Shown here: piece after piece, positions 1 to 64,000 of the stretch | Position numbering within the stretch: position 1 is the first letter of the stretch | Layout: every line of letters begins with the position of its first letter | Assembly (NCBI GenBank): GCA_963844395.1 | Contig: CAWJNX010000001.1 | Location: 857,252-921,251, forward strand | DNA from: an uncultured Solirubrobacterales bacterium | GTDB taxonomy: Bacteria; Actinomycetota; Thermoleophilia; Solirubrobacterales; 70-9 | Length of the DNA: 64,000 bases | Direction: 5' to 3' | The notes under the pieces: generated by a model | Told to the model about the DNA's origin: nothing | What the model saw: the letters and a program-made list of their open reading frames with translations, nothing else | Databases searched by the model: none | Program-made: the position numbers and the translations under genes

Positions 1-1219
1 AGTTGGCGTTGTAGGCGGCGACGTCGGCGGTGGAGCGGACGTGGCGGGCGACTACCCGCTCGCGCAGGCCCGGGGCGAAGCGTTCGACCTGGTCGAGCAG
101 CGCATCGGTCGCGTCCCCCGGATAGCCGCGCGGGACATGAGCGTAGGTCCAGATCGGATGGACGTCGCCCACCGAGCGGCTCGGGTCGGCGAGGTACTGC
201 TGACCGACCAGGACGAAGGGCCGTTCAGGCATGCAGCCGCGGTTGATCTCGCGCTCGGCGGCGACCAGCTCCGCGAAGGAGCCGATCACGTGGACCGTCC
301 CGGCCCGACGCGCGGCCGGATCGGTCCACGGCACGCCGCCCTCGACGGCGAGGTCCAGCTTGAAGGCGCCCGGGCCGTGCCTGTAGCGGCGGTAGGCGCG
401 AGCGACGCGAGGCGGCAGGCGGTCCCCGGCGATATCGGCGACGGCGCCCGGCGCGAGGTCGAAGACGACGACGTCGGTCGCCGGTAGCTCGGCGAGTGAG
501 CGCACGGATCGTCCGGTCTCGATCTTCCCGCCATGCTCGAGGACAACCCCGGCCAGCGCCTCGGCGATCGCACCCGAGCCGCCGCGGGCGACCGGCCAGC
601 CGTAGCGGTGGCCGGCGACAATCAGGGCCACGCCGACCGCCGAGCTGAGCGGCCGCCTCAGGTCGCTGTAGGAGTGGGCGGCGACGCCGCCGAAGAGCGC
701 CCGCGCCGCCTCGGTCTGCAGCGTCCGGGCCAGGACCGTCGCCGGGGCCAGGGTCGGCAGGCCGAAGCGCACCAGGAGCAACGGGTGACTGGGCAGGTGC
801 GGCAGCGGTCCCATGATGTCCTCGCAGAGCGCGTCGAAGCGCTCGGAGGGGCGCTCGAAGAGCCGCTTCCAGGCTGCCCCCGCCTCGCCGAGCCCAGTGG
901 CGGTAGTGTCGATCGAGCGCAGCATCGTGGCCGCCGTTCCGTCGTCGAAGGGGTGCGCGAGGTCTACCTCCGGCCAGGCCCACTCAAGGCCGTGGCGCTC
1001 GACTCCGAGCGAGGCGAGCGCCAGCGAGCCGGGCGCCATCGGATGAGTCGCCGAGCAGTCGTCGTGCAGCAGGCCGGGCAGGGTCAGCTCGCTGGTGCGG
1101 GCGCCGCCGCCGATCCTCTCCTTCGCCTCGATCACCGTGACCCCTATGCCGCGGGTGGCCAGCGTGGCGGCGCAGGAGAGCCCGTTCGGCCCCGAGCCGA
1201 CGACGATCGCGCTGCTCAT
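1..1219 (-). CDS. FAD-dependent oxidoreductase, phytoene-desaturase (CrtI)-like family; 3' end runs off the window
   Basis: My own translation from the ATG at 1219-1217 gives MSSAIVVGSGPNGLSCAATLATRGIGVTVIEAKERIGGGART..., a GxGxxG dinucleotide-binding N-terminus. The frame stays open to nt 1 (...DQVERFAPGLRERVVARHV...). It is absent from the ORF track because it has no stop in the window. It has an ATGA start/stop overlap with the upstream gene. Confidence 0.75.
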   Translation of the reverse strand, partial: MSSAIVVGSGPNGLSCAATLATRGIGVTVIEAKERIGGGARTSELTLPGLLHDDCSATHPMAPGSLALASLGVERHGLEWAWPEVDLAHPFDDGTAATMLRSIDTTATGLGEAGAAWKRLFERPSERFDALCEDIMGPLPHLPSHPLLLVRFGLPTLAPATVLARTLQTEAARALFGGVAAHSYSDLRRPLSSAVGVALIVAGHRYGWPVARGGSGAIAEALAGVVLEHGGKIETGRSVRSLAELPATDVVVFDLAPGAVADIAGDRLPPRVARAYRRYRHGPGAFKLDLAVEGGVPWTDPAARRAGTVHVIGSFAELVAAEREINRGCMPERPFVLVGQQYLADPSRSVGDVHPIWTYAHVPRGYPGDATDALLDQVERFAPGLRERVVARHVRSTADVAAYNAN

Positions 1220-3000
1220 GGCGCTGCCGCCGGGGTGCGACCACCGCGGCCGCGTTCGTCCTCCGTGCCCTCGTCGCCGGCGTGGCCACTCGGCTCGACC
1301 GGGAACGGCCGCTCGTCCAGCCACGGCTGCCGCTCGACCATGTCGGCGACGCTCACCGTGCCCTCCTCGAACAGGCCGGTGGCGGCGTCGTAGATCCGGT
1401 ACCGCTGACGCTGCACGTGGGCGGGTTGGGACTCGAGCACGACGACCCGCAGTTGGCCCGGCTCGAAGCGGCAGCGCTCCTGGACCGCCGCGAGCAGACG
1501 TTGGTCGTGGAAGTGGCCGTCGCCGAAGTTGTAGCCGAGCACGACGCCGGCGACCAGCTCGCCCTCCCGGACCCGGTAGTCCTCGAGGTCGTCGACGGCC
1601 CGCGCCACGAGCCCGTTGAGAGCCCGCCCGTGCGAGTGCATCGAGCGGAAGGCGAGGCCTTTGTGCAGCAGCAGCTCGGCCGTCTCGCGGTCGTAGAACT
1701 TGGCCAGCTGCTCAACCGGGATCGGCGCCGACTTGACGATCTGGCGGTCGAGCTTCTCCTCCGCCCCGCTCTGCTTGTCGAACAGCCACTGGCTGGTCGC
1801 CCAGTTGCCCGCGTAGTAGCGCATCGAGAGCAGGAACGAGATTAGGTCGGGACGGAAGTTGCCGAGCACCGGCAGACCGACGCAGGCAATCGCGAGGATC
1901 GCGATCAACAGCGGATCGTCGAGGCTTGAGAGCGGCGTCGCGCCGTAGTGCCCGAAGAGGAAGAGCAGGCCGAAGACCATGAAGACGTTCCACTCCAACG
2001 GCACCGCCAGCGGGAAGGTCGAGAAGATGTGGACGTGGAAGACGATCATCCCGGCGACGGCGATCGTCCCCAGCGTTCCGCCCTGGCTGACCAGCAGGAT
2101 CGCCGGCAGCGTGAACTCCATCGCGGTCCCAATATGGGCGAGCAGAGCGCCCTCTTGTGAGGGCAGCATGTCCTCCGGATGATCGCGCCAGAGCCGCCGC
2201 TTCGCCGCCCGCCAGCGGTTCCAGGGCGTGTTGCTGATCATCACCGTGACGACGAAGGGGAAGTGACGGTTCAGCTTCGAAGCCGCGGCGCCCCACCAGA
2301 TGCAGACGAAGACGATCTGGGCGGCGACAAGCATGTTGTCGAGCGGGAAGAGGAATACGAGCATCAGCGTCCCGTAGATCTCCACCCGGGCGGCGAGGAA
2401 GGGGACCTTGTCGCGCAGGCCGAGCAGGGCAAGGAAGGCCAGGGCCATGCCGACCGCGAGCGGGTCGAGGCGGCCGGCCGCAGTGCCGGCAGCGCCGGTC
2501 TCTCCGGCGACCAGCAGGTAGCCGAGCGCGCCGATCAGGCCGGCGTAGAGCGCGACGTCGAGGAGGTTGCGGGTCGTGCCGCCGGTGAGCGGGACGCGCT
2601 GTGACCAGGGCGGCAGCCGCACCGTTCCCGGCCGCAGCCAGTAGAGAAGGCCGCCGATCATCGGCGAGAAGCGCAGGGTCAGCGGCAGCGACCCGGCGCC
2701 GAGCCCGAGCACCTCCCATAGCATCGTCCAGACGACCGCCTTCTGGAAGACGACCGGCTCCGTCCACCAGCTCCCTAGATCGCCGAGGCCGCCGAGGCCG
2801 TCCGTCGTTGCGGCGATCAGCAGCAGCCCGCCGCCCGCGTAGAGGGCGATCTTGACGAGGTAGAGCAGGTAGACGAAGTAGGGCGTGCCGAACCCGTTCA
2901 GCGCCCAGTCCTGGGCCAGCGGCTTGATCCGCTCCAGGTGCGGGAGACGCTTCCACTCCTCCAAGTCGAACGGCGGCGGAGCGGGGCTGATGAATCCCAT
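1216..3000 (-). CDS. Large polytopic membrane protein, DUF3556-like
   Basis: 594-aa ORF with many hydrophobic helices followed by a soluble C-terminal part. The length and character fit the DUF3556 family as I remember it (not searched). Confidence 0.7.
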   Translation of the reverse strand: MGFISPAPPPFDLEEWKRLPHLERIKPLAQDWALNGFGTPYFVYLLYLVKIALYAGGGLLLIAATTDGLGGLGDLGSWWTEPVVFQKAVVWTMLWEVLGLGAGSLPLTLRFSPMIGGLLYWLRPGTVRLPPWSQRVPLTGGTTRNLLDVALYAGLIGALGYLLVAGETGAAGTAAGRLDPLAVGMALAFLALLGLRDKVPFLAARVEIYGTLMLVFLFPLDNMLVAAQIVFVCIWWGAAASKLNRHFPFVVTVMISNTPWNRWRAAKRRLWRDHPEDMLPSQEGALLAHIGTAMEFTLPAILLVSQGGTLGTIAVAGMIVFHVHIFSTFPLAVPLEWNVFMVFGLLFLFGHYGATPLSSLDDPLLIAILAIACVGLPVLGNFRPDLISFLLSMRYYAGNWATSQWLFDKQSGAEEKLDRQIVKSAPIPVEQLAKFYDRETAELLLHKGLAFRSMHSHGRALNGLVARAVDDLEDYRVREGELVAGVVLGYNFGDGHFHDQRLLAAVQERCRFEPGQLRVVVLESQPAHVQRQRYRIYDAATGLFEEGTVSVADMVERQPWLDERPFPVEPSGHAGDEGTEDERGRGGRTPAAAP

Positions 3001-3006
3001 GGCGAC

Positions 3007-3723
3007 TTAGGGTAAGCCCGGCCCGGACCGCTGCCACTCGACTTGGCCTTCACCCTCGCTGCGCGAGCGCCCCTCGACGTCGTCCCACTCGTGCAGCAGC
3101 CGCTTCAGCTGGGCGACCGCCTCGGGCGGGTGGGTGGCGACGGTCCTGGCCAGATCGAGGGCCGACTCCTCGGCGGCAGCGGCCGGCGCCACCCGGTTGA
3201 CCAGTCCCAGGCGCAGCGCCTCGTCAGCGCCAACCGTGCGCGAGGAGAGCAGCAGGTACTTGGCGGCGGCCAGCCCGCAGAGGGTGACGAGGCGGGCGGG
3301 GCCAACCGGCACGCCGAGCGCCGCGCCGGGGAAGCGCATCCGCAGGTTCGAGCCGGCGACCCGCATGTCGCAGCCGATCGCGATCTCGGCGCCGCCGCCG
3401 ACCACGTCGCCGTGGCAGACGGCGATCGTCGGCTTGGGAAAGGCGACGATCGCGTCGTAGAGGTCGGCGAAGAGCTGCATGCGGTGGACCTTGCCCTCCT
3501 CGTCGAGCTTCTCCTTGACGTCGGCGCCGGCCGAGAGGCCCATGTGGTCGGCGGAGCTGACGACGAGCACGCGGACCGCGTCGTCGTCGCGGGCAACCGC
3601 CAGGCACTCAAGCATCTCCTCCAGCATCCGCGTGTCGATCGCGTTGCGGGCCGCGGGGCGCTGCAGGCGCAGCACCGCGACGCCCTCGTCGCCGACCTCG
3701 TAGCTCGTCCGCTCAGCGCTCAT
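3007..3723 (-). CDS. Enoyl-CoA hydratase/isomerase (crotonase) family protein
   Basis: 238 aa. It has the crotonase pattern ...RPAARNAIDTRM...VLVVSS...GLSAGADVKE...CHGDVVGGGAEIAIGCDMRVA. Confidence 0.85.
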   Translation of the reverse strand: MSAERTSYEVGDEGVAVLRLQRPAARNAIDTRMLEEMLECLAVARDDDAVRVLVVSSADHMGLSAGADVKEKLDEEGKVHRMQLFADLYDAIVAFPKPTIAVCHGDVVGGGAEIAIGCDMRVAGSNLRMRFPGAALGVPVGPARLVTLCGLAAAKYLLLSSRTVGADEALRLGLVNRVAPAAAAEESALDLARTVATHPPEAVAQLKRLLHEWDDVEGRSRSEGEGQVEWQRSGPGLP

Positions 3724-3771
3724 CGGCCGCGGACTCCCTCGTCGCCACCTGGTAGCGGGTCTGCTCAGCTC

Positions 3772-4377
3772 TCATTCGGGCGGGGACGCTAACCGCTCCA
3801 CCAGCCGCTCGGCCTCGTTGGCGGCGCGGCCGACCAGCGCCGCCACCTCCTCGCGCGGCTCGCGGAAGGGCGAGAGCACGTAGGAGGAGACGATCTCAGG
3901 GTCGGTCGAGTCGGGACGGCCGACGCCGATCCGAACCCGCCAGAACTCCCGCGAGCCGAGGCCGCGCTCGAGACTCTTGAGCCCGTTGTGGCCGGCGAGG
4001 CCGCCGCCGAGCCGCGGCTGCACCTCGCCGAAGGGCAGGTCGATCTCGTCGTGCAGGACGACGATCCGCTCGAGCGGGACCTTGAGCGAGCCGCGCGCCG
4101 GGCCGGCCGAGTCGCCTGAGGCGTTCATGAAGGTCTGGGGCAGCAGGATCGCGACGCGCGGACCGCCCGGGCGGACGCGGCCTTCGGCCAGCAGGCCGCC
4201 GAACTTGCGCTTGGCGCGGGGCAGGTCCCAGCGGCGCGACAGCTCGGCACCGACCTCGAAGCCGACGTTGTGCCGGGTCGCGGCGTGGCCCTCGCCGGGA
4301 TTGCCGAGCGCGACGATCAGGATGCGGTCGCCCGGCTCGCCCTCGCCGCGGTCCGCCCGACGGCGGAAGATGGACAT
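3772..4377 (-). CDS. pth: Peptidyl-tRNA hydrolase
   Basis: It has the ILIVALGNPGEGHAATRHNVGF signature. It lies in the conserved pth-ctc-prs-glmU order. Confidence 0.95.
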   Translation of the reverse strand: MSIFRRRADRGEGEPGDRILIVALGNPGEGHAATRHNVGFEVGAELSRRWDLPRAKRKFGGLLAEGRVRPGGPRVAILLPQTFMNASGDSAGPARGSLKVPLERIVVLHDEIDLPFGEVQPRLGGGLAGHNGLKSLERGLGSREFWRVRIGVGRPDSTDPEIVSSYVLSPFREPREEVAALVGRAANEAERLVERLASPPE

Positions 4378-4413
4378 GACGTGACTAACCCGAAATCCGG
4401 ATTGTCACGGGAG

Positions 4414-5106
4414 CTACTCCCCGCCGGAGCTGCCCGAGTCGCCGCCCTCGCCCTCGCCGCCCTCCTCGGCAGCCGGGGCCTCGCCCTCCTCGCCGACGAG
4501 CTCGGTCTCCTCCTCGACGGCGGGCTCGGGCTCTTCCTCGACGCGGGGCGGCGAGAGGGTTGCGATCGTTATCTCCTCCGGGTCGTCGGCGGCGAACTTG
4601 ACGCCCTCGGGGACGGTGAGGCTGGAGAGCTGCATCGTGTCGTTGATCTCCATTGCGGAGACGTCGGCGACGAGGCGCTCGGGGATCTCGGTCGGCAGCG
4701 CTTCGACGGTGATCTCGCGGGTGACGTGCTCGAGCACGCCGCCGCCTTTGACGCCGGGGGCGACCTCGGTCCCCTCCAGCTCGATCGCCACCTCGGCCTG
4801 GATCTCCTCGTCGAGCTTCACTTCCTGCAGGTCGATGTGCTCGAGGTTGCCGCGAAGCGGGTGCAGCTGCTGCTCCTTAACTACGACCGGAACGGCTTTC
4901 TTCCCCTCTAGCTCCAGGTCGAACAGCGCCTGGCCGCCGGCCAGCACGGTGCGCACGTCGCGGGCGCCCACCTGAAAGGGGCGGGCCTCCTTGCCGGCGC
5001 CGTAGACGACGCCCGGGACGACGCCCGAACGGCGCAGGCGACGGGAGCTGCGCGAGCCGAACTCCTCGCGAGGAGCGGCCACCAACTTTTCGCGTCCACG
5101 GGCCAT
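4414..5106 (-). CDS. rplY: 50S ribosomal protein L25 / general stress protein Ctc
   Basis: The N-terminus has RRLRRSGVVPGVVYG. It has the long acidic/Gly-rich tail typical of Ctc-type L25 and sits next to pth. Confidence 0.9.
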   Translation of the reverse strand: MARGREKLVAAPREEFGSRSSRRLRRSGVVPGVVYGAGKEARPFQVGARDVRTVLAGGQALFDLELEGKKAVPVVVKEQQLHPLRGNLEHIDLQEVKLDEEIQAEVAIELEGTEVAPGVKGGGVLEHVTREITVEALPTEIPERLVADVSAMEINDTMQLSSLTVPEGVKFAADDPEEITIATLSPPRVEEEPEPAVEEETELVGEEGEAPAAEEGGEGEGGDSGSSGGE

Positions 5107-5186
5107 CGGACGGGAGAGGATAGAGAACTAAGGGCAATTGCGATTGGCGCTGGGTTGTGCCTCGACGCGTGTGACAACCTTCCACC

Positions 5187-6638
5187 GTGAGCGACGATCC
5201 GAAGGACCCGAAGGACTCGAAGATCCCCAAGGGCCGGATCCGCCGCTCGGCGAAGCTCGGCTCGGTCGTCGGCGTGCAGGGCGCCCGCTACGCCGGCACC
5301 AAGGCGACCAACGTCGGCCGCTCCGAGGAGGGCGGCAGGGAGAAGCTCGAGCAGCGCCACCTGGAGACGGCGATGAAGATGGTCGGCACGCTTGGCCAGA
5401 TGAAGGGCGCGGCGATGAAGCTGGGTCAGTTCGCCTCCTTCATCGACACCGAGTTCCTCCCCGAGGAGTACAGCGAGATCTACCAGGAGCAGCTGGCGAA
5501 GCTGCGCACCTCGGCACCGCCGATGCCCTGGGAGAAGGTCGAGAAGGTGCTGCTCGAGGAGTACGACGGCGAACCGGTCTCCGAGCTGTTCGCCTCTTTC
5601 GAGCAGAAGGCCTTCGCCGCCGCCTCGATCGGCCAGGTGCACCGGGCCGAGCTGATCGACGGGCGCCGGGTCGCGGTCAAGATCCAGTACCCGGGGATCG
5701 CCGAGGCGCTCGACGCCGACTTGCGCAACGCCGGCATGCTGGTCCGCCTCGCCCGCGCTCTGGCACCCGGGCTCGACGCCAAGGCAATCGCCCACGAGAT
5801 CCGCGAGCGAGTGATGGAGGAGCTCGACTACGAGTACGAGGCGCAGAACCAGCGCAGCTTTGCCCGCGCCTACCGCGATCATCCCTTCGTCTACGTACCT
5901 GAAGTCGTCACCCGTCTCTCGCGCCGCCGCGTCCTCGTCACCGAGCTGGTCGAGGGGATCGGCTTCGAGGAGATCAAGGAGCTGCCGCACGAGGAGCGCA
6001 GCCGCTTCGGCGAGATCGTCTTCCGCGGCAACTTCGGCTCGATCTACCACCTGCAGCACTTCAACGCCGACCCCCATCCCGGCAACTACATCCTGATGGC
6101 GGACGGCCGCGTCGCCTTCCTCGACTTCGGCATGACCAAGAAGCTCGACCACGAGCAGATCGTGCTCGAGCAGCGGGCGATCGACGCCGCCTTCCACGAC
6201 GACCCGGAGGAGTTCCGGCGGGCGCTGCACGACCTCGGCTTCATCAAGAACCCCTCAAAGCTCGACGCCGAACGGCTGATGGAGCACACGATGGCGATCG
6301 GCGGCTGGTACATCGAGGACCGCGAGATCGAGATCACGCCGCGGCGAGTGATGAAGATCATCGAGTCGACCAACGACCCGCGCTCGGAGTACTACGACCT
6401 GATGCGGCGCGAGTCGATCCCGGCCGAGGAGCTGATGGGGCGGCGGATGGAAATCGGCGTCGTCGCCGTGCTCGGGCAGCTGCGGGCGAAGCGCAACTGG
6501 CACCGGATCATGCGCGAGTGGGTCTACGCAGACCCGCCTGCAACCGAGCTGGGCGAGCAGGAGTGGGAGTACTTCGAGGGAAGAGGCGTGATGCAGACCC
6601 CGATTGTGGAGCGGTCTTTGGAAGGAGATCAGCGATGA
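5187..6638 (+). CDS. ABC1/UbiB (AarF) family atypical kinase
   Basis: 483 aa with ...AAASIGQVHRAEL..GRRVAVKIQYPGI... and ...FNADPHPGNYIL..DGRVAFLDFGM..., which are ABC1 kinase motifs. Confidence 0.85.
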   Translation: MSDDPKDPKDSKIPKGRIRRSAKLGSVVGVQGARYAGTKATNVGRSEEGGREKLEQRHLETAMKMVGTLGQMKGAAMKLGQFASFIDTEFLPEEYSEIYQEQLAKLRTSAPPMPWEKVEKVLLEEYDGEPVSELFASFEQKAFAAASIGQVHRAELIDGRRVAVKIQYPGIAEALDADLRNAGMLVRLARALAPGLDAKAIAHEIRERVMEELDYEYEAQNQRSFARAYRDHPFVYVPEVVTRLSRRRVLVTELVEGIGFEEIKELPHEERSRFGEIVFRGNFGSIYHLQHFNADPHPGNYILMADGRVAFLDFGMTKKLDHEQIVLEQRAIDAAFHDDPEEFRRALHDLGFIKNPSKLDAERLMEHTMAIGGWYIEDREIEITPRRVMKIIESTNDPRSEYYDLMRRESIPAEELMGRRMEIGVVAVLGQLRAKRNWHRIMREWVYADPPATELGEQEWEYFEGRGVMQTPIVERSLEGDQR

Positions 6639-7498
6639 GGCGGATCAGGCGGGGCTGGCAGTTGACGAAGAAGAGCTGGGCGTTGCTGCGCGAGAACCCG
6701 GCGCTGCTGCGCTTCCCGCTCTACGGGGCGGCGGCGACGATCGTCACCGCGGCGATCGTGATCGGCCCCGGCGTCTACCTGATCGACGACGGCGAGGTCG
6801 CCTTCGGCGGGCCGCTGGCGGTAATCGGCTTCTACCTTCTCGCCCTGATCGGCTTCTACTTCAGCGTCGGCCTCGCCGCCACCGCCGACTTGATCTTCCA
6901 CGGCCGCGAGGCGACCGTCTCCGACGGGCTCGCCGTCGCCCGCAGCCGCTTCTCGCAGATCGCCGCCTGGGCTGCGGTCTCGACCGTGGTCGGGCTGGTG
7001 CTCAGCGGCCTGGAGAACCAGGGCGGGATCGCGGGCAGCATCTTCGGCCGCCTGCTGGCGGTCGGCTGGTCGCTGATCACCTTCCTCGCCGCGCCGGTGG
7101 TCGCGCTGGAGGGAACCGGGCCGTTCGAGACTTTGAAGCGCTCCGCCGGCCTGTTCAGATCGCGCTGGGGCCAGCAGGTGACCGGCAACATCGCGATCGG
7201 CGGCGCCGTCTTCCTCTTCGGCATCCTGCCGAGCATGCTGCTGATCGCGGGCGGAATCGCGATCTGGGCCACGGCCAGCTTCGTCGGCGCCCTGCTGGCG
7301 GTGATCGGAGTGATCGGCTTCGCGATCTCGGCGCTGATCAGCAGCGCCCTCAGCGGCATCTTCGGCGTCGCCCTCTACCGCTACGCGCTCGACAACGAGA
7401 CCGTCGGCGGCTTCACCGCCGAGGAGCTCGAGTCGGCGGTCAAGCCGCGCCGCGGCGGCCGCAACGCGCCGCCGACGGCGACCCCAGGTACGGTCTAG
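6635..7498 (+). CDS. Membrane protein, DUF6159-like
   Basis: I chose the internal ATG at 6635 (MRRIRRGWQLTKKSWALLRENPALLRFPL...) because it makes an ATGA overlap with the preceding stop. It has multiple TM helices. Confidence 0.7.
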   Translation: MRRIRRGWQLTKKSWALLRENPALLRFPLYGAAATIVTAAIVIGPGVYLIDDGEVAFGGPLAVIGFYLLALIGFYFSVGLAATADLIFHGREATVSDGLAVARSRFSQIAAWAAVSTVVGLVLSGLENQGGIAGSIFGRLLAVGWSLITFLAAPVVALEGTGPFETLKRSAGLFRSRWGQQVTGNIAIGGAVFLFGILPSMLLIAGGIAIWATASFVGALLAVIGVIGFAISALISSALSGIFGVALYRYALDNETVGGFTAEELESAVKPRRGGRNAPPTATPGTV

Positions 7499-7502
7499 GT
7501 AG

Positions 7503-7712
7503 GTGGACCTTCTCTGGGAGGAGCAAAGGCTCGTCATCGAAACGGATGGCGAAGAGACACACGGAACCCGGCACGCCTTCCGCCATGACCGCTGGCGCGA
7601 CCAGGTCCTGGTAGCCGCCGGCTACCGAACCGCGCGCGTCACATGGGACCAACTCGAAGACGAACCGGGGGCCGTCGTCGCGCGGATCGGACGCATGCTC
7701 AGAGCCGCATAG
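7503..7712 (+). pseudogene. C-terminal remnant of a DUF559 / Vsr-like endonuclease-domain protein
   Basis: The 69 aa VDLLWEEQRLVIETDGEETHGTRHAFRHDRWRDQVLVAAGYRTARVTW match only the C-terminal core of DUF559 proteins. The N-terminal part is missing. Confidence 0.6.
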
Positions 7713-7755
7713 CCCTTCCGGTGGGGACGGGGCGCGGTTTCCACAACGTTCGAAT

Positions 7756-8520
7756 CTAGTTGTCAACCGTCCGCAGGGCATGAAACAGGCGGGGGTCGTT
7801 CGAGCAGATGCCGTTGACGCCGGCGGCTAGGAGTTTGCGCATGCGGGGCAGGTCGTCAACGGTCCAGGCGATCAGCTCGACGCCGGCGGACTCGGTGGCG
7901 GCAGCGAGGCGGCGGCTGACGATCGGGTGGTAGACCCACATCGACTGGACGCCCATCTCGGGCAGCGCTCGGGCGGCGATCGCCGGCAGGCGGCGCCGCA
8001 TCGCGAGCAGGGCGGCGAGCATCGGGCCACGAGCCCAGCGCTTCGAGGCCCAGTCCTTCGTCACTTTGGGATAGGTCCAGCCACGCCGCAGGCGGGGCTC
8101 CAGCTCGCCGATCCGGGCCAGGCTCGACAGCTCCATGGTCGAGACCATCGCCCGGTCGAGCAGCTCCCTCTCCCGCAGCGCCGCGACGATCTCGCGCTCG
8201 CGTCCCGGCAGCTTGATGTCGAGGTCGATCTCGACCCGGTCGAGTGGGGGCTGCAGAAACGCGTCGAGCCCTTCCGCCAGCGTCAGGGGCCGGCGACGTT
8301 CGGCGTCGTGCCAGTCGTGGGCGACGACGAGCGGCGTTCGCTCAGCGGCCGGCAGATGGGGATGCCCGTCGCGGGTCCAGAGCACGTCTATCTCGATCGT
8401 GTCAACGCCCGCCTCGACCGCGGCGCGAAAGCTCTCCTCCGTATTCCCGGGCGCGATCAGGTCGGCGCCCTTGTGGCCTACCAGGCGCAGGCCAGTCGGT
8501 CGCTTGCCTGCTTCGAACAT
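7756..8520 (-). CDS. Glycerophosphodiester phosphodiesterase family protein
   Basis: I trimmed the ORF to the ATG at 8520. The sequence MFEAGKRPTGLRLVGHKGADLIAPGNTEESFRAAVEAGVDTIEIDV... has the GDPD HxG...E.D motif. Confidence 0.8.
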   Translation of the reverse strand: MFEAGKRPTGLRLVGHKGADLIAPGNTEESFRAAVEAGVDTIEIDVLWTRDGHPHLPAAERTPLVVAHDWHDAERRRPLTLAEGLDAFLQPPLDRVEIDLDIKLPGREREIVAALRERELLDRAMVSTMELSSLARIGELEPRLRRGWTYPKVTKDWASKRWARGPMLAALLAMRRRLPAIAARALPEMGVQSMWVYHPIVSRRLAAATESAGVELIAWTVDDLPRMRKLLAAGVNGICSNDPRLFHALRTVDN

Positions 8521-8576
8521 CCGCGCAGCGTAATAAGGGCGCAAGGCGGCCTGTTCGACGGATCGCCGGCGCGAAC

Positions 8577-9023
8577 TCAGTTCGGCCGGATGACCATCAG
8601 GACCAGGACCGCGGCGACCAGCAGCAGGTTGAGCCTGGCGACTATCGGCACCCAGTTGCGGCTGGGCGGGGGCGGCCGGCCACTTTCCATCCCGGCGATG
8701 CCCGCTGCCGCCTTGGGGCCTAGGTAGAAGATCCCGACCGCGGTGGAGACGATGAGCCCCGCCATCCCGAGCTGGATCCAGAGCAGGTCCCAGTCGTAGA
8801 AGCTCTCGGTCAGCCAGATCCCGAAGACGAGGGTGATCAGCGAAAGCGTCGGGAAGACGTACTTGCCGAGGAGCTTGGCGAAGCGCATCGCGACCAGCAT
8901 CGTCGCCGGATCGCCGCTGCGCGCGCCGAGGGTCATCGCGACGTTCACCGCGAAGCCGGTGCCGACCCACAGGGCGGCGGCGAGGACGTGAATGCTCTTG
9001 ACGACCGTGTACTCGTCAACCAT
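8577..9023 (-). CDS. Small membrane protein, DUF2269-like
   Basis: 148 aa with 4 predicted TM helices. The N-terminus ...KSIHVLAAALWVGTGFAV is typical of this family (from memory). Confidence 0.6.
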   Translation of the reverse strand: MVDEYTVVKSIHVLAAALWVGTGFAVNVAMTLGARSGDPATMLVAMRFAKLLGKYVFPTLSLITLVFGIWLTESFYDWDLLWIQLGMAGLIVSTAVGIFYLGPKAAAGIAGMESGRPPPPSRNWVPIVARLNLLLVAAVLVLMVIRPN

Positions 9024-9052
9024 CGGTCCGGCGAGCCTAGCCGCCGGCCCAG

Positions 9053-10088
9053 TCAGAACAGCTGGTTCTCGCCGGCGAAGATCTCCGAGACCGAGTCGTC
9101 GGTGAAGATGCGGCGGATCGAGTCGGCGAAGGTCCCGGCAGTCGAGAGCACGGTGATGTTGTCGGGCGCCCCGGGGCGCAGCGGGATCGTGTCGGAGACG
9201 ACGATCCGCTCGATTCCGGAGTTCTCATAGGCGAGCCGCTCGTAGGCGGGGCCGGAGAAGACGCCGTGGGTGGCGCAGGCGATCACCCGCGCGGCCCCCT
9301 CGTCGCGCACCGTCTGGGCGGCGGCGCAGAGCGTGCCCGCGGTGTCGATCATGTCGTCAACCAGGACAGCGGTCTTGCCCTTGACGTCGCCGACCACGTA
9401 GCCGATCTCGGCGACCTGCTGGGCCGGCCGCTCCTTCTCCATCACCGCCCAGTGGGTGCCGATTCGGCGGGCGAAGTTGCGGGCCGTCTTGACCCGGCCG
9501 GCGTCGGGGGAGACGATCACCAGCTCCTCGGTCATGCGCTGGTCCGCGAACCACTGGGTCAACATCGGCATCGCCGTCATGTGGTCAACCGGGACGTGGA
9601 AGAAGCCCTGCACCTGGCCGGCGTGGAGGTCCATGGTGAGGACGCGGTCAACGCCGACCCCCTCCAGGCACTTGGCGACGATGCGGGCGGAGATCGGCTC
9701 CCGCGGCGCCGACTTCTTGTCCTGGCGGGCGTAGCCGTACCAGGGCAGCACGGCGATGATCCGGTGCGCGGACGCGCCCTGGGCGGCGTCGATCATCGTC
9801 AGCAGCTCCATCAGAGAGTCGTTCGGAGTCATCCCGCTGAGCTCGTTGGCGCAGGTCGAACTGGACCAGAAAGACGTCGGCGCCGCGAATCGACTCCTCA
9901 TAACGGCAGTAGACCTCGCCGTTGGCGAAGGTCGTCAGCGTCACCTGGCCGAGGTCGAGTTCGAGCTTCTTCGCCACTTTCGCGGCCAGCTCCATCGAGC
10001 TGCGGCCACCAAAGACCATCATCCGCTTCGAGTAGTCGTGCGGGATGGCGGTCGGCGCCAGGGCGGGGCTCTGCTCGATCGTGCTCAC
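9053..10088 (-). pseudogene. prs: Ribose-phosphate pyrophosphokinase interrupted by a 1-nt insertion near 9859-9860 (possibly sequence error)
   Basis: The N-terminal frame (10088 down) reads ...GEVYCRYEESIRGADVFLVQ. The C-terminal frame (9053..9901) reads STCANELSGMTPNDSLMELL...LPWYGYARQDKK...DLHAGQVQGFF.... The two join if one T of GTCCAGTTCGACC is removed. Confidence 0.85.
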
Positions 10089-11476
10089 TCCTCCTCCTCA
10101 GGAATCTCGGCGGCCTTGCGCTCGGCGTAGCCCTCGATGTTTCGCTGGTCGTTGTCGCTCACCGCTAGCGCTCCGTCGGGAACGTCCCGCTTGATCACTG
10201 CACCGGCGCCAGTGTAGGCGGCGTCCCCGACTTCTACCGGTGCAATCAGCATCGTGTCAACGCCGAGTCGCGCATCCTTGCCGATCACCGTCCGGTGCTT
10301 GCGGAATCCGTCGTAGTTGGCGGTGATCGTGCCGGCGCCGAGGTTCGTGCCCTCACCGATGTCCGCGTCGCCGACATAGGCGAGGTGCGGGACTTTGGCA
10401 CCCTCGCCGAGCCGCGAGTTCTTAATCTCGACGAAGCTGCCGGCCTTGGCGCCGTGCTCGAGGTGGGCGCCGGGCCGCAGGTAGGCGAAGGGGCCAACGT
10501 CGCAGCCGTCGAGTACGTCGCACTCGACCAGGTAGGAGTGCGGTGCGCTGACGCCCTCGCCGAGGCGGGTGTCGATCAGCGTGGTCAGTGGGCCGACGAC
10601 CGAGTCGGCGCCGATCTCGGTGCGGCCGCGCAGGGTCGTACCCGGCTCGATCCGGGCGTCGGCGGCGATCGCCACGTCGGCGTCGAGCCAGGTCGAGGCG
10701 GGGTTAACCACGGTGACCCCAGCGAGCATGTGGGCGTCGAGAATTTGGCGGCGTGCCTCGGCCTCGACCGCGGCCAGCTCGATCCGGGTGTTGACGCCCA
10801 TGGTCGCACCCAGATCGTCAGCCGGATAGGTGGCGACCGAGCGACCGTTTGCGCGCAGGATCGAGAAGACGTCGGTGAGGTAGTACTCGCCCTGGCTGTT
10901 CTCGTTGGAGATCTCGCCGAGCGCGGTAGCGAGCAGCGTCGCGTCGAAGACATAGGTGCCGGCATTGACCTCGCGGAGTGCCATCTCCTCGGGGCTGGCG
11001 TCAGCCGTCGATTTGGCCTCGACCACTCGCTCGAACTCGCCGTCGGCGTCACGCACGACTCGGCCGTAGGCGCCCGGCTCGTCGAGCTCAATCGTCAGCA
11101 TCGTCGCCCCGGCCTTCGCTTCGCGGTGGACCGACAGCATGCCGGCGATCGTTTTGGCCGAGAGCAGCGGGTGGTCGCCGGAGAGGACGACGACGGTCTC
11201 CGATGCGCGGATCGCGTCGAGGGCAGCGCGCAGTGCACCCCCCGTACCGTCGGGCTCGGGCTGGACCACCATCTCGACGCCGTTCGGTAGGCCAGTCGAG
11301 ATGTCGTGCTTAGGCGAGACGATCGCGACTACCCGACCGGCGCCGGCCTCGCGCGCGGCGAGGATCGGCCAGGCGACCATCGGCCGCCCGCAGACGGGAT
11401 GGAGCATCTTTGGCAGCGAGGAGCGCATGCGCGTGCCCTCGCCCGCCGCCATGACGAGCACTAGGGGAGAACTCAC
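10085..11476 (-). CDS. glmU: Bifunctional UDP-N-acetylglucosamine pyrophosphorylase / glucosamine-1-phosphate N-acetyltransferase
   Basis: 463 aa. The N-terminus is LVMAAGEGTRMRSSLPKMLHP and the C-terminus has left-handed beta-helix hexapeptide repeats. It has a GTGA overlap with the prs start. Confidence 0.95.
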   Translation of the reverse strand: MSSPLVLVMAAGEGTRMRSSLPKMLHPVCGRPMVAWPILAAREAGAGRVVAIVSPKHDISTGLPNGVEMVVQPEPDGTGGALRAALDAIRASETVVVLSGDHPLLSAKTIAGMLSVHREAKAGATMLTIELDEPGAYGRVVRDADGEFERVVEAKSTADASPEEMALREVNAGTYVFDATLLATALGEISNENSQGEYYLTDVFSILRANGRSVATYPADDLGATMGVNTRIELAAVEAEARRQILDAHMLAGVTVVNPASTWLDADVAIAADARIEPGTTLRGRTEIGADSVVGPLTTLIDTRLGEGVSAPHSYLVECDVLDGCDVGPFAYLRPGAHLEHGAKAGSFVEIKNSRLGEGAKVPHLAYVGDADIGEGTNLGAGTITANYDGFRKHRTVIGKDARLGVDTMLIAPVEVGDAAYTGAGAVIKRDVPDGALAVSDNDQRNIEGYAERKAAEIPEEEE

Positions 11477-11516
11477 CCGCGAATCGTAATGCCGCGAGGG
11501 AGGGGGCGGGCACCCT

Positions 11517-11589
11517 TTCCGTTTGCTGGGTTTTCGCTACCAGCGGGCGGAGAGAGGGTGGGGCAGCCTTCCGTTTGCTGGGTTTTCGC
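11517..11589. repeat. Perfect 21-nt direct repeat (ttccgtttgctgggttttcgc) at 11517-11537 and 11569-11589
   Basis: Read directly from the sequence. The flanking G-rich segments (gggcggg cacc / ggtggggcagcc) are also similar. Confidence 0.85.
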
Positions 11590-11665
11590 CGTCAGCGCCG
11601 CCGTTTCTCTTTGGTCTTGGGGCGAAAACAGGACGCCGCGCACTCCAGGCTGCCCCACCCTCTCT
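11551..11665. repeat. Long composite hairpin with a 19-bp perfect outer stem and a 9-bp inner stem
   Basis: agagagggtggggcagcct (11551-11569) pairs with aggctgccccaccctctct (11647-11665). gttttcgcc (11582-11590) pairs with ggcgaaaac (11621-11629). Confidence 0.8.
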
Positions 11666-11681
11666 CACTGCTTCATCAGGG

Positions 11682-11784
11682 CCTGACGCGTCTGGGGCAA
11701 GCAGGCCAAGGACGCAGGGAGCGTGGCGTGCTCTGCACGCGAGCGACCGAGGACGCCGGCATGCGCCGCCCCAGGCGCGTCAGG
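11682..11784. repeat. 17-bp inverted repeat (1 mismatch) enclosing about 69 nt, overlapping the hdeD-like stop
   Basis: cctgacgcgtctggggc (11682-11698) pairs with gccccaggcgcgtcagg (11768-11784). It may be a terminator for the upstream minus-strand gene. Confidence 0.6.
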
Positions 11785-12418
11785 TGCGGGAGAGGTCTTT
11801 GCCTAGAAGGGCTGCTGCGGTGAGGGTCCAGCCGGCGAAGATCAGGTCTATGCCTACTAGTAGGCCGATTGCCCAGTCGGCGGAGCTGGGGAACTCGGCT
11901 AGTACGAGGATGCCGATCAGGAGGCTGGCTACGCCGTTGAGGCCTAGTAGGCCGGCGTTTTGCTGGCCGCGTGAGGCGAAGGCGATGGCGGTTCGCGTCG
12001 CGCCCATGAAGAGAAAGTAGAGGCCGAGGACGAGGGTCAAGGTCAGGGTGCCGTTGTCGGGCTCGATTACCAGCCAGAAGCCGACCAGCAGCGTGAGCAG
12101 TGCCCAGAGCAGCCGCAGTAGGACGGTGCCGAGCGAGTGTGCCGTGAAAGCGCCGGCGATCATGACGGCGCCGACGAAGATCAATACCCAGCCGATGAAG
12201 ATCGCCGTCCCCACCGAGGCGACAGCCGGCACCAGGATCGCGAAGCAGCCGGTGAGGATCGCCAGCACCCCGATCGCCAGCAGAGCCTTCCAGCTGCGAG
12301 CCAGTCCGTCACGCACTTCAGGGTCCAGCGCAGCTCCTCCCATCTCCATGCGGATGACCCTAAGTGCTCGCTCGGACGCGACCCACCATGGCCGATGCGG
12401 CGACGTCTTCCGGGGCAC
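11780..12418 (-). CDS. HdeD/DUF308-family membrane protein
   Basis: It has repeated DUF308-like TM pairs (SWKALLAIGVLAILTGCFAIL...). The true start may be the internal ATG near 12349. Confidence 0.7.
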   Translation of the reverse strand: MPRKTSPHRPWWVASERALRVIRMEMGGAALDPEVRDGLARSWKALLAIGVLAILTGCFAILVPAVASVGTAIFIGWVLIFVGAVMIAGAFTAHSLGTVLLRLLWALLTLLVGFWLVIEPDNGTLTLTLVLGLYFLFMGATRTAIAFASRGQQNAGLLGLNGVASLLIGILVLAEFPSSADWAIGLLVGIDLIFAGWTLTAAALLGKDLSRT

Positions 12419-12427
12419 TTCGGGCCC

Positions 12428-13180
12428 TTACCTTTTGGCCGCTTCTCGTTCGTTCTGTCGCTCGTAGAAGCGCACCCACTTGCGCACGGCGTTGTCGGAG
12501 ACGCCGTATTTGCGACCGACCGCTACCCAGCCGCTTGCCTCGACTTCCGCCAACAGTCGTTTGCAGGGCGGCCGCTCGGTTCGACGCTGGTCGAGCTGAG
12601 ACCTCCCGCGCAGTACCGATCGGTCCCATTTCATCCCGCATTCTCGCGAGCAATATCGGTGGTTTCGGTATTTGGCGAAAAACTCCCGCGCACACCGCTT
12701 ACAAGACCGCTCGATGGGCCGTCGGCGATTTTTACGGCCGCAATGGGTGTCGAGGGTTGCCGCGCAATTGGGACACACAACTCGGAGGTTCTCAATTCGA
12801 TTGTCGTCCGGAATGCCATTAATGTGATCAAGGATCAACGACATGCTGCGTCCGCGCCAGTTTTCGTCCTGACCGCACAGCTCGCAGATCCTTTCCTTCA
12901 AGCCCTCGCCAAACAACCGCTCCTTGAGCTTGCCACGCGAATAAGTCGAGCCTTGAATGAGAACCTCCGCCAGCGGCTTCGCCGCTTTGTTCAGGTTCCG
13001 ATTTGCGGCAGCTCCGGGATCGAAGTGATCCGTCGGAATCCTCCAAACCTCATTCACCCATCTCTTCAGCAACGCATGATTGCCCCCTGCCGGGCGCATC
13101 CCCAGCCGACGCAGTGTCTCGCTGTACGACTTCGATCTGGCAACCGCAGCCGACGCCTCCTCCTTTGTGTACCGTGGCAT
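12428..13180 (-). CDS. HNH endonuclease with a C-terminal zinc-ribbon/HTH region
   Basis: I trimmed the ORF to the ATG at 13180 (MPRYTKEEASAAV...). It has the HNH core CELCGQDENW...LILDHINGIPDDNRIENLRVVCPNCAATL, then CKRCAREF...YCSRECG. Confidence 0.8.
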   Translation of the reverse strand: MPRYTKEEASAAVARSKSYSETLRRLGMRPAGGNHALLKRWVNEVWRIPTDHFDPGAAANRNLNKAAKPLAEVLIQGSTYSRGKLKERLFGEGLKERICELCGQDENWRGRSMSLILDHINGIPDDNRIENLRVVCPNCAATLDTHCGRKNRRRPIERSCKRCAREFFAKYRNHRYCSRECGMKWDRSVLRGRSQLDQRRTERPPCKRLLAEVEASGWVAVGRKYGVSDNAVRKWVRFYERQNEREAAKR

Positions 13181-13247
13181 ACCGAAATAGTAAGCGCGCC
13201 CTCGGACATTTTGGAGGATGGGTCCGCACGGTAAGGTCGGGGGACAA

Positions 13248-13320
13248 TCCGGGGTGGTGTAGCTGGTTAGCACTTCTGGTTTTGGTCCAGACAGCGGGGG
13301 TTCGAATCCTCCCCCCGGAA
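13248..13320 (+). tRNA. tRNA-Gln (anticodon UUG)
   Basis: Hand-folded cloverleaf. The acceptor stem is TCCGGGG/CCCCGGA, the D arm is GTGT-AGCTGGTTA-GCAC, the anticodon arm is TCTGG-TTTTGGT-CCAGA (anticodon TTG at 13282-13284), and the T arm is GGGGG-TTCGAAT-CCTCC. The discriminator is A. It is 73 nt with no encoded CCA. Confidence 0.9.
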
Positions 13321-13369
13321 CTCAGTTCGCTCGGGAAGCCAGCGGCACCAAGCGCATCGCTCCGACCCA

Positions 13370-14581
13370 CTACTCCTCCGAGCTGCGCGGGACCTTGCCG
13401 CCTTTGGCGCCTGGCTCCAGCGCCGGGCCTCGGGGTGAGGCTATGCCGAGGACTCGCATCGCCTTCAGACCGAGGCCCAGCTTCTCGCGGCCCTCGGTGG
13501 CGGAAACGTCGTGGCCGCAGAGCTCGCGGACGCGCTCGAGGCGATAGCGGATCGTGTGGCGGTGGGTGAAGAGCTGTTTGGCGGTGGCGGCGACGTTGCC
13601 GTCGTTGCCTAGGTATGCCTCAACGGTCGCCACCAGCTCGGTCTCGTACTGCTCGTCGTAGGCGGCGAGCGGCTCGATCGTCTCCGCATAGAAGCGTTCC
13701 AGCTCGCCCGGGTCCTCGCTCATCGCCGGCAGCAGCAGGCGGTAGGCGCCGGTGTCCTCGAAGGCGAGCAGGGCGCGGCCCTCCGCTTCGCCGACGTTGA
13801 CGGCGAGGCGTGCCTCGTTGCCAGCCCGGTAGAGATCGACCGGGTCAGCGACACGGCGACTGGCGCCGATCGTCAGGTGGAAGGCCGGCAGGGCGTCCTC
13901 CAGCTCGCGCGAGAGGCCGGCGATGGCGCGGGCCAGCCGCTCGTCGTCCTCGGCCGGAGCGATCACGGCGATCTCCGCCGCCGTCTCGCCGGCCTCCGCG
14001 GTCGCCAGGGCGCCGGGAGCGAGCGAACGCAGCGTACGCATCGCCAGGTTCAGCACCCGCGCCCGCCACTCGCCGGTCTGGGCGGCACGCGGCGCGGCGC
14101 GGACGAGGATCGCTCCCGCACCCTTCTCGAGGTCGGCGCCCAGCTCGGCCCCACGGGCGACGATGTCACCGCGGTCGGTGACCTCCCGCCCGAAGACGGC
14201 GGCGACGAAGACTCCCGCCACCTCCTCGCTCTCCCAGTCGGGAGCGCGGGAGCGCTCCAGCTCGAGGGCCAGCAGCGTCGTCACCATCCGCGCCATTGCC
14301 GGGTCGGGAGCGGTGGCAGCGCGGTAACGGAGCTCACCAACGGCTGCATCGGCGACGCGCAGCTCGACTTCCGTCACCTTCTCCCCCCCGGCCAGCAGCT
14401 TCTTCTCCTGATCCGGCGAGGCGCCGGCCACCGCAAGCACCGCGCCCGAGCGGTCGATCAGCGCCACGCTGGCATCGAGCACCCGCGCCGCGGCCCGCGC
14501 CACCGCCGGCAGGCCGGCCCCGGACTCGACCGCCTCCGAGAGGGCATCGAGCGTGTTGGCTTGCTTGGAAACCGCATCCAT
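13370..14581 (-). CDS. PucR/CdaR-family transcriptional regulator
   Basis: 403 aa. The C-terminus carries the PucR HTH ...NVAATAKQLFTHRHTIRYRLERVRELCG. Confidence 0.85.
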   Translation of the reverse strand: MDAVSKQANTLDALSEAVESGAGLPAVARAAARVLDASVALIDRSGAVLAVAGASPDQEKKLLAGGEKVTEVELRVADAAVGELRYRAATAPDPAMARMVTTLLALELERSRAPDWESEEVAGVFVAAVFGREVTDRGDIVARGAELGADLEKGAGAILVRAAPRAAQTGEWRARVLNLAMRTLRSLAPGALATAEAGETAAEIAVIAPAEDDERLARAIAGLSRELEDALPAFHLTIGASRRVADPVDLYRAGNEARLAVNVGEAEGRALLAFEDTGAYRLLLPAMSEDPGELERFYAETIEPLAAYDEQYETELVATVEAYLGNDGNVAATAKQLFTHRHTIRYRLERVRELCGHDVSATEGREKLGLGLKAMRVLGIASPRGPALEPGAKGGKVPRSSEE

Positions 14582-14638
14582 TCCCCAATTATCGGCTAGA
14601 GGCCTCGGTGCCGGAGACCAAGCCAGAGGGTGACGGGT

Positions 14639-14671
14639 GAGCGCCCAGGTAGTGGTGCTACCTGAGCGCTC
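14639..14671. terminator. 14-bp stem hairpin (1 mismatch) between the small membrane gene and pucR
   Basis: gagcgcccaggtag (14639-14652) pairs with ctacctgagcgctc (14658-14671) around the loop tggtg. There is no U-tract, so it could equally be an operator. Confidence 0.3.
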
Positions 14672-14710
14672 GCACGGTGCACTCTGGCGCCGGTATCCGG
14701 CGGCGAGGCC

Positions 14711-14989
14711 TCAGCCGAGCAGTTCGGCGATGTCGTTGTAGTAGTAGACGACGGCGAGGCCGACCACGACCCCGGTCAGAACCAGGGCAAGGAGGACGAT
14801 CACCGAGAGGACGCCGGCCACTGCCTTCTCCCAGAGCCGTCCGTAGGAGCCGACGGCGGGGACGAGGATCAGGGCGACGAAGGCGACAAGGCTGACCGCC
14901 GCGGCGGCGCCGAAAAGCACGTACTCATCTTCGATCTTCTGCAGGGCGAGCGGGATCTCTTGCAACGCGAGTCGAAGCACGGGGCTCAT
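14711..14989 (-). CDS. Small two-TM membrane protein (hypothetical)
   Basis: The internal ATG at 14989 gives MSPVLRLALQEIPLALQKIEDEYVLFGAAAAVSLVAFVALILVP...VLLALVLTGVVVGLAVV. It overlaps the PAP2 tail in another frame. Confidence 0.35.
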   Translation of the reverse strand: MSPVLRLALQEIPLALQKIEDEYVLFGAAAAVSLVAFVALILVPAVGSYGRLWEKAVAGVLSVIVLLALVLTGVVVGLAVVYYYNDIAELLG

Positions 14990-16463
14990 TCTGTCGCAAC
15001 GCGGAGATGACGAGGGCGACGGCCGCGCAGAGCGAGAAGGCGGCCGCGCCAAGTGCCCAGCCGGCATTGACGTCGCTCAGGTAGTGGACGTCGAGATAGA
15101 CGCGCGAGAGGCCGACTGCGGCGGTCAACGCGATCCCGACAACGACCACCGCGGCGCCGCGCGTCATCCCGGTGCGCAACCGCATCACGATCGTCACCGC
15201 CAGCCAGACGTAGAAGGTCGAGTAGGCGGCATGGCCGCTGGGGAAGGAGGAGCCCGTGGCATCGACTAAGCCACCGTCCGGGCGGGGGCGGTCGATCGCG
15301 TCCTTGATCTCGTGGACGCCGGCGAAGGTGAGGCCGATTCCCACCGCGAGCACGCCCAGCTCGGCCCAGCGTTAACGGACGGCAAGCAATGCGCCGCAGA
15401 CAGCCGCGAGCGGCAGGACGAGGGCCGAGGAGCCGAGCACCGTGACGGCCTTGGCGACGTCGACCAGCCAGGCCGTGCGCAGGCTGTTGACGACGTCGAT
15501 CGCGGTCATGTCCCCGGGAGTCGGGCCGGCGTCGCCGCTGACGATCGACGCGTAGGCGACGAGAACGAAGCCGGCGACCGCGAGCGTCGCCATCAGCGTG
15601 GTGAACTCCAGCCCGAAGGTGCCGCCCGGCGTGACGCGGGCCCAGAGGAAGCGCAGCTGCGGCTGGAAGCGACGCCCGAGCACGACCGGCCAGCGAGCCA
15701 CCGCATGTCCCTCCATCCAGCGCACCGCGGCACGCCGGTTCTCCGCAACCCGAAGGCGGCGGTAGAGGAAGATCGAGCCGACGGTGACGGCGATCAGGGT
15801 GCCGAGCAGGAACGCCCCTCGACCCGCGTACTTGGCGGCGGTGTCGATGCTACGTGAGAAGACGTAGCCGATCAGGATGTGCGCCGAGGACCAGATTCCG
15901 GTGCCGAGGATGCTGTAGGGGACGAAGGCGCGGTAACGCATCCCCGAGCCGCCGGCGATGAACGGCGCCAGGGCGCGGACGATGCCGACGAAGCGGCCGA
16001 TGAAGATCGTCTTGCCTCCGTGGCGGGAGAAGTAGTCCTCGACCCCTTCGAAGCGCTCGTGGCCGAGTCCGAAGCGGGGCCCGTGTCGGAGCACGAAGTC
16101 GCGGCCGAGGCGGCGGCCGACCAGGAAGCTCGTCGTGTCCCCCGCCCAGGCGGCGAACCAGGCGATCGCGATCAGGATGTACACGTCGATTGCGCCCTGA
16201 CCGGCGACCGCACCGCCAAGCAGCATCACCGTCTCACCAGGGACGACGAGGCCGACGAAAGCGCCGGTCTCGGCGAAGGCGAAGACGCCGACCAGCAGGT
16301 AGGTCCAGGCGCCGAGCGTGTTGGAGACGTCCTCGAGCAGCTGCTGGAGGTCGTCGTGGGGGATGACGCGGCTGATCAGGTAGTAGCCGGCGGCGATCGC
16401 GGCGGCGATCGCGACGAGCACGACGCGCCGACGGCGGCGATCCTCTGGGAGCTGGAGTTTCAT
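14925..16463 (-). pseudogene. DedA-family / PAP2-phosphatase fusion protein interrupted by an in-frame TAA at 15372-15374
   Basis: ORFs 15372..16463 (DedA: ...FAETGAFVGLVVPGE...) and 14925..15353 (PAP2: KDAIDRPRP, PSGH, SRVYLDVHYLSD) are in the same frame. They are separated only by ...LAVR-TAA-RWAELGVLAV..., which falls inside the PAP2 TM domain. Confidence 0.75.
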
Positions 16464-16476
16464 TGGGCGAAGGCTC

Positions 16477-17379
16477 TCAAGGGGCGCGGCCAGCCTCGCA
16501 GACGATGGCGTCGTCGCGGCCGAGGCTCGCCGCCGCCCGGGTTGCCCCGACCAGGGTCGGGAAGAGGCCGACGGCGGTCGGCCCGGAGCCACTCATGAAG
16601 ACGAGTGGGGTGTCGGACTCGCTGTCGGCGCCGGCGGCGCGGAGGGCGTCGATCGCCGCGCCGATCTCGGGACGCAGCGAGCGGGCCGCCGGCTCGAGGT
16701 CGTTGACGAGGAGGTCCCCGTAGGAGAGCGGCGAGGCGCCGGTGCCGGCCGCATCGCGCAGTTGCGCCGCGAGGCTTTCCAGGGCCCCGGTCTCCCGACC
16801 CAGCCCAAGTCGATCGGCCTCGGCGAAGACCGCCGCGGTGCTTAGCCCTCCCCCACCCGGCAAAAGCACGACCGCATGCGGCGCGGGATCGGGCAGCCGC
16901 TCGACCCGCTCGCCCGCGCCCAACACAAGCGAGAGAGCCGGGACGAGCTGCGACGGCACGTCGGCGCCGAGCTCGGCGGCAATCGAGAGTACGTCACGGA
17001 CGCGACTCTCACCGGCCGAAATCTCTTCGCCGGCGATCGACTCGAGAGCGGGAAGATCGCCGCTGGCAAGGCGCAGGACCGCGGCGGCGTCGGCGCTGCC
17101 GCCTCCCAAGCCGGCGGCTACGGGGATCCGCTTCTCGATCTCGATCCGCAGCGGCGGCCGCTCCCAACCCCGCTCCCGCAGTGCCACCAGCGCCCGCGTG
17201 ACCAGGTTTTCGCCCTCGACGCCGGCGCAGACGACTTCGTCTTGCCCCGCCTCGGAGACCTCGATCGGGTCGGCCAGCGTCAGCGGCTCGAACAGTGAGC
17301 AGAGCTCGTGCAGGCCGTCCTTGCGGCGCGGCCCGAGGAAGAGGCAGAGGTTGAGCTTGGCGGGGGCGAGTATGCGCAT
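16477..17379 (-). CDS. ispE: 4-diphosphocytidyl-2-C-methyl-D-erythritol kinase
   Basis: I trimmed the ORF to the ATG at 17379. It reads MRILAPAKLNLCLFLGPRRKDGLHEL... and has the GHMP motif IPVAAGLGGGSADAAA. Confidence 0.9.
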   Translation of the reverse strand: MRILAPAKLNLCLFLGPRRKDGLHELCSLFEPLTLADPIEVSEAGQDEVVCAGVEGENLVTRALVALRERGWERPPLRIEIEKRIPVAAGLGGGSADAAAVLRLASGDLPALESIAGEEISAGESRVRDVLSIAAELGADVPSQLVPALSLVLGAGERVERLPDPAPHAVVLLPGGGGLSTAAVFAEADRLGLGRETGALESLAAQLRDAAGTGASPLSYGDLLVNDLEPAARSLRPEIGAAIDALRAAGADSESDTPLVFMSGSGPTAVGLFPTLVGATRAAASLGRDDAIVCEAGRAP

Positions 17380-17482
17380 TCGGTGTGGGGCCTGTCCCGG
17401 GAGGGGTTCGCTCAACTTTTTCTGAAGACGGTCATCGGCTGTCCGCAAGCCGCAGCGCAGAAAAAGTACAAGCCGCTCACCC

Positions 17483-18241
17483 CTACCGGGACAGGCCCTG
17501 CGCCAGGGTGCGGAACTCGCCTGGTGAGAGCTGCTCGGCACGGGTGTCCTCGGGTAGACCGAGATCGCGCAGTCCGGCGCGGACGGAGTCGAGAGAGCCG
17601 GGGCGCACGTGCTCGACCGAGCGGGCCAGCGACTTGCGCCGGTGGGCGAAGGCGGCGCGGACCAGCTCGCGCGTCGCCGGATCGGCCGCCGCCCCGGTGC
17701 GGCGCAGGCCGAGGATCGCCGACTCGACTCGCGGCCGCGGCCGGAAGACGGCGGGGTCGACCGTGCGCAGCAGCTTCACCTCGCAGGCGAGCTGGACGAG
17801 GACGCTCGGCGAGCCGTAGGTGCGACTGCCGGGCCCGGCCCGCAGCCGGTCGGCGATCTCTCGCTGGACCATCACCGTCCAGCTGCGCAGTGAAGGCAGC
17901 TCCTCGATCGTGCGCAGGAGGACCGGCGTCGCGACCGAGTAGGGCAGGTTGGCGACCATCGCGGTCGGAGGCGGGTCGAGGGCACCGAGGTCAAGCTTCA
18001 TCGCGTCGCCCCAGTGCAGGTCCAAGTTCGAGCGGGCGGCGAGTGGCGCCAGCGCCTCCTCCAAACGACGGTCGAGCTCCACCGCGTGGACGTGGGCGAC
18101 CGCCGCCGCCAGGCGCTCGGTCAGCACTCCCTCCCCCGCCCCCACCTCCAGCACGACGTCCTCGAGCGAGAGGGCGGCGTCGCGGAGGATCGCGTCGAGC
18201 AGGTTGGGATCGGCGAGGAAGTTCTGGCCGAGCCTGACCAC
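17483..18241 (-). CDS. rsmA: 16S rRNA (adenine1518/1519-N6)-dimethyltransferase
   Basis: It has LGQNFLADPNLLDAI...VLEVGAGEGVLT... and the ANLPY motif. It is adjacent to ispE and tatD as in many bacteria. Confidence 0.9.
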   Translation of the reverse strand: MVRLGQNFLADPNLLDAILRDAALSLEDVVLEVGAGEGVLTERLAAAVAHVHAVELDRRLEEALAPLAARSNLDLHWGDAMKLDLGALDPPPTAMVANLPYSVATPVLLRTIEELPSLRSWTVMVQREIADRLRAGPGSRTYGSPSVLVQLACEVKLLRTVDPAVFRPRPRVESAILGLRRTGAAADPATRELVRAAFAHRRKSLARSVEHVRPGSLDSVRAGLRDLGLPEDTRAEQLSPGEFRTLAQGLSR

Positions 18242-18251
18242 GCTCAGCGCC

Positions 18252-19073
18252 TCACCAGCCGAAGAGGGCGCGGGCGTTCGTCTCGACCGTCCGCTCCAGC
18301 TCCTCGTAGGAGACGCCGCGCTGCTCGGCGACGAGCTTTGCGGTGTCCACCACGTAGGCGGGCTCGTTCGGCTTGCCGCGCATGGTCTGTGGAGCCAGGT
18401 AGGGCGCGTCGGTCTCGACCAGGACCAGCCTCTCGGGCAGCTCGGCAGCGGCCTCGCGGAGCTCGTCCGACGCCGGGTAGGTGACGTGGCCGGCGAACGA
18501 GCAGTACCAGCCGCGCTCGGCCGCGTCGGCGACCCGCCAGGGCGCCGAGAAGCAGTGGAGGATCACGGCAAGGTCGGCGCCGCGAACGTCGAGGATCTCG
18601 AACACCTCGTCGCTGGCGGTCCTCTCGTCCTCCGGGTCGCGGCAGTGGATGACGATCGGCAGCTCGTGTTCGCGGGCGATCTCGATCTGCGCTTCGAAGG
18701 CGCGCCGTTGCTCGGCCGGAGTCGCCGTATCGCGGTAGTAGTCGATCCCCGTCTCGCCGATCGCCCGCACCTTCTCGTGGGCGGCGAGCCGCGCGATCTC
18801 CTCCGCCATCGCGTCGTCGAAGCCCCCTGCCTCGGTCGGGTGGCAGCCGACGGACGCGAACACCTCCTCATGGCGCTCTGCCGCAGCGATCGCGAGGACG
18901 TTCGTGTCTTGCGGGCTGCCTGGTCCCTCCGGACCGTCGCCACTCCCGGGCCCATGCGCGCTGCGGCCCAGGCCGACGTTGAGCATCCGCGTCACCCCGG
19001 CGTCGCGGGCCGCGGCGACGATCTCCGGCTCGGGGCGCTCGCAGAGGAAGAGGTGCGTGTGCGAGTCGATCAC
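18252..19073 (-). CDS. TatD-family metal-dependent hydrolase
   Basis: The GTG start at 19073 gives VIDSHTHLF.... It also has ...IGETGIDYYR..., ...PIVIHCRD... and ...ETDAPYLAP. The long upstream extension in the ORF track is rejected. Confidence 0.85.
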   Translation of the reverse strand: MIDSHTHLFLCERPEPEIVAAARDAGVTRMLNVGLGRSAHGPGSGDGPEGPGSPQDTNVLAIAAAERHEEVFASVGCHPTEAGGFDDAMAEEIARLAAHEKVRAIGETGIDYYRDTATPAEQRRAFEAQIEIAREHELPIVIHCRDPEDERTASDEVFEILDVRGADLAVILHCFSAPWRVADAAERGWYCSFAGHVTYPASDELREAAAELPERLVLVETDAPYLAPQTMRGKPNEPAYVVDTAKLVAEQRGVSYEELERTVETNARALFGW

Positions 19074-19097
19074 GCTCGCCAGCCTAGTCCAGCGAGC

Positions 19098-19140
19098 GCG
19101 TTCGTCCTTTGTGTCGCATAGCGGGACAAAGGACGAACGC
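19098..19140. promoter_or_regulatory. Perfect 15-bp inverted repeat in the tatD/metH divergent intergenic region
   Basis: gcgttcgtcctttgt (19098-19112) pairs with acaaaggacgaacgc (19126-19140) across a 13-nt spacer. It ends 20 nt before the metH start. Confidence 0.4.
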
Positions 19141-19160
19141 AGAGGCCCCGGTAGCCTCTT

Positions 19161-22100
19161 TTGACTGTGCCAGAACGCGACTTCATAGCCGCCACCCGGG
19201 AGCGCGTCGTCGTCTTCGACGGCGGCATGGGCGCGACCCTGGAGCAGTTCGACCTGACGCAGGAGGACTACGGCGGCCTCGAGGGCAAATGCCACGAGGC
19301 GCTGGTCCTGAACCGTCCCGACGTGATCGAGGGGGTCCACGCCTCGATGCTCGAGGCCGGCGCCGAGGTGGTCGAGACCGACACCTTCCAGGCCTCGCGG
19401 CTGAAGCTCGAGGAGTGGGGGCTCGGCGAGCACACGCACGAGATCAACGTTAAGGCGGCGCAAATCGCCCGCAAGGCGGCGGGCGACGAGCGCTTCGTCG
19501 CCGGCTCGATCGGGCCGACCGGCTTCCTGCCCGCCTCCGATGACCCGACCCTGGGCGACATCTCCTTCCGCCGTCTGGTCGACGTCTTCGCCGAGCAGGC
19601 GCGCGGCCTGGTCGAGGGCGGCGCCGACCTGCTGATCGTCGAGACGGCGCAGGACATCCTCGAGGTGAAGGCGGCGATCTTCGGCGCCCGCAAGGCCTTC
19701 CAGGAGGCTGGCCGGACGCTGCCTCTCCAAGCCAGCGTCTCGCTGCTGCCACAGGGCGGCAAGATGCTGCTGGGGACCGATATCCGGGCGGTGCTGACGA
19801 CGCTTGCGGCGCTCGACGTCGACGTGATCGGGCTCAACTGCTCGACCGGCCCCGAGGACATGCGTGAGGCAATCCGCTACCTAGGCGAGAACAGCCCGCT
19901 GCCGGTCCACTGCATCCCCAACGCCGGCCTGCCCCTGCAGGGACCCGATGGCGAGACGATCTTCCCCGAAGAGCCCGGGCCGCTGGCCGCGACCCTGGGA
20001 GAGTTCGTCGAGCGCTACGGCGTCGGCATCGTCGGCGGCTGCTGCGGGACGACCCCCGAGCACATCGCCGCAATTCGCGAGCGCGTTGACGGCCGGGTCC
20101 CGGACGAGCGGCCGGCGCCGGGGCCGATCGAGGTCTCCTCGATGATGACGTCAACGCCCCTGGTGCAGGAGCCGCGCCCGACCCTGGTTGGCGAGCGGGT
20201 CAACTCGCAGGGCTCGCGCAAGGCGAAGGAGCTGCTGCTCGCCGACGATTACGACGGCCTCGTCCAGGTCGCCGAGGACCAGGTAAACGGCGGTGCCCAC
20301 GTGCTCGACGTGTGCGTGGCGCTGACCGAGCGCGCCGACGAGGACGAGCAGATGCGAGCGGTCGTCGAGCGGGTCTCGCTGACCCAGCCGGCGCCGATCC
20401 AGGTTGACTCGACCGAGCCGGAGGTGATCCAGGCGGCGCTGGAGCAGATCCCCGGGCGCGCGATCGTCAACTCGATCAACCTCGAGGCGGGGCGTGACAA
20501 GGCCGACGTGGTCGTGCCGCTAGCGGTGGCGCACGGCGCAGCGCTGATCGCGCTGACGATCGACGAGGTCGGGATGGCGAAGACGGCCGAGCGCAAGGTG
20601 GAGATCGCGAAGCGGATCCGCGACCTCGCCTGCTCCGAGCACGGCCTCGACCCCGAGGCGCTGATCTTCGACGCGCTGACCTTCACCCTGACCACCGGCG
20701 ACGACGAGTGGAAGCCGTCCGCGGTAGAGACGATCGAGGGGATCCGACGGATCAAGGCCGAGATCCCCGGCGTCAAGACCTCGCTCGGCGTCTCCAACGT
20801 CTCCTTCGGCGTCGGTCAGCCGGCCCGCGCTGTCCTCAACTCGGTCTTCCTCCACCACTGCGTCGAGGCCGGGCTCGATCTGGCCATGGTCAACCCCAAC
20901 CACATCACGCCGTACTCGGAGATCTCCGACTCCGAGCGCGAGCTGACCGACGATCTCGTCTTCAACCGGCGCGACGACGCGCTGGAGCGCTTCATCGGCC
21001 ACTTCGAGTCAAAGGGCGAGGAGGCGGCCGAGGAGGCGGGCGACCCGACCGAGGGCATGGAGCCCGAGGAAGCTCTGCACTGGCACATCCTGCGCCGCAA
21101 GAAGGATGGCGTCGAGGACTGGATCGACCGCTCGAACGAGAAGATCGGCGCCGTGCCGACCCTGAACGAGGTGCTGCTGCCGGCGATGAAGGAGGTCGGC
21201 GACAAGTTCGGCGCCGGCGAACTGATCCTGCCCTTCGTCCTGCAGTCGGCCGAAGTGATGAAGCGCGCCGTGGCGCAGCTGGAGAACTACCTCGACCGGA
21301 TCGAGGGACACACGAAGGGCAAGGTCGTGATCGCGACCGTCTTCGGCGACGTCCACGACATCGGCAAGTCGCTCGTCAACACGATCCTCACCAACAACGG
21401 CTACACGGTGATCGACCTCGGCAAGCAGGTCCCGGTCGAGACGATCATCGAGGCCGCGGTCGAGAACGAGGCCGACGCGATCGGCCTCTCCGCCCTGCTC
21501 GTCTCGACCTCAAAGCAGATGCCGATCTGCGTCCAGGAGCTGCACCAGCGTGAGCTGGCCTTCCCGGTGCTGATCGGCGGCGCCGCGATCAACCGCGACT
21601 TCGGCCGCCGCACGCTCTACCCGCACGGCAAGGAGTCCGACGAGGTCTACGAGCCAGGCGTCTTCTACTGCAAGGACGCCTTCCAGGGGCTCGACACGAT
21701 GGACGCGCTGGTTGACGAGGAGGCGCACCGGGTGCTGGTCGAGCGGATCCGCTCCGAGGCCAAGCAGCTGCGCGAGAAGCCGGTGGTCATCGACGACTCG
21801 CCGCCGACCACGGACGCGAGCGTCCGCTCCGCGGCCCGCACCGACAACCCGATCCCCGAGCCGCCCTTCCTCGGCGTGCGCGACGTTAACGTTGACCTTG
21901 ACGAGGTCTTTCCCTACCTCGACCGCCACGTGTTGTTCAAGCTGCACTGGGGCGGCAAAGGGGTTAAGGGCGAGGCCTGGCGCGAACTGGTCGAGGGAAA
22001 CGGTGAGGAGGAGGGATTCGCGCCGCGGCTGGAGCGGATGTGGCGCGAGCAGGATTACCTCAGGCCACGAGCGCGGCTCGGCTACTTCCCCTGCAACGCC

Positions 22101-22703
22101 GAGGGCAACGAGCTGGTCGTCTTCGACCCCGAGGACCCTGAGCGCGAGCTGGAGCGACTGGTCTTCCCGCGCCAACCCAAGCACGACCGCATCTGCCTGG
22201 CCGACTTTTTCAGCCCGTTCGACTCGGGGGAGCGCGATGTCGTGGCCCTGCAGGGCGTCACCGTCGGCCCCGAGGTGACCGAGCTGATCGAACAACTGGA
22301 GCGCGAAGGCGAGTTCGCCGAGCAGCTCTTCGTCCACGGGCTCGGCGTGCAGTCGGCCGAGGGCCTGGCCGAGTGGCTGCACTCAAAGGTGCGCCGCGAG
22401 CTCGCCATCGACCTCGACCAGGGCCGCCGTTACTCGTGGGGCTATCCGGCCTGCCCGGACCAGTCCGAGCACGAGAAGGTATGGCGCCTGCTCGAGCTGG
22501 AGGAGATCGGCATGACCCTCTCGGGCGGCTTCGCCGTGACCCCGGAGCAGTCGACGGTGGCGATCGTCGCCCACCATCCCCAGGCCGTTTACTTCGGCAT
22601 GAAGTCGGGGTTCATTCCGGAGGAGAAGGCGCCGGATGAGCTGATCGCCGGAACTGAGCGGGGCGGGGCTGTTCCGCCGGAGAAAGAGCCGGTAGAGACG
22701 TAG
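19161..22703 (+). CDS. metH: Cobalamin-dependent methionine synthase
   Basis: 1180 aa with Hcy-binding, pterin-binding, B12-binding (GDVHDIGK) and AdoMet-activation domains, all recognisable in order. Confidence 0.95.
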   Translation: MTVPERDFIAATRERVVVFDGGMGATLEQFDLTQEDYGGLEGKCHEALVLNRPDVIEGVHASMLEAGAEVVETDTFQASRLKLEEWGLGEHTHEINVKAAQIARKAAGDERFVAGSIGPTGFLPASDDPTLGDISFRRLVDVFAEQARGLVEGGADLLIVETAQDILEVKAAIFGARKAFQEAGRTLPLQASVSLLPQGGKMLLGTDIRAVLTTLAALDVDVIGLNCSTGPEDMREAIRYLGENSPLPVHCIPNAGLPLQGPDGETIFPEEPGPLAATLGEFVERYGVGIVGGCCGTTPEHIAAIRERVDGRVPDERPAPGPIEVSSMMTSTPLVQEPRPTLVGERVNSQGSRKAKELLLADDYDGLVQVAEDQVNGGAHVLDVCVALTERADEDEQMRAVVERVSLTQPAPIQVDSTEPEVIQAALEQIPGRAIVNSINLEAGRDKADVVVPLAVAHGAALIALTIDEVGMAKTAERKVEIAKRIRDLACSEHGLDPEALIFDALTFTLTTGDDEWKPSAVETIEGIRRIKAEIPGVKTSLGVSNVSFGVGQPARAVLNSVFLHHCVEAGLDLAMVNPNHITPYSEISDSERELTDDLVFNRRDDALERFIGHFESKGEEAAEEAGDPTEGMEPEEALHWHILRRKKDGVEDWIDRSNEKIGAVPTLNEVLLPAMKEVGDKFGAGELILPFVLQSAEVMKRAVAQLENYLDRIEGHTKGKVVIATVFGDVHDIGKSLVNTILTNNGYTVIDLGKQVPVETIIEAAVENEADAIGLSALLVSTSKQMPICVQELHQRELAFPVLIGGAAINRDFGRRTLYPHGKESDEVYEPGVFYCKDAFQGLDTMDALVDEEAHRVLVERIRSEAKQLREKPVVIDDSPPTTDASVRSAARTDNPIPEPPFLGVRDVNVDLDEVFPYLDRHVLFKLHWGGKGVKGEAWRELVEGNGEEEGFAPRLERMWREQDYLRPRARLGYFPCNAEGNELVVFDPEDPERELERLVFPRQPKHDRICLADFFSPFDSGERDVVALQGVTVGPEVTELIEQLEREGEFAEQLFVHGLGVQSAEGLAEWLHSKVRRELAIDLDQGRRYSWGYPACPDQSEHEKVWRLLELEEIGMTLSGGFAVTPEQSTVAIVAHHPQAVYFGMKSGFIPEEKAPDELIAGTERGGAVPPEKEPVET

Positions 22704-22736
22704 GCGTCGGCGGGCGGGTCCTGTCGCGGCGGCCCT

Positions 22737-22783
22737 CCCCCATGTGCTCGGACGCCGCTTCGCGGCGCCCTCCGCTATGGGGG
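22737..22783. terminator. Nested hairpin between convergent metH and the glycosyltransferase gene
   Basis: The outer stem is cccccat (22737-22743) / atggggg (22777-22783). The inner stem is gacgccgc / gcggcgcc (22751-22769, 7 of 8 bp). There is no clear U-tract. Confidence 0.3.
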
Positions 22784-22858
22784 ACCCCCGCCACCGCGCC
22801 ACCCGCCCGATCAACGTCTAGGTCATAACGAGTTGAGCGCCAACCGCGGTAAAGGCGT

Positions 22859-25171
22859 TTATGCCCCTATGCGTTCTCCGGCGGGACGCTGTGGGAGGGG
22901 CTTAAGGCGGACTGGGGCCGCAGACAAGGCCTGGATTCGGAGGTCGCTCCAGGTCAGGCCCTCTCTTACTAGGGAGGGGAGGCCCAGGGCTACTGCGGTG
23001 GCTATCTCCACTGCCTGGAGGATGATTCCGTAGGCGAGGGCGTCTGCCGTGCCTATGCCGAAGCCGGTGTGGAGGACGCTGATCACGGCTAGCTGGAAGA
23101 CACCGATGTTGGAGGGGGTCGCCGGCACGACCGCGGTGACGTTGACTGCGAAGAGGACCGCGGCGGCGGCGCCGATTCCGCCCTCCAGGCCGAGCGCGGC
23201 GAGCAGCGCCCAGCAGGCGGCGAGCTGGATCGCCCAGGCGCCGAGCTGGGCGGCGGCGGCGATGGCGCCGCGGCGCGGCTTGCGGAACACGGCTAGGCCG
23301 GCGCGGACCTGGAGCAGCGCTCGGTGAACCGCCGCGCCGGCGCGGGCAAGTCGCCCGTTGCCGTTGCGGCGCAGCAGCATCGGCGCGAACAGGACGAGGA
23401 CGAGCAGGATCAGGGGCACGAAGCTGAAGGCGAAGAGCTTCTCGGTGCTGGAGTGGAAGAGGTCGGTGGTGGAGACGATGATCGCCCCCAGCATCGCCAG
23501 CGCGACGAGGTTGAGCATGGTCTGCGAGACCAGCGTGCCGAGCAAGATCGGGAAGGTCTCCCGCATGCGGCCGATGCGGCGGGCGAGGGTCATCGCCCGC
23601 GCCGGCTCGCCGAGCCTTGCCGGCAAGGTCGCCGACATCAGCACGCCGATCATCGTCGCCGAGGTGACGTCGCGGCGGCGGACCGGCCGGTTGGGAAGCG
23701 CCGCCCGCACGATCCCGTACCAGGAGGCGGCGCGGAAGAAGAGTGAGATGCCCATCAGGGCGCAGGCGACGAGTACCCAGGTGAAGTCGGAGCGGACGAT
23801 GCTGGCGAGGACGTTGTCGATACCGATCTTCTGCGCGGCCAGCACGGTGAGGCCGACGCCGAGCGCCCCGGCGACGCCGAGCCCGGCGCGGCGGGCGACG
23901 CGCCGTCGCCTGTTGCCGTCCTCGGCCAGCGGCGGGTCGAGCGAGGGCAGCTTGCGCGGCGGCCGTGGCGGCGTGCCGTCGGCGGGCCGGAACCCGGCCC
24001 AGTGGGCGGCGCGCTCCACCGTCGTCGTCGGAATGGGTGCCTCGATCGCCCGTTCGTAGACCTCGGTCACACGGTCGGCGATGTGCGGCCAGGCGTAGCG
24101 CTGGGCGCTCTGCCGCGCCGCTTCGCCCATCGCCGCAAGGCGGGCCGGCTCGTGGTGGGCGCGCTGCAGCTCCTCGGCCAGGCGCTGCGGGTCGCCCGGC
24201 GGCACCAGCACGCCGTTGACGCCGTCGCTAACCACGTCGCTGTAGCCGGCGATCGCCGAGGCGATCGCCGGGGTGCCGGCGGCGAAGGCCTCGGTCAGGA
24301 CCATGCCAAAGCTCTCGCCGGCAAGCGAGGGCGCGCAGAGCACGTCGGCCTCGTGCAGCGCCTGCCATAGCTGGTCGTGAGAGACCCGGCCGCGAGCGTC
24401 GATTCTCTCCATCGTCTCGGGGTTGGCCAGGTAGCGGAGAACGTCGTCGCGCTCGGCGCCGATCACGGTGAGGCGGGAGGGGACGTGCTCGACCAGCGCG
24501 TCGAAGGCGGTCAGCAGGATCGGTAGGCCCTTGCGCTCCTCCGGGCGGCCGACGAAGAGCACCCGCAGTTCGTCGCTCGCTGGCTTCGGCTCCTTCGGCG
24601 CGGCCTCGACGTCGACGCCGTTGGGAACGATCTCGTAGTGGCCGCCGAACCAGCGACGGCCGGTCCAGGAGGCTGCCTCGGAGACGGCGATCCGCGCCGA
24701 GAGACGGTTGAAGACGCGACGGGCGCCAAGCGCCGAGGCGATGTGGTTTGGCATCGGCTTGGTCGAGTAGGCGTGGAAGGTTCCGACGACCGGACTGCGG
24801 GCGCCGAGCGCCGCGTTCCAGCCGACCAGCGGCACCAGCGGCTCGTGGACGTGGATCACGTCGTAGCCGCCGCGCCGAAGCTCGCGCCGCGGTGCCACCA
24901 CTCCCCCTGCCGGGAACGCCGCAAGGTTCGACACCGCGCCGTTGGCCCCGAAGCCCATGCTGCGGCCCAGCGGAATCAGGTAGTCGGGAAGCTCGCGAGC
25001 CTCCGGCGCGGCACGGTGCAGCGCCCGGCTGAGGCGACCCGGTGGATCGACGGGAGCAAGCACACGGACGTGATGGCCACGGTCGAGGAACTCCTCGGCG
25101 AGCGCCTCGACGTGCCGATTCACGCCTCCCTGGTAGCTCCAGGAATATGGCGAGACAAGAGCAATCCGCAC
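22859..25171 (-). CDS. GT4-family glycosyltransferase fused to a lysyl-PG-synthase-like (flippase-like, UPF0104) transmembrane domain
   Basis: The N-terminus is MRIALVSPYSWSYQGGVNRHV...EGFGMVLTEA-type GT4 (ESFGMVLTEAFAAGTP). The C-terminal 330 aa or so is polytopic membrane. Confidence 0.8.
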   Translation of the reverse strand: MRIALVSPYSWSYQGGVNRHVEALAEEFLDRGHHVRVLAPVDPPGRLSRALHRAAPEARELPDYLIPLGRSMGFGANGAVSNLAAFPAGGVVAPRRELRRGGYDVIHVHEPLVPLVGWNAALGARSPVVGTFHAYSTKPMPNHIASALGARRVFNRLSARIAVSEAASWTGRRWFGGHYEIVPNGVDVEAAPKEPKPASDELRVLFVGRPEERKGLPILLTAFDALVEHVPSRLTVIGAERDDVLRYLANPETMERIDARGRVSHDQLWQALHEADVLCAPSLAGESFGMVLTEAFAAGTPAIASAIAGYSDVVSDGVNGVLVPPGDPQRLAEELQRAHHEPARLAAMGEAARQSAQRYAWPHIADRVTEVYERAIEAPIPTTTVERAAHWAGFRPADGTPPRPPRKLPSLDPPLAEDGNRRRRVARRAGLGVAGALGVGLTVLAAQKIGIDNVLASIVRSDFTWVLVACALMGISLFFRAASWYGIVRAALPNRPVRRRDVTSATMIGVLMSATLPARLGEPARAMTLARRIGRMRETFPILLGTLVSQTMLNLVALAMLGAIIVSTTDLFHSSTEKLFAFSFVPLILLVLVLFAPMLLRRNGNGRLARAGAAVHRALLQVRAGLAVFRKPRRGAIAAAAQLGAWAIQLAACWALLAALGLEGGIGAAAAVLFAVNVTAVVPATPSNIGVFQLAVISVLHTGFGIGTADALAYGIILQAVEIATAVALGLPSLVREGLTWSDLRIQALSAAPVRLKPLPQRPAGERIGA

Positions 25172-25233
25172 GAACCGCTAAGGGTAGTCGATGCCACGGC
25201 ACCCACCCAAACGCGAACGGAAGTCGGTCGGAG

Positions 25234-25605
25234 CTAAACCTGGCCGGTGATGACCAGGCCCATGAGGGCGACGATGACGGCCCCGCCGACCCGAATCATC
25301 GTCATCTGCAGGGCGTGATTTTCCTTGCGCAGCGCGTCGAAGTCTTTCCGCAGCTCGCGATTGCCGTGCTTGATTTCGAAACGCAGTTCCTGATTAGCCT
25401 CTTGCGTTTCGGTGCGCAACCCCTTGACATCCTTCTCGACCCGCTCGAAGCCTGATCTCATTTCAGCCTCAACACGCTCGAAGCGCTGCTCCATCTCAGC
25501 CTCGACATGATCGAAGCGTTCGTCTACCCGGTCGAAGCGTTCATCGATCCGGCGGCCGAACTCGTCGAGGCGGTCGTCTGTCCAGCTCTGTCTCATTGCG
25601 TCCAT
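25234..25605 (-). CDS. Tail-anchored coiled-coil protein with 11-residue tandem repeats (XhlA-like architecture)
   Basis: The ATG at 25605 gives MDAMRQSW...RIDERFDRVDE/RFDHVEAEMEQ/RFERVEAEMRS/GFERVEKDVKG... followed by the C-terminal TM IRVGGAVIVALMGLVITG. Confidence 0.6.
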   Translation of the reverse strand: MDAMRQSWTDDRLDEFGRRIDERFDRVDERFDHVEAEMEQRFERVEAEMRSGFERVEKDVKGLRTETQEANQELRFEIKHGNRELRKDFDALRKENHALQMTMIRVGGAVIVALMGLVITGQV

Positions 25606-25616
25606 GCCCTGCCAGG

Positions 25617-26927
25617 CTACGGGGAAATATCGCGCGTGTGTGAGACGGAAGTGTAACTTTTTGTCTGGGGAGCCACAGGCTCCATTCTGCCGCCTGCATT
25701 CGCCCATGCAAAGCCGGTGAATGCCGCGAGATAGGCGGCTCCGATCTCCAACAGCAGGGCGCCGGAGTCGTTGGCGACGGTGCCGACCAGGGTTGCAGCG
25801 AGGGCGCCGAGTAGGCCCGCCCGCATCGCGGGGACGTCGCGCAGCCAGGCGGCGATGCGCTCGCGCCGCAGCCAGACGATCAGCCCTCCCGCGAGCACGA
25901 AGGGCAGGATCGCGAGGAGCAGCGGCCGGCCGAAGCTCTCCCCCGCCTCGCCCAGCCGACGGCCGATGACGGCGAGGACATCGCCACCGCCGTCGGCCTG
26001 CAGGACCGTGCGAGTCAGGTGGGCGTCGGAGCCCGAGAGAAGATCGGCGGCGGCGAGGATCGCGAGCGCCGGCAGAGGCACGGCGAGGGCCAAGAAGGAG
26101 AGTCGGGGGCGGCCGGCGAGAACGGCGGCAGCGACCATCCCGCCAAGCGGCAGCACGATCGCCGCCCCGACGTCGGCTCCGTAGCGGCCGTAGGCAAAGG
26201 CGAACGAGAACGCTGCGGCTACGACGAGGAAGGCGGCGGCGTGGCGGGTGCTGAGCCGAGCGACAGCACCGCCTCGATCGGGTCGAGCCCCCACGTCGCG
26301 GGCAAATCCGGTCAGCGCCGCTCCGGTCCCAACCAGGACCAGCACGACCAGGATCGCCTCAAGCTCGTTGCCGATCCCGTAATAGCGGTGGCCGGCAGCC
26401 GGGTTCGGTCCCACCAGGGAGAGCTGGGTGAGATGCGAGCCGGCAACGACGTCAACCGTGTAGGTGAGCACGGTCGCAGCGCAGGCAACCGCCAGCGCCC
26501 GGTAGCCGCCGAGCACGGCCAGGGTCAAAACCGCGAGAGCGGGCGACCCGAGCATGACCAGCAGCCGCTCAGCCGCGACGCTGGGTTCCAACACGGCGCC
26601 CGCCAGCAAAAGCAGCGGCAGATAAACGAGCGAGAGGGCCAGAAGCTGGGCGGCAAGCCTTCCAGCCCGCTCGCGTTCGACCGCGAACGCCAGACCGAAC
26701 GCTCCCAGCCAGACAAGAAGGCTGACGCCGAGCACCGGTCCGCGCCGATCGGCGATCTCCCAGAGACGATCGGGCCCGGTGACAAGGATCGAGAGCGGGT
26801 CTCCTTCGAAACCGCAACCCGCCAGGCGCAGCGCCAGCAGGCCGCCGATCAGCCCGGCGGCAAGCGCCGCCGGCGCTATCGTGACCGCGATGGGCGACCG
26901 CACTTTTGCCAAGTTCACCTTTTTCAA
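25617..26927 (-). CDS. Polytopic membrane protein of unknown function
   Basis: About 10 or more hydrophobic helices. The start is uncertain because the longest ORF overlaps the divergent hemQ start by 38 nt. Confidence 0.6.
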   Translation of the reverse strand: MKKVNLAKVRSPIAVTIAPAALAAGLIGGLLALRLAGCGFEGDPLSILVTGPDRLWEIADRRGPVLGVSLLVWLGAFGLAFAVERERAGRLAAQLLALSLVYLPLLLLAGAVLEPSVAAERLLVMLGSPALAVLTLAVLGGYRALAVACAATVLTYTVDVVAGSHLTQLSLVGPNPAAGHRYYGIGNELEAILVVLVLVGTGAALTGFARDVGARPDRGGAVARLSTRHAAAFLVVAAAFSFAFAYGRYGADVGAAIVLPLGGMVAAAVLAGRPRLSFLALAVPLPALAILAAADLLSGSDAHLTRTVLQADGGGDVLAVIGRRLGEAGESFGRPLLLAILPFVLAGGLIVWLRRERIAAWLRDVPAMRAGLLGALAATLVGTVANDSGALLLEIGAAYLAAFTGFAWANAGGRMEPVAPQTKSYTSVSHTRDISP

Positions 26928-27585
26928 GATCGACCCCGAGTGGCGCCGCCGCGACGCCGAGCTGCGCGCCGCCGATAAGCAGGAGTTCCTCGCGGCATGC
27001 GAGGACTTCGCCCTCGACCGCTCGCTGCGCGCCTACTCAACCATAGGAACGCGCGGCGACGCCGACCTGGTGCTGCTCAGCCAGAGCCCCAACCTCGATG
27101 ACCTGCACACTTTCCATGTCGTGCTCGGCCAGAGCGGCCTGGCGAAGTGGGCCGAAACGCCCTACTCGTTCCTCTCGATGACCAAGCGCTCGCCCTACTC
27201 CGACGAGCAGTCCCGGCCCGAGATCTGCGTTTCCGAGCGCAAGTACCTCTTCCTCTACCCGATGGTCAAGCAGCGCCGCTGGTACGGACTGCCGGAGGAG
27301 GAGCGCGGGCGGATCATGAAAAGCCACATCGAGGTCGGCCGCCGCCATCCGGAGATCACGATCAACACCTCCTACTCCTTCGGGCTCGACGACCAGGAGT
27401 TCGTGGTCGCCTTCGAGGGCGACGACCCGGGCGAGTTCCTCGACCTCGTGCAGGAGCTGCGACCGACCGAGTCGAGCGCCTACACCGAGCGCGAGACGCC
27501 GATCTTCACCTGCGTGGCGATGTCTGTGCGGCGGGCGCTCGACGCGCTCGACGGCGTCGCGAGCGTCGTCGCCGCCGCGCGGTAA
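26890..27585 (+). CDS. chdC: Coproheme decarboxylase / hydrogen-peroxide-dependent heme synthase (chlorite-dismutase family)
   Basis: The ATG at 26890 gives MGDRTFAKFTFFKIDPEWRR...YLFLYPMVKQRRWY...MKSHIEVGRRH.... Confidence 0.85.
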   Translation: MGDRTFAKFTFFKIDPEWRRRDAELRAADKQEFLAACEDFALDRSLRAYSTIGTRGDADLVLLSQSPNLDDLHTFHVVLGQSGLAKWAETPYSFLSMTKRSPYSDEQSRPEICVSERKYLFLYPMVKQRRWYGLPEEERGRIMKSHIEVGRRHPEITINTSYSFGLDDQEFVVAFEGDDPGEFLDLVQELRPTESSAYTERETPIFTCVAMSVRRALDALDGVASVVAAAR

Positions 27586-27634
27586 TAAGCAGCCATCCGC
27601 TTCCGATAGCTCTCGAAATCAGCTTTCGCCGCGG

Positions 27635-28501
27635 TCAGTCGAAGGCCAGATAGCGGTACCGGGCGATGACTTCGAGGTGGCGGACCAGCCCGAAGTCCCG
27701 GATCCGCTCCGTCGCGAGCTTGGCCGCGAGCTTCGCGCCTTCGATGTCGCCGAGCGCGCGGCGGTACTCCATCTGCACCAGTGGCTCGGTTGTCCACGCC
27801 CGTTTCGTCGAGCCCCGCGTCTCACTCGAGATCGATAGGAGCAAGTCGAGGTGCTCCATGTTTCCGAGTTCCACCTGCTCGAACAGCACTTGGGTGGCGA
27901 ATGCGTGCGACCGGGGGTCGATGCGACCCGAAGCGAGATAGGCAGCGACGATTCCCTCTGACCTGGCGCGCAGGAACTCCTTGTGCACCGGCAGGTAGTC
28001 GGCCCGGCGCAGCGCCGCGACTCGGATCGCGTATACAGCGGTTGCCGCCCGCGCGAGGGGATGCCCCTGCGGAGAGGCGATCAGCTTGAGGAGGCCGTCC
28101 CGGCCGCCGGCTGCCGTCTCCAGTCTGTCCAACGCGGAGGAGGTGTAGAGCACCGCTTCCGGGCATCGTCCATTGCGATGCGCCACCTCGGCAATCATGG
28201 TGGCGCCGCAGGCGAATCTGGCCGCGTTGTGGAGCCGGCTGTCGGATTCCCGGGTTGCCGGCTGAAGGAACCGATGCTCAACGGCTTTGATCGCTTCCAG
28301 AGCGAGCAATGGATCGCCTCCGGGACCATCGCAGAGAACCTCGAGGGCAAGCTCGATCTCTTCTCGCCAGACCAGTGGATCGACCCAGCCGTTCAGCATC
28401 GCCTCGGCAATGGCTCTCGCGCACCGTTCAGCGCGCGGAATGTCCTCCGCCTCGCAGTAGTCCCTTTTCGACACCCACTCAATTCCTCTCAAGGAACCCA
28501 T
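27635..28501 (-). CDS. Hypothetical all-alpha protein (288 aa), no recognisable family
   Basis: It is a long ORF with coding-like third-position GC. It is divergent from the antitoxin-like gene across an A/T-rich spacer. Confidence 0.55.
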   Translation of the reverse strand: MGSLRGIEWVSKRDYCEAEDIPRAERCARAIAEAMLNGWVDPLVWREEIELALEVLCDGPGGDPLLALEAIKAVEHRFLQPATRESDSRLHNAARFACGATMIAEVAHRNGRCPEAVLYTSSALDRLETAAGGRDGLLKLIASPQGHPLARAATAVYAIRVAALRRADYLPVHKEFLRARSEGIVAAYLASGRIDPRSHAFATQVLFEQVELGNMEHLDLLLSISSETRGSTKRAWTTEPLVQMEYRRALGDIEGAKLAAKLATERIRDFGLVRHLEVIARYRYLAFD

Positions 28502-28583
28502 CTGGGAATCGTAGCGAGATCGTCGTTAGAGCGCGTTTAGTTCTTCTCTAGATTGGATTTAGTCCCCCTTTTATTTCGCATCT

Positions 28584-29087
28584 ATGTATCCTCTGCTGAC
28601 AATGCATGCCTCGCGACCCTCTGTCTTCTCACCCCGGGAGCCGTCTGGCATGCCTGGAAGCATGGATCGCGTGAGCGTTCAAACAATTGCAACCGAAAAA
28701 CTGGGGTCCACCTCCACCGCCAGTGAGCGGGTGGCAGGGTTGGTTGACGTCCTCGATGTCCCGCTGGTGGCGAAAGCCGCAAAGGTTTCCTCCACGGCCG
28801 TTCGCAAGTGGATCGATGGCACCGAGCCGCGGGCGGACGCCGCAATGACGATCGACGACCTCCGCTCCGTCGTCGTCGTGCTGCTCGAGGCAGGGTTCGA
28901 GCCGGAAAGGGTCCGCAGCTGGTTCCTCAGCCGAGACCGCGCGTGGTTGGAGGGCGAGCGCCCACTGGACTGCCTGTCGCGTACGCCGATCACGGTGCTG
29001 AGCGCCGCAAACGACGCGGCGATGATCCGTCGTTTCGGCCCAGAGGCAGCTGCGCGGATGGTTGAAACTTCCCCTGATTGTTCGTAG
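28584..29087 (+). CDS. Xre-HTH + DUF2384 (MbcA/ParS-type) antitoxin-like protein
   Basis: ...AKAAKVSSTAVRKWIDGTEP...VRSWFLSRDRAWLEGERPLDCLSRTPITVLSAANDAAMIRR parallels the M. tuberculosis MbcA layout (HTH, then W..P...L....P.dl......V......). The start is uncertain. Confidence 0.7.
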   Translation: MYPLLTMHASRPSVFSPREPSGMPGSMDRVSVQTIATEKLGSTSTASERVAGLVDVLDVPLVAKAAKVSSTAVRKWIDGTEPRADAAMTIDDLRSVVVVLLEAGFEPERVRSWFLSRDRAWLEGERPLDCLSRTPITVLSAANDAAMIRRFGPEAAARMVETSPDCS

Positions 29088-29096
29088 CTTCCCTAA

Positions 29097-29636
29097 ATCG
29101 CCGTCGAGGCCCTCAGCTACGCGATCGACCACCAGGACCGCCTGATCCGGCTCGACGAGGGCTTCTACCGCTTCGCCGAAGAGAACGGCTGGGAGGAGGT
29201 CAGCAGCAGCCTCGGCCGCTCGCTCTGGGACTTCGTCGCCGGCCAGGAGGTCAAGAAGCTGCAGCGGATGCTGGTGCGGCGGATCCGTGACGGCGTCCGC
29301 GATGTCAAGCTGCCCTTTCGCTGTGACGGGCCCGAGGTGAGCCGCGAAATGGACATCCGGATCGCCGCAGACAGCTCCGGGCGCGCCGTGCTGTTCTCGG
29401 CCCGCCTGCGATCCGAGCAGGAGCGCGACGAGCCCCAGCCTCTGCTCGACCCCGGCAGTCCCCGCGGCGATGAGCGGCTGTCGATGTGCGCCTGGTGCGA
29501 CCGCTTCAAGGTCGGCGACGAGTGGGTCGAGGTCGAGGATGCGGCGAAGCGATTGGAGCTCTTCCGCCGCAGCGAGCTGCCGGTAATCGACCACACGATT
29601 TGCCCGCGCGACAACGAGAAGCTGCTCGCCGCGTAG
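29097..29636 (+). CDS. PAS-like domain protein with a C-terminal CxxC...HxxC motif; no canonical start for the first 57 codons
   Basis: The frame opens right after a TAA at 29094-29096 and reads IAVEALSYAIDHQDRLIRLDEGFYRFAEENGW...LWDFVAGQE...LPFRCDGPEVSREMDIRIAA...CAWCDRF...HTIC. The first ATG, at 29268, would cut the PAS fold. Confidence 0.5.
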   Translation: MAVEALSYAIDHQDRLIRLDEGFYRFAEENGWEEVSSSLGRSLWDFVAGQEVKKLQRMLVRRIRDGVRDVKLPFRCDGPEVSREMDIRIAADSSGRAVLFSARLRSEQERDEPQPLLDPGSPRGDERLSMCAWCDRFKVGDEWVEVEDAAKRLELFRRSELPVIDHTICPRDNEKLLAA

Positions 29637-29676
29637 GCGGCTGGCGGCCGTCGTTCCCTATTCTTCCCCGCTCGCC

Positions 29677-29701
29677 GTTAAGTGTTTACTTGCCACTTAA
29701 C
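29677..29701. promoter_or_regulatory. A/T-rich 8-bp perfect inverted repeat upstream of fprA
   Basis: gttaagtg (29677-29684) pairs with cacttaac (29694-29701) across a 9-nt spacer. It ends 20 nt before the fprA ATG. Confidence 0.3.
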
Positions 29702-29721
29702 CCCCTACGCAGAACTAGGAC

Positions 29722-31129
29722 ATGACCCAGATCGGAACCGCAGAAAACCCTGTCCGCGTCGCCATCATCGGCGCCGGGCCATCCGGCTTCTACGCCGCCG
29801 AGCACATCCTCAAGGACGCGGAGACGCACGCCCAGGTCGACCTCTTCGACCGCCTGCCGACGCCCTTCGGGCTGGTACGCGGCGGCGTCGCCCCCGACCA
29901 TCCCAAGATCAAGTCGGTTATCCGCGTCTACGAGAAAACGGCGGCGCGGGAGGGCTTTCGTTTCTTCGGCAACGTCAAGGTCGGCCACGACATCGAGGTC
30001 GAGGACCTCGAGCGCTTCTACCACGCGATCGTCTTCACGGTCGGCTGCGAGACCGACCGCCAGCTCGGCATCGCCGGCGAAGAGCTGCCGGGCAGCCATG
30101 CCGCCACGGCCTTCGTCGGTTGGTACAACGCCCACCCCGACTATTGCGAGGAGCAGTTCGACCTCTCATCCGAGCGGGCGGTGGTGATCGGCAACGGCAA
30201 CGTGGCGATGGACGTCGCCCGGATGCTGGCGCTGACCGACCATGAGCTGCGCCAGACCGACACCGCCGACCACGCGATCGAGATGCTCGACCGCAGCGCG
30301 ATCCGCGAGATCGTCGTCCTGGGGCGGCGCGGGCCGGCGCAGGCCGCCTTCACCAACCCGGAGGTGAAGGAGCTGGGCGAGATGGAGGACGCCGACGTCA
30401 GTCGTCGACCCGGCAGACGTCGAACTGGACCCCGCCAGCCAGGCTTACATCGAGTCCGACGAGGCCGACAAGACGACCAGGGTCAACGTCGAGATCCTGC
30501 GCGAGTTCGCGCAGCGCGAGCCGAGCGGCAAACGCAAGCGGATCGTCCTGCGCTTCCTCCGCTCCCCGGTCGAGATCAAGGGCGACGGCAAGGTGCAGAG
30601 CATCGTCATCGGCCGCAACGAGCTGGTCGACGAAGGCGGCACGCTGCGCGCCCGCGACAGCGGCGAGCGCGAAGAGCTGGAGTGCGGGCTGGTCCTGCGC
30701 TCGGTCGGCTACACCGGCATCCCGATCGAGGGCGTCCCCTTCGACGAAAAGCGCGGTCTGATCCTCAACGAGGGCGGCCGCGTGCTCGATTCCCACGACG
30801 CCGGCCACAAGGCTGGCCACTACACGGCAGGCTGGATCAAGCGTGGCCCCTCTGGCGTGATCGGCACCAACAAGAAAGACGCGCTGGAGACCGTTCAGCA
30901 CCTGCTGGCCGACGTCGCCGAAGGCAAGCTGCTGGACCCCGCGAGCCCCGAGCCCACCGCGGTTGAGGAGCTGCTCGCCGAGCGCGGCATCCGCTACGTC
31001 AGCTTCGAGGACTGGCAGGCGATCGACCAGGCCGAGGTCGGCCGCGGCGAGCCCCACGGCCGCCCCCGCGTCAAGTTCGTCCGCGTCGAGGAGATGCTGG
31101 GCGCGCTGGGCGAGAAGGTCTCCGGCTAG
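29722..31129 (+). pseudogene. fprA: Ferredoxin-NADP+ reductase (FprA/adrenodoxin-reductase type) with a 1-nt insertion at about 30400
   Basis: Frame 1 reads ...[16 protein letters not shown]...GEMEDADV. Frame 2 continues [14 protein letters not shown]...[29 protein letters not shown]...[14 protein letters not shown]. Removing the A at 30400 (GACGTCaGTCGTC) restores one ORF. Confidence 0.85.
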
Positions 31130-31135
31130 CGCCGC

Positions 31136-31369
31136 GTGGCGGACCTGGCGGAAATCGAGGCGATGATCGAGGCGGCCCTGCCGGGCGCCGAGGTCGAAGT
31201 GGTCGACGAGACCGGCGCCGGCGACCACCTGCGGGCGGCGGTGCGGGCGGCGCAGTTCGAGGGCCTCTCGCGGATCGACCAGCACCGGCTGGTCAAGGCC
31301 GCTGTCAAGGAGCGCTTCGACGACGGCACGATCCACGCGCTCTCGGTCAAGACCGAGGTGGCGGGGTAG
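31136..31369 (+). CDS. BolA-family protein
   Basis: 77 aa. ...VEVVDETGAGDHLRAAVRAAQFEGLSRIDQHRLV...IHALSVKT has the typical BolA pattern. Confidence 0.85.
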   Translation: MADLAEIEAMIEAALPGAEVEVVDETGAGDHLRAAVRAAQFEGLSRIDQHRLVKAAVKERFDDGTIHALSVKTEVAG

Positions 31370-31376
31370 CTACGCT

Positions 31377-31763
31377 GTGGCCATGGCCGACCCCCAGCTG
31401 AAGCAGAAGGTCGAGGAGCTGATCCGCGCCAACCCGGTGCTGCTCTTCATGAAAGGCACGCCGGAAGAGCCGCGCTGCGGCTTCTCGATGCGCGTTGTGC
31501 AGGTGCTCGACACGATCGACGTCGAGTACGGCGCGGTCGACGTCCTCCCCGCCCTGCAGCCGCTGCGCGAGGTGACGGCGGAGATCTCAGACTGGCAGAC
31601 CTTCCCGCAGCTCTATGTCAACGGCGAGCTGGTCGGCGGCGCCGACATCGTCGAGGAGATGTTCGAGTCCGGCGAGCTGGCCGAGGCGCTAGGGGTCGAG
31701 CAGCCGGCCGAGGCGCCGCCGGCCGCACCTCCGGCGCAGTCACCGCCGCTTCAGATCGAATAG
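31377..31763 (+). CDS. grxD: Monothiol (CGFS) glutaredoxin, Grx4 family
   Basis: It has [15 protein letters not shown]...[19 protein letters not shown]. Confidence 0.9.
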
Positions 31764-31810
31764 GCCCTATCCCGGTAGGGGTTTTCTGATAGGCCTAGCC
31801 GGGGTGAGTC

Positions 31811-32185
31811 TCAGACGGCCGCGGCTTCGGGCGCGTCGTCTTTCACCTGGAAAGACGAACCGCAGCCGCAGGCTGCTACGACGTTCGGGTTGTTGACTTG
31901 GAACCCGGCGCCCTGGAGGCCTTCTACGTAGTCGACTTCGGAACCGAAGACGAACTGCATGCTGGTCTTGTCGACGACGACGGCGACGCCGTCGACCTCG
32001 AAGACGTGGTCGTCGTCCTTGGCGCGATCGAAGGCGAGGGCGTACTGGAAGCCCGAGCAACCGCCGCCACGAACGGCGACACGCAGCGCCTGCCCCTCGG
32101 CCTCGTCCTGGCCGCCGAGCAGCTCGCCGATCTTCTCGACCGCCTTGTCGCTGAGCACGATCGCCTCTTTCGCAGTCTCCGTCAC
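31811..32185 (-). CDS. erpA: Iron-sulfur cluster insertion/assembly protein (IscA/ErpA/HesB family)
   Basis: The GTG at 32185 gives MTETAKEAIVLSDKAVEKI...ALRVAVRGGGCSGFQY...CGCGSSF. Confidence 0.9.
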   Translation of the reverse strand: MTETAKEAIVLSDKAVEKIGELLGGQDEAEGQALRVAVRGGGCSGFQYALAFDRAKDDDHVFEVDGVAVVVDKTSMQFVFGSEVDYVEGLQGAGFQVNNPNVVAACGCGSSFQVKDDAPEAAAV

Positions 32186-32257
32186 TTCACAAAGTGTAGC
32201 GATGACCCCCGTCTCGTCCGCGGCGTACGGCCTGAGGTCTGAAAGACTTAGCTCGCC

Positions 32258-33133
32258 TTGGCTCCCAGCCCGCAAACCGCCGTCGTCTGTGACAGCACGG
32301 CGTATCTTCCCTCGGAGCTCGTCGCTCAGCGCGGCATCGAGGTAATCAGCCTCTACGTCTCGATTGAGGGCGACCAGCGCCCCGAGATGGGAATCGGCGA
32401 CTACGGCGAGTTCTTCGAGCGCCTGCGCGCCTCCGAGAGCGGCGCGACCACCTCGCAACCTTCGGTCGGCGACTTCGTCTCCGTTTACGAGCCGCTGCTC
32501 GAAGCCGGGCGCGAGATCGTCTCGGTCCACATCTCGGCCGGCATCTCGGGCACCTATGACGCCGCCAACCAGGCGCGCGAGCGCCTGATCGCCGAGGACA
32601 AGGGGGGCGAGCGCATCCACGTCGTCGACTCCCGCTCGGCAGCCGGCGGGATGGGACTATGCGCTCTGGCCGCCGCGGGCGCGGCGGCCGGTGGCGACGC
32701 GGGCGATGCGGTTGTCGCCCGCGCTCAGCAGGCCCGCGAGGAGCTGAAGATGTGGTTTGCGATCGACACGCTCGAGTACCTGCGACGCGGCGGGCGAATC
32801 GGCGGCGCCGCTGCCTGGATCGGCTCGGCGCTGAAAATCAAGCCGATCCTGACGCTCGAGGAGGAGATCACCCCGGTCGAGCGCGTCCGCACCCGCGCCC
32901 GCTCGATCGAGCGCCTGCGCGGCTACGCCCGCGAGCGCCACGACTCCGGCCTCGACGCCTGGGTCGTCCAGCACATCCAGGACGACGAGACGGCAAGCCT
33001 CCTGATCGAAGACTGCTACGAGATCTTCGGCTGCGAGCCCGCCTTCACCTCAGAGGTCGGCGCCGTCCTCGGCGCCCACGTCGGCCCGGGCCTCCTGGGC
33101 GTGGGCAGCGTCTCAAAGTCAGTCCTGAGTTAA
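32258..33133 (+). CDS. DegV-family fatty-acid-binding protein
   Basis: It has ...VVCDSTAYLP...TTSQPSVGDF...HISAGISGTY.... Confidence 0.9.
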   Translation: MAPSPQTAVVCDSTAYLPSELVAQRGIEVISLYVSIEGDQRPEMGIGDYGEFFERLRASESGATTSQPSVGDFVSVYEPLLEAGREIVSVHISAGISGTYDAANQARERLIAEDKGGERIHVVDSRSAAGGMGLCALAAAGAAAGGDAGDAVVARAQQAREELKMWFAIDTLEYLRRGGRIGGAAAWIGSALKIKPILTLEEEITPVERVRTRARSIERLRGYARERHDSGLDAWVVQHIQDDETASLLIEDCYEIFGCEPAFTSEVGAVLGAHVGPGLLGVGSVSKSVLS

Positions 33134-33145
33134 CACTCCGAGCCG

Positions 33146-33394
33146 TCAGCGGCGACGGCGAAGGGCCATCACGCCGATCGCAAAACCGGCGACGGCAGCG
33201 CCGATCGCCAACTCGCGGCGGTGCTCGTGGACCTGGCGGCGCCAGTCGGTCAGCTCGGCGACGCGGAAGCGCAGGGCTTGGACCGAGTGGCCGAGGTCGC
33301 GGCGCTGCGACTCGATGTCGCTGCGGATCTGCGCCGCGGAGCGGCCGGGCAGGCCGGCCGTGGACGGGCGGATGGGATCGGTATGGGCGCTCAT
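33146..33394 (-). CDS. DUF3618-like protein with a C-terminal TM
   Basis: RSAAQIRSDIESQRRDLGHSVQAL is followed by a C-terminal hydrophobic helix. It has an ATGA overlap with the upstream gene. Confidence 0.7.
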   Translation of the reverse strand: MSAHTDPIRPSTAGLPGRSAAQIRSDIESQRRDLGHSVQALRFRVAELTDWRRQVHEHRRELAIGAAVAGFAIGVMALRRRR

Positions 33395-33843
33395 TTCTCC
33401 TCCACCCTCAATGGCTGCACCGGCTCGCCACCGAGCACGGCCTTGGTCCGCTTCGCCTCCTCGATCGCCTGTTCGGGCACCGGCGGCGCGCCCTTCTGGA
33501 CGGCGCGGTAGGCGACCAGCCCGGCGATGCCGGCTATCAGCAGGAAGAGCGCGGCCTCGATGAAGTAGCCGGGCCAGACCTCGTCCTCGAAGAAGAGGTC
33601 GTTGATCAGCCAGGCGATTCCGTGCATGGCCAGGATCAGCGCCAGGAAGGCGAAGGTGCCGGCGGCGATGCCGACGACCGAGCCGCGCAGGAGGCTGCCG
33701 AGCTTTTCGCTGACCTCGGTCTTGGCCAGCTCGATCTCCTCGCGGATCAGGGTCGAGGCTCGTTCGCTGACGTCGAAGACCAGCTCGCCGACCGACTTGC
33801 GGTCGGGCTCGGGCGGGGGCGGCGTCGCGGTCGGCTCAGGCAT
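33391..33843 (-). CDS. Holin-X (Phage_holin_3_6)-like membrane protein
   Basis: The ATG at 33843 gives ...SVGELVFDVSERASTLIREEIELAKTEVSEK..., followed by two TM helices. Confidence 0.7.
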   Translation of the reverse strand: MPEPTATPPPPEPDRKSVGELVFDVSERASTLIREEIELAKTEVSEKLGSLLRGSVVGIAAGTFAFLALILAMHGIAWLINDLFFEDEVWPGYFIEAALFLLIAGIAGLVAYRAVQKGAPPVPEQAIEEAKRTKAVLGGEPVQPLRVEEK

Positions 33844-33845
33844 CG

Positions 33846-33965
33846 CTACTCCGGCGGGTCTTCGTCGTAGAGGCGCCGCCAGACGATCGCGGCCGCTCTG
33901 GTCGCGACGATGCTGGCGATCGCGCCGCTCGCGGCGAGCAGACCGCTCCACACCAGTCGTTTCAT
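33846..33965 (-). CDS. Unlisted 39-aa ORF, DUF4235-like N-terminal segment
   Basis: My own translation gives MKRLVWSGLLAASGAIASIVATRAAAIVWRRLYDEDPPE*. It is below the ORF-track size cut-off. Its stop lies 2 nt before the holin-X-like start. Confidence 0.4.
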   Translation of the reverse strand: MKRLVWSGLLAASGAIASIVATRAAAIVWRRLYDEDPPE

Positions 33966-34057
33966 GATCTCGTTGTCCACGGCCTAGACCTTCCCCTCGG
34001 GAGGTCCGCAGTAAACCACCTCGGCGACGCCGCCGTGGGCAGGCTCGCCCAGAGCGC

Positions 34058-34666
34058 TCACCGCGGCTCCAGGCCGTCGCAGATAGCGGCCACGACAAGC
34101 AACTTGGCGCGGTCGAAGTCGCCGTCGCCGGCCGGGATCAGGTCGAAGATCCAGCCGGAGAGCAACTGCTCGATCGCACCGTAGAAGGACATCGAGGCGA
34201 AGGCCGGGTCGACGTCGCTGCGGAAGGCGCCCTGCTCTTGGCCGCCGGCGACGATCCTGGCGATCGAGTCGTAGGCGCGGCGGATCTCCGGCAGGTGGGT
34301 TCGCCCGAACGAGTTGGCGGCGCGGGTCACCTCGACGATGATCACCTTCATCAGCTCCGGGTTGTGCCGGTAGGAATCGACGATGAAGCCGGCGACGGCC
34401 TCGAGCTTGGCGCGCGGCGCCGCCTCACTGCGGTCGGCCTCGTCGATCGCGGCCAGCAGCAGCGACCAGCGCTCGCTGAAGAGCTCGTTGAGCACCTCGT
34501 CCTTGGACTTGAAGTAGTGGTAGACGAGGCCGTAGGCGACCCCCGCCTCGTCGGCGATGTCGGCGACCCGGGTCGAGTGGAAGCCCTGGCGGGCGAAGAC
34601 CTGGATCGCCGCATCGAGGATCTGCCGGCGCTTGTCGATCGGCGGCGCCTTCGGGCTAGAGGCCAT
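34058..34666 (-). CDS. TetR/AcrR-family transcriptional regulator
   Basis: ILDAAIQVFARQGFHSTRVADIADEAGVAYGLVYHYFKSKDEVL is a canonical TetR HTH. Confidence 0.9.
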   Translation of the reverse strand: MASSPKAPPIDKRRQILDAAIQVFARQGFHSTRVADIADEAGVAYGLVYHYFKSKDEVLNELFSERWSLLLAAIDEADRSEAAPRAKLEAVAGFIVDSYRHNPELMKVIIVEVTRAANSFGRTHLPEIRRAYDSIARIVAGGQEQGAFRSDVDPAFASMSFYGAIEQLLSGWIFDLIPAGDGDFDRAKLLVVAAICDGLEPR

Positions 34667-35526
34667 CAGGCGTGCATCTCCTGCAGCTGCGGCCAGACGT
34701 AGGCGCCGGGACGGCGGTTGGCGAGCGAGGGCAGCGACTCGCGGACCTGGTCCTGCGCCGCGAGGTCGAGGTCAGCGGCTACGAAGCACTCTTCGTCCGG
34801 GGCGATGGCGAGCACCGCGCCCCAGGGGTCGACGACCGCCGAGTGCCCGGAGGAGCTGTAGTGCGGCGGCGTTTCGCCCACCTGGTTGGGAGCGAGGACG
34901 AAGGCCTGGTTCTCGATCGCTCGCGCTCGCAGCAGTACCTCCCAATGGTCGCGGCCGGTGGCAAAAGTGAAGGCCGAGGGCACAACGATCAGGCGGGCGC
35001 CACGCACCGCGAGGATCCGGTAAAGCTCCGGGAAGCGGAGGTCGTAACAAACGCTGAGGCCGACGGTGATGTCGCCGAGCGGCGCAGTGACGATCTCGCT
35101 CCCCGCTTCCTCGTGTTCGGACTCGCGGTACTCGATCCCGCCCGCTTCGACGTCGAACATGTGGATCTTGCGATAGACAGCGACGTCCTCTCCGCCGGGG
35201 CCGATCAGGACTGAGGTGTTGAAGGCCTTCTGCTCGCCCGGCGCGACAGCGCTGCCGGCACGCTCCTCGCCGCGCTCGGCGATGCTGCCGGCCAGCAGAT
35301 GGATGCCCAGCTCACGCGCCCAGCTCCGGGCGGCGGTGAGGCTGGGGCCGTCGAGCGGCTCGGCCCCTGCCGCCATCTCCTCCCCCGCCGCAAGCAGATT
35401 CCACTTCTCCGGCAGCCCGACCAGCTCGGCGCCGTCGGCCGCGGCGGCTCGGACCAGTCGCTCCCCACTGGCCAAATTGCGGGCCTTGTCCCCCGTCGAG
35501 TTGAGCTGCACTGCCGCTACGCGCAC
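34666..35526 (-). CDS. Carbon-nitrogen hydrolase (nitrilase superfamily) protein
   Basis: It has MRVAAVQLNS...LPEKWN..., ...YRKIHMFD... and ...GLSVCYDLRFPE (the E-K-C triad context). Confidence 0.9.
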   Translation of the reverse strand: MRVAAVQLNSTGDKARNLASGERLVRAAAADGAELVGLPEKWNLLAAGEEMAAGAEPLDGPSLTAARSWARELGIHLLAGSIAERGEERAGSAVAPGEQKAFNTSVLIGPGGEDVAVYRKIHMFDVEAGGIEYRESEHEEAGSEIVTAPLGDITVGLSVCYDLRFPELYRILAVRGARLIVVPSAFTFATGRDHWEVLLRARAIENQAFVLAPNQVGETPPHYSSSGHSAVVDPWGAVLAIAPDEECFVAADLDLAAQDQVRESLPSLANRRPGAYVWPQLQEMHA

Positions 35527-35557
35527 TTCGATTCCTCTCGTCTCGCCGTTCCCAGCG

Positions 35558-35606
35558 CTTCCGGTGCGCCTTTTGTGCCCTATACCTACATAAAGCGCAC
35601 CGGAAG
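35558..35606. promoter_or_regulatory. 12-bp perfect inverted repeat bracketing an A/T-rich 25-nt segment
   Basis: cttccggtgcgc (35558-35569) pairs with gcgcaccggaag (35595-35606). The spacer is cttttgtgccctatacctacataaa. Confidence 0.35.
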
Positions 35607-35611
35607 GCTGG

Positions 35612-35627
35612 TTGACTGACCAGTCAA
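35612..35627. promoter_or_regulatory. TetR-type palindromic operator candidate TTGACTGACCAGTCAA
   Basis: It has 7-bp perfect arms. It lies in the divergent region between the nitrilase-tetR operon and the cyclase gene. A near copy occurs at 59566-59581. Confidence 0.45.
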
Positions 35628-35644
35628 TCGGTGTGTTTCAGTAT

Positions 35645-38600
35645 ATGAGCCGGCGGGGCGTACGATTGCCTTCCGTGACCAGTATCGAGCGCATCGAGGC
35701 CGACGGCGAGCGCAAGCAGGTAACGGTGCTCTTCGCCGACGTCAAGGGCTCGATGGACCTGGCCGAGCAGCAGGATCCCGAGCAGTGGCGGCGGATCATG
35801 CAGGGCTTCTTCTCGATCCTCGCCGACGAGGTGAAGCGCTTCGAGGGTACGGTCGACAAGTTCACCGGCGACGGGATCATGGCCGTGTTCGGCGCCCCCG
35901 TCGCCCACGAGGACCACGCGCGCCGCGCCTGCTACGCGGCGCTGCGGATGCTCGACGACATCGCCGCGTACGCGGCGGATCTGCGCCGCAAGCACGGGCT
36001 GAATTTCTCCGCCCGGATCGGCCTCAACTCGGGCGAGGTTGTGGCAGGTGCGATCGGCGCCGAAGGCGAGGAGGAGGGCGAGTACACGGCGATCGGCCAT
36101 ACCGTCGGCCTCGCGCAGCGGATGGAGGCGCTTGCCGAGCCGGGCAAGGCCTACCTGACCGAGGACGCCGCTGAGCTGGCACGCGGTTTCTTCGAGCTGG
36201 AGGACCTGGGCGAGTTCGAGATCAAGGGCGCCAGCCGCCCGGTCCGCGTCTTCGAGCTGGCCGGGGTCGGTTCGGCGCGCTCGCGGCTCGACCTCTCCCG
36301 CGATCGGGGCTTCACCCGCTTCGTCGGCCGCAACGAGGAGATGTCGGTCCTCGAAGGAGCCTTGGAGCGGGCCAAGGCGGGCGAGGGCGCCGCGGTCGGG
36401 ATCGTCGCCGAGCCCGGGATCGGCAAGAGCCGGCTCTGCCATGAGCTCGCCGAGCGTGCCCGGGCAAGCGGCATCGAAGTATTCGAATGCCAGGCCCAGT
36501 CGCATGGGCGCGAGATCCCCTTCATGCCCGTGCTGCAGATGCTGCGCTCCTACTTCGGCGTCGCCGACGGCGACCCGGAGCGAATCGTTCGCGAGAAGAT
36601 CGCCGGGCGGGCGCTGCTGCTTGATCCCGCGCTCGCCGACGACCTGCCGCTGCTCTTCGACTTCCTCGGCGTGCCCGACCCCGAGCGACCCCTCCCCCAG
36701 CTCAGTGCCGAGGCCCGCCACCGGGCGCTGCGCGGGGTCGTCTGCAAGCTGATCAGAGCGCCGCAGCGCCGCGACCCGATCGTCACCATCGTCGAGGACC
36801 TGCACTGGATCGACGAGGCGAGCGAGGTCCTGCTCGGAGAACTGCTCGGCTCGGTTGAGGGAACGCAGACGCTGGCGATCGTCAACTTCCGTCCCGAATA
36901 CGAAGCCCCCTGGACCGGCCCTGCCGACTACGACCAGATCTTGCTGCAGCCGCTCGGCCCGGCGAACACGCGGGAGCTGCTCCGCGACCTGGCCGGCGAC
37001 GACCCTTCACTGGACGGCCTCGGCGAGCTGATCCACGAGCGCACCGATGGCAATCCGTTCTTCATCGAGGAGATCGTCCGCGCGCTTGCCGAGACCGGCC
37101 ATCTCGAGGGAACGCGGGGCGCCTACCGGCTGGCCCGGCCGGTCGAGGACGTCGGCGTGCCGGCGACCGTGCAGACGGTGCTCGCGGCGCGAATCGACAG
37201 GCTCGAGCCCGAAGCCAAGCGACTGCTGCAGGCGGCTTCCGTAGCGGGCAAGGAGATCAGCGAGCGGACGCTGGTCCTCGTCGGCGGGCTCGTCGAGCGC
37301 GACGCTGGCGAGGAGGCACTGCGCGAGCTGATCGAGGCGGGCTTCCTCTACGAGCTGGAGCTCTATCCGGAGCGGATCCTTGCCTTCCGCCACCCGCTGA
37401 CCCGCGAGGTCGCCTACGGCACTCAGCTCGCCGAGCAGCGCCAGGCGACCCATGCCGCGGTCGCGCGGGCGATGGTCGAGCTGAACCCGGACCGCCACGA
37501 GGAGCTCGCGGCGCTGATCGCGAGTCACATGGAACAGGGCGGCGAGACGCTGGAAGCCGCGCGCTGGGCCGCGCGCGCCGCCCACTGGGCGGGGCACAGC
37601 CGGCCGCACGACGCGCTGCGGCTGTGGCAGACGGTGACGAAGCTGGCGGGAGAGCTCGAGCAGAGCGAGGAGGCCGATGCGTTCGCCGTCTCCTCGCGCC
37701 TGCTGCAGCTCGATTACGCCTGGCGCCTCGGAATGGGGCGCGAGGAGAGCGCTCGGCTCGAGGCGGAGGCGGAGGCGATAGCACGAAGGATCGTCGACCT
37801 ACGCTCGCTGGCGCTGCTGCAGATGCTGCGCTCGGGGCGCCCCGGCCTCGAGCAGACGACGGCGGAGTGGATCGAGGGCGTCGCCGAGGCGAGGCAGCTC
37901 GCCGACGAGTCGGGCGACCACCATCTGCGCGTCGCGATCCGCGCCGCCGGGGCCTATGCCTACCTCTGCGCCGCCGACTTCGAGGGCCTCGACCGAGCCG
38001 CCGACGAGGTGCTCGAGCTGGCCGGAGACGACCAGGGATGCGGCGCCGGGATCATCATCGGCTCGCCGGTTGCCTGGGCGCTGGGGGCGAAGGCGATCGT
38101 CTGCCGCGAGCGCACCGCATTCGAGCAGGGCGAACGGCTGCTGGACAGGGGACTACAGATCGCCGAGGCGCAGGGCGACCCGGAGACCGCCAGCTGGAAC
38201 CGCGGCACCAAGGCACAGCTGCTGGCGATGCGCGGCGATCCCGATGCCGGCGTCGCGGTGGGCCGCCGCAACTGCGAGCTGACCGAGCGGCTCGGCGACG
38301 TCTTCTCGCGCAGCCTGGCGCTGGGCAATCTGGGTTCGGCCCAGCTCGCGGCGGAGGACTACGCGGCGGCGCTGGACTCCTTCGAAGAAGCGGAGCGCCT
38401 CTATCGCGAGGCGAGGGAGGGCGGCGACGAGCTGGAGCCGTGGCGGGCGGGGGCGCGAGCCGAGGCGCTGACCGGACTCGGCCGGGCCGAGGAAGCGGTC
38501 GAGATCGCCGCCTGGGCGGCGGACGTCGCCCGCAAGCGCGAACTGCGCTGGTCGCTGCCGCTCGTCCTGCTGGCGCTGGGCCGCGCCCGTGCGGCCAGCG

Positions 38601-38722
38601 GCCGCGGCGACGCGCGTGAGGCGCTCGACGAAGCGGCGGCGGTCGCCACCGAGACCGGCTCGAAAGTCACGCTCGACGCGATCGAGGAAGAGCGCGAAGC
38701 ATTGACCGCCAGCGCTCGCTGA
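35645..38722 (+). CDS. Class III adenylate/guanylate cyclase domain fused to a AAA/STAND ATPase and TPR-like repeats
   Basis: It has ...RKQVTVLFADVKGSMDL...FTGDGIMAVFGAP..., then GxxGIGKSRL (EPGIGKSRL), then a long helical-repeat C-terminus. I prefer the ATG at 35645 over the TTG at 35612, which lies inside the palindrome. Confidence 0.85.
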   Translation: MSRRGVRLPSVTSIERIEADGERKQVTVLFADVKGSMDLAEQQDPEQWRRIMQGFFSILADEVKRFEGTVDKFTGDGIMAVFGAPVAHEDHARRACYAALRMLDDIAAYAADLRRKHGLNFSARIGLNSGEVVAGAIGAEGEEEGEYTAIGHTVGLAQRMEALAEPGKAYLTEDAAELARGFFELEDLGEFEIKGASRPVRVFELAGVGSARSRLDLSRDRGFTRFVGRNEEMSVLEGALERAKAGEGAAVGIVAEPGIGKSRLCHELAERARASGIEVFECQAQSHGREIPFMPVLQMLRSYFGVADGDPERIVREKIAGRALLLDPALADDLPLLFDFLGVPDPERPLPQLSAEARHRALRGVVCKLIRAPQRRDPIVTIVEDLHWIDEASEVLLGELLGSVEGTQTLAIVNFRPEYEAPWTGPADYDQILLQPLGPANTRELLRDLAGDDPSLDGLGELIHERTDGNPFFIEEIVRALAETGHLEGTRGAYRLARPVEDVGVPATVQTVLAARIDRLEPEAKRLLQAASVAGKEISERTLVLVGGLVERDAGEEALRELIEAGFLYELELYPERILAFRHPLTREVAYGTQLAEQRQATHAAVARAMVELNPDRHEELAALIASHMEQGGETLEAARWAARAAHWAGHSRPHDALRLWQTVTKLAGELEQSEEADAFAVSSRLLQLDYAWRLGMGREESARLEAEAEAIARRIVDLRSLALLQMLRSGRPGLEQTTAEWIEGVAEARQLADESGDHHLRVAIRAAGAYAYLCAADFEGLDRAADEVLELAGDDQGCGAGIIIGSPVAWALGAKAIVCRERTAFEQGERLLDRGLQIAEAQGDPETASWNRGTKAQLLAMRGDPDAGVAVGRRNCELTERLGDVFSRSLALGNLGSAQLAAEDYAAALDSFEEAERLYREAREGGDELEPWRAGARAEALTGLGRAEEAVEIAAWAADVARKRELRWSLPLVLLALGRARAASGRGDAREALDEAAAVATETGSKVTLDAIEEEREALTASAR

Positions 38723-39466
38723 CTACCCGCGGCTGGCGCGGTGTCGCTCGAGCTCGGCGACCATCAGCTTGGTGTGGAGGGCGGCGATCAGGTCCTGGAG
38801 GGGCTGGGAGCCGGCTTCGAGCATCTCGACTACGCGCTCGGGCGGGACCTCGCCGGCGAGGCGGTTCATCACCATCTCCACCTCCTGCTTGACCAACTCC
38901 TCCAGGGCGCTCTTGTAGCGGAGGGTGTCGTAGACGGTGAAGCCGATCTCCTCGTCGTAGCCGCCGGCGCGGAAGCGGCCGATCGCCTCGATGATCTTGA
39001 TGTCGGAGGGGGAGTAGCCACGTGAGTTCGGGCTGAGGACCTCGAGCTCCTCGAGCCGGTCGAGCACCTCCTTCGGTATGCCGTAGCGCTCGCGCACCTC
39101 GGCGGCGCTGGTCCGGGTGCGCTCGCCGGCCAGGGCCCGGTCGAGGATGCGGTCCTCCAACTCGACCAGGGCGCGGGCGCGCTCGGGGTCTTCGTCGAGC
39201 ACCGCCTTGATCGCCTTCAACGGCATGAAGCGCTCCTCCTGCAGCTGCTTGATCAGCTTGATCCGGTCGACGAATACCGGCGGGTAGTAGGCCATGTTGC
39301 GGCTCGTCTTGACCGGCTCGGGCAGCAGGCCCTCGCGCAGGTAGTGCTTGATGGTCGGCACCGGCACCCCGCTGGCCTCGGCCAGCTCCCCCATCCGCAG
39401 CAGCTTCTCGGGCCGATGGGCCGAAAACGACACCCCGACTGTCGTTTTCGGCCCGTCGGCGGTCAT
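38723..39466 (-). CDS. MerR-family transcriptional regulator
   Basis: The ATG at 39466 gives ...LLRMGELAEASGVPVPTIKHYLREGLLP.... It has an ATGA overlap with the upstream CoA-transferase stop. Confidence 0.85.
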   Translation of the reverse strand: MTADGPKTTVGVSFSAHRPEKLLRMGELAEASGVPVPTIKHYLREGLLPEPVKTSRNMAYYPPVFVDRIKLIKQLQEERFMPLKAIKAVLDEDPERARALVELEDRILDRALAGERTRTSAAEVRERYGIPKEVLDRLEELEVLSPNSRGYSPSDIKIIEAIGRFRAGGYDEEIGFTVYDTLRYKSALEELVKQEVEMVMNRLAGEVPPERVVEMLEAGSQPLQDLIAALHTKLMVAELERHRASRG

Positions 39467-40695
39467 GCGCGGAAGGTGGTCTCGGCCGCACTCGGGCCTG
39501 CGGCGGCACCGGAGTCGAGCATCGCGGCGATCTCCTCGTCGGAGTAGCCGGCCTCGCGCAGCGCCTCGCCGGTGTGCTCGCCGAAGGCCGGCGCCGGCCG
39601 AGTCGGGTCGCCCGGAGTGCGGCTCATCTTCACCGGCACGCCGAGCTGGCGCACCGTCCCGAGCTGCGGCTGCTGCATCTCGATCACCATCTCGCGGGCG
39701 CGGACAAGCTCGGAGTCGAGCGCCTCGTTGACGTCGAGGACCGGCTCGATGCAGCAGTCGTGCTCGTCGTTGAAGGCCTTCCATTCGTCGCGGCTGCGCG
39801 AGCGGAAGACCGCGGCGACCTCGCGCCAGGCGTCCGATCCCGGTGCCTCGAATTGCATCTCGATCAAGTCCGGCCGCTCGACCCCACCGCAGAAGGAGGC
39901 CCAGAACTTCGGCTCCAGCGCCCCGCAGGTGACCCAGCCGTCGGCGGCCTCGTAGGGCAGGTAGCAGAGCAGTCCGCCGGCGAGCTGCTGTTCGCCGCGG
40001 CGCGGCACCTCGCCGTCGCAGAAGTAGCGGCCGGCAACGAGCGCCAGCCAGGAGAGCGCCCCGTCGGCCATCGATACGTCCACCAGTTGTCCCTCGCCGC
40101 TGCGGCGACGCTCGTGCAGCGCCGCCATCACCCCGAGGGCCGCCATCATGGCGCCGCCGCCGATGTCAGCGATCTGGCCGCCGGACTGGACCGGCGGCCC
40201 GTCCTTCTCCCCGGTCAGACCGAGCAACCCGACCAGGCCGAGGTAGTTCATGTCGTGTCCGGCGCGCTGGGTGTAAGGACCGTCCTGGCCGTAGCCGGTG
40301 ATCGCGCAATAGACAATCGCGGAGTTGGCTTTGCGCATCCGCTCGTAGCCGACGCCAAGCCGGTCGAGCACACCGGGGCGGAAGCCGTCGAGGACGACGT
40401 CGTAGCGCTCGACCAGCCGCAGCAGGGCCTCGCGCCCGGCATCGGACTTGAGGTCGAGGCGGACCGAGCGCTTGCCGCGGTTGAGCGCCAGGTAGAGCGC
40501 CGAGCGCGTGCCCAGCTCCTGCTGCTCGTCGCCGCCGTAGTAAGGGGGCGCCCAGCGAATGTAGTCGCCCATGCCGGTGTCCTCGACCTTCAGTACCTCG
40601 GCGCCGAGGTCGGCGAGCAGCAGCGAGCAGAAGCCGCCGGGCAGCAGCCGGGTCAGGTCGAGGACGCGGACGTCGGCGAGGGGCAGGGCGGGCAT
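39463..40695 (-). CDS. CaiB/BaiF family (type III) CoA-transferase
   Basis: MPALPLADVRVLDLTRLLPGGFCSLLLADLGAEVLKVE is the family's signature N-terminus. Confidence 0.9.
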   Translation of the reverse strand: MPALPLADVRVLDLTRLLPGGFCSLLLADLGAEVLKVEDTGMGDYIRWAPPYYGGDEQQELGTRSALYLALNRGKRSVRLDLKSDAGREALLRLVERYDVVLDGFRPGVLDRLGVGYERMRKANSAIVYCAITGYGQDGPYTQRAGHDMNYLGLVGLLGLTGEKDGPPVQSGGQIADIGGGAMMAALGVMAALHERRRSGEGQLVDVSMADGALSWLALVAGRYFCDGEVPRRGEQQLAGGLLCYLPYEAADGWVTCGALEPKFWASFCGGVERPDLIEMQFEAPGSDAWREVAAVFRSRSRDEWKAFNDEHDCCIEPVLDVNEALDSELVRAREMVIEMQQPQLGTVRQLGVPVKMSRTPGDPTRPAPAFGEHTGEALREAGYSDEEIAAMLDSGAAAGPSAAETTFRA

Positions 40696-40698
40696 GCG

Positions 40699-40824
40699 GT
40701 CACCCCCTGTGCGAATTTAGTCGCGGGCCCTTCGGGCCTCGCTCCGGATGTTCGTGCCCGCCTATGGCGGGCAATAGACAGATTGCATTTCGCGGCCTTC
40801 GGCCACATTCGCCCAGGGGGCGAC
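40699..40824. repeat. MITE-like palindromic element, copy 1 (126 bp)
   Basis: The terminal inverted repeats are gtcaccccctgtgcgaat (40699-40716) and attcgcccagggggcgac (40807-40824), matching at 16 of 18 positions. The central hairpin is tgcccgcctatggcgggca (40755-40773). Confidence 0.7.
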
Positions 40825-40940
40825 CGCATGCCCGCCCTACACGCTCGAGAAGCTCATCTCCTCGGCAAGTCCCGAACTCAGACCGCAAAAGCTCGTCCTC
40901 CGTTGCCGCAGCTCGAACATCAGCCGGAGCGGCTTGAGAG

Positions 40941-41084
40941 GGAGGAGCCGGTGCCCGTCTGCGGGAATGTCGCGAAGCGGCGATATGCAATCTGATGTCT
41001 GCCCGCCATAGGCGGGCAGCGTGTTCCGGAGCCATGCCCGAAGGGCAGGCGACCAAATTCCCGCAGACGGGCACCGGCTCCTCC
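40941..41084. repeat. MITE-like palindromic element, copy 2 (144 bp), inverted relative to copy 1
   Basis: The 28-bp terminal inverted repeats are perfect: ggaggagccggtgcccgtctgcgggaat (40941-40968) and its complement (41057-41084). The interior aligns by eye to the reverse complement of copy 1 (gaatgt..gcgaag..atgcaatctg..tgcccgccataggcgggca..tccggagc..gcccgaagggc..gcgac.aaattc). Confidence 0.7.
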
Positions 41085-41096
41085 CCACACTGGCCG

Positions 41097-41993
41097 CTAC
41101 GCGGGAGATCGCTCACGCTTCGGCACTCCCAGCAGCTCGCGGGCCTCGGCGACGGTCGCAGCACGGCGGCCGACGTCCTCGGCCATCTGGCGTGCCTTGG
41201 CGATCAGGTCGCCGTTGGAGCGTGCCATCTCGCCGTTCGGCAGGTAGAGGTTGTCCTCGACTCCGGCGCGGACGTTACCCCCCAGCACCAGCGCCGCGCC
41301 GAGCAGTTTCCACTGGTCGCGCGAGATGCCGATCGTCTGCCACTGGTTGGGGCCTTCGGAGCCGCCCGGGATTTGGTCGGCCATGAAGCCGACATTGCGC
41401 GGCGTCGGCCGGATTCCGCCGTTGACTCCCATGACCAGCGAGATCTGCAGGGGCTCGCGCTCCAGCAGGCCCATGTCGATCAGCGGATCGAGGTTGGCGA
41501 CATGGCCGGCGTCGAAGCACTCGTGCTCGGGCTTGATCCCCAGCTCCCGCATCGCCGTCAGGAACTCGATGATGGTGTCGAAGCTGTTCTCGAAGACCGC
41601 CTTGAAGACGAAGTCCTTGCGCCGCGAGGAGTACTTGGCGTAGTTCATCGAGGACATGTTCAGGGCGGCCACGTCTGGCTTCAGCTCGCGCAGGTACTCG
41701 ATCCGCTTCTCGATCGGGATGCCGATCGCCCCGGTCGAGTAGTTGACGATCACGTCGCCGACCTCGGCCAGGATCGCCTCGGTGATCGCCCGGAAGTCCT
41801 CGACCTCGTAAGAGGGGGTGCCGTCCGGCTGCCGGGCGTGGATGTGGATCTGCGAGGCACCCTCGTTGACCGCCCGCCGCGCCTCGGCCGCGTACTCCTC
41901 CGGCGTATAAGGGATCGCCGGGCACTGGTCGCGGTTGGCGATCACGCCCGAGATCGAGCAAGAGATGACGACAGGATCGTTGAATTGACTCAT
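41097..41993 (-). CDS. 3-keto-5-aminohexanoate cleavage enzyme family (BKACE, DUF849) protein
   Basis: It has ...VVISCSISGVIANRDQCPAIPYTPEEYAAEARRAVNEGASQIHIHAR.... Confidence 0.85.
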   Translation of the reverse strand: MSQFNDPVVISCSISGVIANRDQCPAIPYTPEEYAAEARRAVNEGASQIHIHARQPDGTPSYEVEDFRAITEAILAEVGDVIVNYSTGAIGIPIEKRIEYLRELKPDVAALNMSSMNYAKYSSRRKDFVFKAVFENSFDTIIEFLTAMRELGIKPEHECFDAGHVANLDPLIDMGLLEREPLQISLVMGVNGGIRPTPRNVGFMADQIPGGSEGPNQWQTIGISRDQWKLLGAALVLGGNVRAGVEDNLYLPNGEMARSNGDLIAKARQMAEDVGRRAATVAEARELLGVPKRERSPA

Positions 41994-42129
41994 CGCAAAC
42001 CTCCCCAGGACGTGAAAACCAAGCAGGTCGGGGGATGCAGGGAGGACGACGAGGGGAGCGCACTTAGGTGCGTGACCCGAGGAGGACGACCGAAGACCCC
42101 GAGATGCGCCGGTTTGCAGCGTCCTGGGC

Positions 42130-43752
42130 TCATACCGGCATCACCCCGTGCCGTTTCTTCGGCTTCTCTACGTGCTTGTTGCGGGCCATGCGCAGCGCCT
42201 TGACGATCGTCGGGCGGGTCTCGCGCGGGTCGATGATGTCGTCGATCACCGCGTTGCCGGCGGCGATGTAGGGGTCGATCTGCTCGCGAACCGCGTTCAA
42301 CATCGCCTCGCGGGTCGCCTCCGGGTCCTCGGAAGCCTCGATCGCCGAGCGGCCGATGATGTTGACCGCGCCCTCGGCGCCCATCACCGAAATCTCCGCC
42401 CCCGGCCAGGCGACGATCAGATCGGGCTCGTAGGCCTTGCCGCACATCACGTAGTAGCCGGCGCCGTAGGCCTTGCGGACGATCACCGTCACCTTCGGCA
42501 CCGTGGCGCGGCTGACTGCGTAGAGCATCTTTGCCCCGTGGCGAATGATCCCGGCGTGCTCGACCTTCGCCCCGACCATGAAGCCGGGGACGTCCTGGAG
42601 GAAGACGAGCGGGATGTTGAAGGCGTCGCAGAGGTTGATGAAGCGCGCCGCCTTGTCGGCCGAGTCGTTGTCGAGGATGCCGGCCAGCTGCTTGGGCTGG
42701 TTGGCGACGATCCCCACGGGCTGACCGCCGAAGCGGGCGAAGCAGGTGATCAGGTTCTTGGCGAACTTCGGCTTCAGATCGAACCACTCGCCGTCGTCGA
42801 CGATCTCGCCGATCACGTCGTACATGTCGTATGGCTGGCGCGAGGACTCGGGGACGATCTCCAGCAGCTTCTCCGACATGCGGTCGTCGGGATCGGCGGT
42901 CTCGATAACGGCCGGCTTGTGCTCGCAGTTGGCCGGGAAGTAGGAGAGGTATTTCTTGACGGCCTCGATGCACTCCGGGTCGTCCTTGACCTCGAGGTCT
43001 CCCACCCCCGATTTGCGGCAGTGGACCTTGGCACCGCCGAGCTCCTCCATCGTGATGTCCTCGCCGGTCACAGCTTTGGTCAGGTGCGGGCCGGCCAGCG
43101 CCATCGCGCCCTGGCCGGAGACCATCGGCACGAAATCCGCCAGCGCCGGGATGTAGGCGGTGCCGGCCGCGCAGGGGCCCATCATCGCGGCGACCATCGG
43201 GATCACGCCCGACATTTCGACCTCCTCGCGGAAGAGGAAGCCGGAGCCGGCGAAGAGTGAGCCCGATGCCTCCTGGATGCGGGCGCCGGCCGAGTCGAGC
43301 AGCCAGACGAACGGCATTCGCTTGGAGAGCGCCATCTCGCGCAGGCGGGTCACCTTCAGCTCGCCGGTCATCCCCATCGAGCCGGCCATCACGGTGAAGT
43401 CGTAGGCGGCGATGCAGGTGGGGCGACCATCGACGTCGCCCCAGCCGGTGATCACGCCGTCGGCCGCCGCCTCCACCCCGTCCATCGCCCGCTGGGCGAA
43501 GTGGGGCCGGCCGTGGATTCCCATCTCGACGAAGGTCCCCTCGTTGACCAGCAGGTCGATCCGCTCGCGGGCGGTCAGCTTGCCGCGCCCGTGCTGCTTG
43601 GCGATCTTCTCCTCGCCGCCGCCGAGTTTCGCCTTCTCGCGCCGCTGGTGCAGCTGGTCAGTTAGCTCGTCCAGAGGCGCGGTGCCAGGAAGGAGGTTCT
43701 TCGCCTGCTCCTCGGCCTGCCGTTCCTGCTGGTGTTCCTCGGTGCTCGCCAT
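42130..43752 (-). CDS. Acyl-CoA carboxylase carboxyltransferase (beta) subunit
   Basis: 540 aa. It has ...GKLTARERIDLL... and two crotonase-like CT halves (...DSAGARIQE..., ...PKVTVIVRKAYGAGYY). Confidence 0.9.
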   Translation of the reverse strand: MASTEEHQQERQAEEQAKNLLPGTAPLDELTDQLHQRREKAKLGGGEEKIAKQHGRGKLTARERIDLLVNEGTFVEMGIHGRPHFAQRAMDGVEAAADGVITGWGDVDGRPTCIAAYDFTVMAGSMGMTGELKVTRLREMALSKRMPFVWLLDSAGARIQEASGSLFAGSGFLFREEVEMSGVIPMVAAMMGPCAAGTAYIPALADFVPMVSGQGAMALAGPHLTKAVTGEDITMEELGGAKVHCRKSGVGDLEVKDDPECIEAVKKYLSYFPANCEHKPAVIETADPDDRMSEKLLEIVPESSRQPYDMYDVIGEIVDDGEWFDLKPKFAKNLITCFARFGGQPVGIVANQPKQLAGILDNDSADKAARFINLCDAFNIPLVFLQDVPGFMVGAKVEHAGIIRHGAKMLYAVSRATVPKVTVIVRKAYGAGYYVMCGKAYEPDLIVAWPGAEISVMGAEGAVNIIGRSAIEASEDPEATREAMLNAVREQIDPYIAAGNAVIDDIIDPRETRPTIVKALRMARNKHVEKPKKRHGVMPV

Positions 43753-43755
43753 TGC

Positions 43756-44547
43756 CTACCTTCCCTTCCACTGCGGCTCGCGCTTCTCGAAGAAGGCGCT
43801 GACGCCCTCGACTATGTCCTCGGTCGAGAAGGTGAGCGAGAGCTGCGAGCGCAGGTACTCGAGTGCGTCGTTGACCGCCATGTCCTGCTGGCGGTACATC
43901 GCGTCGTGGCCGAGCCGCATCAGTACCGGGCTCTTGGAGGCCAGCTTGCCGGCCCACTCGGCGACCGCGGCGTCGAACTCGGCGGCCGGGACGACCTTGT
44001 TGGCAAGCCCGTACTCGACCGCTTCCTCGGCACTCAGCCGCTCGCCTAGCAGCATCATCTCGTTGACCTTCTTGCGCGGGACGTTGCGGTAGATGATCGC
44101 CATGATCATGTAGGGGAAGGCGCCGACGTTGATCTCCGGCGTGCCGAAGGTGGCGCCCTCTTTCGCGATCAGCAGGTCGCAGGAGAGGGCAAGGCCCATT
44201 CCCCCCGCCAGCACGTGCCCGTTGGCTGCGCAGAGCGACGGCTTACCGAGCCGCGGCATCAGCCGGAAGAACTCCAGGAAGAGGTCGGTGGCGAAGTGTT
44301 TGGCGACAAGCGGCGCGTCGACTGCGAAGCCGCCGAGGTCGGCGCCCGCGCAGAACGCCTTGTCGCCGGCGCCGGTGAGGACGACTGCGCGCGCCTCCTC
44401 GTCGTCACGCGCCGTCTTCATCGCATCGACCAGCTCGGTCAGCATCTGCCCCGAGAGCATGTTGCGCTTCTCCGGGTTGTTCAGGGTCACCGTGGCGACT
44501 CCATCGGCGACCTCGTACTTGACGACTTCGTAGCTGTCCGCGTTCAT
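43756..44547 (-). CDS. Enoyl-CoA hydratase/isomerase family protein
   Basis: It has ...VATVTLNNPEKRNML...VVLTGAGDKAFCAGADL...ANGHVLAGGMGLALSCDL. Confidence 0.9.
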   Translation of the reverse strand: MNADSYEVVKYEVADGVATVTLNNPEKRNMLSGQMLTELVDAMKTARDDEEARAVVLTGAGDKAFCAGADLGGFAVDAPLVAKHFATDLFLEFFRLMPRLGKPSLCAANGHVLAGGMGLALSCDLLIAKEGATFGTPEINVGAFPYMIMAIIYRNVPRKKVNEMMLLGERLSAEEAVEYGLANKVVPAAEFDAAVAEWAGKLASKSPVLMRLGHDAMYRQQDMAVNDALEYLRSQLSLTFSTEDIVEGVSAFFEKREPQWKGR

Positions 44548-44672
44548 CGGCGTCGGCGCTCCATGGCCGGGACCATAGCCGACTCTGTCGAAAGTAGGAA
44601 GTGCTACTGTCCACCGGTACTTGGCGGTCAGAACCGCCCCGCGCAGCGACCCAGCGACCCGAGGAGAGACCC

Positions 44673-45890
44673 ATGGCGACCGCGACGACCAACGGCTCGA
44701 AAGTCATCAAGCCCGACCACGAGTCGGGCGGCAAGCACTTCATCTTCAGCCAGGAGCACGAAGACCTGCGCGAGTCGATCCAGGCCTGGGTCAAGAAAGA
44801 GCTGTGGCCCCACCGCAACGAGTGGGAGGACACCTACTGGCCGACCGAGAAGATGAAGCGAGCCGGCGAGCTGGGCTTCCTCGGCCTCTGCTTCCCCGAG
44901 GAGTACGGCGGCCAGGGCGGCGACTACTACTACTCGCTGGTCCGCGCCGAGTGCATGAGCTACTCCGGCTCCGGCGGGACCAACATGGGCTTCGCCGTGC
45001 AGAGCGACATGGTCCTGCCGCCGATCCACCTGCTTGGCAGCGAGGAGCAGAAACAGCGCTACCTGGTGCCCGGGATCAAGGGCGAGAAGGTCGGCTGCCT
45101 CGGGATCACCGAGCCCGGCGCCGGTTCTGACGTCGCCGGCATCCGCACCACGGCGATCCGCGACGGCGACGAGTACGTGATCAACGGCTCCAAGACCTTC
45201 ATCACCAACGGCCCCCGCGCCGACTTCATTGTCCTCGTCGCCAAGACCGATCCCGAGGAGCGGCATGCCGGCATCACCCTCTTCGTCATCGACCTGCGCG
45301 ACGAGAACGGCGAGAAGGTGCCGGGCTTCAGCGTCTCCGCCGAGCTGGAGAAGATGGGCATGCACGCCTCCGACACCGGCGAGCTGGCCTTCGAAGACGT
45401 CCGCGTCCCGGCCGACTCGGTGCTGGGCGAGGTCGGCAAAGGCTTCTACCACATCGCCTGGGAGCTCCAGGGCGAGCGTCTCGTCGCAGCCGCCGGATCC
45501 CACGCCGGCTGCGAGCGGATGATCGAGAAGACCCTCGAGTACGCGAAGGAACGGGAAGCCTTCGGCCGTCCGATCGGCAAGTTCCAGGCGATCCGCCACA
45601 AGTTCGCCGAGATGGCGACCAAGACCGAGGCGGCGAAGCAGTTCACCTACGCGACCGCCTGGCGCTTCGCCAACGGCGAGTACCCCGTGCGCGAGATCAC
45701 GATGGCCAAGCTCTTCGCCTCGCGGGTCGGCTGCGAGGTCGCCGACGAGTGCATCCAGATCCTCGGCGGCTACGGCTACATGAAGGAGTACGAGATCGAG
45801 CGCGCCTACCGCGACGTTCGCCTCAACCGGATCGGCGCCGGCACCGACGAGGTCATGCTCGACGTGATCGGCCGCAGCTACGGGCTGTAG
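44673..45890 (+). CDS. Acyl-CoA dehydrogenase
   Basis: The ATG at 44673 follows gaggagag. It has ...GCLGITEPGAGSDVAGIRT... and ...QILGGYGYMKEYEIERAYRD. Confidence 0.9.
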   Translation: MATATTNGSKVIKPDHESGGKHFIFSQEHEDLRESIQAWVKKELWPHRNEWEDTYWPTEKMKRAGELGFLGLCFPEEYGGQGGDYYYSLVRAECMSYSGSGGTNMGFAVQSDMVLPPIHLLGSEEQKQRYLVPGIKGEKVGCLGITEPGAGSDVAGIRTTAIRDGDEYVINGSKTFITNGPRADFIVLVAKTDPEERHAGITLFVIDLRDENGEKVPGFSVSAELEKMGMHASDTGELAFEDVRVPADSVLGEVGKGFYHIAWELQGERLVAAAGSHAGCERMIEKTLEYAKEREAFGRPIGKFQAIRHKFAEMATKTEAAKQFTYATAWRFANGEYPVREITMAKLFASRVGCEVADECIQILGGYGYMKEYEIERAYRDVRLNRIGAGTDEVMLDVIGRSYGL

Positions 45891-45912
45891 GAAAGGGTCG
45901 AGTCCGTCCCCC

Positions 45913-46401
45913 GTGTCGCACGTGGACCACATCCGCTCCTACTACGCGGCGCTGAACACGGGCGATGCCGAGGCAGTCGCCTCTCACTTCACCGAGGACG
46001 CGGTCCATTACTACACGCGGCTCGGGCCGCACGATGGCGCCGAGACGATCGGCAGCTATGCCGCCCTGGCTGTGGAGAGCATCGACGGGCAGTGGTACGT
46101 CGAGAACGCGATCGAGCAGGGCGACCAGGTCACCATCGAGTGGACGATGACCTGGCGCCATCCAGAGAGCGGCGAGCGACGGCTCGACCGTGGCACCGAG
46201 TGGTTCCTCATCCGCGACGGCAAGATCGCCGAGGTGCGCGCCTACCACCACGGCGGCAAGAAGAACCCGCAGGGTGACCTGCTGGGCTTCGACCACAAGG
46301 GGCGCGGCTACACGATGCTCGAGAAATGGAAGGCGCCGACCGGCCGCACTCGCAGCGGCGCGGGTGACGGTGCAGAGAACGTGCGAGGGGTCGAGGCTTG
46401 A
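45913..46401 (+). CDS. SnoaL/NTF2-like fold protein
   Basis: ...IRSYYAALNTGDAEAVASHFTEDAVHYY...GTEWFLIRDGKIAEVRAYH has the typical SnoaL-like pattern. Confidence 0.7.
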   Translation: MSHVDHIRSYYAALNTGDAEAVASHFTEDAVHYYTRLGPHDGAETIGSYAALAVESIDGQWYVENAIEQGDQVTIEWTMTWRHPESGERRLDRGTEWFLIRDGKIAEVRAYHHGGKKNPQGDLLGFDHKGRGYTMLEKWKAPTGRTRSGAGDGAENVRGVEA

Positions 46402-47576
46402 CGGTCGTCAAGGACAGTGGGCAGCGCGCCACCCTGCCGCCCTTCAACGAGGAGCACGAGGAGCTTCGCGAGACGGTGAGCCGCTTCGTCGCCAGGGAGA
46501 TCGCGCCCAACGTCAACGAGTGGGAGGCGGCGCGCGAATTCCCCCGCGAGCTGTATGGGCGCTGCGCCGAGGTCGGCTTCCTGGGCCTCAAGTTCCCCGA
46601 GGAGTACGGCGGCCAGGGCGGCACCCACCTGCACGACGCGGTATGGGTCGAGGAGCTGGCCCGCTCGGGCGGCTCGGGCGGCGTCGCCGCCGGCCTCAAT
46701 GCCCACACCTCGATCGCGCTGCCGCCGATCTTCAACTTCGGCACCGAGGAGCAGAGGCAGCGCTGGCTGGTGCCCGGGATCGCCGGCGAGAAGATCGGCG
46801 CGCTGGGGATCACCGAGCCGGGCGCCGGCTCCGACGTCGCCGGCATCTCCACCTTCGCCAAGCGGGTCGACGGCGGCTACGTCGTCAACGGCTCGAAGAC
46901 CTTCATCACCAACGGCGTCCGCGCCGACTTCCTCGTCTGCGCCTGCAAGACGACCCAGGAGGGCAGCCACCACGGCATCTCCTTCCTCGTCCTCGAGCGC
47001 GAGATGCCCGGCTACGAGGTGGCGCAGAAGCTGGAGAAGATGGGCTGGCACTCCTCCGACACGGGGGAGCTCGCTTTCACCGATGTAGAGGTCCCGGCCG
47101 AGAACTTGCTCGGGGTGGAGAACGAGGGCTTCAAGCAGATCATGGCCAACTTCGCCTGGGAGCGGCTGCTGATGGCGATCGGCGCGGTCGGCGCGATGCA
47201 GCGCCTGATCGAGATCAGCGTCTCCTACGCCCTCGACCGCGAAGCCTTCGGCCGCCCGATCGGCAAGTTCCAGGCGATCCGCCACCAGGTGGCGGAGATG
47301 GCGACCAAGGCCGAGGCCGCCCGCGCCCTCACCTACAACTCCCTGCGCCTCTTTCACGAGGGTCACGACTGCATCCGCGAGGTCACGATGGCCAAGCTCG
47401 TAACCCAGCGCGCCGTCCTGGAGATAGCCGACCAATCCCTACAGATCCACGGCGGCTACGGCTACATGCGTGAGTACGGCATAGAGCGAGCCGTCCGCGA
47501 CGCCCGCCTAGGCCCAATAGGCGGCGGCACCGACGAGATCATGAAGGAGATCCTCGGCAAGCAGATGGGGTTGTAG
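46398..47576 (+). CDS. Acyl-CoA dehydrogenase (its last 12 codons lie inside the attL repeat)
   Basis: It has ...GALGITEPGAGSDVAGIST... and ...QIHGGYGYMREYGIERAVRD...MKEILGKQMGL*. Confidence 0.9.
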   Translation: MTVVKDSGQRATLPPFNEEHEELRETVSRFVAREIAPNVNEWEAAREFPRELYGRCAEVGFLGLKFPEEYGGQGGTHLHDAVWVEELARSGGSGGVAAGLNAHTSIALPPIFNFGTEEQRQRWLVPGIAGEKIGALGITEPGAGSDVAGISTFAKRVDGGYVVNGSKTFITNGVRADFLVCACKTTQEGSHHGISFLVLEREMPGYEVAQKLEKMGWHSSDTGELAFTDVEVPAENLLGVENEGFKQIMANFAWERLLMAIGAVGAMQRLIEISVSYALDREAFGRPIGKFQAIRHQVAEMATKAEAARALTYNSLRLFHEGHDCIREVTMAKLVTQRAVLEIADQSLQIHGGYGYMREYGIERAVRDARLGPIGGGTDEIMKEILGKQMGL

Positions 47577-47584
47577 GGATTAGC
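47539..47584. repeat. attL core (46 bp)
   Basis: It is an exact duplicate of 53007-53052. It contains the ACAD codons MKEILGKQMGL plus the stop. Confidence 0.85.
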
Positions 47585-47621
47585 AGGGGTTTCCTGCGAA
47601 TCCTCCGCCTCGTCTGAGGCA

Positions 47622-47644
47622 GGCGGACACGATTCGGACACATC
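47622..47644. repeat. Candidate integrase arm-type site (left)
   Basis: ggcggacacgattcggacacatc matches tgcagacacaatccggacacatc at 52869-52891 at 19 of 23 positions, in the same orientation. Confidence 0.4.
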
Positions 47645-48755
47645 GCGCCGCGCCTGCTCGATCTGATCCTCGGCAGACACGCGCTCGGCGATGTCGAACT
47701 CATCGAAGACGTGTGCGTAGACGTCGAGCGTCATGGTCGGCGAGTGCCCGGCCTGCCGCGCGACCTCGACCACGCTGCGGCCTTCGTGGATCAGGAGCGA
47801 AACGAAGCTGTGGCGCAGGTCGTACGGGCGAGCCCCCTCCAAGCCGACGGCGCGACAGGCGGGTGCCCAGGCGTCACGGTGCCAGGTCTGCCAGGCCGGG
47901 TCGTTCCAGACGCCGCCTGAGCCGTTCGGGAACAGGAGCGCGCCATCGTCGGCCTGGTCAAGCGAGCGCCGCCACCCGGATAGGTCGTCGGCCAGCGGGG
48001 CCAGCAGGCGAACCGTCCGCGCCTGACCGGTCTTGGTCGTCTTGACGCCGCCCTGGCCGTCAGCGGCCTTCTCGACCAACAGCGTCCGCTCGCGCACATC
48101 GCCCCAGCGCAGCGCAAGCGCCTCCTGGGGGCGCAGCCCGGCGTAGGCGAGCAATCCGGACCAGCGCCGCATCCCGAGCGCCGTGCTTGCGCCTCTTGGC
48201 GGCGACAGCGCGCAGCTGCTCCACGGTAAGCGGCGACAGCGGTCGCACCTCTCGCTGCCTTCGGACCTTCGGCTTCTGCACTGCCTTGACCGGGTTGTGG
48301 CCGATCCGCCGCCACTCGACCGCTCGCCGCAGCACGCCCTGGAGAAGCGCAAGCGCCCGGTAGATGGTCGGCTGCCCCACCCCATCGGCTTCCAGCTCGG
48401 CCCGGAAGCGCTCGACAACCTCCGGCGTGATCGCGCTGAGGCGCATCGAGCCGAGCCGCGGCAAGACGTGTCGATCCCAAAGGCCCGCGTAGCTGCGAAG
48501 AGTGCGCGCCGCAAGGTTGGGAACCGCGTAGAGCTTCCACCACTCCTGCGCGAAGTCGGTGAGCGTTTCCCGCCCGCCCGTAAGCAAGTCCAGGTCACCG
48601 GTGCGCTTGCGCCGCACGACCTCGGCATCGAAGGCATCCGCGTCGCGCTTGCGGCCGACCACTTTCGAGCGAGCCCGCCCCTGCTCGTCGCGCCAGCGCA
48701 CCCGCCAAACGGCCCCGCCCTTCCGCTCAACCCGTTCGACGCTCATCCACCCCGC

Positions 48756-49040
48756 CTAGCCTTCCGCGCTCTCATCGAGCAGGACGCGCAGGCTGCCCTG
48801 CGCCCCAGCGGTTCGACCCCGAGATCGCCGAGGTGTTGACGGATCTGCTCCCCGCGTTTCCTCGGCGATCCACCGCTCCAGCTCTGCCGGATGCACGCGA
48901 AGCCGATGACAGAGTCGCGCCGCCCGCAGCTCTCCCCGAGCAATCGCCCGGTAGACCGCCCGACGCGAAAGCCCGCAAGCGCGGGCAACGTCCTCCGGCG
49001 ACAACATGGGCTCGATCTCGATGTGGTTCTCGTCGCGCAT
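48756..49040 (-). CDS. Excisionase-family / MerR-like HTH DNA-binding protein
   Basis: It has ...MLSPEDVARACGLSRRAVYRAIARGELRAARLCHRLRVHPAELERWI.... It lies 9 nt upstream of the integrase start. Alternative starts are at 49007, 49064 and 49133. Confidence 0.7.
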   Translation of the reverse strand: MRDENHIEIEPMLSPEDVARACGLSRRAVYRAIARGELRAARLCHRLRVHPAELERWIAEETRGADPSTPRRSRGRTAGAQGSLRVLLDESAEG

Positions 49041-49396
49041 TTCCTCTGCACCCCACCTGTCCATTGAGAGCGCCAAATGCATCGGCTCGGACACGAAATC
49101 GACCGACCGCCAGCGAGATCGCCGCGCGGCCATACAGGCGGCCGCCGCACGGCGAAGCCGTGCCAAAATCGGCCGCCAGCCGTCCGGCGAAAAAGAGCCG
49201 CCCCAGGCGTCAAACCGGAGGGTTCCCAGTGTGTCGTGCTGTTGAGTGCGGGTTACAGGGACGCTTTGAGAGGTCCACGGCAGGCTCTCGGGTGCCTTGG
49301 TCGAGTCTTGCTCTGATGCTTTTCTGGTTTGAACTTGGGCTGGGCGATCTGGATTGCTTCTGCTTGGTTGCTGCTGATGGTTTCTGGCATCGCCTC

Positions 49397-49690
49397 TCAT
49401 TGCCTCGCCTCGGGCCGAGGCGGGAGCGTGAACGCTCCGGCCTGAGTGCTGCCGGCCTTCCAGACGATCCCGTCCAGCAGATCGCAAGGCGAGACTTCCA
49501 GGGCACCGGCGAGTTTGATCAGCGTGTCGATTCGGGGCACGCGAGTTCCCCGCTCCAGCAAGCTGATCTCCGTGCGATGGAGAGAGGCGCGGATGCCAAG
49601 CTCCTCCTGGCTGAGACTGGCTCGTTCTCGCGTATGGACGAGATTTGCAGCGAAACGTCGAGCCACCTCCATGGTCATTTGTCTCTCCAC
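49397..49690 (-). CDS. Xre (Cro/CI)-family HTH regulator
   Basis: It has ...LVHTRERASLSQEELGIRASLHRTEISLLERGTRVPRIDTLIKLAGAL. Confidence 0.85.
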   Translation of the reverse strand: MERQMTMEVARRFAANLVHTRERASLSQEELGIRASLHRTEISLLERGTRVPRIDTLIKLAGALEVSPCDLLDGIVWKAGSTQAGAFTLPPRPEARQ

Positions 49691-49971
49691 AGCCGCTCGA
49701 AATAGACCGCGGAGCGCGTCGGCATGACGAGGACTCCATTACTGCGCAGAAGGCCGACGGCCGTGAGGTCCCGCACGGCACGGGCGAGCGCATCGCCTTC
49801 CGCGAAGTCCTCGGGGTCCTCACAGACCTCGGCGGCAAGCTCGGGGAACGTGAGGTGGATCGGATGCAGCGAGAGGACGTGCCGTAGAACGGCGCGCTCG
49901 GTCCGTTCGTCTTCTTGGGCTGGGGTAAGCGGATCGCCTGAGCCGCGATCCGTAGGCTGGGAACAGGACAT
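49675..49971 (-). CDS. Hypothetical winged-helix-like protein co-transcribed with the Xre regulator
   Basis: 98 aa. ...ERAVLRHVLSLHPIHLTFPELAAEV...ARAVRDLTAVGLLRSNGVLVMPTRSAV. It overlaps the downstream xre by 16 nt. Confidence 0.6.
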   Translation of the reverse strand: MSCSQPTDRGSGDPLTPAQEDERTERAVLRHVLSLHPIHLTFPELAAEVCEDPEDFAEGDALARAVRDLTAVGLLRSNGVLVMPTRSAVYFERLWRDK

Positions 49972-50225
49972 GGGAGCTGAACCCCCTGCGTCTCAGGCGG
50001 CCCGTCGTGTTTGCGCACGGCGGGTCGCCGCTTCTTGGAGCCGGCAGGTCGATACCGTTCCCGCTGCGGCCGGCCTGGTGAGAGCTATGCCGGTCGCCAC
50101 GGGGCCGGTGTTCACGCACGCGGCCCCACTTATGTCCCGCAGAGCCTAGCAAAGCCTGCGTACATGTTTGTAGAGCGATGTATGCAGCAGCCTTTAGCGC
50201 TGACGCTTCTGAGAACGTGCAGCCG

Positions 50226-50462
50226 ATGCGCCGCTCAGAGCGACCTCAACCTGCCCTTGGCGAGGCCGTTCGCCAGCTTCGTGAGAAGCGCGGCGCAACC
50301 CAGGAGGCCATCGCCCGCGACGCCGGCATCACGACCGCCACCCTCTCCCTGATCGAGCGCGGCCAGGCCAACCCGACCTGGGACACCATGAAGAAGATCG
50401 CCGCCTCTCTCGGCTCCTCCATGGGAGAGCTAGGCAAGCTCACTGATGGCCTCGAGAACTGA
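50226..50462 (+). CDS. Xre-family HTH regulator (divergent partner of 49397-49971)
   Basis: The internal ATG gives MRRSERPQPALGEAVRQLREKRGATQEAIARDAGITTATLSLIERGQANPTWDTMKKIAASLG. Confidence 0.8.
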   Translation: MRRSERPQPALGEAVRQLREKRGATQEAIARDAGITTATLSLIERGQANPTWDTMKKIAASLGSSMGELGKLTDGLEN

Positions 50463-50565
50463 GCGGACCGCTGGTGGGAGTACGAGCGGGTAGGCCAGAT
50501 TTGGGAAAGGAGGCGGAATCATTTGGTTCCGCCGCGACATCGGTCAAGATACGTATGGGATTTCG

Positions 50566-51063
50566 ATGGATGAGAAAACTTTCAAAGAACTAGCCGGCCG
50601 CTTGAAAAAGGCGAGCGTTGTGATCGAGAAGCTCGACCCGGTTATCCGAGAGGACGCGTGGAAGATGTTGCGCCCATTTGTCAGACCCGACGCGAAGGAT
50701 TCAGGGTCGATCCGCTCGGAGAACGGAGGCGCTGGCGGCGAAGGACCTCCGCCGCCGGATTCGAGCGAGGACGACTTGATCGAGAAGTTCGAGAGCGAGA
50801 AAGAGGCGGAGAACCTTTATCTGACCCTCGCCATTCTCTACAAGCGTCATGGAAAGGGGCCATTCTCTCTGGACGTGATCCGCGCCGCAGGGACGTCACT
50901 CAATCTTTCGCTGCCTGAGCGGCCCGACACGACCCTAAGGAACAGCACGAGAAAAGTCGTGCGTAAACAGGGGAACGGCTACAAGGTTCAGCCTGGTGGC
51001 GAAAAGTGGCTCAAAGAGAAATATGGAGTCGCTAAGGGCAAGCAGCCTATCTCGGATGACTAG
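50566..51063 (+). CDS. Hypothetical protein P1: N-terminal helical segment, Gly/Pro/acidic linker, wHTH-like C-terminus
   Basis: 165 aa and A/T-richer than the surroundings. The C-terminus LYLTLAILYKRHGKGPFSLDVIRAAG...VVRKQGNGYKVQPGGEKWL resembles the N-terminus of P2. Confidence 0.65.
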   Translation: MDEKTFKELAGRLKKASVVIEKLDPVIREDAWKMLRPFVRPDAKDSGSIRSENGGAGGEGPPPPDSSEDDLIEKFESEKEAENLYLTLAILYKRHGKGPFSLDVIRAAGTSLNLSLPERPDTTLRNSTRKVVRKQGNGYKVQPGGEKWLKEKYGVAKGKQPISDD

Positions 51064-51797
51064 TGACGCTTGCGGAGTTCTTGCATCCGACGCGGCGTAG
51101 CTCGAAGCGAGAGCAGATTCTTGCCACGCTCTTTTACTTCAAACATCATGCTGGCCGAGATGACGCGACTGTCCGCGAAATTCGAGAGGGCTTGGTCCAA
51201 GCGAATATCCCTCGCTCTCGCAAAGCAAACTTGAGCGACGCCTTGGCTGGTGCAATCCCGCTTGTAGACAAATTGGGCGGTGGGCATTGGCGGATCACCA
51301 AAAGCGGTGAAGATCATGTCCGCGAGGAGCTGGCCCTTCCGGACGAACTGCCGCAAGTTCAAGAGGACGTAAGCACGCTGCTGCATTTGTCCCGCTCACT
51401 CGCCGACGAAACGGTGCAAGAGTATGTAGATGAGGCAATTAAATGCCTTCAGGCCGGAGCCAGACGTGCTGCCGTCGTATTCCTATGGAGCGGCGCGGTT
51501 CATGAGATGCGTGAGCGCGTATGGAACAACGGCAAGCGACAGATTGAGGAAGCCCTTCAGCAGCGGAATCCGAAGGCTCGATTCCGACGGAAGGACGACT
51601 TTTCAGTCGTGAAGGACAGCGCCCTCATTGAGCTCACCGGCGATTTTTCGATTTTCGACAAGTCGCAGAGGAAGCGATTGGCTGAGGGTCTCGACCTCCG
51701 AAACGATTGTGGGCATCCGGTGAAGTATCGGCCTCGTGAGAAGAAGGTATCGAGCTTCATCGAGGACGTTCTGCAGGTGGTGTTTGACGCAACCTGA
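51063..51797 (+). CDS. Hypothetical protein P2: wHTH N-terminal domain + HEPN-like C-terminal domain (R213-NDCG-H218)
   Basis: The GTG start overlaps the P1 stop (TAGTG). The C-terminal half is ...AIKCLQAGARRAAVVFLWSGAVHEM...LAEGLDLRNDCGHP..., a helical bundle with an Rx4H motif at nt 51699-51716. Confidence 0.65.
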   Translation: MTLAEFLHPTRRSSKREQILATLFYFKHHAGRDDATVREIREGLVQANIPRSRKANLSDALAGAIPLVDKLGGGHWRITKSGEDHVREELALPDELPQVQEDVSTLLHLSRSLADETVQEYVDEAIKCLQAGARRAAVVFLWSGAVHEMRERVWNNGKRQIEEALQQRNPKARFRRKDDFSVVKDSALIELTGDFSIFDKSQRKRLAEGLDLRNDCGHPVKYRPREKKVSSFIEDVLQVVFDAT

Positions 51798-51836
51798 GGG
51801 AACTTGCTTGACAGAGAAACGAGGCGGGGCCGGCGT

Positions 51837-52007
51837 TTAGCCGGACCCGTTGGTCCTCTGGCCGAGCCTCGTGACGTCGCTCGCCTGGCCCTCGCGGAGA
51901 CGACGCTTAACGCGCTTGGCGTACTCCTCCGGGGAAATCTCCTCCCGGAGCAGGCGGAGATACTCCTCGGAGGGGCCGGTGGGTACTGCGCCGCCGTTCG
52001 TTGCCAT
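51837..52007 (-). CDS. Small basic helical protein downstream of the GAF gene (hypothetical)
   Basis: The sequence is MATNGGAVPTGPSEEYLRLLREEISPEEYAKRVKRRLREGQASDVTRLGQRTNGSG. It lies 48 nt after the GAF gene stop on the same strand. Confidence 0.35.
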   Translation of the reverse strand: MATNGGAVPTGPSEEYLRLLREEISPEEYAKRVKRRLREGQASDVTRLGQRTNGSG

Positions 52008-52055
52008 TGTCCTTCGCCTTTCCGTTCCTGGTCTCGCCATAAGGACCTCCAGAGT

Positions 52056-52814
52056 CTAGTGCTCGCCCCCGTCGTCATCTGATGTCGGCCTCGCCAAGCT
52101 CCAGACGACGCCGATTATCGAGCCGAGAACGTCGATGTACATCAGCTCTGATGGGAGAAACGCGTGCTTCTTCGTAGACAGAACGCTCAAGATCGCGACG
52201 ATCTCGCTCCCCACCCGCACCGGCGCGCATGCCAGAGAGCCATACTCCCGGCCGGGGCGTGCCTGCGGATGGGGTGTCCACCGCGGGTCTGCCTCGACGT
52301 CGTTCGTCCATAGCATCTCGCCGCCGACGAGCACGTGACCAGCGAAGGAACCTGTAGTCGGAAGCTCGAACTTTTGGCGGGCCTCCAGCGAATGTCCAGC
52401 CTCGAACAACATCGAGAAGCGGCCGCCTTCAGGCAGGAGCACCGAGAGCCGGATCTCCTCTCCTTTGCGCTTGGGCGCCACGAGCCACTGTCGGGCGGGA
52501 ACGAGAATCCCCCGCTCGATGAATGCCTCGGCGCTGACGCCGGGGATATCGCCGGTGACGATCTTCTGGAGCGCTTCGAGAATCTCGCGGACATGGTCAA
52601 CGTAGAACGGCTCAAGGTTCTCTCCGGCCTCCGCGATCCTGCCGGCAATGAATGCGACTGGGAGGAAAATAGCCACGGCGATAAGAACCCAAAGGGGAAC
52701 TGGCGCATCGAGGATGCCGGTAGCGAGAGATAGCAGCGTGATGACGCCACCGACAATCAGAGCCAGGATCACACCCCGGGCGATCTCACTAGGCGATGGA
52801 AGCACGGACGGCAT
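52056..52814 (-). CDS. Membrane-anchored GAF-domain protein (2 TM + GAF, no output domain)
   Basis: The N-terminus has GVILALIVGGVITLLSL / LWVLIAVAIFLPVAFIAG. A GAF-like fold follows: ...SFAGHVLVGGEMLWTNDVEADPRW...GSLACAPVRVGSEIVAILSVLS. Confidence 0.7.
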   Translation of the reverse strand: MPSVLPSPSEIARGVILALIVGGVITLLSLATGILDAPVPLWVLIAVAIFLPVAFIAGRIAEAGENLEPFYVDHVREILEALQKIVTGDIPGVSAEAFIERGILVPARQWLVAPKRKGEEIRLSVLLPEGGRFSMLFEAGHSLEARQKFELPTTGSFAGHVLVGGEMLWTNDVEADPRWTPHPQARPGREYGSLACAPVRVGSEIVAILSVLSTKKHAFLPSELMYIDVLGSIIGVVWSLARPTSDDDGGEH

Positions 52815-52868
52815 GACCGGTGATCCTAGTCCTGGGCTCGGCGTTCACCAGAGGCTGCCAACCTCAGA

Positions 52869-52891
52869 TGCAGACACAATCCGGACACATC
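52869..52891. repeat. Candidate integrase arm-type site (right)
   Basis: See 47622-47644. It lies 116 bp inside attR. Confidence 0.4.
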
Positions 52892-53006
52892 AGCCGGGTC
52901 GCCTGCGATCACGCCCGATCATCCGTCTCGCCCTCAAACAAGCTCATTTGCGGGGAGTCCTCGTCCTCGGATGATCCGGCGTGCCCTCCCGTGCCATGCT
53001 CGGGGC

Positions 53007-53052
53007 TCATGAAGGAGATCCTCGGCAAGCAGATGGGGTTGTAGGGATTAGC
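53007..53052. repeat. attR core (46 bp)
   Basis: It is an exact duplicate of 47539-47584. Confidence 0.85.
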
Positions 53053-53054
53053 GG

Positions 53055-53408
53055 GTGTTCGCACGCGGCCATCAACCAGCCCTCGGCGACGCCGTCCGCC
53101 TGCTCCGCGAGAAGCGCGGCATGACCCAGGAAGCCGTAGCCCAGGCCGCCGGCATCACGACCGCCACCCACTCCCTGATCGAGCGGGGCCTAGCCAAGCC
53201 AACCTGGGACACCGTCAAGAAGATCGCCGCCGCCCTTGGCTCGTCGATGGGCGAGCCAGGCAAGCTCACTGACGACAAGCTCGACACCGGCTGCGCGCCG
53301 ACGTCGCGCAGACGGTTACCCGAAAACAGCTACGCGACCTGGACTGTCTTGTGGCCGGCTTCTTCGCGCAGGTTGAACTTCTCCCGTGGCCGACCGGACG
53401 GGGTGTAG
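53055..53408 (+). CDS. Xre-family HTH paralog abutting attR (probably 5'-truncated, with a 3' extension)
   Basis: The GTG lies 3 nt after the att core. By hand count, nt 53070-53276 versus 50244-50450 match at 173 of 207 positions. The tail runs 79 nt into the convergent DUF2188 gene. Confidence 0.6.
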   Translation: MFARGHQPALGDAVRLLREKRGMTQEAVAQAAGITTATHSLIERGLAKPTWDTVKKIAAALGSSMGEPGKLTDDKLDTGCAPTSRRRLPENSYATWTVLWPASSRRLNFSRGRPDGV

Positions 53409-53563
53409 ACGATGACCGTCCCCTTGTCCTGTTCGAGGAGCACCGCTCGCGCCTGGGCAACGGCTTCTTCGAGCCGCGGGTGCGTCGAAAGCACCTTCTT
53501 CTCCCTACGGACTTGCCACATCCCCGAAGGCGAATCCTTCACAACGTCGAATTCGGTAGCCAT
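53330..53563 (-). CDS. DUF2188-like small protein
   Basis: The ATG at 53563 gives MATEFDVVKDSPSGMWQVRREKKVLSTHPRLEEAVAQARAVLLEQDKGTVIVYTPSGRPRE. Confidence 0.65.
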   Translation of the reverse strand: MATEFDVVKDSPSGMWQVRREKKVLSTHPRLEEAVAQARAVLLEQDKGTVIVYTPSGRPREKFNLREEAGHKTVQVA

Positions 53564-53636
53564 GCGTTCCTTTCGTCGTTGTACAGAAAGTTTAGTTCCT
53601 GTGGCGGCGTCTGAAGGGCTTGCAAGAGACGACGTT

Positions 53637-54962
53637 CTACTGTGCGAGTTGAGCATTTCCGGGCTCGAAGAACCGCGCGTACAGTTTCCGCACCTGACCC
53701 TCCGTAAGCCCGGCGAGATAATCGCAGATCAGCCTGTGCAGGTCACCCTGACTGTCTTCGGCCGAACGCAGCTGAGGCCGCATTCTCCGCGGAAAGAGCA
53801 GGAAGCGGTCACGGGGAGGTTCGCGTAGACAGCTGTCGTACAGCGCTTGGAAGAGCCGGTCGAGGATCTCGTGTCCCTTGAAGAAGACGCCAGCCGTGAT
53901 CTCGCTGCGCAGCAGGTACTCGACCGTGATCGCCTTCAGCACCTGGTTGCGCACCCGCATCTCTTTCGGAATCTCCAGCCTGTAGTCGAAGAGGGTCTCT
54001 CCCGGACCGATCGCAACCACGTCGCCGGCGAGGACGAACTCGTTGATGAAGCCCCGCGAGAGCTCGCGGACGACGTCCAAGGGAATCTCAGGCGCCCACT
54101 TCGCGAGCGCGTTGTAGAGCTCGCCGAGGATCTCGGTCACTTCCTCCTCGCTTGGGACTTCCTCATCGACCCAGACCCTTGGCGCGTCGGCGATGCTTCT
54201 GTAGACGGTCTCGACAAACTGGTCCGACTTCCAGGTCGCGGGCAGCAGCAGGCCGCTGGCGATCCCGTCCTCGAGGTCGTGAACCGAGTAGGCGATGTCG
54301 TCCGCCCAGTCCATCAGCTGGCAGGGCAGCGTGCGCGGCGGCCGGTCCACCGGCTTCTGCAGCAGTCCTTGGTCAGTACCGTCGTAGAGCCACTTCACCA
54401 TCTCGGGTCCAGTGTCGTCGGCGTAGAGGAACTTCCCCGCCTTCGTGTCCCCGTTGCGCTCGTAGGGGTACTTGAGCAGTGCCAGCAGCGTTGCCCTGCA
54501 GAGGTCGAGACCGAGGTAGTCCCAGTGCTTGGGCTCGATCCTGGTGACAATGCGGAAAGTCTGCGCGTTGCCCTCGAAGCCGCCATGGTCCTTCATCCGC
54601 GCGTTGAGCGTTTCCTCTCCGGTATGGCCAAACGGAGGGTGGCCAAGGTCGTGCGCCAGGCAGGACGCCTCCACCAGGCTCATGGGCACTCCGAAGCGGC
54701 CAGCAAGGCCGCGGCCGATCTGCGAGACCTCGATTGAGTGGGTGATCCGGGTGCGCAGGAAGTCAGCTGCGTGGGGCTCGAAGATTTGCGTCTTGCCCTG
54801 CAGGCTCCTGAAGGCAGCCGAGTGAATGATACGGGCACGGTCGCGCTCGAACGGGCTGCGCGAATCCTTGTCGTCCTGCGCCGGCTCGTCGATGTTGTAG
54901 CGGGCAGTTTCCCGCTCGGAGAAGAAGTCGAACTCCTCAAGTCCCCCCACGCTTGAATCCAT
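53637..54962 (-). CDS. dGTPase-family (HD-domain) deoxynucleoside triphosphate triphosphohydrolase
   Basis: The ATG at 54962 gives ...SPFERDRARIIHSAAFRSLQGKTQ...RITHSIEVSQIGR...LAHDLGHPPFGHTGE.... Confidence 0.85.
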   Translation of the reverse strand: MDSSVGGLEEFDFFSERETARYNIDEPAQDDKDSRSPFERDRARIIHSAAFRSLQGKTQIFEPHAADFLRTRITHSIEVSQIGRGLAGRFGVPMSLVEASCLAHDLGHPPFGHTGEETLNARMKDHGGFEGNAQTFRIVTRIEPKHWDYLGLDLCRATLLALLKYPYERNGDTKAGKFLYADDTGPEMVKWLYDGTDQGLLQKPVDRPPRTLPCQLMDWADDIAYSVHDLEDGIASGLLLPATWKSDQFVETVYRSIADAPRVWVDEEVPSEEEVTEILGELYNALAKWAPEIPLDVVRELSRGFINEFVLAGDVVAIGPGETLFDYRLEIPKEMRVRNQVLKAITVEYLLRSEITAGVFFKGHEILDRLFQALYDSCLREPPRDRFLLFPRRMRPQLRSAEDSQGDLHRLICDYLAGLTEGQVRKLYARFFEPGNAQLAQ

Positions 54963-55092
54963 ATCACCTGGAGAGCGCCTTGGGCGTTCCCTTGCGGAAA
55001 TAGGACGATGCCGGGAATCGACGACAGATGTCGAATTGGAACGCGCACACGCTTCCCGCGGTCTGGAGCGGGTAATAAGCGAAGGAGCGATC

Positions 55093-55278
55093 ATGCCTGA
55101 AAGCCGGCAGAACATCTCGATTACGGCGCCCCTGGTGATACGGCGCGCCGATTTCTTCGCCGCGCTCGCCTCCCCTCAGGTGCAATCGACCCTCGCCCAC
55201 GCGCGGGCGATCCTTGCTGCGGAGCGCTTCCCCCCACGAAACGGTCGCCGTGCCCGCGGGGGTTTCTCGCGACCCTAG
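55093..55278 (+). CDS. Small ORF (61 aa) with a strong SD, convergent with the GNAT-like gene
   Basis: gaaggagcgatcATG. The sequence is MPESRQNISITAPLVIRRADFFAALASPQVQSTLAHARAILAAERF.... Third-position GC is high. Its stop and the GNAT stop share one CTAG. Confidence 0.5.
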   Translation: MPESRQNISITAPLVIRRADFFAALASPQVQSTLAHARAILAAERFPPRNGRRARGGFSRP

Positions 55279-55853
55279 ACGGGCGGCTCGCGGATCGGAT
55301 ACCAGAGGCGCGGCGGGGCGCCGGCTGGCTGATCCTCCGGTGCTGCACGCTCGAAGTGGAAGCGCCGCATCCAGAGTTTCTCGGCTGTTTCGTCGTCGTG
55401 GGGGGTGACGACCATAGCCGTGGCCTCTTCGTCCATGCCGATCGAGACCGCGTACTCGAAGAGCTGGGTACCGAAGCCGACCGGGCTGTTGGAGCTGCGT
55501 GCGATCCACGAGACGTCGACGGCGATCTCCAGCTTGTCGGTGGGAACATCCCCGTCGGAGTCCGGAGCGAACCTGAACGGTATGAAGCCGAGCACACAGA
55601 AGGCGAGCAGCTCGTTGCGGGGAGTGAGATCGAGCACGGTGAGCAGCGGCAGTTCGGGCGAGCGCAGCTGACAGCGGAGCCAGCTGAGCGCGTCCTTGGC
55701 GGCATCGAAGGGCAATGGCTTAAACTTCTCGATCGCGGCAACGAGAGTCGGGTCAAGATCGCGTGTCAGGGTGCCGGCGGGAAGTCGGACCTTGAAGGTC
55801 TCCACGGCCTCCATAGCGCTGCTGCCACTCACTGTGATCCCTCTCTCGCCCAT
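55275..55853 (-). CDS. GNAT-fold acetyltransferase-like protein
   Basis: It has ...LAFCVLGF...VSWIARSSNSPVGFGTQLFEYAVSIG...AMVVTPHDDETAEKLWMRRFHF. An SD (aggaagg) lies before the ATG at 55853. Confidence 0.6.
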   Translation of the reverse strand: MGERGITVSGSSAMEAVETFKVRLPAGTLTRDLDPTLVAAIEKFKPLPFDAAKDALSWLRCQLRSPELPLLTVLDLTPRNELLAFCVLGFIPFRFAPDSDGDVPTDKLEIAVDVSWIARSSNSPVGFGTQLFEYAVSIGMDEEATAMVVTPHDDETAEKLWMRRFHFERAAPEDQPAGAPPRLWYPIREPPV

Positions 55854-56070
55854 GCTCGCCTTCCTGCCCCGATTCTCGAATTCCGCCGCCGGCCTGCGAG
55901 CACTTGCGCATCGCTGACTGGATGTGAAGAAAACTCAGCTGATCTTTACTCAGCCGTCCCTTTGCAAACGACCGCCGTTTACAAGTCTAGCCGATCGAGT
56001 GTCGGCAACGGTACGCCTGTGCGAGGACCAAGGTACGCCGAAGAATCGACTGGGCGGTGCTCGGCTGCGG

Positions 56071-56265
56071 TCAGCCGGCGAGGCCTTGTCGGCGGCGGAG
56101 GCATTGCGCGTGCGCTTCGCTGTTCATCACCTGCACACCGGGATGGTCGAGGTTCGAGACAAAGGACGAGATCGGGATGTTCATGGACCCCGAGCGCCGT
56201 TGCAGGGCCTCCTGCGGCGACGCATAGACCTCGCTCCTCCCAGAGGGCTTGTCCAAAATCGTCAT
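56071..56265 (-). CDS. Small hypothetical ORF (64 aa) with a strong SD in an A/T-richer gap
   Basis: gaaggagtcagccagATG. The sequence is MTILDKPSGRSEVYASPQEALQRRSGSMNIPISSFVSNLDHPGVQVMN.... I recognise no family. Confidence 0.4.
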   Translation of the reverse strand: MTILDKPSGRSEVYASPQEALQRRSGSMNIPISSFVSNLDHPGVQVMNSEAHAQCLRRRQGLAG

Positions 56266-56618
56266 CTGGCTGACTCCTTCGATTCGATTGACATGTGCCT
56301 GATTTCCGAATCGTCGGAGGCACCGCTCCGACCCGGTGCGCAAGATAACAGACCGTTCCCATGTAGTTTTCTGAGACGCCCTGTCTACGCTCGATGGGCC
56401 TGGTTGGGGAAGTCTGGACGGGGAGGTGGGGACGACGCCTTCGCTAGCCGAGCTCGCTGACCTCTATGGGACCGACAGGAGCCCGGTCAGCCCCAGCCCA
56501 ACTACCCGACGGGAATTCCGGCGGGTTTCGTCCCGCAGGGAATGGCTTGAGCCGCTTCGCGGCTAGCCGGTGGGGAGCGTAGGATCGTCGGGAGGCAGGC
56601 CCGACGAAAGGAGATCCG

Positions 56619-56921
56619 ATGCTCTGTGCATTGACCGTTCGCAAGCTGAAGCCCGGCTCGATGGAAGACTTCAAACGGGCGTTCGTTCCGCAGGACACCT
56701 CGAATGTCCCCTCGGGCTGGAAGAAGTTCTACGCGCTGCAGAACGTCAACAACGAGAACGAGGTGATCACCTTCGGCCTCTTCGACGGCACGCTCGAGGA
56801 GCTGCGGGCCGGGCAGCAAGGCGGCGAATACGACGAGCGGCGGGCGGCGGGCGACGAGTTCGTCGAATCGGTCGGCGCCGACGGCGTCTTCGATGTCGTC
56901 GAGGAACGCTCGATGGACTGA
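56619..56921 (+). CDS. Small ferredoxin-like (ABM/Dabb-type) protein, hypothetical
   Basis: aaaggagatccgATG. It is 100 aa with an alternating beta/alpha pattern. The functional assignment is weak. Confidence 0.55.
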   Translation: MLCALTVRKLKPGSMEDFKRAFVPQDTSNVPSGWKKFYALQNVNNENEVITFGLFDGTLEELRAGQQGGEYDERRAAGDEFVESVGADGVFDVVEERSMD

Positions 56922-56932
56922 GGGGGCGAGCG

Positions 56933-57358
56933 ATGAAGCAGCGGGTCAGCCTGATCACGCTGGGCGTCGCCGACCTCGGGCGGGCGCGGCGGTTCTACGA
57001 GGGGCTCGGCTGGAAGACCAATGCCGGGCCGGAGGACGAAGTCGTCTTCTTCCAAGCGGGCGACATGGTGTTCGCGCTCTGGGGCCGCGAACGGCTGGCC
57101 GAGGACAGCTGCGTCGAGGACGGCGGCGGGTGGGGTGGCGTGACCCTTGCGGTCAACGTCGCCTCCCCCGCGGAGGTCGACGAGATCACCGAGGAGGCGC
57201 GGAAGGCGGGAGCGACGATCGGGCGGGAGCCGGCGCAAACGTTCTGGGGCGGTTACAGCTCGCTCTTCATCGACCCCGACGGGCATCCGTGGGAGGTCGC
57301 TCACAATCCGCGCTGGACGATCGCCGAGGACGGCGGCGTCCGTCTTCCCCCCAGATGA
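56933..57358 (+). CDS. VOC (glyoxalase/bleomycin-resistance) family protein
   Basis: It has MKQRVSLITLGVADLGRARRFYEGLGW...FIDPDGHPWEVAHNP. Confidence 0.85.
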   Translation: MKQRVSLITLGVADLGRARRFYEGLGWKTNAGPEDEVVFFQAGDMVFALWGRERLAEDSCVEDGGGWGGVTLAVNVASPAEVDEITEEARKAGATIGREPAQTFWGGYSSLFIDPDGHPWEVAHNPRWTIAEDGGVRLPPR

Positions 57359-57561
57359 AGCGATCCGAGCGCTCCGACGATGTCTGGCTTTAGCCCGAGG
57401 TTCAGGGCGGCCAGGCAGAGCAGCCCAAGCCGAACAAATGGGTGCCCCGACCGTTCATGGGAGGCCGAACGGCCGGAAGCACCCTCGTACAACAACGGGC
57501 CCCGTCGCGGAATGTCAGATCCAAATTCCTGATCCGGTAGGTCCGTCGTACGATCCGAGCC

Positions 57562-58014
57562 ATGATCTACCTGCTGCGGCACGGTGAGGCCGAGCGAGGC
57601 GACGGCGACGATGCGGCACGACGCCTGACGCCGAAGGGCGAGCGGCAGTCGGAGGCGGCCGGGCAGGCCTTGGCCGTGCTCGGCACCCAGATCGACGCCT
57701 GCCTGACCAGCCCCAAGGTGAGAGCGGCGGACACGGCCCGGCTCGCCTGTGAGGCATTGGCGATCGAGCCGGAGATCGCGACCGAGCTGGCCGAGGGAGG
57801 CTTCGACTCGCTGGTGCTAGCCGCCGGCCGCGGCGACACGATGCTGGTCGGACACGAGCCCGACTTCTCGAGCGAGGTGGCGCGACTCACCGGGTCCAGG
57901 GCGAAGCTGCGCAAGGGCGGGCTGGCGATCGTCGATGGTGAGACGCTGCTCGCCCTGCTGCGACCGGGGGACCTCGCCGCAATCGCCGCCGCACCGGCAG
58001 AAGTGCGCGAGTGA
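57562..58014 (+). CDS. sixA: SixA-type phosphohistidine phosphatase
   Basis: It has MIYLLRHGEAE...LTPKGERQ...SPKVRAADTA...GHEPDFS. Confidence 0.85.
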   Translation: MIYLLRHGEAERGDGDDAARRLTPKGERQSEAAGQALAVLGTQIDACLTSPKVRAADTARLACEALAIEPEIATELAEGGFDSLVLAAGRGDTMLVGHEPDFSSEVARLTGSRAKLRKGGLAIVDGETLLALLRPGDLAAIAAAPAEVRE

Positions 58015-58826
58015 GCCCGGGGGGCGAGCGGCTCAGGGCCCGCGTTCATCTCAATCTGATCGACAGCTCGCGCCAACTGTTCGAACTCGATCCCGGTGCT
58101 GTGGTCGAGGCCGGAGACGGATGGTTTTTCGGCGCCGGTCGCTCACCGCATCCGGCAATCTCCAACGCGGCGTTCCGCACCGATGACGAGCTCGATTCCG
58201 AAGAGTTCCTGGAGCGCGCGAGAGCCTTCTTTGAAGGCCTGGGAAGGGGGTTCAGCGTCTGGCTGCGGCACGAGGAGCTCGCCGACCGCGACCTGCTCGC
58301 CGCGGCCGAGGCGGCGGGGCTGACGCAGGTTCACGAGATGCCGGAGATGGTGCTCGGCGAGCGGCCCGAAGAGCGACCGCTCCCATCGGGGGTCGAGCTG
58401 CGGCGGGTCAGCACGGCCGGCGAGGCGGAGGACTACTGGCGGGTGGCGACCCTCTCCTATGCGAGTCTCGGCTTCCCACCGGGAATCTTCGACTTCTACG
58501 AGGATCCCACCGGCCTCCTCGCCGAGAACGCGGCTGCCTTCATCGCGTACCTCGACGAGAGGCCCGTTTCGATCGCGATGACGATCGTCAGCCACGGCGT
58601 CGCGGGCATCTACTGGGTGGGAAGCCTCGAGCAGGCTCGCGGCAAGGGGCTGGGATGGGCGCTGACCGCCACCGCCACCAATGCCGGCTTCGATCTCGGC
58701 GCGGACGCCGCCTCGCTGCAGGCCTCGGTAATGGGCCGACCGATCTACGCGGCAATGGGCTACGAGGCGATCTATGACTACCGGCTGTTGATGTCAGCCC
58801 CACCCGAGGCCGCGGATACCGCCTGA
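58011..58826 (+). CDS. GNAT-family N-acetyltransferase
   Basis: It has ...GIYWVGSLEQARGKGLGWALTATATNAGF...PIYAAMGYE. Confidence 0.75.
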   Translation: MSPGGERLRARVHLNLIDSSRQLFELDPGAVVEAGDGWFFGAGRSPHPAISNAAFRTDDELDSEEFLERARAFFEGLGRGFSVWLRHEELADRDLLAAAEAAGLTQVHEMPEMVLGERPEERPLPSGVELRRVSTAGEAEDYWRVATLSYASLGFPPGIFDFYEDPTGLLAENAAAFIAYLDERPVSIAMTIVSHGVAGIYWVGSLEQARGKGLGWALTATATNAGFDLGADAASLQASVMGRPIYAAMGYEAIYDYRLLMSAPPEAADTA

Positions 58827-58840
58827 ACGGTGGTCGGCGC

Positions 58841-59497
58841 TTAGGGACGCAGGCGGAAGGGCGGATAGCGATCCGTGACCAGGGCAAAGGCGTAGCCGAT
58901 CACTCGATTCTGCCAGCGGTAGGTGCCCTCTACGAACTCGAACAGGCCACGCGGGTAGCGGCCGGTGAAGAGAATCGCGAACCAAGCGATGACGACCGCG
59001 AAGAACGCCCCGATGAAGAGGAAAAAGAGGACGACGTAATGGGGAATCGCTAACAGCCACTTGACGATCGGCATGCCGCGCCCGAGCTCTGCCTCGACAT
59101 CCGGATAGGGGAGGTCGAGGTGGACAGACTGACGCTCGTCGGTTGAGGGGTAGCGATCGTCCATCAGCGATATGTAGACGCCGATCCGATTCGTAAAGCG
59201 GAGGATTTCGAGGTTCCAGTCGAACCACCAACGCGGATATTTCTTGCGAAAGAGGATCATCAGGCCAGCCGGCAGGGCGACCAGGCCGAGGCCGGCGCCA
59301 CCCCACAAGCTGGTGTCGAGGTGAACTTCGCTCGACCATGATCCGCCCACGACCAGGGACGCCAGGATCAAGATCGGGATCACGGTGAAGATCCGGAAGA
59401 AGGTCGTGAGGCGGTTCAGCGTGCGGTCCGGGTAGTCGACCGCGAACGTGACGGGGTAATCCGAGGGTCCAACCGCTGGATTCGGCGACATCTCCAT
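58841..59497 (-). CDS. DUF4389-like membrane protein
   Basis: It has ...TFAVDYPDRTLNRLTTFFRIFTVIPILI... and ...LLAIPHYVVLFFL...FTGRYPRGLF. Confidence 0.7.
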   Translation of the reverse strand: MEMSPNPAVGPSDYPVTFAVDYPDRTLNRLTTFFRIFTVIPILILASLVVGGSWSSEVHLDTSLWGGAGLGLVALPAGLMILFRKKYPRWWFDWNLEILRFTNRIGVYISLMDDRYPSTDERQSVHLDLPYPDVEAELGRGMPIVKWLLAIPHYVVLFFLFIGAFFAVVIAWFAILFTGRYPRGLFEFVEGTYRWQNRVIGYAFALVTDRYPPFRLRP

Positions 59498-59565
59498 TTA
59501 CAGGCTCCTTCTCCTGGGACTGGGGCTTCGGTCTTCGACCGGCAGGCCTCAAGCCCTTCCCGTCA

Positions 59566-59581
59566 CTGACTGGCCGGTCAA
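59566..59581. promoter_or_regulatory. Near copy of the 35612 palindrome (cTGACTGGCCGGTCAA)
   Basis: 13 of 16 positions are identical to TTGACTGACCAGTCAA. It lies 69 nt upstream of the SDR start. Confidence 0.35.
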
Positions 59582-59649
59582 CCAGGACACCGTCCTTCCC
59601 TGTAGCCTCCGCGCCCGACTTCCGAGACCTAGAAGGAGAGCGCAGATAG

Positions 59650-60481
59650 ATGGGACTTCTCGATGGGAAAACGGCGATCGTCACCGGCTCCGCCCGTGGC
59701 ATTGGACGGGCCACTGCCGAGCTGTTCGTGGCTGAGGGCGCCAAGGTTCTGATCAACGACCTCGACGCCGACATCGCCGAGCAGGCGTCAGGCGAGATCG
59801 ATGGCGAGACGGCCGTCCACGCCGGCGACCTGACCAAGGAGGGCGCGGCCGACGAGCTCGTCGCCGCCGCGGTCGACGCCTTCGGCAGCGTCGACATCGC
59901 CGTCAACAACGCCGGCTACACCTGGGACGGCGTCGCCCACAAGATGAGCGACGAGCAGTTCCAGGCGATGCTCGACATCCACACCGTGGTCCCCTTCCGG
60001 GTCGCCCGGGCGCTCGCCCCCCACTGGCGCGAGGCAGCGAAGGCGGAGCGCAATGAGGGCAACGAGGTCTTCCGCAAGCTGATCAACGTCTCCTCGACCT
60101 CGGGCACGATGGGCAACGCCGGCCAGGTCAACTACTCGGCCGCGAAGATGGGCGTCGTCGGCCTGACCAAAACCCTCGCCAAGGAGTGGGGGCAGTTCAA
60201 GATCAACGTCAACGCCGTCGCCTTCGGCTTCGTCGAAACGCGCCTGACCCAGGCAAAGGAGGCGGGTGAGGAGATGACCTCGCCGGGCGGGGAGAAGATC
60301 GAGCTGGGCATCCCCGAGCAGATGCGGGCGATGGCCTCGGCGATCATCCCGATCGGCCGTCCCGCCACGCCCGAGGAGGCGTCGGGCCCGGTGCTGTTCC
60401 TCGTCCTCGCCGCTGGCCAACTACATGCACGGCCAGGTCCTCAACGTGACCGGCGGCATGTTCGGGGGGATGTACACCTGA
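59650..60481 (+). pseudogene. FabG-like short-chain dehydrogenase/reductase with a 1-nt insertion at about 60403
   Basis: It has ...TAIVTGSARGIGRA...NNAGY...YSAAKMGVVGLTK.... After GPVLFL the expected tail SSPLANYMHGQVLNVTGGMFGGMYT* is in the +1 frame, with its stop at 60479-60481. Confidence 0.8.
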
Positions 60482-60561
60482 GCTCGACGGCAACAGAGGG
60501 CAGGCCGTCGCCCCGCTACCTCGACCTGGCGGACCGGGTCTGGCCTGCCCTCCATCGCTTC

Positions 60562-60969
60562 ATGGGCCTCCACACGCTCGCCTACCGGGCGAGCGGTGGA
60601 CGGCTCGGCCACACGCTCCCCGGCGTGCCGGGCAAGATGCTGCTGCTCGACCACGTCGGGGCCAAGAGCGGCACGAAGCGCACCTCTCCCCTCCTCTACG
60701 TGCCTGACGGCGAGAACGTCTTCATCGTCGCCTCCAAGGGCGGCTTCCCCAAGCACCCCGCCTGGTACCACAACCTGATGGCCAACCCGGACACGACGGT
60801 GCAGATCGGCCGTGAGCGGCGACCGGTCCATGCCCGCGTCGCGACGCCGGAGGAGCGGGAGCGCCTCTGGCCGATGGCGGTGCGGGCCTATCGCGGCTAC
60901 GCCGACTACCAGAAGCGCAGCAAAGGCCGCGAGATCCCGCTGGTCGTGCTCGAGCCGCGCAAGCCTTAG
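60562..60969 (+). CDS. Deazaflavin (F420)-dependent nitroreductase family (DDN/DUF385) protein
   Basis: It has MGLHTLAYRASGGRLGH...LLLDHVGAKSGTKRTSPLLYV...VASKGGFPKHPAWYHNLMANP...YQKRSKGREIPLVVL. Confidence 0.8.
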   Translation: MGLHTLAYRASGGRLGHTLPGVPGKMLLLDHVGAKSGTKRTSPLLYVPDGENVFIVASKGGFPKHPAWYHNLMANPDTTVQIGRERRPVHARVATPEERERLWPMAVRAYRGYADYQKRSKGREIPLVVLEPRKP

Positions 60970-61021
60970 CGCTGCCTGGCGACTTCTTCGCCTATAAGGC
61001 GCAAAAGTCGCCAGCCAACGG

Positions 61022-61881
61022 TCAATTCTTCGGCTTGCGCTCCTCGGCGAGCGGGTCGCCGCCCGCGCCGGCGATCGCTTCGGGTGGCCACGGCCCCGCC
61101 CAGTTATCGCGGGCGCCGTCGATCGTGATCGTCGTGCCGGAGAAGAAGTCGCCGGCGGGCGAGGCGAGGTAGGCAACCAGCCACGCCATCTCCTCGGCGC
61201 GGCCGGCGCGGCCGACCGGGATCGAGCGCTCCAGGTTGTCGACGACCACCTGCGGATACTTGGTCAGCAGCGTCTCGGTCGCGAACTGGCCGGCGGCCAG
61301 GGCGCAGGTCTTGATCCCGAACCGCGCCCACTCCACCGCCAGCGTCCGCATCATGTTCTCGACCGCGGCGCGGGCCGCGCCCGAGTGGACCATCCCCGGC
61401 ATGCCGTTGTGAGGCGAGAGCGTCACGCTCAGCACCTTGCCGCCGCCCTGGGGAATGAAGGCCTTGGTCGCCGCCGCGTGGGTCATCAGCCAGGTCCCCT
61501 GCACGTTCAGCTCGACCACGGTGCGGAAGCCTTTCGGCGTGATCGCCTCGGCCGGGACTGAGGAACTGCCCGCCGGCGTTGTTGACGAGGGTGTCGAGGC
61601 GGCCGTGGCGCTCCAGCAGCCCGTCGATCAGCCGCTCTACCGCCTCCTCGTCGCGGATGTCTAGCCGTCTCGTGCTCGAAGGACCCGGGCAGTTCCGCGG
61701 CAAGATCGGCGGTCTCGGCCAGCGGCTCCTCGCGGCGGCCGCAGCCGACCACGGCGGCGCCGAGCCTGACCAGCTCCAGCGCCGTCTCCCTGCCGAGGCC
61801 GCTGCCGGCGCCGGAGACCAGGCAGACCTGCCCGTCGAGCAGGCCGTCCCTGAAGATGCGCGAATCGCGAGCTCTCAGCCA
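61022..61881 (-). pseudogene. PECR-like SDR (trans-2-enoyl-CoA reductase type) with at least two 1-nt insertions
   Basis: The pieces are in three frames. They are ...LLDGQVCLVSGAGSGLGRETALEL...FEHET, then LDIRDEEAVERLIDGLLERHGRLDTLVNNAGGQFLSP, then AEAITPKGFRTVVELNVQGTW...SGAARAAVENM.... The junctions are at about 61664-61665 and 61551-61552. The start (ATG 61881) needs a further shift. Confidence 0.8.
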
Positions 61882-61929
61882 TCGGCCGCAGCCTATAGCT
61901 GACCTCGACCCGGGTAATGTGACCGCGGG

Positions 61930-62841
61930 ATGAAGGTTCACGTGGAGGCAAATCCGCTGCACGAGCCGCTTGCCGGCGGCACGCCGGGGGCCACGGTCAG
62001 CGTCGAACCGATCGTCGCCGGCCAGGCCAACTGGTCGCGCTCGATGATGGAAAGCCCAGGCGGTCGTTTCCTGACCCTGAAGCTGCTGCGCGCCCTGCTC
62101 AGCGGCCAGCCGCAGATGACGGTCCCATGCCCCGCCTTCCTGGTCCGTCACCCGAGCGCCGGTGCGATCCTCGTCGATACTGGGCTGCACCCGTCGATCG
62201 CCACCGACGGCGAAGAGAACTTCGGCCGGCTGGGCGCCCGCTTCGGTAAACCGATGCTCGGGGCCGGCGCCGACGTGCCGGCGCAGCTGCGGCAACGCGG
62301 CCTCGACCCGGGCGAGATCCCGATCGTCGTCATGACCCACCTCCACATGGACCACAGCTCGGCGATCTCCGAGTTCCCCAACTCGACCTTCGTCGTCAGC
62401 GAGGTCGAGTGGAAGGCCGCCACCGCTGGCTCAAGCCCACGCCTCAACGGCTACCGCCGCGCCCACTTCGACTACGCCTTCGACTACCGGACGATCGACT
62501 TCGACCGCGGCGGCATCGACTCCTACGCGACCTTCGGGCGCAGCTTCGATCTCTTCGGCGACGGCTCGCTGCGCCTCGCCTACACGCCCGGCCACAGCGC
62601 CGGGCACATGTCTGTGGTCGCCCACCTGAAGGAGCGGGACTTCGTGATCGGCGGCGACGCCGTCTACACCGCCGGCCAGCTAGAGGGCACCGCGCCGCTT
62701 GCGCCGCGCCCCTATGACGCCCACAACTACCGGCGCTCGCTGCAGGAGCTGAAGCTGTTCAAGCGCGAGTTCCCGGACGCGATCGTCACGCCCGGGCATG
62801 ATCCGAGCTTCTACGAGAAGCTCGACGCCCGTTACGAGTAA
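61930..62841 (+). CDS. MBL-fold metallo-hydrolase (N-acyl-homoserine-lactonase-like)
   Basis: It has ...VVMTHLHMDHSSA (HxHxDH) and ...TPGHSAGHMSV...GHD. Confidence 0.8.
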   Translation: MKVHVEANPLHEPLAGGTPGATVSVEPIVAGQANWSRSMMESPGGRFLTLKLLRALLSGQPQMTVPCPAFLVRHPSAGAILVDTGLHPSIATDGEENFGRLGARFGKPMLGAGADVPAQLRQRGLDPGEIPIVVMTHLHMDHSSAISEFPNSTFVVSEVEWKAATAGSSPRLNGYRRAHFDYAFDYRTIDFDRGGIDSYATFGRSFDLFGDGSLRLAYTPGHSAGHMSVVAHLKERDFVIGGDAVYTAGQLEGTAPLAPRPYDAHNYRRSLQELKLFKREFPDAIVTPGHDPSFYEKLDARYE

Positions 62842-63529
62842 CCAGCCCGCCATACATCTCGCGGACCTTGCCGAAGACCTCGGTCGCGACCTCGAGCTGA
62901 CGCTCCCGGCTCGGCGCCTGCTCGGTCGGGAAAGAGAGCGGCTCGCCGAACTGGACGGTCACCTTGGGGAAGCGGAACCGCTTCCAACGCCGTACGCCGG
63001 CGGAGCCGTGGATCGCGACCGGGACGACCGGCGCCCCCGATTCCAGCGCCAGCTGGCCTACCCCGCGTTTCGGCTCGCCCAGCTCGCCGCTGCGCGACCG
63101 GCCCCCCTCGGTGTAGATCAGGAGCATTTCGCCCCGGTCGAGGATCGTGAAGGCGGTCTTGAAAGCCTCATCGTCGTTGTGGCCGCGACGAATCGGGAAG
63201 ACGCCGCCGTGCTTGTAGATGTAGGTCAGGACCGGCGGGCCGAAGAGCTGCGACTTCGCCATAAAGCGGACCTGGCGGCGCAGGTAGACGCCGGTGAAGA
63301 AGTGGTCCATCTGGCTGAAGTGATTGGGGGCGAGGATCAGCGATCCCGTCTTCGGCACGTTCTCGACCCCGACAGCGCGGGTCCGGTAGAGCAGCAGGCA
63401 GATCGGCGTGACGATCGCCCGCACCAGCGGGTAGGTCCAGCCGACGCCCTTGCGGGCCCTGGCGTGGAACTGGTCGAAGTACTCCGCGGGGCGGTCGTCT
63501 TTGTAGACCTGTGGCTTGAGATCGGACAT
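62786..63529 (-). CDS. Lysophospholipid (1-acyl-sn-glycerol-3-phosphate) acyltransferase family protein
   Basis: It has ...LAPNHFSQMDHF (HX4D) and ...IYTEGGRSRSG. Its 3' end overlaps the convergent MBL gene by 56 nt. Confidence 0.85.
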   Translation of the reverse strand: MSDLKPQVYKDDRPAEYFDQFHARARKGVGWTYPLVRAIVTPICLLLYRTRAVGVENVPKTGSLILAPNHFSQMDHFFTGVYLRRQVRFMAKSQLFGPPVLTYIYKHGGVFPIRRGHNDDEAFKTAFTILDRGEMLLIYTEGGRSRSGELGEPKRGVGQLALESGAPVVPVAIHGSAGVRRWKRFRFPKVTVQFGEPLSFPTEQAPSRERQLEVATEVFGKVREMYGGLVTRNGRRASRRSSDHARA

Positions 63530-63582
63530 GGCGGAGAGCCGGAAGAGGCCGCTGTGCTGTGCGTACCCCTACCGGTTGGGCG

Positions 63583-64000
63583 CTACTGCGTCGCGAGGAC
63601 CGCCGGCCGGATAAGCGCCGGGTCAGACCGCCCAGCCACGCGAGCCCGGTCGAGCGCCCGGTGCCACTCGGCGAGCAGCGATTCGCGATCGTCCTCGCTC
63701 ATCCGCGGCTCGTAACGGGCGGCCTCGCGCCACATCTCGCGGACTCCCTCGGCACTCCAGCGTCCAGTCGCGATCCCGGCCAGGTAGGCGGCGCCGAGCG
63801 CCGTCGTCTCGGCGATCTCGGGCACGACCACCGGGGCGCCGAGGACATCCGCCTGGAACTGCATCAGCCAGCCGTTGACGACCGCGCCGCCGTCGGCCTT
63901 CAGCACCTCGAGTGGCTTGCCGGAGGCGGCCTCCTCGGCGCGCACCGCGTCAACCGTCTGGTAGGCGATCGCCTCCAGCGCCGCGCGCGCCAGATGAGCG
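63583..64000 (-). CDS. glpK: Glycerol kinase, C-terminal part (5' end beyond the window)
   Basis: The reverse translation from the window end is HLARAALEAIAYQTVDAV...LKADGGAVVNGWLMQFQADVLGAPVVVPEIAETTALGAAYLAG. Confidence 0.85.
   Translation of the reverse strand, partial: AHLARAALEAIAYQTVDAVRAEEAASGKPLEVLKADGGAVVNGWLMQFQADVLGAPVVVPEIAETTALGAAYLAGIATGRWSAEGVREMWREAARYEPRMSEDDRESLLAEWHRALDRARVAGRSDPALIRPAVLATQ

Follow-up and report, generated by a model that had tools for sequence, protein, structure and literature searches.

Positions 47585 to 53006 of the window (the whole 64,000-nt stretch of DNA that was analyzed) are best explained as a member, here called element A, of a family of site-specific integrative islands, and we consider this explanation as a whole quite likely. 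Judged from sequence comparisons, the family consists of 4- to 10-kb islands of soil Solirubrobacterales that target the last ∼38 bp of a conserved acyl-CoA dehydrogenase (ACAD) gene and mostly ferry anti-phage genes. Element A, 5.5 kb long, lies between two copies of a direct repeat, and the preliminary description of this DNA, which read the repeat and the adjacent integrase gene as an integrative element, is supported. The features of element A and its target are as follows.

46398 to 47576, + strand: target gene, ACAD (ACAD2, 392 aa; Pfam Acyl-CoA_dh_N, _M, and _1)
47462 to 48746, − strand: tyrosine integrase pseudogene (Phage_int_SAM_3 and Phage_integrase)
47539 to 47584, + strand: attL copy of the repeat (functional core, ∼47539 to 47578)
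47626 to 47641, + strand: left arm-type motif, GACACGATTCGGACAC, within the integrase 3′ coding region
48756 to 49040, − strand: excisionase-type Xis (HTH_17, 94 aa)
49122 to 49185, − strand: conserved hairpin in three tiers, 81 nt before the start codon of xis
49221 to 49236, − strand: conserved box found only in xis-int modules, CGACACACTGGGAACC, on the 5′ side of the hairpin
49397 to 49690, − strand: XreM, Xre-family HTH regulator conserved in the module (Pfam HTH_3 and HTH_31)
49675 to 49971, − strand: C2, conserved 98-aa backbone protein of unknown function, co-oriented with XreM
50178 to 50462, + strand: XreP, divergent Xre-family regulator, the first gene on the cargo side
50566 to 51797, + strand: two adjacent cargo ORFs of unknown function (165 and 244 aa) with overlapping stop and start codons
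52056 to 52814, − strand: GAF-domain cargo protein (252 aa; Pfam GAF_2)
52873 to 52888, + strand: right arm-type motif, GACACAATCCGGACAC
52909 to 53006, − strand: right arm, carrying the last 32 codons and TGA stop of the attP-form integrase
53007 to 53052, + strand: attR copy of the repeat (core, 53007 to ∼53046)

The repeat and its recombining core

The perfect 46-bp repeat given in the preliminary description occurs exactly twice in the window, both times on the + strand and with 0 mismatches; the runner-up match was 27/46, and shuffled sequence gave 0 matches. Similarity between the copies extends to 53 nt at 96% identity. The left copy ends the ACAD gene, holding the TAG stop, 11 full codons, and 2 bases of the preceding Ile codon. 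Because the element brings its own copy of these 11 codons and the stop, the ACAD gene stays intact upon integration. The target is, as described earlier, the 3′ end of a protein-coding gene; by itself this is not unusual because integration at such sites is well known for other elements. ICESt1, for example, targets fda.

The repeat is real, but only the first ∼38 to 40 bp of the repeat, to or just past the stop codon, are common to 25 related loci. Positions 53045 to 53059 (GGATTAGCgGGtGTT) correspond to the end of an element nearest its integrase rather than to host sequence, and GGATTAGCgGGtGTT follows the ACAD stop codon only in integrase-carrying loci. From these matches, the bases of attR beyond the core derive from the integrase end of a second element, and because attR adjoins this stub of a decayed island, 46 bp overstates the recombining core (∼38 to 40 bp). 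The arm-type motif likewise occurs just twice in the window, where chance would give 0.15 copies; in related loci it recurs at corresponding sites, with a constant spacing to the core. On the evidence of the locus comparison, the tyrosine integrase recombines attP, a core flanked on both sides by the arm motif GACACRATYCGGACAC, with the ACAD 3′ end.

Related islands at the same site

We compared the ACAD loci of 80 related Solirubrobacterales species, whose ACAD orthologues have 87 to 96% amino acid identity. The ACAD 3′ end recurred 0.5 to 9.8 kb downstream in 25 species, and 55 had a single copy. An integrase-Xis module of the same type adjoined the ACAD gene in ∼16 species; among the single-copy loci, four or five still had the integrase end against ACAD (L011, L048, L049, L055, and probably L056). 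The remaining ∼50 species had one copy of the ACAD end and no integrase, and their downstream sequences were unrelated to one another. Thus, the relatives do not all carry the same content, most being single copy without an integrase, and where a site is occupied, what lies between the repeats varies, as the integrative-element reading needs. None of the related loci had cleanly abutting flanks at an empty site. The position 3′ of the ACAD gene was hypervariable in all species, with or without an integrase.

The elements have in common a left end (integrase-xis, 72 to 87% nucleotide identity) and a 137-nt right end and differ in the middle. The 3′ end of the integrase gene meets the core at the identical base in the ∼16 species, and the conserved right arm adjoins the second core copy in at least 20 species. 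Three-copy tandem arrays were found (L194); we saw no circular or excised form of the island and no repaired attB, the only junctions of right arm, core, and integrase being those of tandem arrays (L089 and L194). In some species pairs the integrases are more alike than the housekeeping ACADs (93.4% versus 91.7% identity), which points to horizontal spread. Decay is common in the family, with stubs or integrase-less remnants in at least 10 loci.

Cargo is variable, and by sequence matches, anti-phage systems and toxin-antitoxin pairs mostly predominate in the relatives: Gabija (GajA/GajB), SIR2-HerA, PDC-M68B, PDC-S06, E1-like plus multiubiquitin genes, and PIN_3 and RES toxin-antitoxin pairs. 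In element A, the pair of 165- and 244-aa ORFs has the lowest G+C content (0.56), and the GAF protein has a hydrophobic N-terminal region, read from its translation, that may span the membrane.

Proposed control module and hairpin

The module has the gene order XreP, divergent C2-XreM, box, hairpin, and xis-int, all of which we infer to have roles in control. The excisionase-type HTH and the divergent Xre/Xre pair of the preliminary description were borne out by the HTH_17 match and by Pfam, respectively. C2 occurs in 10 elements as well as in many metagenome modules; it had no match in Pfam, PDB, or PADLOC, and its AlphaFold model was poor.

All 16 island copies have the same hairpin apex (GCACGGC-TTC-GCCGTGC), below which the stems covary. 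In the alignment, 93% of cells were paired versus 37 to 54% in slid controls; 15 of the 22 pairs had compensatory changes, and the observed score was reached by 0 of 500 shuffles. The hairpin stands upstream of xis/int modules in ∼68 cases (apex invariance among metagenome copies is a consequence of the search pattern). In soil metagenomes it is also found ahead of a mixed cluster of ∼20 ParB-like or ArdC-like genes, DprA (four cases), and others; ssb and ardA come next in the ParB/ArdC/DprA contexts. Several contigs have two copies. In 110 of 122 cases an ORF on the same strand follows the hairpin, at a median distance of 82 nt. The control for such a downstream ORF is not stringent: a divergent ORF was also present at 63 of 112 hairpins. 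Searches of PLSDB plasmids and IMG/VR for the hairpin gave no match.

These contexts suggest, without proving, single-strand entry by conjugative hitch-hiking. The most likely route would be entry as single-stranded DNA via a TrwC-type conjugative element, where the hairpin would provide xis-int with a single-strand promoter or a signal for priming. It is also quite possible that the hairpin controls xis-int and certain plasmid genes in ordinary double-stranded DNA, whether as a leader or attenuator in the RNA or as an operator bound by a protein. The covariation suits RNA as well as single-stranded DNA, the hairpin stands where a 5′ untranslated region is expected, its −35/−10 promoter-like hexamers are weak, and the xis-int-specific box just upstream could hold the real promoter or operator. 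However, the other genes downstream of the hairpin (ParB-like, ArdC, and DprA, then ssb and ardA) are of the kind usual in leading regions, and genes on such contigs are almost all co-oriented with the hairpin. One copy is 37 nt past a TrwC relaxase gene (L199), and the + strand, the template for xis-int, folds well as DNA (−26.1 kcal/mol, z = −2.7). Moreover, single-strand promoters are known to drive leading-region genes of other plasmids (PMC11541004). Hitch-hiking, proposed in the preliminary description from size and target, is still an inference, to which the hairpin lends some support. If the hairpin is not a single-strand signal, transformation, vesicles, and generalized transduction are all possible routes for the island.

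The integrase gene

Both integrase domains were found in the gene that reads across attL, as the preliminary description had it, but the gene is frameshifted. Its N-terminal SAM-like part (48746 to ∼48160) is in one frame and its catalytic part (∼48160 to 47462) is in another because of a 1-nt insertion at ∼48158 to 48162; the latter frame crosses the core and terminates antisense within the ACAD gene. The genes of relatives are intact single frames of ∼425 codons. Identity to any annotated integrase is ≤33%. The frameshift, the decayed island that extends to ∼56.5 kb, and the fact that the integrase gene spans attP had escaped the preliminary description.

Because its integrase is broken, the present mobility of element A is doubtful, and unless an assembly error accounts for the frameshift, the element has probably lost the ability to move. 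It is unlikely, in our judgment, that an assembly or sequencing error produced the frameshift and that element A is fully functional and currently mobile. The perfect repeats imply that element A arrived recently; Xis, both Xre genes, and C2 are intact, as are the integrases of relatives; and single-base indel errors occur in metagenome-assembled genomes, probably the source of the window. Yet the extra base (CTGGTCCGG versus CTGAT-CGG) is outside any long homopolymer, other island copies have independent and different frameshifts, one of them common to contigs L185 and L190, and decay is frequent in the family.

Since the gene spans attP, its last 32 codons are exchanged on integration: in its free form the integrase ends with a conserved, acidic tail of 32 residues encoded by the right arm, and in its integrated form with 25 residues read from the ACAD antisense strand. 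The attP-form tails give a gap-free alignment, and 17/17 elements share the codon position of the TGA stop. The tail has weak codon-position periodicity (entropy, 12.8, 17.1, and 19.8; codon differences, 750 synonymous versus 1,525 nonsynonymous), and consequently the conservation could reflect DNA arm sites rather than protein. By analogy with phage Mx8, the tail swap may alter integrase activity. Mx8 integration replaces a much larger C-terminal part of its integrase.

Probable dependence on a helper

Neither element A, as noted earlier, nor any of ∼25 related elements has replication, conjugation or transfer, or capsid genes, and we found no oriT, relaxase, or helper element in the window or the 80 loci. 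With no member coding for replication, transfer, or packaging, the islands would have to rely on a helper to move. That helper could be a phage, the island being a PICI/PICMI-type satellite that is induced and packaged without any conjugative carrier, but this we consider improbable. Small size, the integrase, xis, and divergent Xre pair, defense cargo, and insertion beside or inside a housekeeping gene all resemble PICMIs (PMC10803314) and PICIs, and no transfer genes were found. Against this, the ∼25 members have no replication/primase, terS, or capsid-remodeling gene, while excision and replication of PICMIs require three core proteins (PMC10803314). The integrase and hairpin have no relatives among IMG/VR viral contigs, and the hairpin is common to ParB/ArdC/DprA and TrwC contexts, not phage genes.

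Finally, a reading in which the repeat is no att site, a recombination hot spot having duplicated the ACAD 3′ end locally, and the integrase is there by coincidence would fit the downstream variability seen even without an integrase (L001) but is effectively refuted by the comparative data, namely, the constant integrase-core and right-arm junctions, the fixed spacing of arm motifs, ends that are conserved while the content between repeats varies, and the tandem arrays.

A decayed second island

The sequence to the right of attR is a second island, B, that retains no right att site:

53053 to ∼56495: decayed island B
53055 to 53408, + strand: 5′-truncated XreP paralogue (85% Xre paralogue)
53330 to 53656, − strand: DUF2188
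53637 to 55115, − strand: anti-phage-type dGTPase (PADLOC, 6.7e-113)
55275 to 55853, − strand: 192-aa ORF, unknown
56071 to 56343, − strand: 90-aa ORF
56619 to 56921, + strand: 100-aa gene, the first conserved chromosomal gene rightward

Low G+C content continues to ∼56.7 kb, and synteny with the closest relative (L001) restarts at 56577. In this explanation, element A inserted into the attL of the older island B. Island B has since shed its right end along with the integrase, xis, and the switch genes, and it keeps the dGTPase defense gene.

Comparison with known systems

In streptococci, a newcomer that integrates beside an integrase-less resident element gives tandem structures, as in ICESt1/ICESt3-CIME accretion (PMC5704250). 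The islands are similar in having a site-specific tyrosine integrase and tandem structures (the window, L089, and L194) but differ in target gene, integrase lineage, and host phylum. With no relaxase, oriT-associated gene, or conjugation module, they are neither ICEs nor IMEs by gene content, and remnant B, without a distal att site, is not a mobilizable CIME.

Location of attP inside the integrase coding sequence, so that integration creates a new 3′ end, is known for IntP/IntX of Myxococcus phage Mx8 and for Sulfolobus SSV-type elements (PMC6070905, PMC4383910). The island integrase likewise has its 3′ end replaced (32 codons by 25 others), but whereas SSV integration splits the gene, the island exchanges only a tail beyond the catalytic tyrosine.

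PICMIs are helper-dependent elements of a few kilobases with an integrase, a small excision regulator, defense cargo, and a housekeeping-gene neighbor (PMC10803314). The islands are like them in all these respects, but no member has a replication protein, there is no link to viral contigs, and the hairpin is common to conjugative-type regions.

The iOriT-type islands ("minimal hitchers of conjugative elements") lack relaxase and mating-pore genes, concentrate defense genes, and are proposed to ride on conjugative elements (bioRxiv 10.64898/2026.01.13.699239). The ACAD islands are also integrative and without relaxase or mating-pore genes; unlike iOriT islands, they have no identified oriT. Because the hairpin is multicopy in conjugative contigs and upstream of genes, it looks less like an oriT than like a signal for transcription (a promoter) or priming. 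The Frpo/ssi literature cited here does not describe such a hairpin upstream of an integrase operon, and the putative island signal differs from Frpo in having no sequence similarity, a shorter length (∼64 nt), weak −35/−10 elements, and an actinobacterial host. Like the Frpo/ssi single-strand promoters, however, it is directly upstream of co-oriented leading-region-type genes and can occur in several copies per element (PMC11541004).

Attachment site and gene content of the element

The 46-nucleotide (nt) sequence TCATGAAGGAGATCCTCGGCAAGCAGATGGGGTTGTAGGGATTAGC occurs exactly twice in the window, at 47539-47584 (attL) and 53007-53052 (attR), both times on the plus strand and with 0 mismatches. 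The best other match in the window reached 27/46, so there is no third copy, and shuffled sequence gave no occurrences; the perfect direct repeat reported in the preliminary description is thus confirmed. Similarity between the two copies reaches 53 nt at 96%. The target is a 392-amino-acid (aa) acyl-CoA dehydrogenase (ACAD) gene on the plus strand (46398-47576) with the Pfam N, M, and C domains. The left copy overlaps its end and, as had been proposed, supplies it, contributing the last 11 codons and the TAG stop and leaving the gene intact. When attL and attR were compared within each genome, identity normally stopped at or just past the stop codon, giving a core of about 38 to 40 bp. An exact-sequence look-up found no database record of this ACAD protein. 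Two paralogous ACAD genes with 72 to 82% nucleotide identity lie on either side of a SnoaL-like gene (44601-47576), and only the second serves as an attachment site. A tRNA or tmRNA target was rejected; the window has a single tRNA gene, for tRNA-Gln, at 13248.

Between the repeats lies element A, with the following features.

Features of element A (window coordinates)
48746-48060, minus strand: N-terminal SAM-like domain open reading frame (ORF) of a tyrosine-type integrase that is split over two frames (Pfam)
Ending at 47462, minus strand: catalytic ORF of the same integrase (Pfam)
48756-49040, minus strand: Xis, an HTH_17 excisionase, 94 aa
About 350 bp between Xis and XreM: noncoding
49397-49690, minus strand: XreM, an Xre regulator
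49675-49971, minus strand: C2, 98 aa, without a family match
50178-50462, plus strand: XreP, a second Xre gene, divergent from XreM and C2
50566-51797: cargo ORFs of 165 aa and 244 aa with overlapping stop and start codons
52056-52814: cargo, a GAF-domain protein of 252 aa with a hydrophobic N terminus

The G+C content is about 0.68 to 0.71 in the flanks versus 0.56 to 0.63 over the cargo. The low values continue beyond attR as far as about 56.7 kb, and to the right of the islands there is another low-G+C patch (about 0.60) at 58750-59500. C2 has no sequence match in the PDB, and its structure predicted without an alignment (pLDDT, 54.8) was too poor for a fold search. A scan of the switch region for sigma-70 promoters and terminators found nothing exceeding the shuffled expectation. 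In the intergenic region between the divergent Xre and C2 genes, two copies of the direct repeat GTGTTYRCGCACG (50007-50019 and 50108-50120) lie 101 nt apart and are weak candidates for operators.

A family of islands in related genomes

The ACAD protein, used as a query, matched 80 loci at 87 to 96% amino acid identity; they come from different Solirubrobacterales genomes, almost all of them metagenome assembled, and place the host in this order. The relatives neither share one content nor lack empty sites. In 25/80, the ACAD 3' end recurs 0.5 to 9.8 kb downstream (31 to 46 of 46 matches); about 50/80 species have a single copy and no integrase, and at least 29/80 are occupied. In about 16 species, the ACAD gene is directly followed by a homologue of window 47585 to about 49240, which covers the integrase, xis, and the region upstream of them (72 to 87% identity). 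In at least 20 species, the second copy is directly preceded by a 137-nt stretch homologous to window 52870-53006. The middle is variable, 83 of the 178 called ORFs being singletons after clustering. In the 55 loci with a single copy, the DNA 3' of the stop codon shows no relationship between species except in 4 or 5 that have an integrase end; in those, the contig runs out or attR is absent from the fetched flank.

The comparison across the 80 loci marks these islands as a family of site-specific elements with presence/absence polymorphism. With one attachment site, conserved ends, and a variable middle, they bear out the earlier reading of an integrative element, and the comparison shows that they integrate site-specifically at the ACAD 3' end and regenerate the gene. 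In some species pairs the integrases are more similar than the ACADs (e.g., 93.4% versus 91.7%), and overall the two similarities are weakly correlated (Spearman's coefficient, 0.38); these values fit some horizontal spread of the islands. The attP-like junctions found in metagenome contigs were tandem junctions only.

The closest relative, locus L001 (96% ACAD identity), is syntenic on both sides and has neither integrase nor repeat at the site. It has a different 2-kb insert (L001 11270-13187), with ORFs of 410 aa and 263 aa and no Pfam hit. Because this insert comes without integrase or repeat, the position 3' of the ACAD gene is a hot spot more generally.

Tandem insertion and decay

The string GGATTAGCAGGGGTTTCC, 3' of the stop codon, is found only in loci where an integrase gene comes next. 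The window's attR also continues into that string (GGATTAGCgGGtGTT, 53045-53059). Because the string is otherwise seen only before an integrase gene, attR must adjoin a 15- to 16-nt stub of another element's integrase end. After the stub comes a 5'-truncated XreP paralogue, 85% identical over 201 nt to the element A copy, followed by a DUF2188 gene, an HD-domain dGTPase gene, and two unknown ORFs; we call this stretch (53053-56495) island B. The dGTPase matches models of anti-phage dGTPases (PADLOC, 6.7e-113; NCBIfam, 324 bits, which is under the model's 400-bit cutoff). Island B is absent from all 80 relatives. Synteny with L001 resumes at 56577, with conserved upstream sequence from about 56496. 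We found no right arm or att remnant closing island B; in local alignments, the right arm scored no better against 55800-56700 than controls did.

The simplest history would be that island B integrated first, that island A later integrated into the attL of B, and that the integrase, xis, XreM, C2, and distal end of B disappeared afterwards. Similar states occur elsewhere. Locus L044 has a 119-nt integrase stub and then an Xre gene. In the metagenome contig L089 (3901-4528), attR leads into a 98-nt stub of an integrase gene and then an Xre fragment, as in the window. Contig L194 (731-8658) holds a tandem array with three att copies, consisting of an element and a 1.4-kb integrase-less remnant, and several loci have kept the right arm alone. 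Comparison of these loci shows tandem accretion and decay, and the arrangement of A and B matches the accretion-and-decay scheme described for IMEs and CIMEs (PMC5704250).

Cargo

The family backbone consists of integrase, Xis, and sometimes XreM, C2, and XreP. The cargo of the relatives includes Gabija (GajA, 1.7e-64; GajB, 4.5e-92), SIR2-HerA (SIR2, 2.5e-85; HerA, 1.7e-166), PDC-M68B (4.8e-177) with a partner carrying an ABC-3C C-terminal domain, PDC-S06 (6.5e-159), an SNF2/NOV_C protein, an E1-like enzyme with a multiubiquitin protein, PIN_3 and Xre-RES toxin-antitoxin pairs, and an IS481-type transposase. The comparison thus shows defense and toxin-antitoxin cargo. In 5 or 6 elements (L065, 18454-19235; also L017, L058, L062, and L069), a PIN_3 toxin gene (141 aa) and its small upstream partner adjoin the right arm; this pair is probably an addiction module.

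Apart from the GAF domain, the cargo of element A matched nothing in Pfam, NCBIfam, or PADLOC. Given what the islands of relatives carry, the genes at 50566-52814 are candidates for unknown defense genes. The most fitting description of the family is that of a minimal shuttle for defense genes. An island can hardly be more stripped-down: besides cargo, there are only an integrase, an excisionase, and a three-gene switch. The family is common among soil bacteria of an abundant group with almost no cultured members. Such a shuttle and hot spot is a natural place to find new anti-phage genes, for which the unannotated cargo here and in several relatives offers candidates.

The integrase gene spans attP

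The recombinase at one end of the element is of the tyrosine type (Pfam Phage_int_SAM_3, 8.7e-11; Phage_integrase, 4.2e-13), and the box residues GLRPQE, DLRHSF, GHS, and VYAHV can be read in the translation. The closest annotated integrases are at most 33% identical. The frameshift in the window is due to one extra base at about 48158-48162 (CTGGTCCGG versus CTGAT-CGG); integrases of relatives are intact, in a single frame, and about 425 residues long. A common or programmed frameshift was rejected, since the insertion is unique to the window and the lesions of other copies differ from it: the metagenome contigs L185 and L190 have the same 2-nt deletion, and contig L109 has a 1-nt insertion. 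Because the lesions differ, integrase decay is recurrent. The extra base in the window may itself be an assembly error.

In the integrated state, the integrase gene reads through the core and stops at 47462, within the ACAD gene on the antisense strand; every integrated copy ends in ...ISSVPPPIGPRRASRTARSMPYSRM, read from that strand. We rebuilt attP in silico by joining the right arm, the core, and the left end. In this form the integrase ends in S[PS]EHGTGGHAGSSEGxDSPQMSLFxxExDDRx followed by a stop. The tail aligned without gaps in 17/17 elements, with TGA at the same codon, 32 codons past the core. Variation by codon position in the tail was weakly periodic (12.8, 17.1, and 19.8 bits). Because this periodicity is weak, purifying selection on the protein tail is plausible, short of proof.

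Each arm has one copy of the 16-nt motif GACACRATYCGGACAC, the two being in direct orientation (47626-47641 and 52873-52888). The window has just these two copies, against an expectation of 0.15, and relatives have the motif at equivalent positions; the copies are likely arm-type sites. The comparison shows a putative attP architecture of a core, two arm motifs, and an integrase gene reading through. Integrase genes also span attP in Mx8 and in the SSV viruses, and in Mx8 this arrangement changes the properties of the integrase after integration (PMC6070905, PMC4383910). As in the Mx8 IntP type, the frame of the island integrase runs through the core, so that integration alters the C terminus. 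The family would be a second, bacterial example of an attP-spanning integrase gene, with the C terminus of the enzyme rewritten by integration.

A conserved hairpin upstream of xis

The noncoding DNA upstream of xis contains two conserved blocks, both on the minus strand:

49221-49236, minus strand: box, CGACACACTRBGAACC (window copy, CGACACACTGGGAACC), 35 nt 5' of the hairpin
49122-49185, minus strand: hairpin, 64 nt

The hairpin apex, GCACGGC-TTC-GCCGTGC, is identical in 16/16 island copies, and the two lower stems vary. Across these copies, 90% of cells were paired versus 30 to 52% in slid controls, 13 cells were compensatory, and the observed score was reached by 0 of 500 shuffles. No hits to the hairpin were found among IMG/VR viral contigs, and PLSDB plasmids gave only chance-level partial matches. 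An Rfam search of 46 to 58 kb, with E values up to 1, gave two chance-level hits, neither at the hairpin.

A metagenome scan with the apex found it in at least 120 soil contigs. For 106 of the matches listed, fitted to a covariance model, 93.4% of cells pair versus 37 to 54% in slid controls, double changes occur at 15/22 pairs (248 cells), and the covariation score is 0.304 versus 0.078; the invariance of the apex in this alignment follows from the search pattern. Among the matches listed, the hairpin lies a median of 82 nt upstream of a same-strand ORF in 110/122 cases, for which the control is weak, a divergent ORF being found as well in 63/112.

About 68 of the hairpins listed precede recombination modules: 10 the Xis of this family, 25 other small HTH_17 proteins, and 33 a different integrase of 363 aa that is 30 to 35% identical to that of element A. 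These modules usually have the same layout, XreP, divergent C2-XreM, and hairpin. The box is present in 73 of the 120 hairpin contigs listed versus 5 of the 46 that lack an integrase module, and it might act as an operator or promoter or provide an additional site for a recombinase. About 30 of the hairpins listed precede genes of the leading-region type, namely ParB-like or ArdC-like genes (a mixed cluster of about 20), DprA (4), DACNV-domain genes (2), and singletons, with SSB and ArdA as the next genes downstream. In one case, the gene for a 1,125-aa TrwC relaxase ends 37 nt before the hairpin. Several contigs have two hairpins each, and the genes there are almost all co-oriented. The hairpin links the recombination operon of the islands to the early-entry genes of conjugative elements.

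In other plasmids, these classes of leading-region genes are transcribed from hairpin single-strand promoters (Frpo/ssi) during DNA entry (PMC11541004). The plus strand of the window, which is the template for xis and the integrase gene, folds into the hairpin as DNA (-26.1 kcal/mol; z = -2.7). Like Frpo/ssi, the island hairpin is predicted to be stable and lies directly upstream of co-oriented genes of an early type. Read from the alignment, its resemblance to a promoter is weak: TTCGCC in the 3' arm at the apex, a 16- to 17-nt spacer, and a conserved bulged TAYGG. From this resemblance to a -35 element and TAYGG, we infer that transcription might start near the base of the hairpin.

The main rival to a role on entering single strands is that the hairpin is an RNA leader or an operator acting on duplex DNA. 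An origin of transfer is unlikely because several contigs have two copies, each just upstream of a gene. A terminator of the XreM operon is also unlikely; the distance to XreM ranges from about 200 to 600 nt, and that to the downstream gene is nearly constant. A sigma-54 promoter (TGGCAC-N5-TTGC) was rejected since the spacing to the GC element is off by one; to our knowledge, RpoN is generally absent from Actinobacteria.

Proposed mode of transfer

In the integrated state, the Xre/C2/Xre module would keep xis and the integrase gene off, and transfer would require a helper. For most genomic islands, the means of transfer is not known. A joint reading of the data is that the hairpin is an actinobacterial counterpart of Frpo/ssi set before xis and the integrase gene, and that the islands enter as single-stranded DNA on a TrwC-type conjugative helper. 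We offer this reading tentatively, as a possibility rather than an expectation. The hairpin islands would then be a large, gene-poor group that includes the ACAD-targeting family and a second family with the 30 to 35% identical integrase. Encoding no transfer function, they would ride the helper, and the hairpin would permit expression or priming on the incoming strand. The recombination genes would be expressed from that strand before any repressor, a zygotic induction of integration, and the anti-phage cargo would be delivered after the integration genes act. The C-terminal swap upon integration could modulate the integrase, damping it afterwards. If the hairpin does work on single-stranded DNA, it would explain how gene-poor islands become established and would extend single-strand promoters to the Actinomycetota. 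If none of these leads holds, an ordinary site-specific island is left.

Comparison with known elements

The preliminary description had seen no replication, conjugation, or capsid genes in element A, and this was borne out there and in about 25 relatives (the larger elements and a few small ones) whose ORFs we scanned. We found no relaxase, type IV secretion, or FtsK-like transfer gene in element A or in these relatives, and no replication initiator, terminase, or capsid gene in any member scanned. Neither the window nor the 80 loci gave any hit in tblastn searches with TrwC, ArdC, ParB, DprA, SSB, and ArdA. Apart from the hairpin, the noncoding DNA of the islands has no convincing similarity to the conjugative-type contigs.

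Integrase relatives were absent from IMG/VR viral contigs. Unlike phage satellites (PICI, PICMI, or P4-like), no member has a replication initiator or primase, a packaging gene, or a helper-hijacking gene, and a satellite lifestyle is the less likely one for this family. AICEs combine an int-xis module with a replication gene and an FtsK/SpoIIIE-type Tra gene; unlike AICEs, no member of this family has replication or FtsK/SpoIIIE-type domains.

Integration into the 3' end of a protein gene, tandem accretion, and defense cargo on small islands are all already established, and therefore the island is not a new kind of element. Four aspects are new: the lineage of the host and the identity of the target gene; gene content that is extremely poor throughout the family; an integrase gene that extends across attP, which is rare among bacterial elements; and a structured hairpin common to recombination operons and leading-region-type genes, a link absent from the literature cited here.

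Follow-up and report, generated by a model that had tools for sequence, protein, structure and literature searches.

The region described here lies within a window of 64,000 nt (the whole stretch of DNA that was analysed, whose positions are used throughout) from an uncultured Solirubrobacterales bacterium. It contains a 5.5-kb element that encloses three genes, xre, P1 and P2, and carries 53-nt direct repeats at both ends. The element has inserted into an acyl-CoA dehydrogenase gene at its 3′ end, which makes up the left repeat, attL (47539–47591), while the second copy, attR (53007–53059), is 96% identical to attL and duplicates the coding end ...MKEILGKQMGL. The 39-nt core of the repeat has two copies in the whole window, against zero expected. 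On the − strand, the element encodes a tyrosine integrase (47462–48746) that is split over two reading frames, with a SAM-like N-terminal domain in one (Pfam, E 8.7e-11) and a Phage_integrase catalytic domain in another (E 1.4e-12), the switch of frame lying near 48160–48180. An excisionase-like HTH protein, also on the − strand (48756–49040, start inferred by eye), matches the PHROGs family phrog_66, 'excisionase and transcriptional regulator' (E 3.4e-10). GC content is 0.55–0.59 across 50400–51800, compared with 0.65–0.73 in the flanking chromosome and in the element's own integrase. A first-pass annotation, made from the sequence alone, had placed the three genes in an integrative element and had described them as richer in A/T than the chromosome; the repeats, the integrase and the excisionase-like protein bear out its first statement and the 55–59% GC of P1–P2 its second, and the gene pair is low-GC cargo of an integrase/excisionase element.

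The first of the three genes, xre (50178 or 50226 to 50462, + strand), encodes an Xre-type HTH regulator of 94 aa when read from the ATG at 50178 (Pfam HTH_3, E 2.8e-13) and ends 103 nt upstream of P1. A 201-nt copy of it, 85% identical, is found at 53072–53272, outside attR. Only two of 41 related loci have an xre-like gene upstream on the same strand, which rules out xre as part of a conserved module, and the conserved unit is therefore P1–P2 and not xre-P1-P2. The operon proposed in the first-pass annotation thus stands as three co-oriented genes on the + strand with the coordinates given here, but not as a conserved trio: xre is a member of the island family, outside the conserved P1–P2 module.

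P1 (50566–51063, + strand) encodes a protein of 165 aa and P2 (51063–51797, + strand, GTG start) one of 244 aa. The TAG stop codon of P1 (51061–51063) and the GTG start codon of P2 (51063–51065) have G51063 in common, a 1-nt overlap that had already been read correctly.

P2: a winged helix joined to a HEPN domain

P2 is composed of an N-terminal winged helix (51063–51347, + strand, aa 1–95), delineated by AlphaFold2 (AF2), Foldseek and hhalign, and a C-terminal HEPN domain (51351–51797 with the stop codon, + strand, aa 97–244). The winged helix is modelled with a pLDDT of 86–96 and is matched by MarR, IdeR and forkhead structures in Foldseek. The AF2 model, with a pLDDT of about 88 overall, is all-helical over aa 97–240. 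Within this domain, the sequence RNDCGH (51699–51716, + strand) forms the predicted catalytic R213-x4-H218 motif of HEPN proteins, R213 being encoded by CGA at 51699–51701 and H218 by CAT at 51714–51716. The motif, which can be read directly from the sequence and had been pointed out at first pass, is strongly conserved: not one of 27 P2 homologs, down to 42% identity, departs from R213, N214, H218 and P219, and the pattern RN.C.HP is unchanged in all 18 HEPN domain sequences compared, which span four architectures.

When a profile of the P2-type HEPN domain was compared with the PDB, only Dandelion was matched, both as the Dandelion-hepn fragment (9wx2_A, E 4.3e-7) and as the full-length protein (9wxf_A, E 2.6e-6), in an alignment of ~120 residues that sets lRNkCgHP over hRHLSAHP, with the R-x4-H motifs in register. 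The earlier reading of the C-terminal half as HEPN-like is well founded in this match. The PADLOC PD-T7-3 model in turn matches the Dandelion-hepn fragment at E 5e-62, and Dandelion (PDB 9wx2/9wxf) is, judged by sequence, a match to PD-T7-3/DARNA. The same model matches all 27 members of the P2 family (best E 2e-7), and phrog_27609 matches P2 over aa 95–243 (E 1e-13). Structural comparison of the helical half, made with a two-domain query, to which the low significance is attributed, gave HepT HEPN toxins as the top PDB matches in Foldseek at weak E-values of about 0.37–1.4, together with 2q00_B (probability 0.96, TMt 0.70), which we take to be a HEPN-fold protein. The full-length P2 model had no Foldseek match at E ≤ 0.001 in the PDB or BFVD, and the viral structure library returned generic winged helices only. 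Sub-threshold scores for NTF2, DUF7426 and MobA in the Pfam, NCBIfam and PADLOC scans were treated as chance, as was a cystatin, the sole PDB match of the single P2 sequence in phmmer (E 1.2).

DARNA, which is PD-T7-3, is an ssDNA-activated abortive-infection tRNA anticodon nuclease of Escherichia coli, in which R117/H122, also an R-x4-H pair, is the validated active site and the H122A substitution abolishes cleavage (bioRxiv 10.64898/2026.02.22.705581). Taken together, the profile matches and the conservation pattern support the assignment of the C-terminal part of P2 to the DARNA/PD-T7-3 type of HEPN domain, with the predicted R213-N-x3-H218 site intact, and we infer that P2 is an RNase.

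P1: a partner protein with a related winged helix

In its AF2 model (mean pLDDT 74.6, with 81–89 in the C-terminal domain), P1 consists of a helical hairpin (aa 3–39), a disordered low-complexity linker (aa 41–60) and a basic winged helix (aa 68–153). It has no family match in Pfam, NCBIfam, PADLOC or PHROGs, and Foldseek gives weak, generic winged-helix matches only. Family scans of P1 and 16 relatives returned no nucleotidyltransferase match, which, with the modelled fold, agrees with the first-pass view that P1 is not a minimal nucleotidyltransferase. Fifteen P1 homologs were collected, on contigs whose lengths coincide with those of contigs bearing P2 homologs.

The C-terminal winged helix of P1 and the N-terminal one of P2 had been suspected to be paralogous. 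Their AF2 models have an identical order of secondary-structure elements, and hhalign aligns P1 84–158 with P2 18–95 at a marginal level (E 1e-3, probability 22%). The relationship is clearer in a more distant class of partners, termed type C, which are collinear with P1 (E 4e-5) and whose C-terminal domain aligns with the P2 N-terminus at E 4e-6 and a probability of 87%. The suspicion thus holds up in comparisons of profiles and models: the winged helix of P2 appears paralogous to the C-terminal winged helix of its partner, the direct similarity between P1 and P2 being marginal. P1 is proposed to be a regulator of P2, either as an antitoxin or as a co-sensor, although it might also be an obligatory subunit.

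Family distribution and genomic contexts

P2 belongs to a large family, with 2031 cluster representatives at 50% identity, found in Actinomycetota, Acidobacteriota, Chloroflexota and other soil phyla. The closest relatives come from Solirubrobacterales MAGs, and the cultured carriers include Cellulomonas telluris CPCC 204705 and Kribbella pittospori NRRL B-24813. In most full-length loci a P1-HMM match lies directly upstream of the P2 homolog, typically with an overlap of 4 nt, and the remaining P2 loci have other partners of ~200 aa in the same layout. P1 and P2 are therefore co-conserved, in that a P1-type or similarly built partner directly precedes P2 homologs, and their arrangement is that of a generic type II toxin–antitoxin pair: small co-directional genes, regulator first, coupled and co-inherited.

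The HEPN domain belongs to a new Pfam entry, PF27235 'AF_1680', which appears as precomputed annotation on an identical 244-aa protein and on 120 of the 120 homologs listed. Many tyrosine-integrase proteins of ~430 aa (for example at locus L041) end in a domain of this HEPN clade, which is also fused to SAP plus winged-helix modules. Elsewhere it occurs without any winged helix, on integrases or as standalone proteins; the latter lie beside DUF5343 genes and are covered by PF27235 too. These DUF5343 partners showed no detectable relation to P1 or to the winged helix of P2 on comparison. Joining of the HEPN clade to DNA-binding modules, whether a winged helix, SAP with a winged helix or a tyrosine integrase, is a recurring theme that parallels the nucleic-acid-sensing domain of DARNA.

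Pairs of the P1–P2 type occur in prophages, integrative elements and defence islands, a description drawn from about nine inspected neighbourhoods and carrying no enrichment statistic. One homolog lies in a prophage-like region with a serine recombinase and a primase, and another beside a relaxase and a serine recombinase. Further loci have as neighbours SIR2-HerA, HNH and PIN genes; IS21, an SNF2 helicase, NYN and a DUF1156 protein; or AbiEi/AbiEii, an integrase and an M78 peptidase. Many pairs have no recombinase in the inspected flanks. A tblastn search with P2 found no match in phage genomes, and in plasmids only weak matches to a HEPN region, 27% identical, on Ralstonia megaplasmids, with no annotation listed.

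Proposed mechanism and alternative readings

P1–P2 is most likely a module of a generally familiar kind that acts as a toxin or in phage defence. The form that we consider probable is a self-contained two-gene conflict module carried on an integrated element, with P2 as the HEPN effector and P1 as its regulator. Translational coupling would fix the ratio of P1 to P2, and P1 would bind P2, through contact of the two winged helices or by lying over the HEPN cleft, and hold it inactive. The composite active site would require dimerisation of the HEPN domain; loss of P1, or a nucleic-acid or protein cue from a phage or from loss of the element, would then free or activate the HEPN dimer, which could cut RNAs of the cell, tRNA being suggested by the analogy with DARNA, and arrest growth, leading to abortive infection, stabilisation of the element or both. 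The toxicity, the role in defence, the binding of P1 to P2, the trigger and the phenotype in this scheme are inferred.

A bolder version, which we hold only tentatively and think has rather less than an even chance, treats the family as a widespread, so far unnamed class of HEPN immunity modules that sense nucleic acids. Through the duplicated winged helix, present in regulator and RNase alike, DNA that is foreign or aberrant would be sensed and a DARNA-type tRNA nuclease switched on, a nuclease whose domain is also placed on tyrosine recombinases or with SAP and DUF5343 partners. If true, mobile elements would be among the users of a general 'DNA-state sensor to RNase' design, and integration or excision might be tied to host growth control. 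A plainer reading, which we regard as rather unlikely, is type II toxin–antitoxin addiction, with P1 as a labile, DNA-binding and autoregulating antitoxin that neutralises the P2 RNase and with stabilisation of the element as the only outcome, free of any phage sensing. The antitoxin-first order with overlapping stop and start codons, the disordered segment and basic winged helix of P1, which are typical of type II antitoxins, and the location of the pair on integrative or mobilisable elements all fit it. However, P2 carries a winged helix paralogous to the one in its partner, which is uncommon in a simple toxin; DARNA, the closest relative to have been characterised, is a defence protein activated by infection; and several homologs adjoin defence genes away from element cores; moreover, addiction and abortive infection can coexist.

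The fusions described above raise the question of whether the domain serves the element itself. An AF_1680-type domain acting with DNA-bound recombination or regulatory complexes, in processing of element RNA or control of excision and not as a toxin, would explain its presence at the C-terminus of ~430-aa integrase proteins, its fusion to SAP and winged-helix modules and the minimal integrase/excisionase element that carries the copy in the window. We consider such a life-cycle factor improbable, given the many pairs with no recombinase nearby, the strict conservation of the RNase motif, which fits a nuclease, and the fact that the overwhelming majority of prokaryotic HEPN nucleases serve as effectors in conflicts (Anantharaman et al. 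2013, PMC3710099); the integrase and SAP fusions could equally be addiction devices. More improbable still, to the point that we give it very little credence, is a transcription factor of the FadR/GntR type, in which a winged helix would precede an all-helical ligand-binding domain and R-x4-H would be a ligand contact. The overall layout is similar, FadR entries (5dv5_A, 1h9g) are among the weak Foldseek matches and one homolog (P0099) is annotated at source as a MarR-family regulator; however, the FadR matches reach a probability of only 0.14 with an rmsd of 17 Å, the helical domain and a validated HEPN RNase are significantly homologous in sequence, their catalytic motifs being in register, and the same domain is found standalone or on integrases with no winged helix.

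Significance

HEPN RNases are a main class of effectors in the immunity of prokaryotes and in toxin–antitoxin biology, and how individual members are kept off or turned on is mostly not understood. The family described here is large, is not covered by PADLOC-DB v2 and has a conserved partner that falls in no known family. The presence of paralogous winged helices in regulator and effector suggests a mode of regulation that has yet to be described among HEPN systems, and the sequence link to DARNA provides a testable hypothesis, namely tRNA cleavage triggered via a fused nucleic-acid-binding module. Since cultured bacteria such as Cellulomonas telluris and Kribbella pittospori carry the genes, experiments are feasible. 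Should P1–P2 turn out to be merely another toxin–antitoxin pair, the gain would be modest, one more annotated family.

Comparison with known systems

The first-pass annotation could place the pairing in no named system. As far as the pair is concerned this stands: P1–P2 matches no named system in PADLOC-DB v2.0.0, NCBIfam or the Pfam set that lacks PF27235, and a literature search found no paper on the family or on PF27235. The HEPN domain itself, on the other hand, can be placed, in PF27235 and near DARNA/PD-T7-3. PF27235 is a domain family only, named after an Archaeoglobus locus tag, and the sources searched link it to no function, partner or system.

In having a putative DNA-binding N-terminus and a C-terminal HEPN domain, P2 resembles proteins of the AbiJ/Abi2/Swt1/DUF4145 type, which reportedly combine an N-terminal putative DNA-binding domain with a HEPN domain at the C-terminus. 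No family member reaches threshold with Pfam models of the DUF4145/Abi_2 type, the RN..H region of one standalone member giving sub-threshold matches to DUF4145 (E 0.004) and Abi_2 (E 0.06). These systems are mostly single genes or are accompanied by RNA antitoxins, and we know of none with a partner bearing a paralogous winged helix.

The HepT–MntA system (HEPN/MNT, type VII toxin–antitoxin) shares with P1–P2 the two-gene organization, a small HEPN protein that is a known or presumed RNase toxin and the R-x4-H motif, and the HepT structures 7bxo, 6m6w, 7ae9 and 5yep are the top Foldseek matches of the P2 helical half, albeit at weak E-values. Nevertheless, P2 has no significant sequence match to the DUF86/HEPN Pfam models and carries an additional winged helix, and P1 has a winged-helix fold and is not a minimal nucleotidyltransferase; as P1 matches no nucleotidyltransferase family, neutralisation of the AMPylation type is not expected.

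The nearest characterised relative of the P2 HEPN domain is DARNA/PD-T7-3. Both combine a homologous HEPN domain with a module that binds nucleic acids, and both occur in defence or mobile contexts. DARNA is a single protein of ~430–460 aa with an N-terminal HEPN domain and a C-terminal Pds5-like ssDNA-binding domain, and it assembles into a dodecamer; its HEPN domains form dimers whose active site is occluded and is switched on by ssDNA bound via the fused domain (bioRxiv 10.64898/2026.02.22.705581). P2, in contrast, has its HEPN domain at the C-terminus, is 244 aa long compared with about 456 aa, contains a winged helix instead of the Pds5-like ssDNA-binding domain and is paired with a separate partner gene. 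In the PADLOC scan, P1 had no match and P2 of the window matched the PD-T7-3 model only over positions 8–49 of 432, because of which P2 is regarded as a relative of the DARNA domain and not as a member of that system. With its predicted RNase and its presumed roles in toxicity and defence, P1–P2 is a real variant of the HEPN toxin and abortive-infection theme.

Integrative element and gene content

The three co-oriented genes read in the window as the first-pass annotation had placed them, with xre at 50178 (or 50226)-50462, P1 (165 aa) at 50566-51063 and P2 (244 aa) at 51063-51797, all ORF calls on the + strand. The P1 stop (TAG, 51061-51063) and the P2 start (GTG, 51063-65) have the reported single base in common, and the codons claimed for R213 (CGA, 51699-701) and H218 (CAT, 51714-16) are present. 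The A/T-richness is equally evident, GC falling to 0.55-0.59 over P1-P2 versus 0.65-0.73 in the adjoining chromosome and the island integrase. The proposed integrative element is real: repeat comparison within the window yields a 53-nt direct repeat (47539-47591 and 53007-53059), which copies the 3′ terminus of an acyl-CoA dehydrogenase gene; the window contains exactly two copies of the 39-nt repeat core versus 0 expected, and the element has an internal excisionase-like HTH (phrog_66, E 3e-10) and a tyrosine integrase (47462-48746, - strand). The integrase occupies two reading frames, with a switch at about 48160-48180 where the first ends in '...GARDAALV' and the next continues with 'SGLLAYAGLRPQEALALRWG...'; this is either a pseudogene, the element being immobilised, or a 1-nt assembly error.

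In a divergent pair inside the island (49397-49971, - strand), a 98-aa ORF without a family match and a gene for a 97-aa Xre-type HTH protein overlap by 16 nt. Its counterpart (97 aa + HTH_31) adjoins the xre-partner-P2 genes of a homologous locus, L051, which makes the pair a component of this island family; it may act as a further small toxin-antitoxin (TA)-like or regulatory pair. The remaining cargo (51837-52814, - strand) converges on P2 and comprises a 67-aa ORF without matches and a GAF-domain protein of 252 aa (GAF_2, E 1.5e-10) with an N-terminus that by eye seems hydrophobic; an identical metagenomic contig carries both as well. A second xre copy (53072-53272, in a + strand ORF at 53055-53408), 85% identical over 201 nt to island xre 50246-50446, starts 13 nt past the right-hand repeat, beyond the element's end. 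An older, related element once inserted at this site may have left it behind; the 64-kb window has no third att copy.

P2 family and its HEPN domain

Homologs of P2 numbered 193 at E <= 1e-3 in a word-indexed search, and an exhaustive search enlarged the family to 2031 representatives of 50%-identity clusters. R213 and H218, together with N214 and P219, are unchanged in all 27 homologs of an alignment reaching down to 42% identity, in line with the predicted conservation, as are E124, C128, L129, R135, A136, W142 and G144. In the AlphaFold2 model (mean pLDDT 87.7), residues 1-90 form a winged helix, followed by a C-terminal domain built of helices alone (aa 97-240). No credible match to P2 came from the local Pfam and NCBIfam libraries or from a single-sequence search of the PDB; PF27235 ('AF_1680'), which postdates the Pfam copy used, is precomputed on an identical protein and on every homolog listed for it.

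As had been suspected, the helical domain is assigned to HEPN by four independent lines of evidence. Every one of the 27 family members matches the N-terminal part of the PADLOC PD-T7-3 model (best E 2e-7), and positions 9-156 of phrog_27609 align to P2 95-243 (E 1e-13). A broader domain profile, built from 18 sequences of four architectures, retrieves two PDB sequences only, those of 'Dandelion' (9wx2_A, the HEPN fragment, E 4.3e-7, and full-length 9wxf_A), over about 120 residues with lRNkCgHP opposite hRHLSAHP; the PD-T7-3 model itself matches the Dandelion fragment at E 5e-62. On the anticipated structural match, Foldseek ranks HepT HEPN toxins top for the helical half, but at weak E values of just 0.4-1.3; 2q00_B, which we take to be a HEPN-fold protein, aligns with P2 at probability 0.96 and TMt 0.70.

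P1 and the conserved gene pair

Neither P1 nor its 17 relatives matched any library searched. In its model (pLDDT 74.6), a helical hairpin (aa 3-39) is joined by a low-complexity, disordered linker (aa 41-60) to a C-terminal domain (aa 68-153) whose modelled helix/strand order is that of the P2 N-terminus, and Foldseek returned generic winged helices only. A minimal nucleotidyltransferase (MNT) is rejected on these grounds, as the first-pass annotation had argued. Direct profile-profile comparison of P1 84-158 with P2 18-95 is weak (E 1e-3, probability 22%). Paralogy is clearer through the more distant type-C partners, which are collinear with the entire P1 (E 4e-5, probability 70%) and whose C-terminal domain aligns to P2 residues 1-50 (E 4e-6, probability 87%); on these alignments the suggested winged-helix paralogy stands. 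P0183, a metagenomic protein of 354 aa, looks like a fusion of a P2-type protein with the C-terminal domain of a P1-type one; its motif has decayed to LLNRCGHS, and degradation or mis-assembly probably accounts for it.

The 15 P1 homologs lie on contigs that match those of P2 homologs in length. Across 39 loci from species-representative genomes and the contigs fetched for homologs, a P1-HMM match lies directly 5′ of P2 in most full-length loci, typically overlapping by 4 nt; in the remaining loci a different upstream protein, of ~200 aa, has the same layout, with a low-complexity linker between a structured N-terminus and a C-terminus resembling a winged helix. Conservation of the proposed xre-P1-P2 operon is thus confined to the P1-P2 pair, since only 2/41 loci have an xre-like gene 5′ of it in the same orientation; xre is part of the island family (compare L051), not of the module. 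At three loci (L010 4962-5483, L026 4510-5013 and L033 4998-5492) a third gene, 5′ of the partner gene, has a weak match to the P2 (and P1) profile by way of a further winged-helix paralog, so that three-gene versions of the module may exist.

Other architectures and genomic contexts

The RN.C.HP motif is retained in every other architecture found. In many proteins of ~430 aa, this HEPN domain, its RN.CGHP intact, follows an N-terminal tyrosine integrase (Phage_int_SAM_4 + Phage_integrase) in a single fused chain (P0196, P0200, P0234, P0185, P0229; L041 2931-4223), an arrangement of which the searchable literature yielded no description, and one protein joins SAP, winged helix and HEPN. A second conserved gene pair, here with an unrelated partner, occurs in Microbacterium, Kribbella, Microlunatus, Paenarthrobacter and Pseudarthrobacter: a DUF5343 gene lies upstream of, and overlaps, the gene of a standalone HEPN protein of 150-200 aa (L011 1869-3013; L043 and L045-L050, about 5000-6500). 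DUF5343 has no detectable relationship to P1 or the P2 winged helix. The clade and DARNA (PD-T7-3) are repeatedly tied to nucleic-acid-binding modules.

Homologs of P2 neighbour prophage-like genes (serine recombinase, S78 protease, DUF5906 primase), SIR2-HerA, HNH and PIN genes, IS21 with an SNF2/NOV_C helicase, NYN and a DUF1156 protein, AbiEi/AbiEii with an integrase and M78 peptidase, or a relaxase with a serine recombinase; some lie in ordinary chromosomal settings, and the phage genomes searched held none. Hosts are chiefly soil Actinomycetota, the nearest being Solirubrobacterales MAGs (70% identity), with others in Acidobacteriota, Chloroflexota, Nitrospinaceae and Vulcanimicrobiota; examples of carriers in culture are Cellulomonas telluris and Kribbella pittospori.

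Proposed mechanism and relation to known systems

The best-supported reading, which we consider somewhat probable, has P2 as the effector, a HEPN endoribonuclease, and P1 as its cognate regulator, with translational coupling fixing their ratio. P1 would hold P2 inactive until P1 is lost or the winged helices sense an infection-derived nucleic-acid or protein cue, whereupon RNA, likely tRNA, would be cleaved and growth arrested. The pair may act chiefly in phage defence or chiefly in addiction to the element. The main rival, a plain type II TA system, is possible though distinctly less probable; a role in the life cycle of the element is unlikely, and P2 acting as a FadR-like regulator is very improbable.

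Specialists anticipate further HEPN modules. The duplicated winged helix, a partner family without known match, the family size and the integrase fusions make this one worth an experiment. As the first-pass annotation had supposed, the pair matches no named system among those searched: it is absent from PADLOC-DB v2, and a literature search found no paper on it.

PD-T7-3, since renamed DARNA and characterised, is a dodecameric tRNA anticodon nuclease acting by abortive infection, with an N-terminal HEPN domain (R117x4H122; H122A is inactive) and activation by ssDNA bound via its C-terminal domain; as in HepT and Csm6, its active sites span the dimer interface (bioRxiv 10.64898/2026.02.22.705581). 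Its HEPN domain is a homolog of that of P2, but P2 has the reverse domain order, lacks the Pds5-like domain and requires a partner gene, and therefore stands outside the DARNA system. Nor is P1-P2 a HepT-MntA pair, because it has no MNT. P2 would work in the same manner as HEPN toxins and abortive-infection effectors.

Follow-up and report, generated by a model that had tools for sequence, protein, structure and literature searches.

Genes and features between the two att cores and beyond

The window analysed here, a stretch of 64 000 nt from an uncultured Solirubrobacterales bacterium, contains a 53 nt direct repeat at 47539–47591 and 53007–53059, the first 46 nt of which are identical. The left copy of the 46 nt core (attL, 47539–47584, + strand) supplies the 3′ end and stop codon of an acyl-CoA dehydrogenase (ACAD) gene (46398–47576); the right copy (attR, 53007–53052, +) closes the island that lies between them (47585–53006) and doubles as the junction to a second, apparently older module. 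The island carries int, xis, an HTH gene, an Xre gene, unique cargo and a P′ arm. The N-terminal domain of the integrase lies in ORF 48060–48746 (−; PF14659, 8.7e-11) and its catalytic domain in the frame of 47462–48730 (−; Phage_integrase, PF00589, 1.4e-12), the two being placed in different frames by a 1 nt insertion, which is either real or a sequencing error. These are followed by the HTH_17 domain of xis (48756–49013, −; PF12728, 3.4e-12), the HTH gene (49397–49690, −), the Xre gene (50178–50462, +) and the P′ arm (about 52780–53006). With its integrase domains, HTH_17 protein, direct repeats and regenerated gene 3′ end, the region 47.6–53.0 kb is a tyrosine-recombinase integrative island. 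Part of the cargo (51063–51797) was matched by phrog_27609, of unknown function, and nothing useful was returned for the remainder by PHROGs, PADLOC or NCBIfam. A further ORF at 49724–50149 (+) was considered as a gene and is probably spurious, since that stretch is coding on the minus strand.

An ORF of 117 aa (Xre′, 53055–53408, +) begins with a GTG codon 3 nt past the attR core. Homology to the Xre genes of the island family extends from 53070 to 53288, and the HTH domain is intact and of the Xre type (Pfam HTH_31, 2.8e-13). The original prediction had counted 173 identities in 207 positions between 53070–53276 and 50244–50450 of the island, and this was exact on recount (blastn E 1.5e-60); at the protein level 55 of 67 residues are identical (82%, E 4e-37). 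It had also held that the 5′ end of Xre′ is gone at the att junction, and relative to the Xre genes of the island, of locus L069 and of L112, a metagenome contig described below, the promoter and the first ∼22 codons are indeed missing. A 20 nt piece of the upstream region remains between the attR core and Xre′ (53051–53070, +), aligning to 50104–50125 of the island with 19 of 20 matches and a 2 nt gap. This piece represents the divergent intergenic region upstream of Xre and is collinear with the island; its score was reached in 1 of 5000 shuffles and in none of 363 other windows. Beyond this piece, the counterpart of island 50126–50243, with the remaining promoter and 22 codons, has been lost.

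The 3′ end of Xre′ is also abnormal, as had been proposed. The last 79 nt of the frame lie within the convergent DUF2188 ORF (from 53330). The L112 counterpart ends in ...DKRDT and a TAG, a point past which the window continues as ...DKLDTGCAP... Because the L112 counterpart stops where the window reads through, the stop codon has truly been lost, together with about 230 nt. A complete gene for an Xre/Cro-C1 HTH regulator would have its own start, promoter and stop. Xre′ falls short of this and, with both its 5′ end and its stop codon missing, is probably a pseudogene, one that is listed as a gene (P0001) in the source annotation.

When the island was compared with 53.0–57.0 kb by blastn (word size 7) and tblastx, Xre was the only significant match apart from the attR core, which fell within the 21 nt by which query and subject overlapped. 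A weak 22 nt blastn match (E 0.79) proved to be the collinear Xre-upstream fragment, and the 42 nt spacer at 53286–53327 gave no meaningful match. The Xre segment and the 20 nt piece upstream of it are all that 47.5–53.0 kb and 53.0–57.0 kb have in common.

The presumed cargo operon and the right end of the module

Beyond Xre′ lies a four-gene operon of 3.04 kb (53328–56368, −), which recurs with the same ends in L112 (88% nucleotide identity) and in L113 (79%). Read in the direction of the operon it comprises a small ORF (within 56071–56343), a protein of 192 aa (55275–55853), a dGTPase of 441 aa (53637–54962) and a DUF2188 protein of 77 aa (53330–53563; Pfam 6e-08), all on the minus strand. 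The dGTPase contains HD and HD_assoc domains. It was matched at 6.7e-113 by the PADLOC dGTPase model, which has no curated cut-off, passes the general dGTP triphosphohydrolase subfamily model TIGR01353 (279.6 bits, cut-off 152) and falls below the cut-off of the anti-phage model NF041026 (324.4 bits against 400). The longer ORF of 492 aa was absent from an exact-protein look-up; the true start gives 441 aa. Pfam, PADLOC and TIGR01353 thus agree with the DUF2188 and dGTPase genes first recognized downstream of Xre′.

The gene that had been described as GNAT-like found no sequence match, the 192 aa protein giving no Pfam match at E ≤ 1, no PDB sequence match below 0.29 and no PHROG match, but its predicted structure does resemble GNATs. 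An AlphaFold (AF2) model built on a 6-sequence alignment (pLDDT 72.2, pTM 0.67) returned 77 matches at E ≤ 1e-3 in a Foldseek search of the PDB, and all 50 matches listed were GNATs. TM-scores were about 0.4–0.7, the highest among the matches listed being those of the AtaT2 toxin (0.59 and 0.69 by query and target length, respectively). A GNAT acetyltransferase fold can be assigned to this protein with moderate confidence. Nothing useful was obtained for the small ORFs from PHROGs, PADLOC or NCBIfam.

The module has a GC content of 0.635 against a bulk value of 0.689, and its tetranucleotide correlation to the bulk is 0.92, bulk chunks giving at least 0.964. An A/T-richer stretch had been noted at 55.9–56.4 kb (GC 0.61–0.63). 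This was weakly borne out, in that the whole module lies below the bulk; the stretch itself does not stand out against the remainder of the module by a lower value.

To the right of the operon is an orphan stretch of 125 nt (56369–56493) with no match in any fetched locus, which occupies the place where L112 has a spacer of 174 nt and, after it, a P′ arm and its second core. It adjoins the 3′-terminal remnant of a GST-like gene, geneX (56494–56566, +), consisting of about 24 codons with a 1 nt frameshift and ending EWLEPLRG*. The full geneX begins 11 nt after the ACAD stop codon in L068 and adjoins the attR of an island in L008; at the right end of the module in the window about 225 of its codons are gone, along with the P′ arm and core. 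The true right end of the older element has been deleted, and with it this part of geneX. The following segment (56567–56618, +) contains a promoter-like motif conserved in relatives (GCGTAGGATCG), the 5′ UTR and the SD of the gene at 56619–56921.

A third att site had been proposed at 56553–56588. Local alignments of the 46-mer and the 53-mer to 56.4–56.7 kb were run with two scoring schemes and controlled by shuffles and by the whole window. The proposed site (56556–56587) matched the att core in 19 of 24 aligned columns with one gap, a score that was equalled by 289 of 3000 shuffles (9.6%) and by 15.7% of other 301 nt windows. The best local match to the core was an SD-like 10-mer, AAGGAGATCC. 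The site was rejected, its score being at chance level and its sequence consisting of the stop-codon end of geneX and the conserved promoter, which is found in relatives 2–8 kb from any att. A second P′ arm was not found near 56.3–56.6 kb, and the window holds two cores and one P′ arm. With a third core and a second P′ arm both missing, the array is not demonstrably complete from the window alone.

Related loci at the ACAD gene

The survey covered 80 ACAD-anchored genome loci from Solirubrobacterales, 30 metagenome loci and the contexts of proteins P0034, P0035, P0038 and P0047. Among the 80 genome loci there was no blastn match to 53300–56400 of the window and no tblastn match to its proteins, and about 16 of them have int-xis islands at the same core. 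Members of this island family carry variable cargo exactly after Xre. No int-bearing element with the dGTPase operon was seen among the 80 genome loci, the 30 metagenome loci and the four protein contexts. Int-less elements occupy two loci (L044 and L079), each delimited at one end by a core with 105–127 nt of P arm and at the opposite end by a P′ arm with its core. In L014 a perfect core borders the island, and beyond it come 13 nt of P arm and then the promoter and coding sequence of an Xre gene, the second module being visible only to Xre codon 49, where the locus ends; L065 has three cores. The comparison with relatives that the original prediction had called for thus found the module absent from the 80 loci, and int-less remnants and tandem arrays recurring at the ACAD site.

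L112 has the same Xre type and the operon at the same ACAD gene, without an integrase. In window orientation its order is ACAD with core1, AbiEi/AbiEii, a frameshifted Xre, the operon, a P′ arm with an arm-type repeat, core2, a further module, a P′ fragment and core3. The operon is 88.4% identical to that of the window over 3050 nt, and the P′ arm and second core match the P′ arm and attR of the window at 82%. The spacer between Xre and the operon measures about 270 nt in L112 and about 40 nt in the window. The current island of the window is absent from this contig. The flanking host genes of L112 are 89–92% identical to those of the window, no closer than in many relatives that do not have the module, and the closest relative (L001) is also without it. 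The sharing of the module is compatible with vertical inheritance or with separate acquisition. Like the elements of L044 and L079, the L112 module fits the definition of a CIME, having no int and both att sites; the module in the window lacks int and xis, but its right att site is absent too.

The dGTPase gene was always paired with a DUF2188 gene, and in five contexts the GNAT-fold gene and the small ORF were present as well. Outside the ACAD site, in unrelated chromosomal settings, the operon is found with identical ends among core genes in L113 and L114/L115, and in a two-gene version in L082, L116 and L117, in all cases with no integrase or att nearby. The block begins and ends where the operon does, at the promoter region upstream and at the DUF2188 stop codon, and the recurrence of these ends at different sites may be due to selection for a working unit and not to a mechanism of mobility.

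Origin of the module and comparison with known elements

The region from ∼53051 to 56493 is very probably a stump from the interior of an older integrative element in the family of the 47.6–53.0 kb island, left by tandem accretion and subsequent deletional decay. Small tyrosine-integrase islands of this family target the ACAD 3′ end and regenerate the gene through the 46 bp core. One of them, with the four-gene dGTPase/DUF2188 operon downstream of its Xre as its presumed original cargo, would have arrived first. Of its leftward arm (P arm, int, xis and HTH genes) nothing would remain but 20 nt of the Xre-upstream region. Also gone would be another ∼118 nt with the Xre promoter and 22 codons, about 230 nt including the Xre stop codon, and, on the right, the P′ arm and att core along with about 225 codons of the GST-like gene next to them. 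The second, related island now lies between the ACAD gene and this stump, so that the present attR core is the junction of the P′ arm of the new island with DNA of the old element. The core at 53007–53052 has the new P′ arm on its left and the Xre-upstream fragment and Xre′ on its right, as in a tandem array, and the elements are related, the Xre proteins being 82% identical and the L112 P′ arm and core matching the island at the same level. An outer core closing the array is absent from the window and present in L112 (core2, core3) and L065. Insertion of the current island into the attL of the older element fits this geometry and the presence of the module in L112, which has no such island; the sequence is compatible with either order of this event and the left-arm deletion. 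The older sister element with a lost int/xis arm, as originally predicted, is strongly supported by the absence of the module from the 80 loci, by its att-bounded counterpart in L112, by the 20 nt fragment and by the remnants in relatives, the case being drawn mainly from one contig, L112.

Three other histories were weighed. Xre′ might be a partial local duplication of the island Xre, produced by aberrant excision or integration or by slippage, with ordinary chromosomal accessory genes beyond it that were never mobile. Only about 220 nt are common to the two segments and no third att exists, as this would predict; however, in a tree built on about 220 nt the distance of Xre′ is 0.150 to the Xre of L111/L112 and 0.195 to its neighbour in the island. 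Because it is 15% diverged from the former and 19.5% from the latter, Xre′ is not a fresh local copy. Its C-terminus, DKLDT, resembles DKRDT of L112 and not DGLEN of the island, and L112 has the Xre-operon pair inside att-bounded DNA without the island of the window, all of which makes a duplication highly improbable. Still less credence, indeed almost none, can be given to a single composite island running from 47.6 to about 56.5 kb with its true right end at 56556–56587, which could still excise as a unit. The att-like stretch does lie near the point where DNA shared with relatives resumes (56494–56577), but the control scores, the SD-like best match, the composition of the stretch from a gene end and a promoter conserved far from any att, and the lack of a P′ arm upstream of it all speak against such an end.

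A separate arrival of the operon deserves more weight and is nonetheless unlikely. The Xre′ stump would then be a relic of the old element, and the operon a self-contained portable cassette that landed independently before the lineages of the window and L112 split. The recurrence of the 3.04 kb block and of the dGTPase-DUF2188 pair in core-gene settings, and the unequal Xre-operon spacers, are in keeping with this. Against it, the operon directly follows Xre in both ACAD-site genomes that carry it, it lies inside the core-to-P′-and-core interval in L112, the variable cargo of the family is always found at exactly that position, and block ends that coincide with operon ends may be due to selection on the functional unit.

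Accretion and decay of an older element, the preferred reading, follows the three-step route of integration, decay to a CIME and accretion known from ICESt1/ICESt3 of Streptococcus thermophilus (Pavlovic 2004; Bellanger 2011; reviewed in PMC5704250). [quoted passage not shown] The window differs in that the outer att site and arm of the old module are missing as well, which makes it a stump rather than a CIME; it cannot be mobilized in cis. Furthermore, neither the current nor the older element showed genes for conjugation or mobilization, the host is an uncultured member of Solirubrobacterales and the target is the acyl-CoA dehydrogenase gene, not fda or a tRNA gene. Accretion and decay are also described for the AICEs and DAICEs of Streptomyces, with zero to three elements per site depending on the strain (PMC9513070). 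These share with the window an actinobacterial host, remnants that lack key genes yet are flanked by direct repeats, phage-resistance cargo and frequent pseudogenes (PMC9513070); the elements of the window family are much smaller (about 4–10 kb), and signature genes of AICEs such as traB or rep were not detected. The window therefore appears to represent the known ICE/IME and CIME pattern of accretion and decay and no new mechanism, and provides a well-documented example of stacking and erosion at one att site in an uncultured soil actinobacterial order. It also illustrates that an att core can border an older relic instead of the chromosome proper, which matters for calling island boundaries.

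Erosion leaves useful cargo behind, here an operon that probably acts in phage defence, and the stump may have been kept for this predicted role. The described anti-phage dGTPase system is reportedly a single gene. The enzyme in the window is under the NF041026 cut-off and is accompanied by DUF2188, as well as by the GNAT-fold gene and small ORF. Anti-phage dGTPases defend by nucleotide depletion (Tal et al., preprint 10.1101/2021.04.26.441389; PADLOC dGTPase; NCBIfam NF041026), and the window enzyme resembles them in its HD and HD_assoc domains, its PADLOC score and its position in a hotspot rich in defence and toxin-antitoxin genes. The conserved dGTPase-DUF2188(-GNAT) gene set is thus a candidate defence system. 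As a tentative and rather doubtful extension, the small ORF, the AtaT/TacT-like GNAT-fold protein, the dGTPase and DUF2188 might form a conserved multi-gene defence module that travels as a unit between unrelated sites, and the Solirubrobacterales ACAD 3′ end might be a nucleation site at which islands repeatedly lose the leftward int operon, locking defence and toxin-antitoxin cargo into the chromosome. Loss of the int operon at the ACAD site was found in at least five lineages (the window, L112, L014, L044 and L079).

The truncated Xre gene beyond attR

Bulk GC in the window is high (0.689), and the gene at 46398–47576 encodes an acyl-CoA dehydrogenase (ACAD). The last 46 nt of this gene, stop codon included (attL core, 47539–47584), are repeated exactly at 53007–53052 (attR core), and the direct repeat reaches 53 nt at 96% identity. 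The 5.4-kb island between the two core copies carries a tyrosine integrase, an HTH_17 excisionase and a second HTH gene on the minus strand and an Xre gene on the plus strand (50178–50462).

The original prediction placed a decayed, related module directly beyond attR, and its account of the left end was accurate. A truncated Xre ORF (Xre', 53055–53408) starts 3 nt past the attR core, and 53070–53276 is identical to island 50244–50450 at 173 of 207 positions (blastn E 1.5e-60; proteins identical at 55 of 67 residues). The 5' end is missing, the similarity beginning at approximately codon 23 of the island Xre and ending a few codons short of its stop codon. The stop codon of Xre' has been lost; the counterpart in L112, a metagenome contig, ends DKRDT*, while Xre' has DKLDT and reads on, and the overlap with the convergent DUF2188 ORF is 79 nt. 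A dot-plot-type comparison of the island with 53.0–57.0 kb recovered the Xre match and no further significant similarity (blastn word size 7, tblastx).

The sequence at 53051–53070 (GCGGGTGTTCGCACGCGGCC) matches island 50104–50125 at 19 of 20 positions with a 2-nt gap, a score reached by 1 of 5000 shuffles and by none of 363 other windows; a match to L069, a related locus, was also found. This part of the island lies in a divergent intergenic region, ∼55–75 nt upstream of the Xre start. Two blocks of the old module are therefore collinear with the island, and the ∼118 nt between them (promoter and codons 1–22) have been deleted. The left deletion end-point lies no more than 7 nt from the attR core, and the short similarity of GGGGTT in the left (P) arm to GGTGTT upstream may represent microhomology used in the deletion. 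Xre' is nearer to the Xre genes of L112 and of L111, an annotated intact relative, than to that of the neighbouring island, and so is not a recent local copy.

Accessory genes and an att-bounded counterpart

Relatives were fetched with the ACAD protein, and the best 80 of ∼564 ACAD-anchored loci (87–96% amino acid identity) were compared, all from MAGs of uncultured Solirubrobacterales or other uncultured Actinomycetota. The upstream order of carboxyltransferase, enoyl-CoA hydratase, ACAD paralogue and ACAD was conserved across the 80 loci, and most of these also had a homologue of the downstream anchor, SDR gene 59650; the interval between ACAD and this anchor is a shuffled, variable zone. 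Window 53300–56400 gave no blastn match in any of the 80 loci, and the DUF2188 protein, the dGTPase, a 192-aa protein and the ORF at 55979 gave no tblastn match in them. DNA shared with relatives resumes at 56496 (L008, L068) or at 56566–56604 (16 loci). The old module (∼53051–56493) has a GC of 0.635 and a tetranucleotide correlation to bulk of 0.92, compared with at least 0.964 for bulk 3.4-kb chunks. Owing to this absence and deviant composition, the genes at 53.3–56.5 kb are accessory, as predicted, rather than syntenic core genes. The anchor itself (59650–60969) encodes a protein of 439 aa in which a short-chain dehydrogenase is fused to an F420H2-dependent quinone reductase domain; its ACAD-adjacent tblastn match spans only residues ∼1–251 in most of the 80 loci, and the two domains are separate genes in L116 and L117. 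The two-domain gene could be a fusion or a missed stop.

Islands of the int-xis(-Xre) type occupied the identical core site in ∼16 of the 80 loci, with P and right (P') arms 72–93% identical to those of the window. Remnants without an integrase were more numerous, bounded on the left by a core and on the right by a P' arm and core. In L044 the core and 127 nt of P arm, which still hold the final 27 int codons, are followed directly by the Xre promoter and, ∼3.9 kb further on, by P' and core; in L079 the core and 105 nt of P arm are followed by Xre from mid-gene (∼codon 35–50), then P' and core. In L014 (contig CAVVNN010000004.1) a 9.7-kb island is followed by a core identical to that of the window and then by 13 nt of attL-type P arm leading into the Xre promoter and Xre, which makes a hybrid attR/attL junction. 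Shorter or other remnants were found in L002, L003, L012, L016, L051, L062 and L072, and L065 has three cores. The leftward int operon has thus been lost repeatedly while Xre and cargo were kept, and as the deletion end-points differ between loci the losses look independent.

The closest homologue of the window dGTPase (P0034, 92% amino acid identity) lies on L112 (JGI contig Ga0673083_0000035). In window orientation (reverse complement), L112 has the same upstream genes (89% nucleotide identity) and ACAD (92%) with a first core, AbiEi/AbiEii directly past the ACAD stop codon, an Xre gene frameshifted by 1 nt (86% nucleotide identity to Xre', 90% to the island Xre), a 270-nt spacer, a block of 3050 nt that shares 88.4% identity with window 53328–56368, a further 174 nt, and a P' arm with arm-type repeat plus second core, jointly 82% identical to window 52875–53044. 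Beyond these are another module, with RES/Xre and DUF433/DUF5615 pairs, a P' fragment with a third core, and a glyoxalase gene. A second genome thus carries, at this ACAD site, a counterpart of Xre' and its cargo in an att-bounded element that has no integrase. This counterpart and the collinear Xre-upstream fragment uphold the proposal of an older sister element that has lost its int/xis arm. Compared with L112 the window lacks ∼230 nt, the Xre stop codon among them, and, starting shortly past the operon, everything as far as and including the P' arm and core; at this right end it has instead an orphan stretch of 125 nt and a truncated GST-like gene. The left-side rearrangements also differ, the AbiE cassette abutting the Xre start in L112 and the window being deleted down to the Xre-upstream fragment, so the common ancestor probably had a more complete left arm. 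All cargo in L112 7482–16292 (reverse complement), which includes three att cores, is of defence or toxin-antitoxin type, and from this cargo (AbiEi/AbiEii, dGTPase operon, RES-Xre, DUF433-DUF5615) the ACAD 3' end behaves as a defence and toxin-antitoxin hotspot.

The dGTPase operon

Window 53328–56368 is a single minus-strand transcription unit of a small ORF, a GNAT-fold protein, a dGTPase (441 aa) and a DUF2188 protein (77 aa), confirming the DUF2188 and dGTP triphosphohydrolase genes expected beyond Xre'. The dGTPase matched the PADLOC dGTPase model (6.7e-113); it scored 324 bits with the NCBIfam anti-phage model, below the cut-off of 400, and passed the general subfamily model. dGTPases defend through dGTP depletion (preprint 10.1101/2021.04.26.441389) and DUF2188 has been linked with defence operons (10.1101/2022.04.27.489752); from these model matches and this link a defence function for the operon is likely. 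The gene labelled GNAT-like encodes the 192-aa protein (55275–55853), which had no sequence-level family match, but its structure, predicted from six homologues (pLDDT 72), matched GNAT acetyltransferases in 50 of the 50 matches listed. TM-scores for the predicted fold were highest with AtaT, TacT and KacT, toxins that acetylate tRNA. The small ORF (56071–56343), for which no family match was found, precedes the GNAT-fold gene, as do the antitoxins of those systems.

The four operon proteins are conserved in L112 (89–96% amino acid identity) and in L113 (72–87%), where homology ends at exactly the end bases seen in L112. L114 and L115 have the identical gene order (small ORF, ∼187-aa protein, dGTPase, 77-aa protein), and L082, L116 and L117 have a two-gene dGTPase-DUF2188 version, surrounded by core genes of high GC3. 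The blocks in L113 (8565–11624), L114 (8535–11619), L115, L082 (10016–11640) and L116/L117 (10001–11628) are in unrelated chromosomal neighbourhoods with no integrase; the L082 block has a GC3 of 0.77 against 0.92–0.98 for its neighbours. The DUF2188 gene is just downstream of the dGTPase gene in every context found, and five contexts also have, upstream, a GNAT-fold gene of ∼190 aa and an ORF of ∼65 aa. As copies of the operon also lie at places with no island, its arrival in the old element or in the remnant of that element may have been a separate event, and this is the chief uncertainty that is left. In a more novel reading, the operon may act as a multi-gene unit, and defence cargo may repeatedly have been 'locked in' at the ACAD site.

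The right boundary, order of events and current island

A third att core had been proposed at 56553–56588. Local alignment of the core to 56400–56700 (match +1, mismatch −1) gave a score of 11; 289 of 3000 shuffles of the query scored at least as high, as did 15.7% of the other windows of 301 nt. With stricter scoring the best match in this range was only an SD-like 10-mer, AAGGAGATCC. The window contains no second copy of the island P' arm. The third core was rejected, and other features account for the stretch. The 3' end of a GST-like gene (∼24 codons, frameshifted by 1 nt, ending EWLEPLRG*) occupies 56494–56566; this gene begins 11 nt past the ACAD stop in L068 and comes after the island in L008. 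A promoter-like GCGTAGGATCG motif, leader and SD of gene 56619–56921 occupy 56567–56618, and are conserved wherever a homologue of that gene sits in relatives such as L001, L030, L041 and L047. The motif (GCGTAGGATCG / GCGTACGATCG) lies ∼40 nt upstream of the start of this 100-aa gene, is kept in ∼12 relatives despite differing upstream neighbours, and is likely its −10 region.

Several features of the sequence suggest that the old module predates the current island. It is heavily eroded and is shared with L112 at 88%, similar to the flanking core genes (87.5–92%); Xre' is nearer the L111 and L112 genes than its neighbour's, and the current island has cores identical at 46 of 46 positions and cargo found in no other locus. 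The module is absent from the closest relative, L001, and from many relatives as distant as the L112 host, possibly through loss in those lineages or horizontal acquisition elsewhere. The old module and new island follow the pathway described for ICESt1/ICESt3 and cis-mobilizable elements (CIMEs) in streptococci and IMEs generally, in which an integrated element decays to an att-bounded one lacking recombination genes and a second element then inserts at the att site that holds the target-gene end (PMC5704250). AICEs in Streptomyces provide another described case (PMC9513070). The modules of L112, L044 and L079 are CIMEs by definition, whereas the window stump is not, because its outer att is gone. 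Accretion and decay is itself a standard, known process; neither the element family nor its ACAD target appears to have been described.

Arm-type repeats (GGACACnnTTCGGACACATC) lie near both island ends, at 47623–47644 (P arm) and 52870–52891 (P' arm), are 86% alike, and are kept in the arms of relatives, the L112 P' arm included; they are likely integrase binding sites. The island cargo (50566–52814), absent from all 80 related loci, comprises ORFs of 165 aa and 244 aa, the latter matching phrog_27609 (unknown function), and, on the minus strand, a protein with a GAF domain. The integrase is split by a 1-nt insertion (GGTCCGGA, 48147–48175; GAT-CGGA in relatives), with the N-terminal SAM-like domain in ORF 48060–48746 and the catalytic domain in the frame of 47462–48730 (minus strand); both domains are in a single frame in 14 relatives. 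The split may reflect genuine decay or an indel error of long-read sequencing. The L014 integrase has a different 1-nt insertion, and either insertion may be a sequencing error. The integrase frame crosses the att core and reaches its stop ∼115 nt within the antisense strand of the ACAD 3' end (47462–47600), as in L111, where int (6005–7288) overlaps ACAD (4947–6119) at 6005–6119; the integrase C-terminus would thus differ between the integrated and excised states. The tandem ACAD paralogues (44601–45890 and 46398–47576) share 72–82% nucleotide identity in segments and ∼54% amino acid identity, and between them is a SnoaL-like gene (45913–46401) present in some relatives only.
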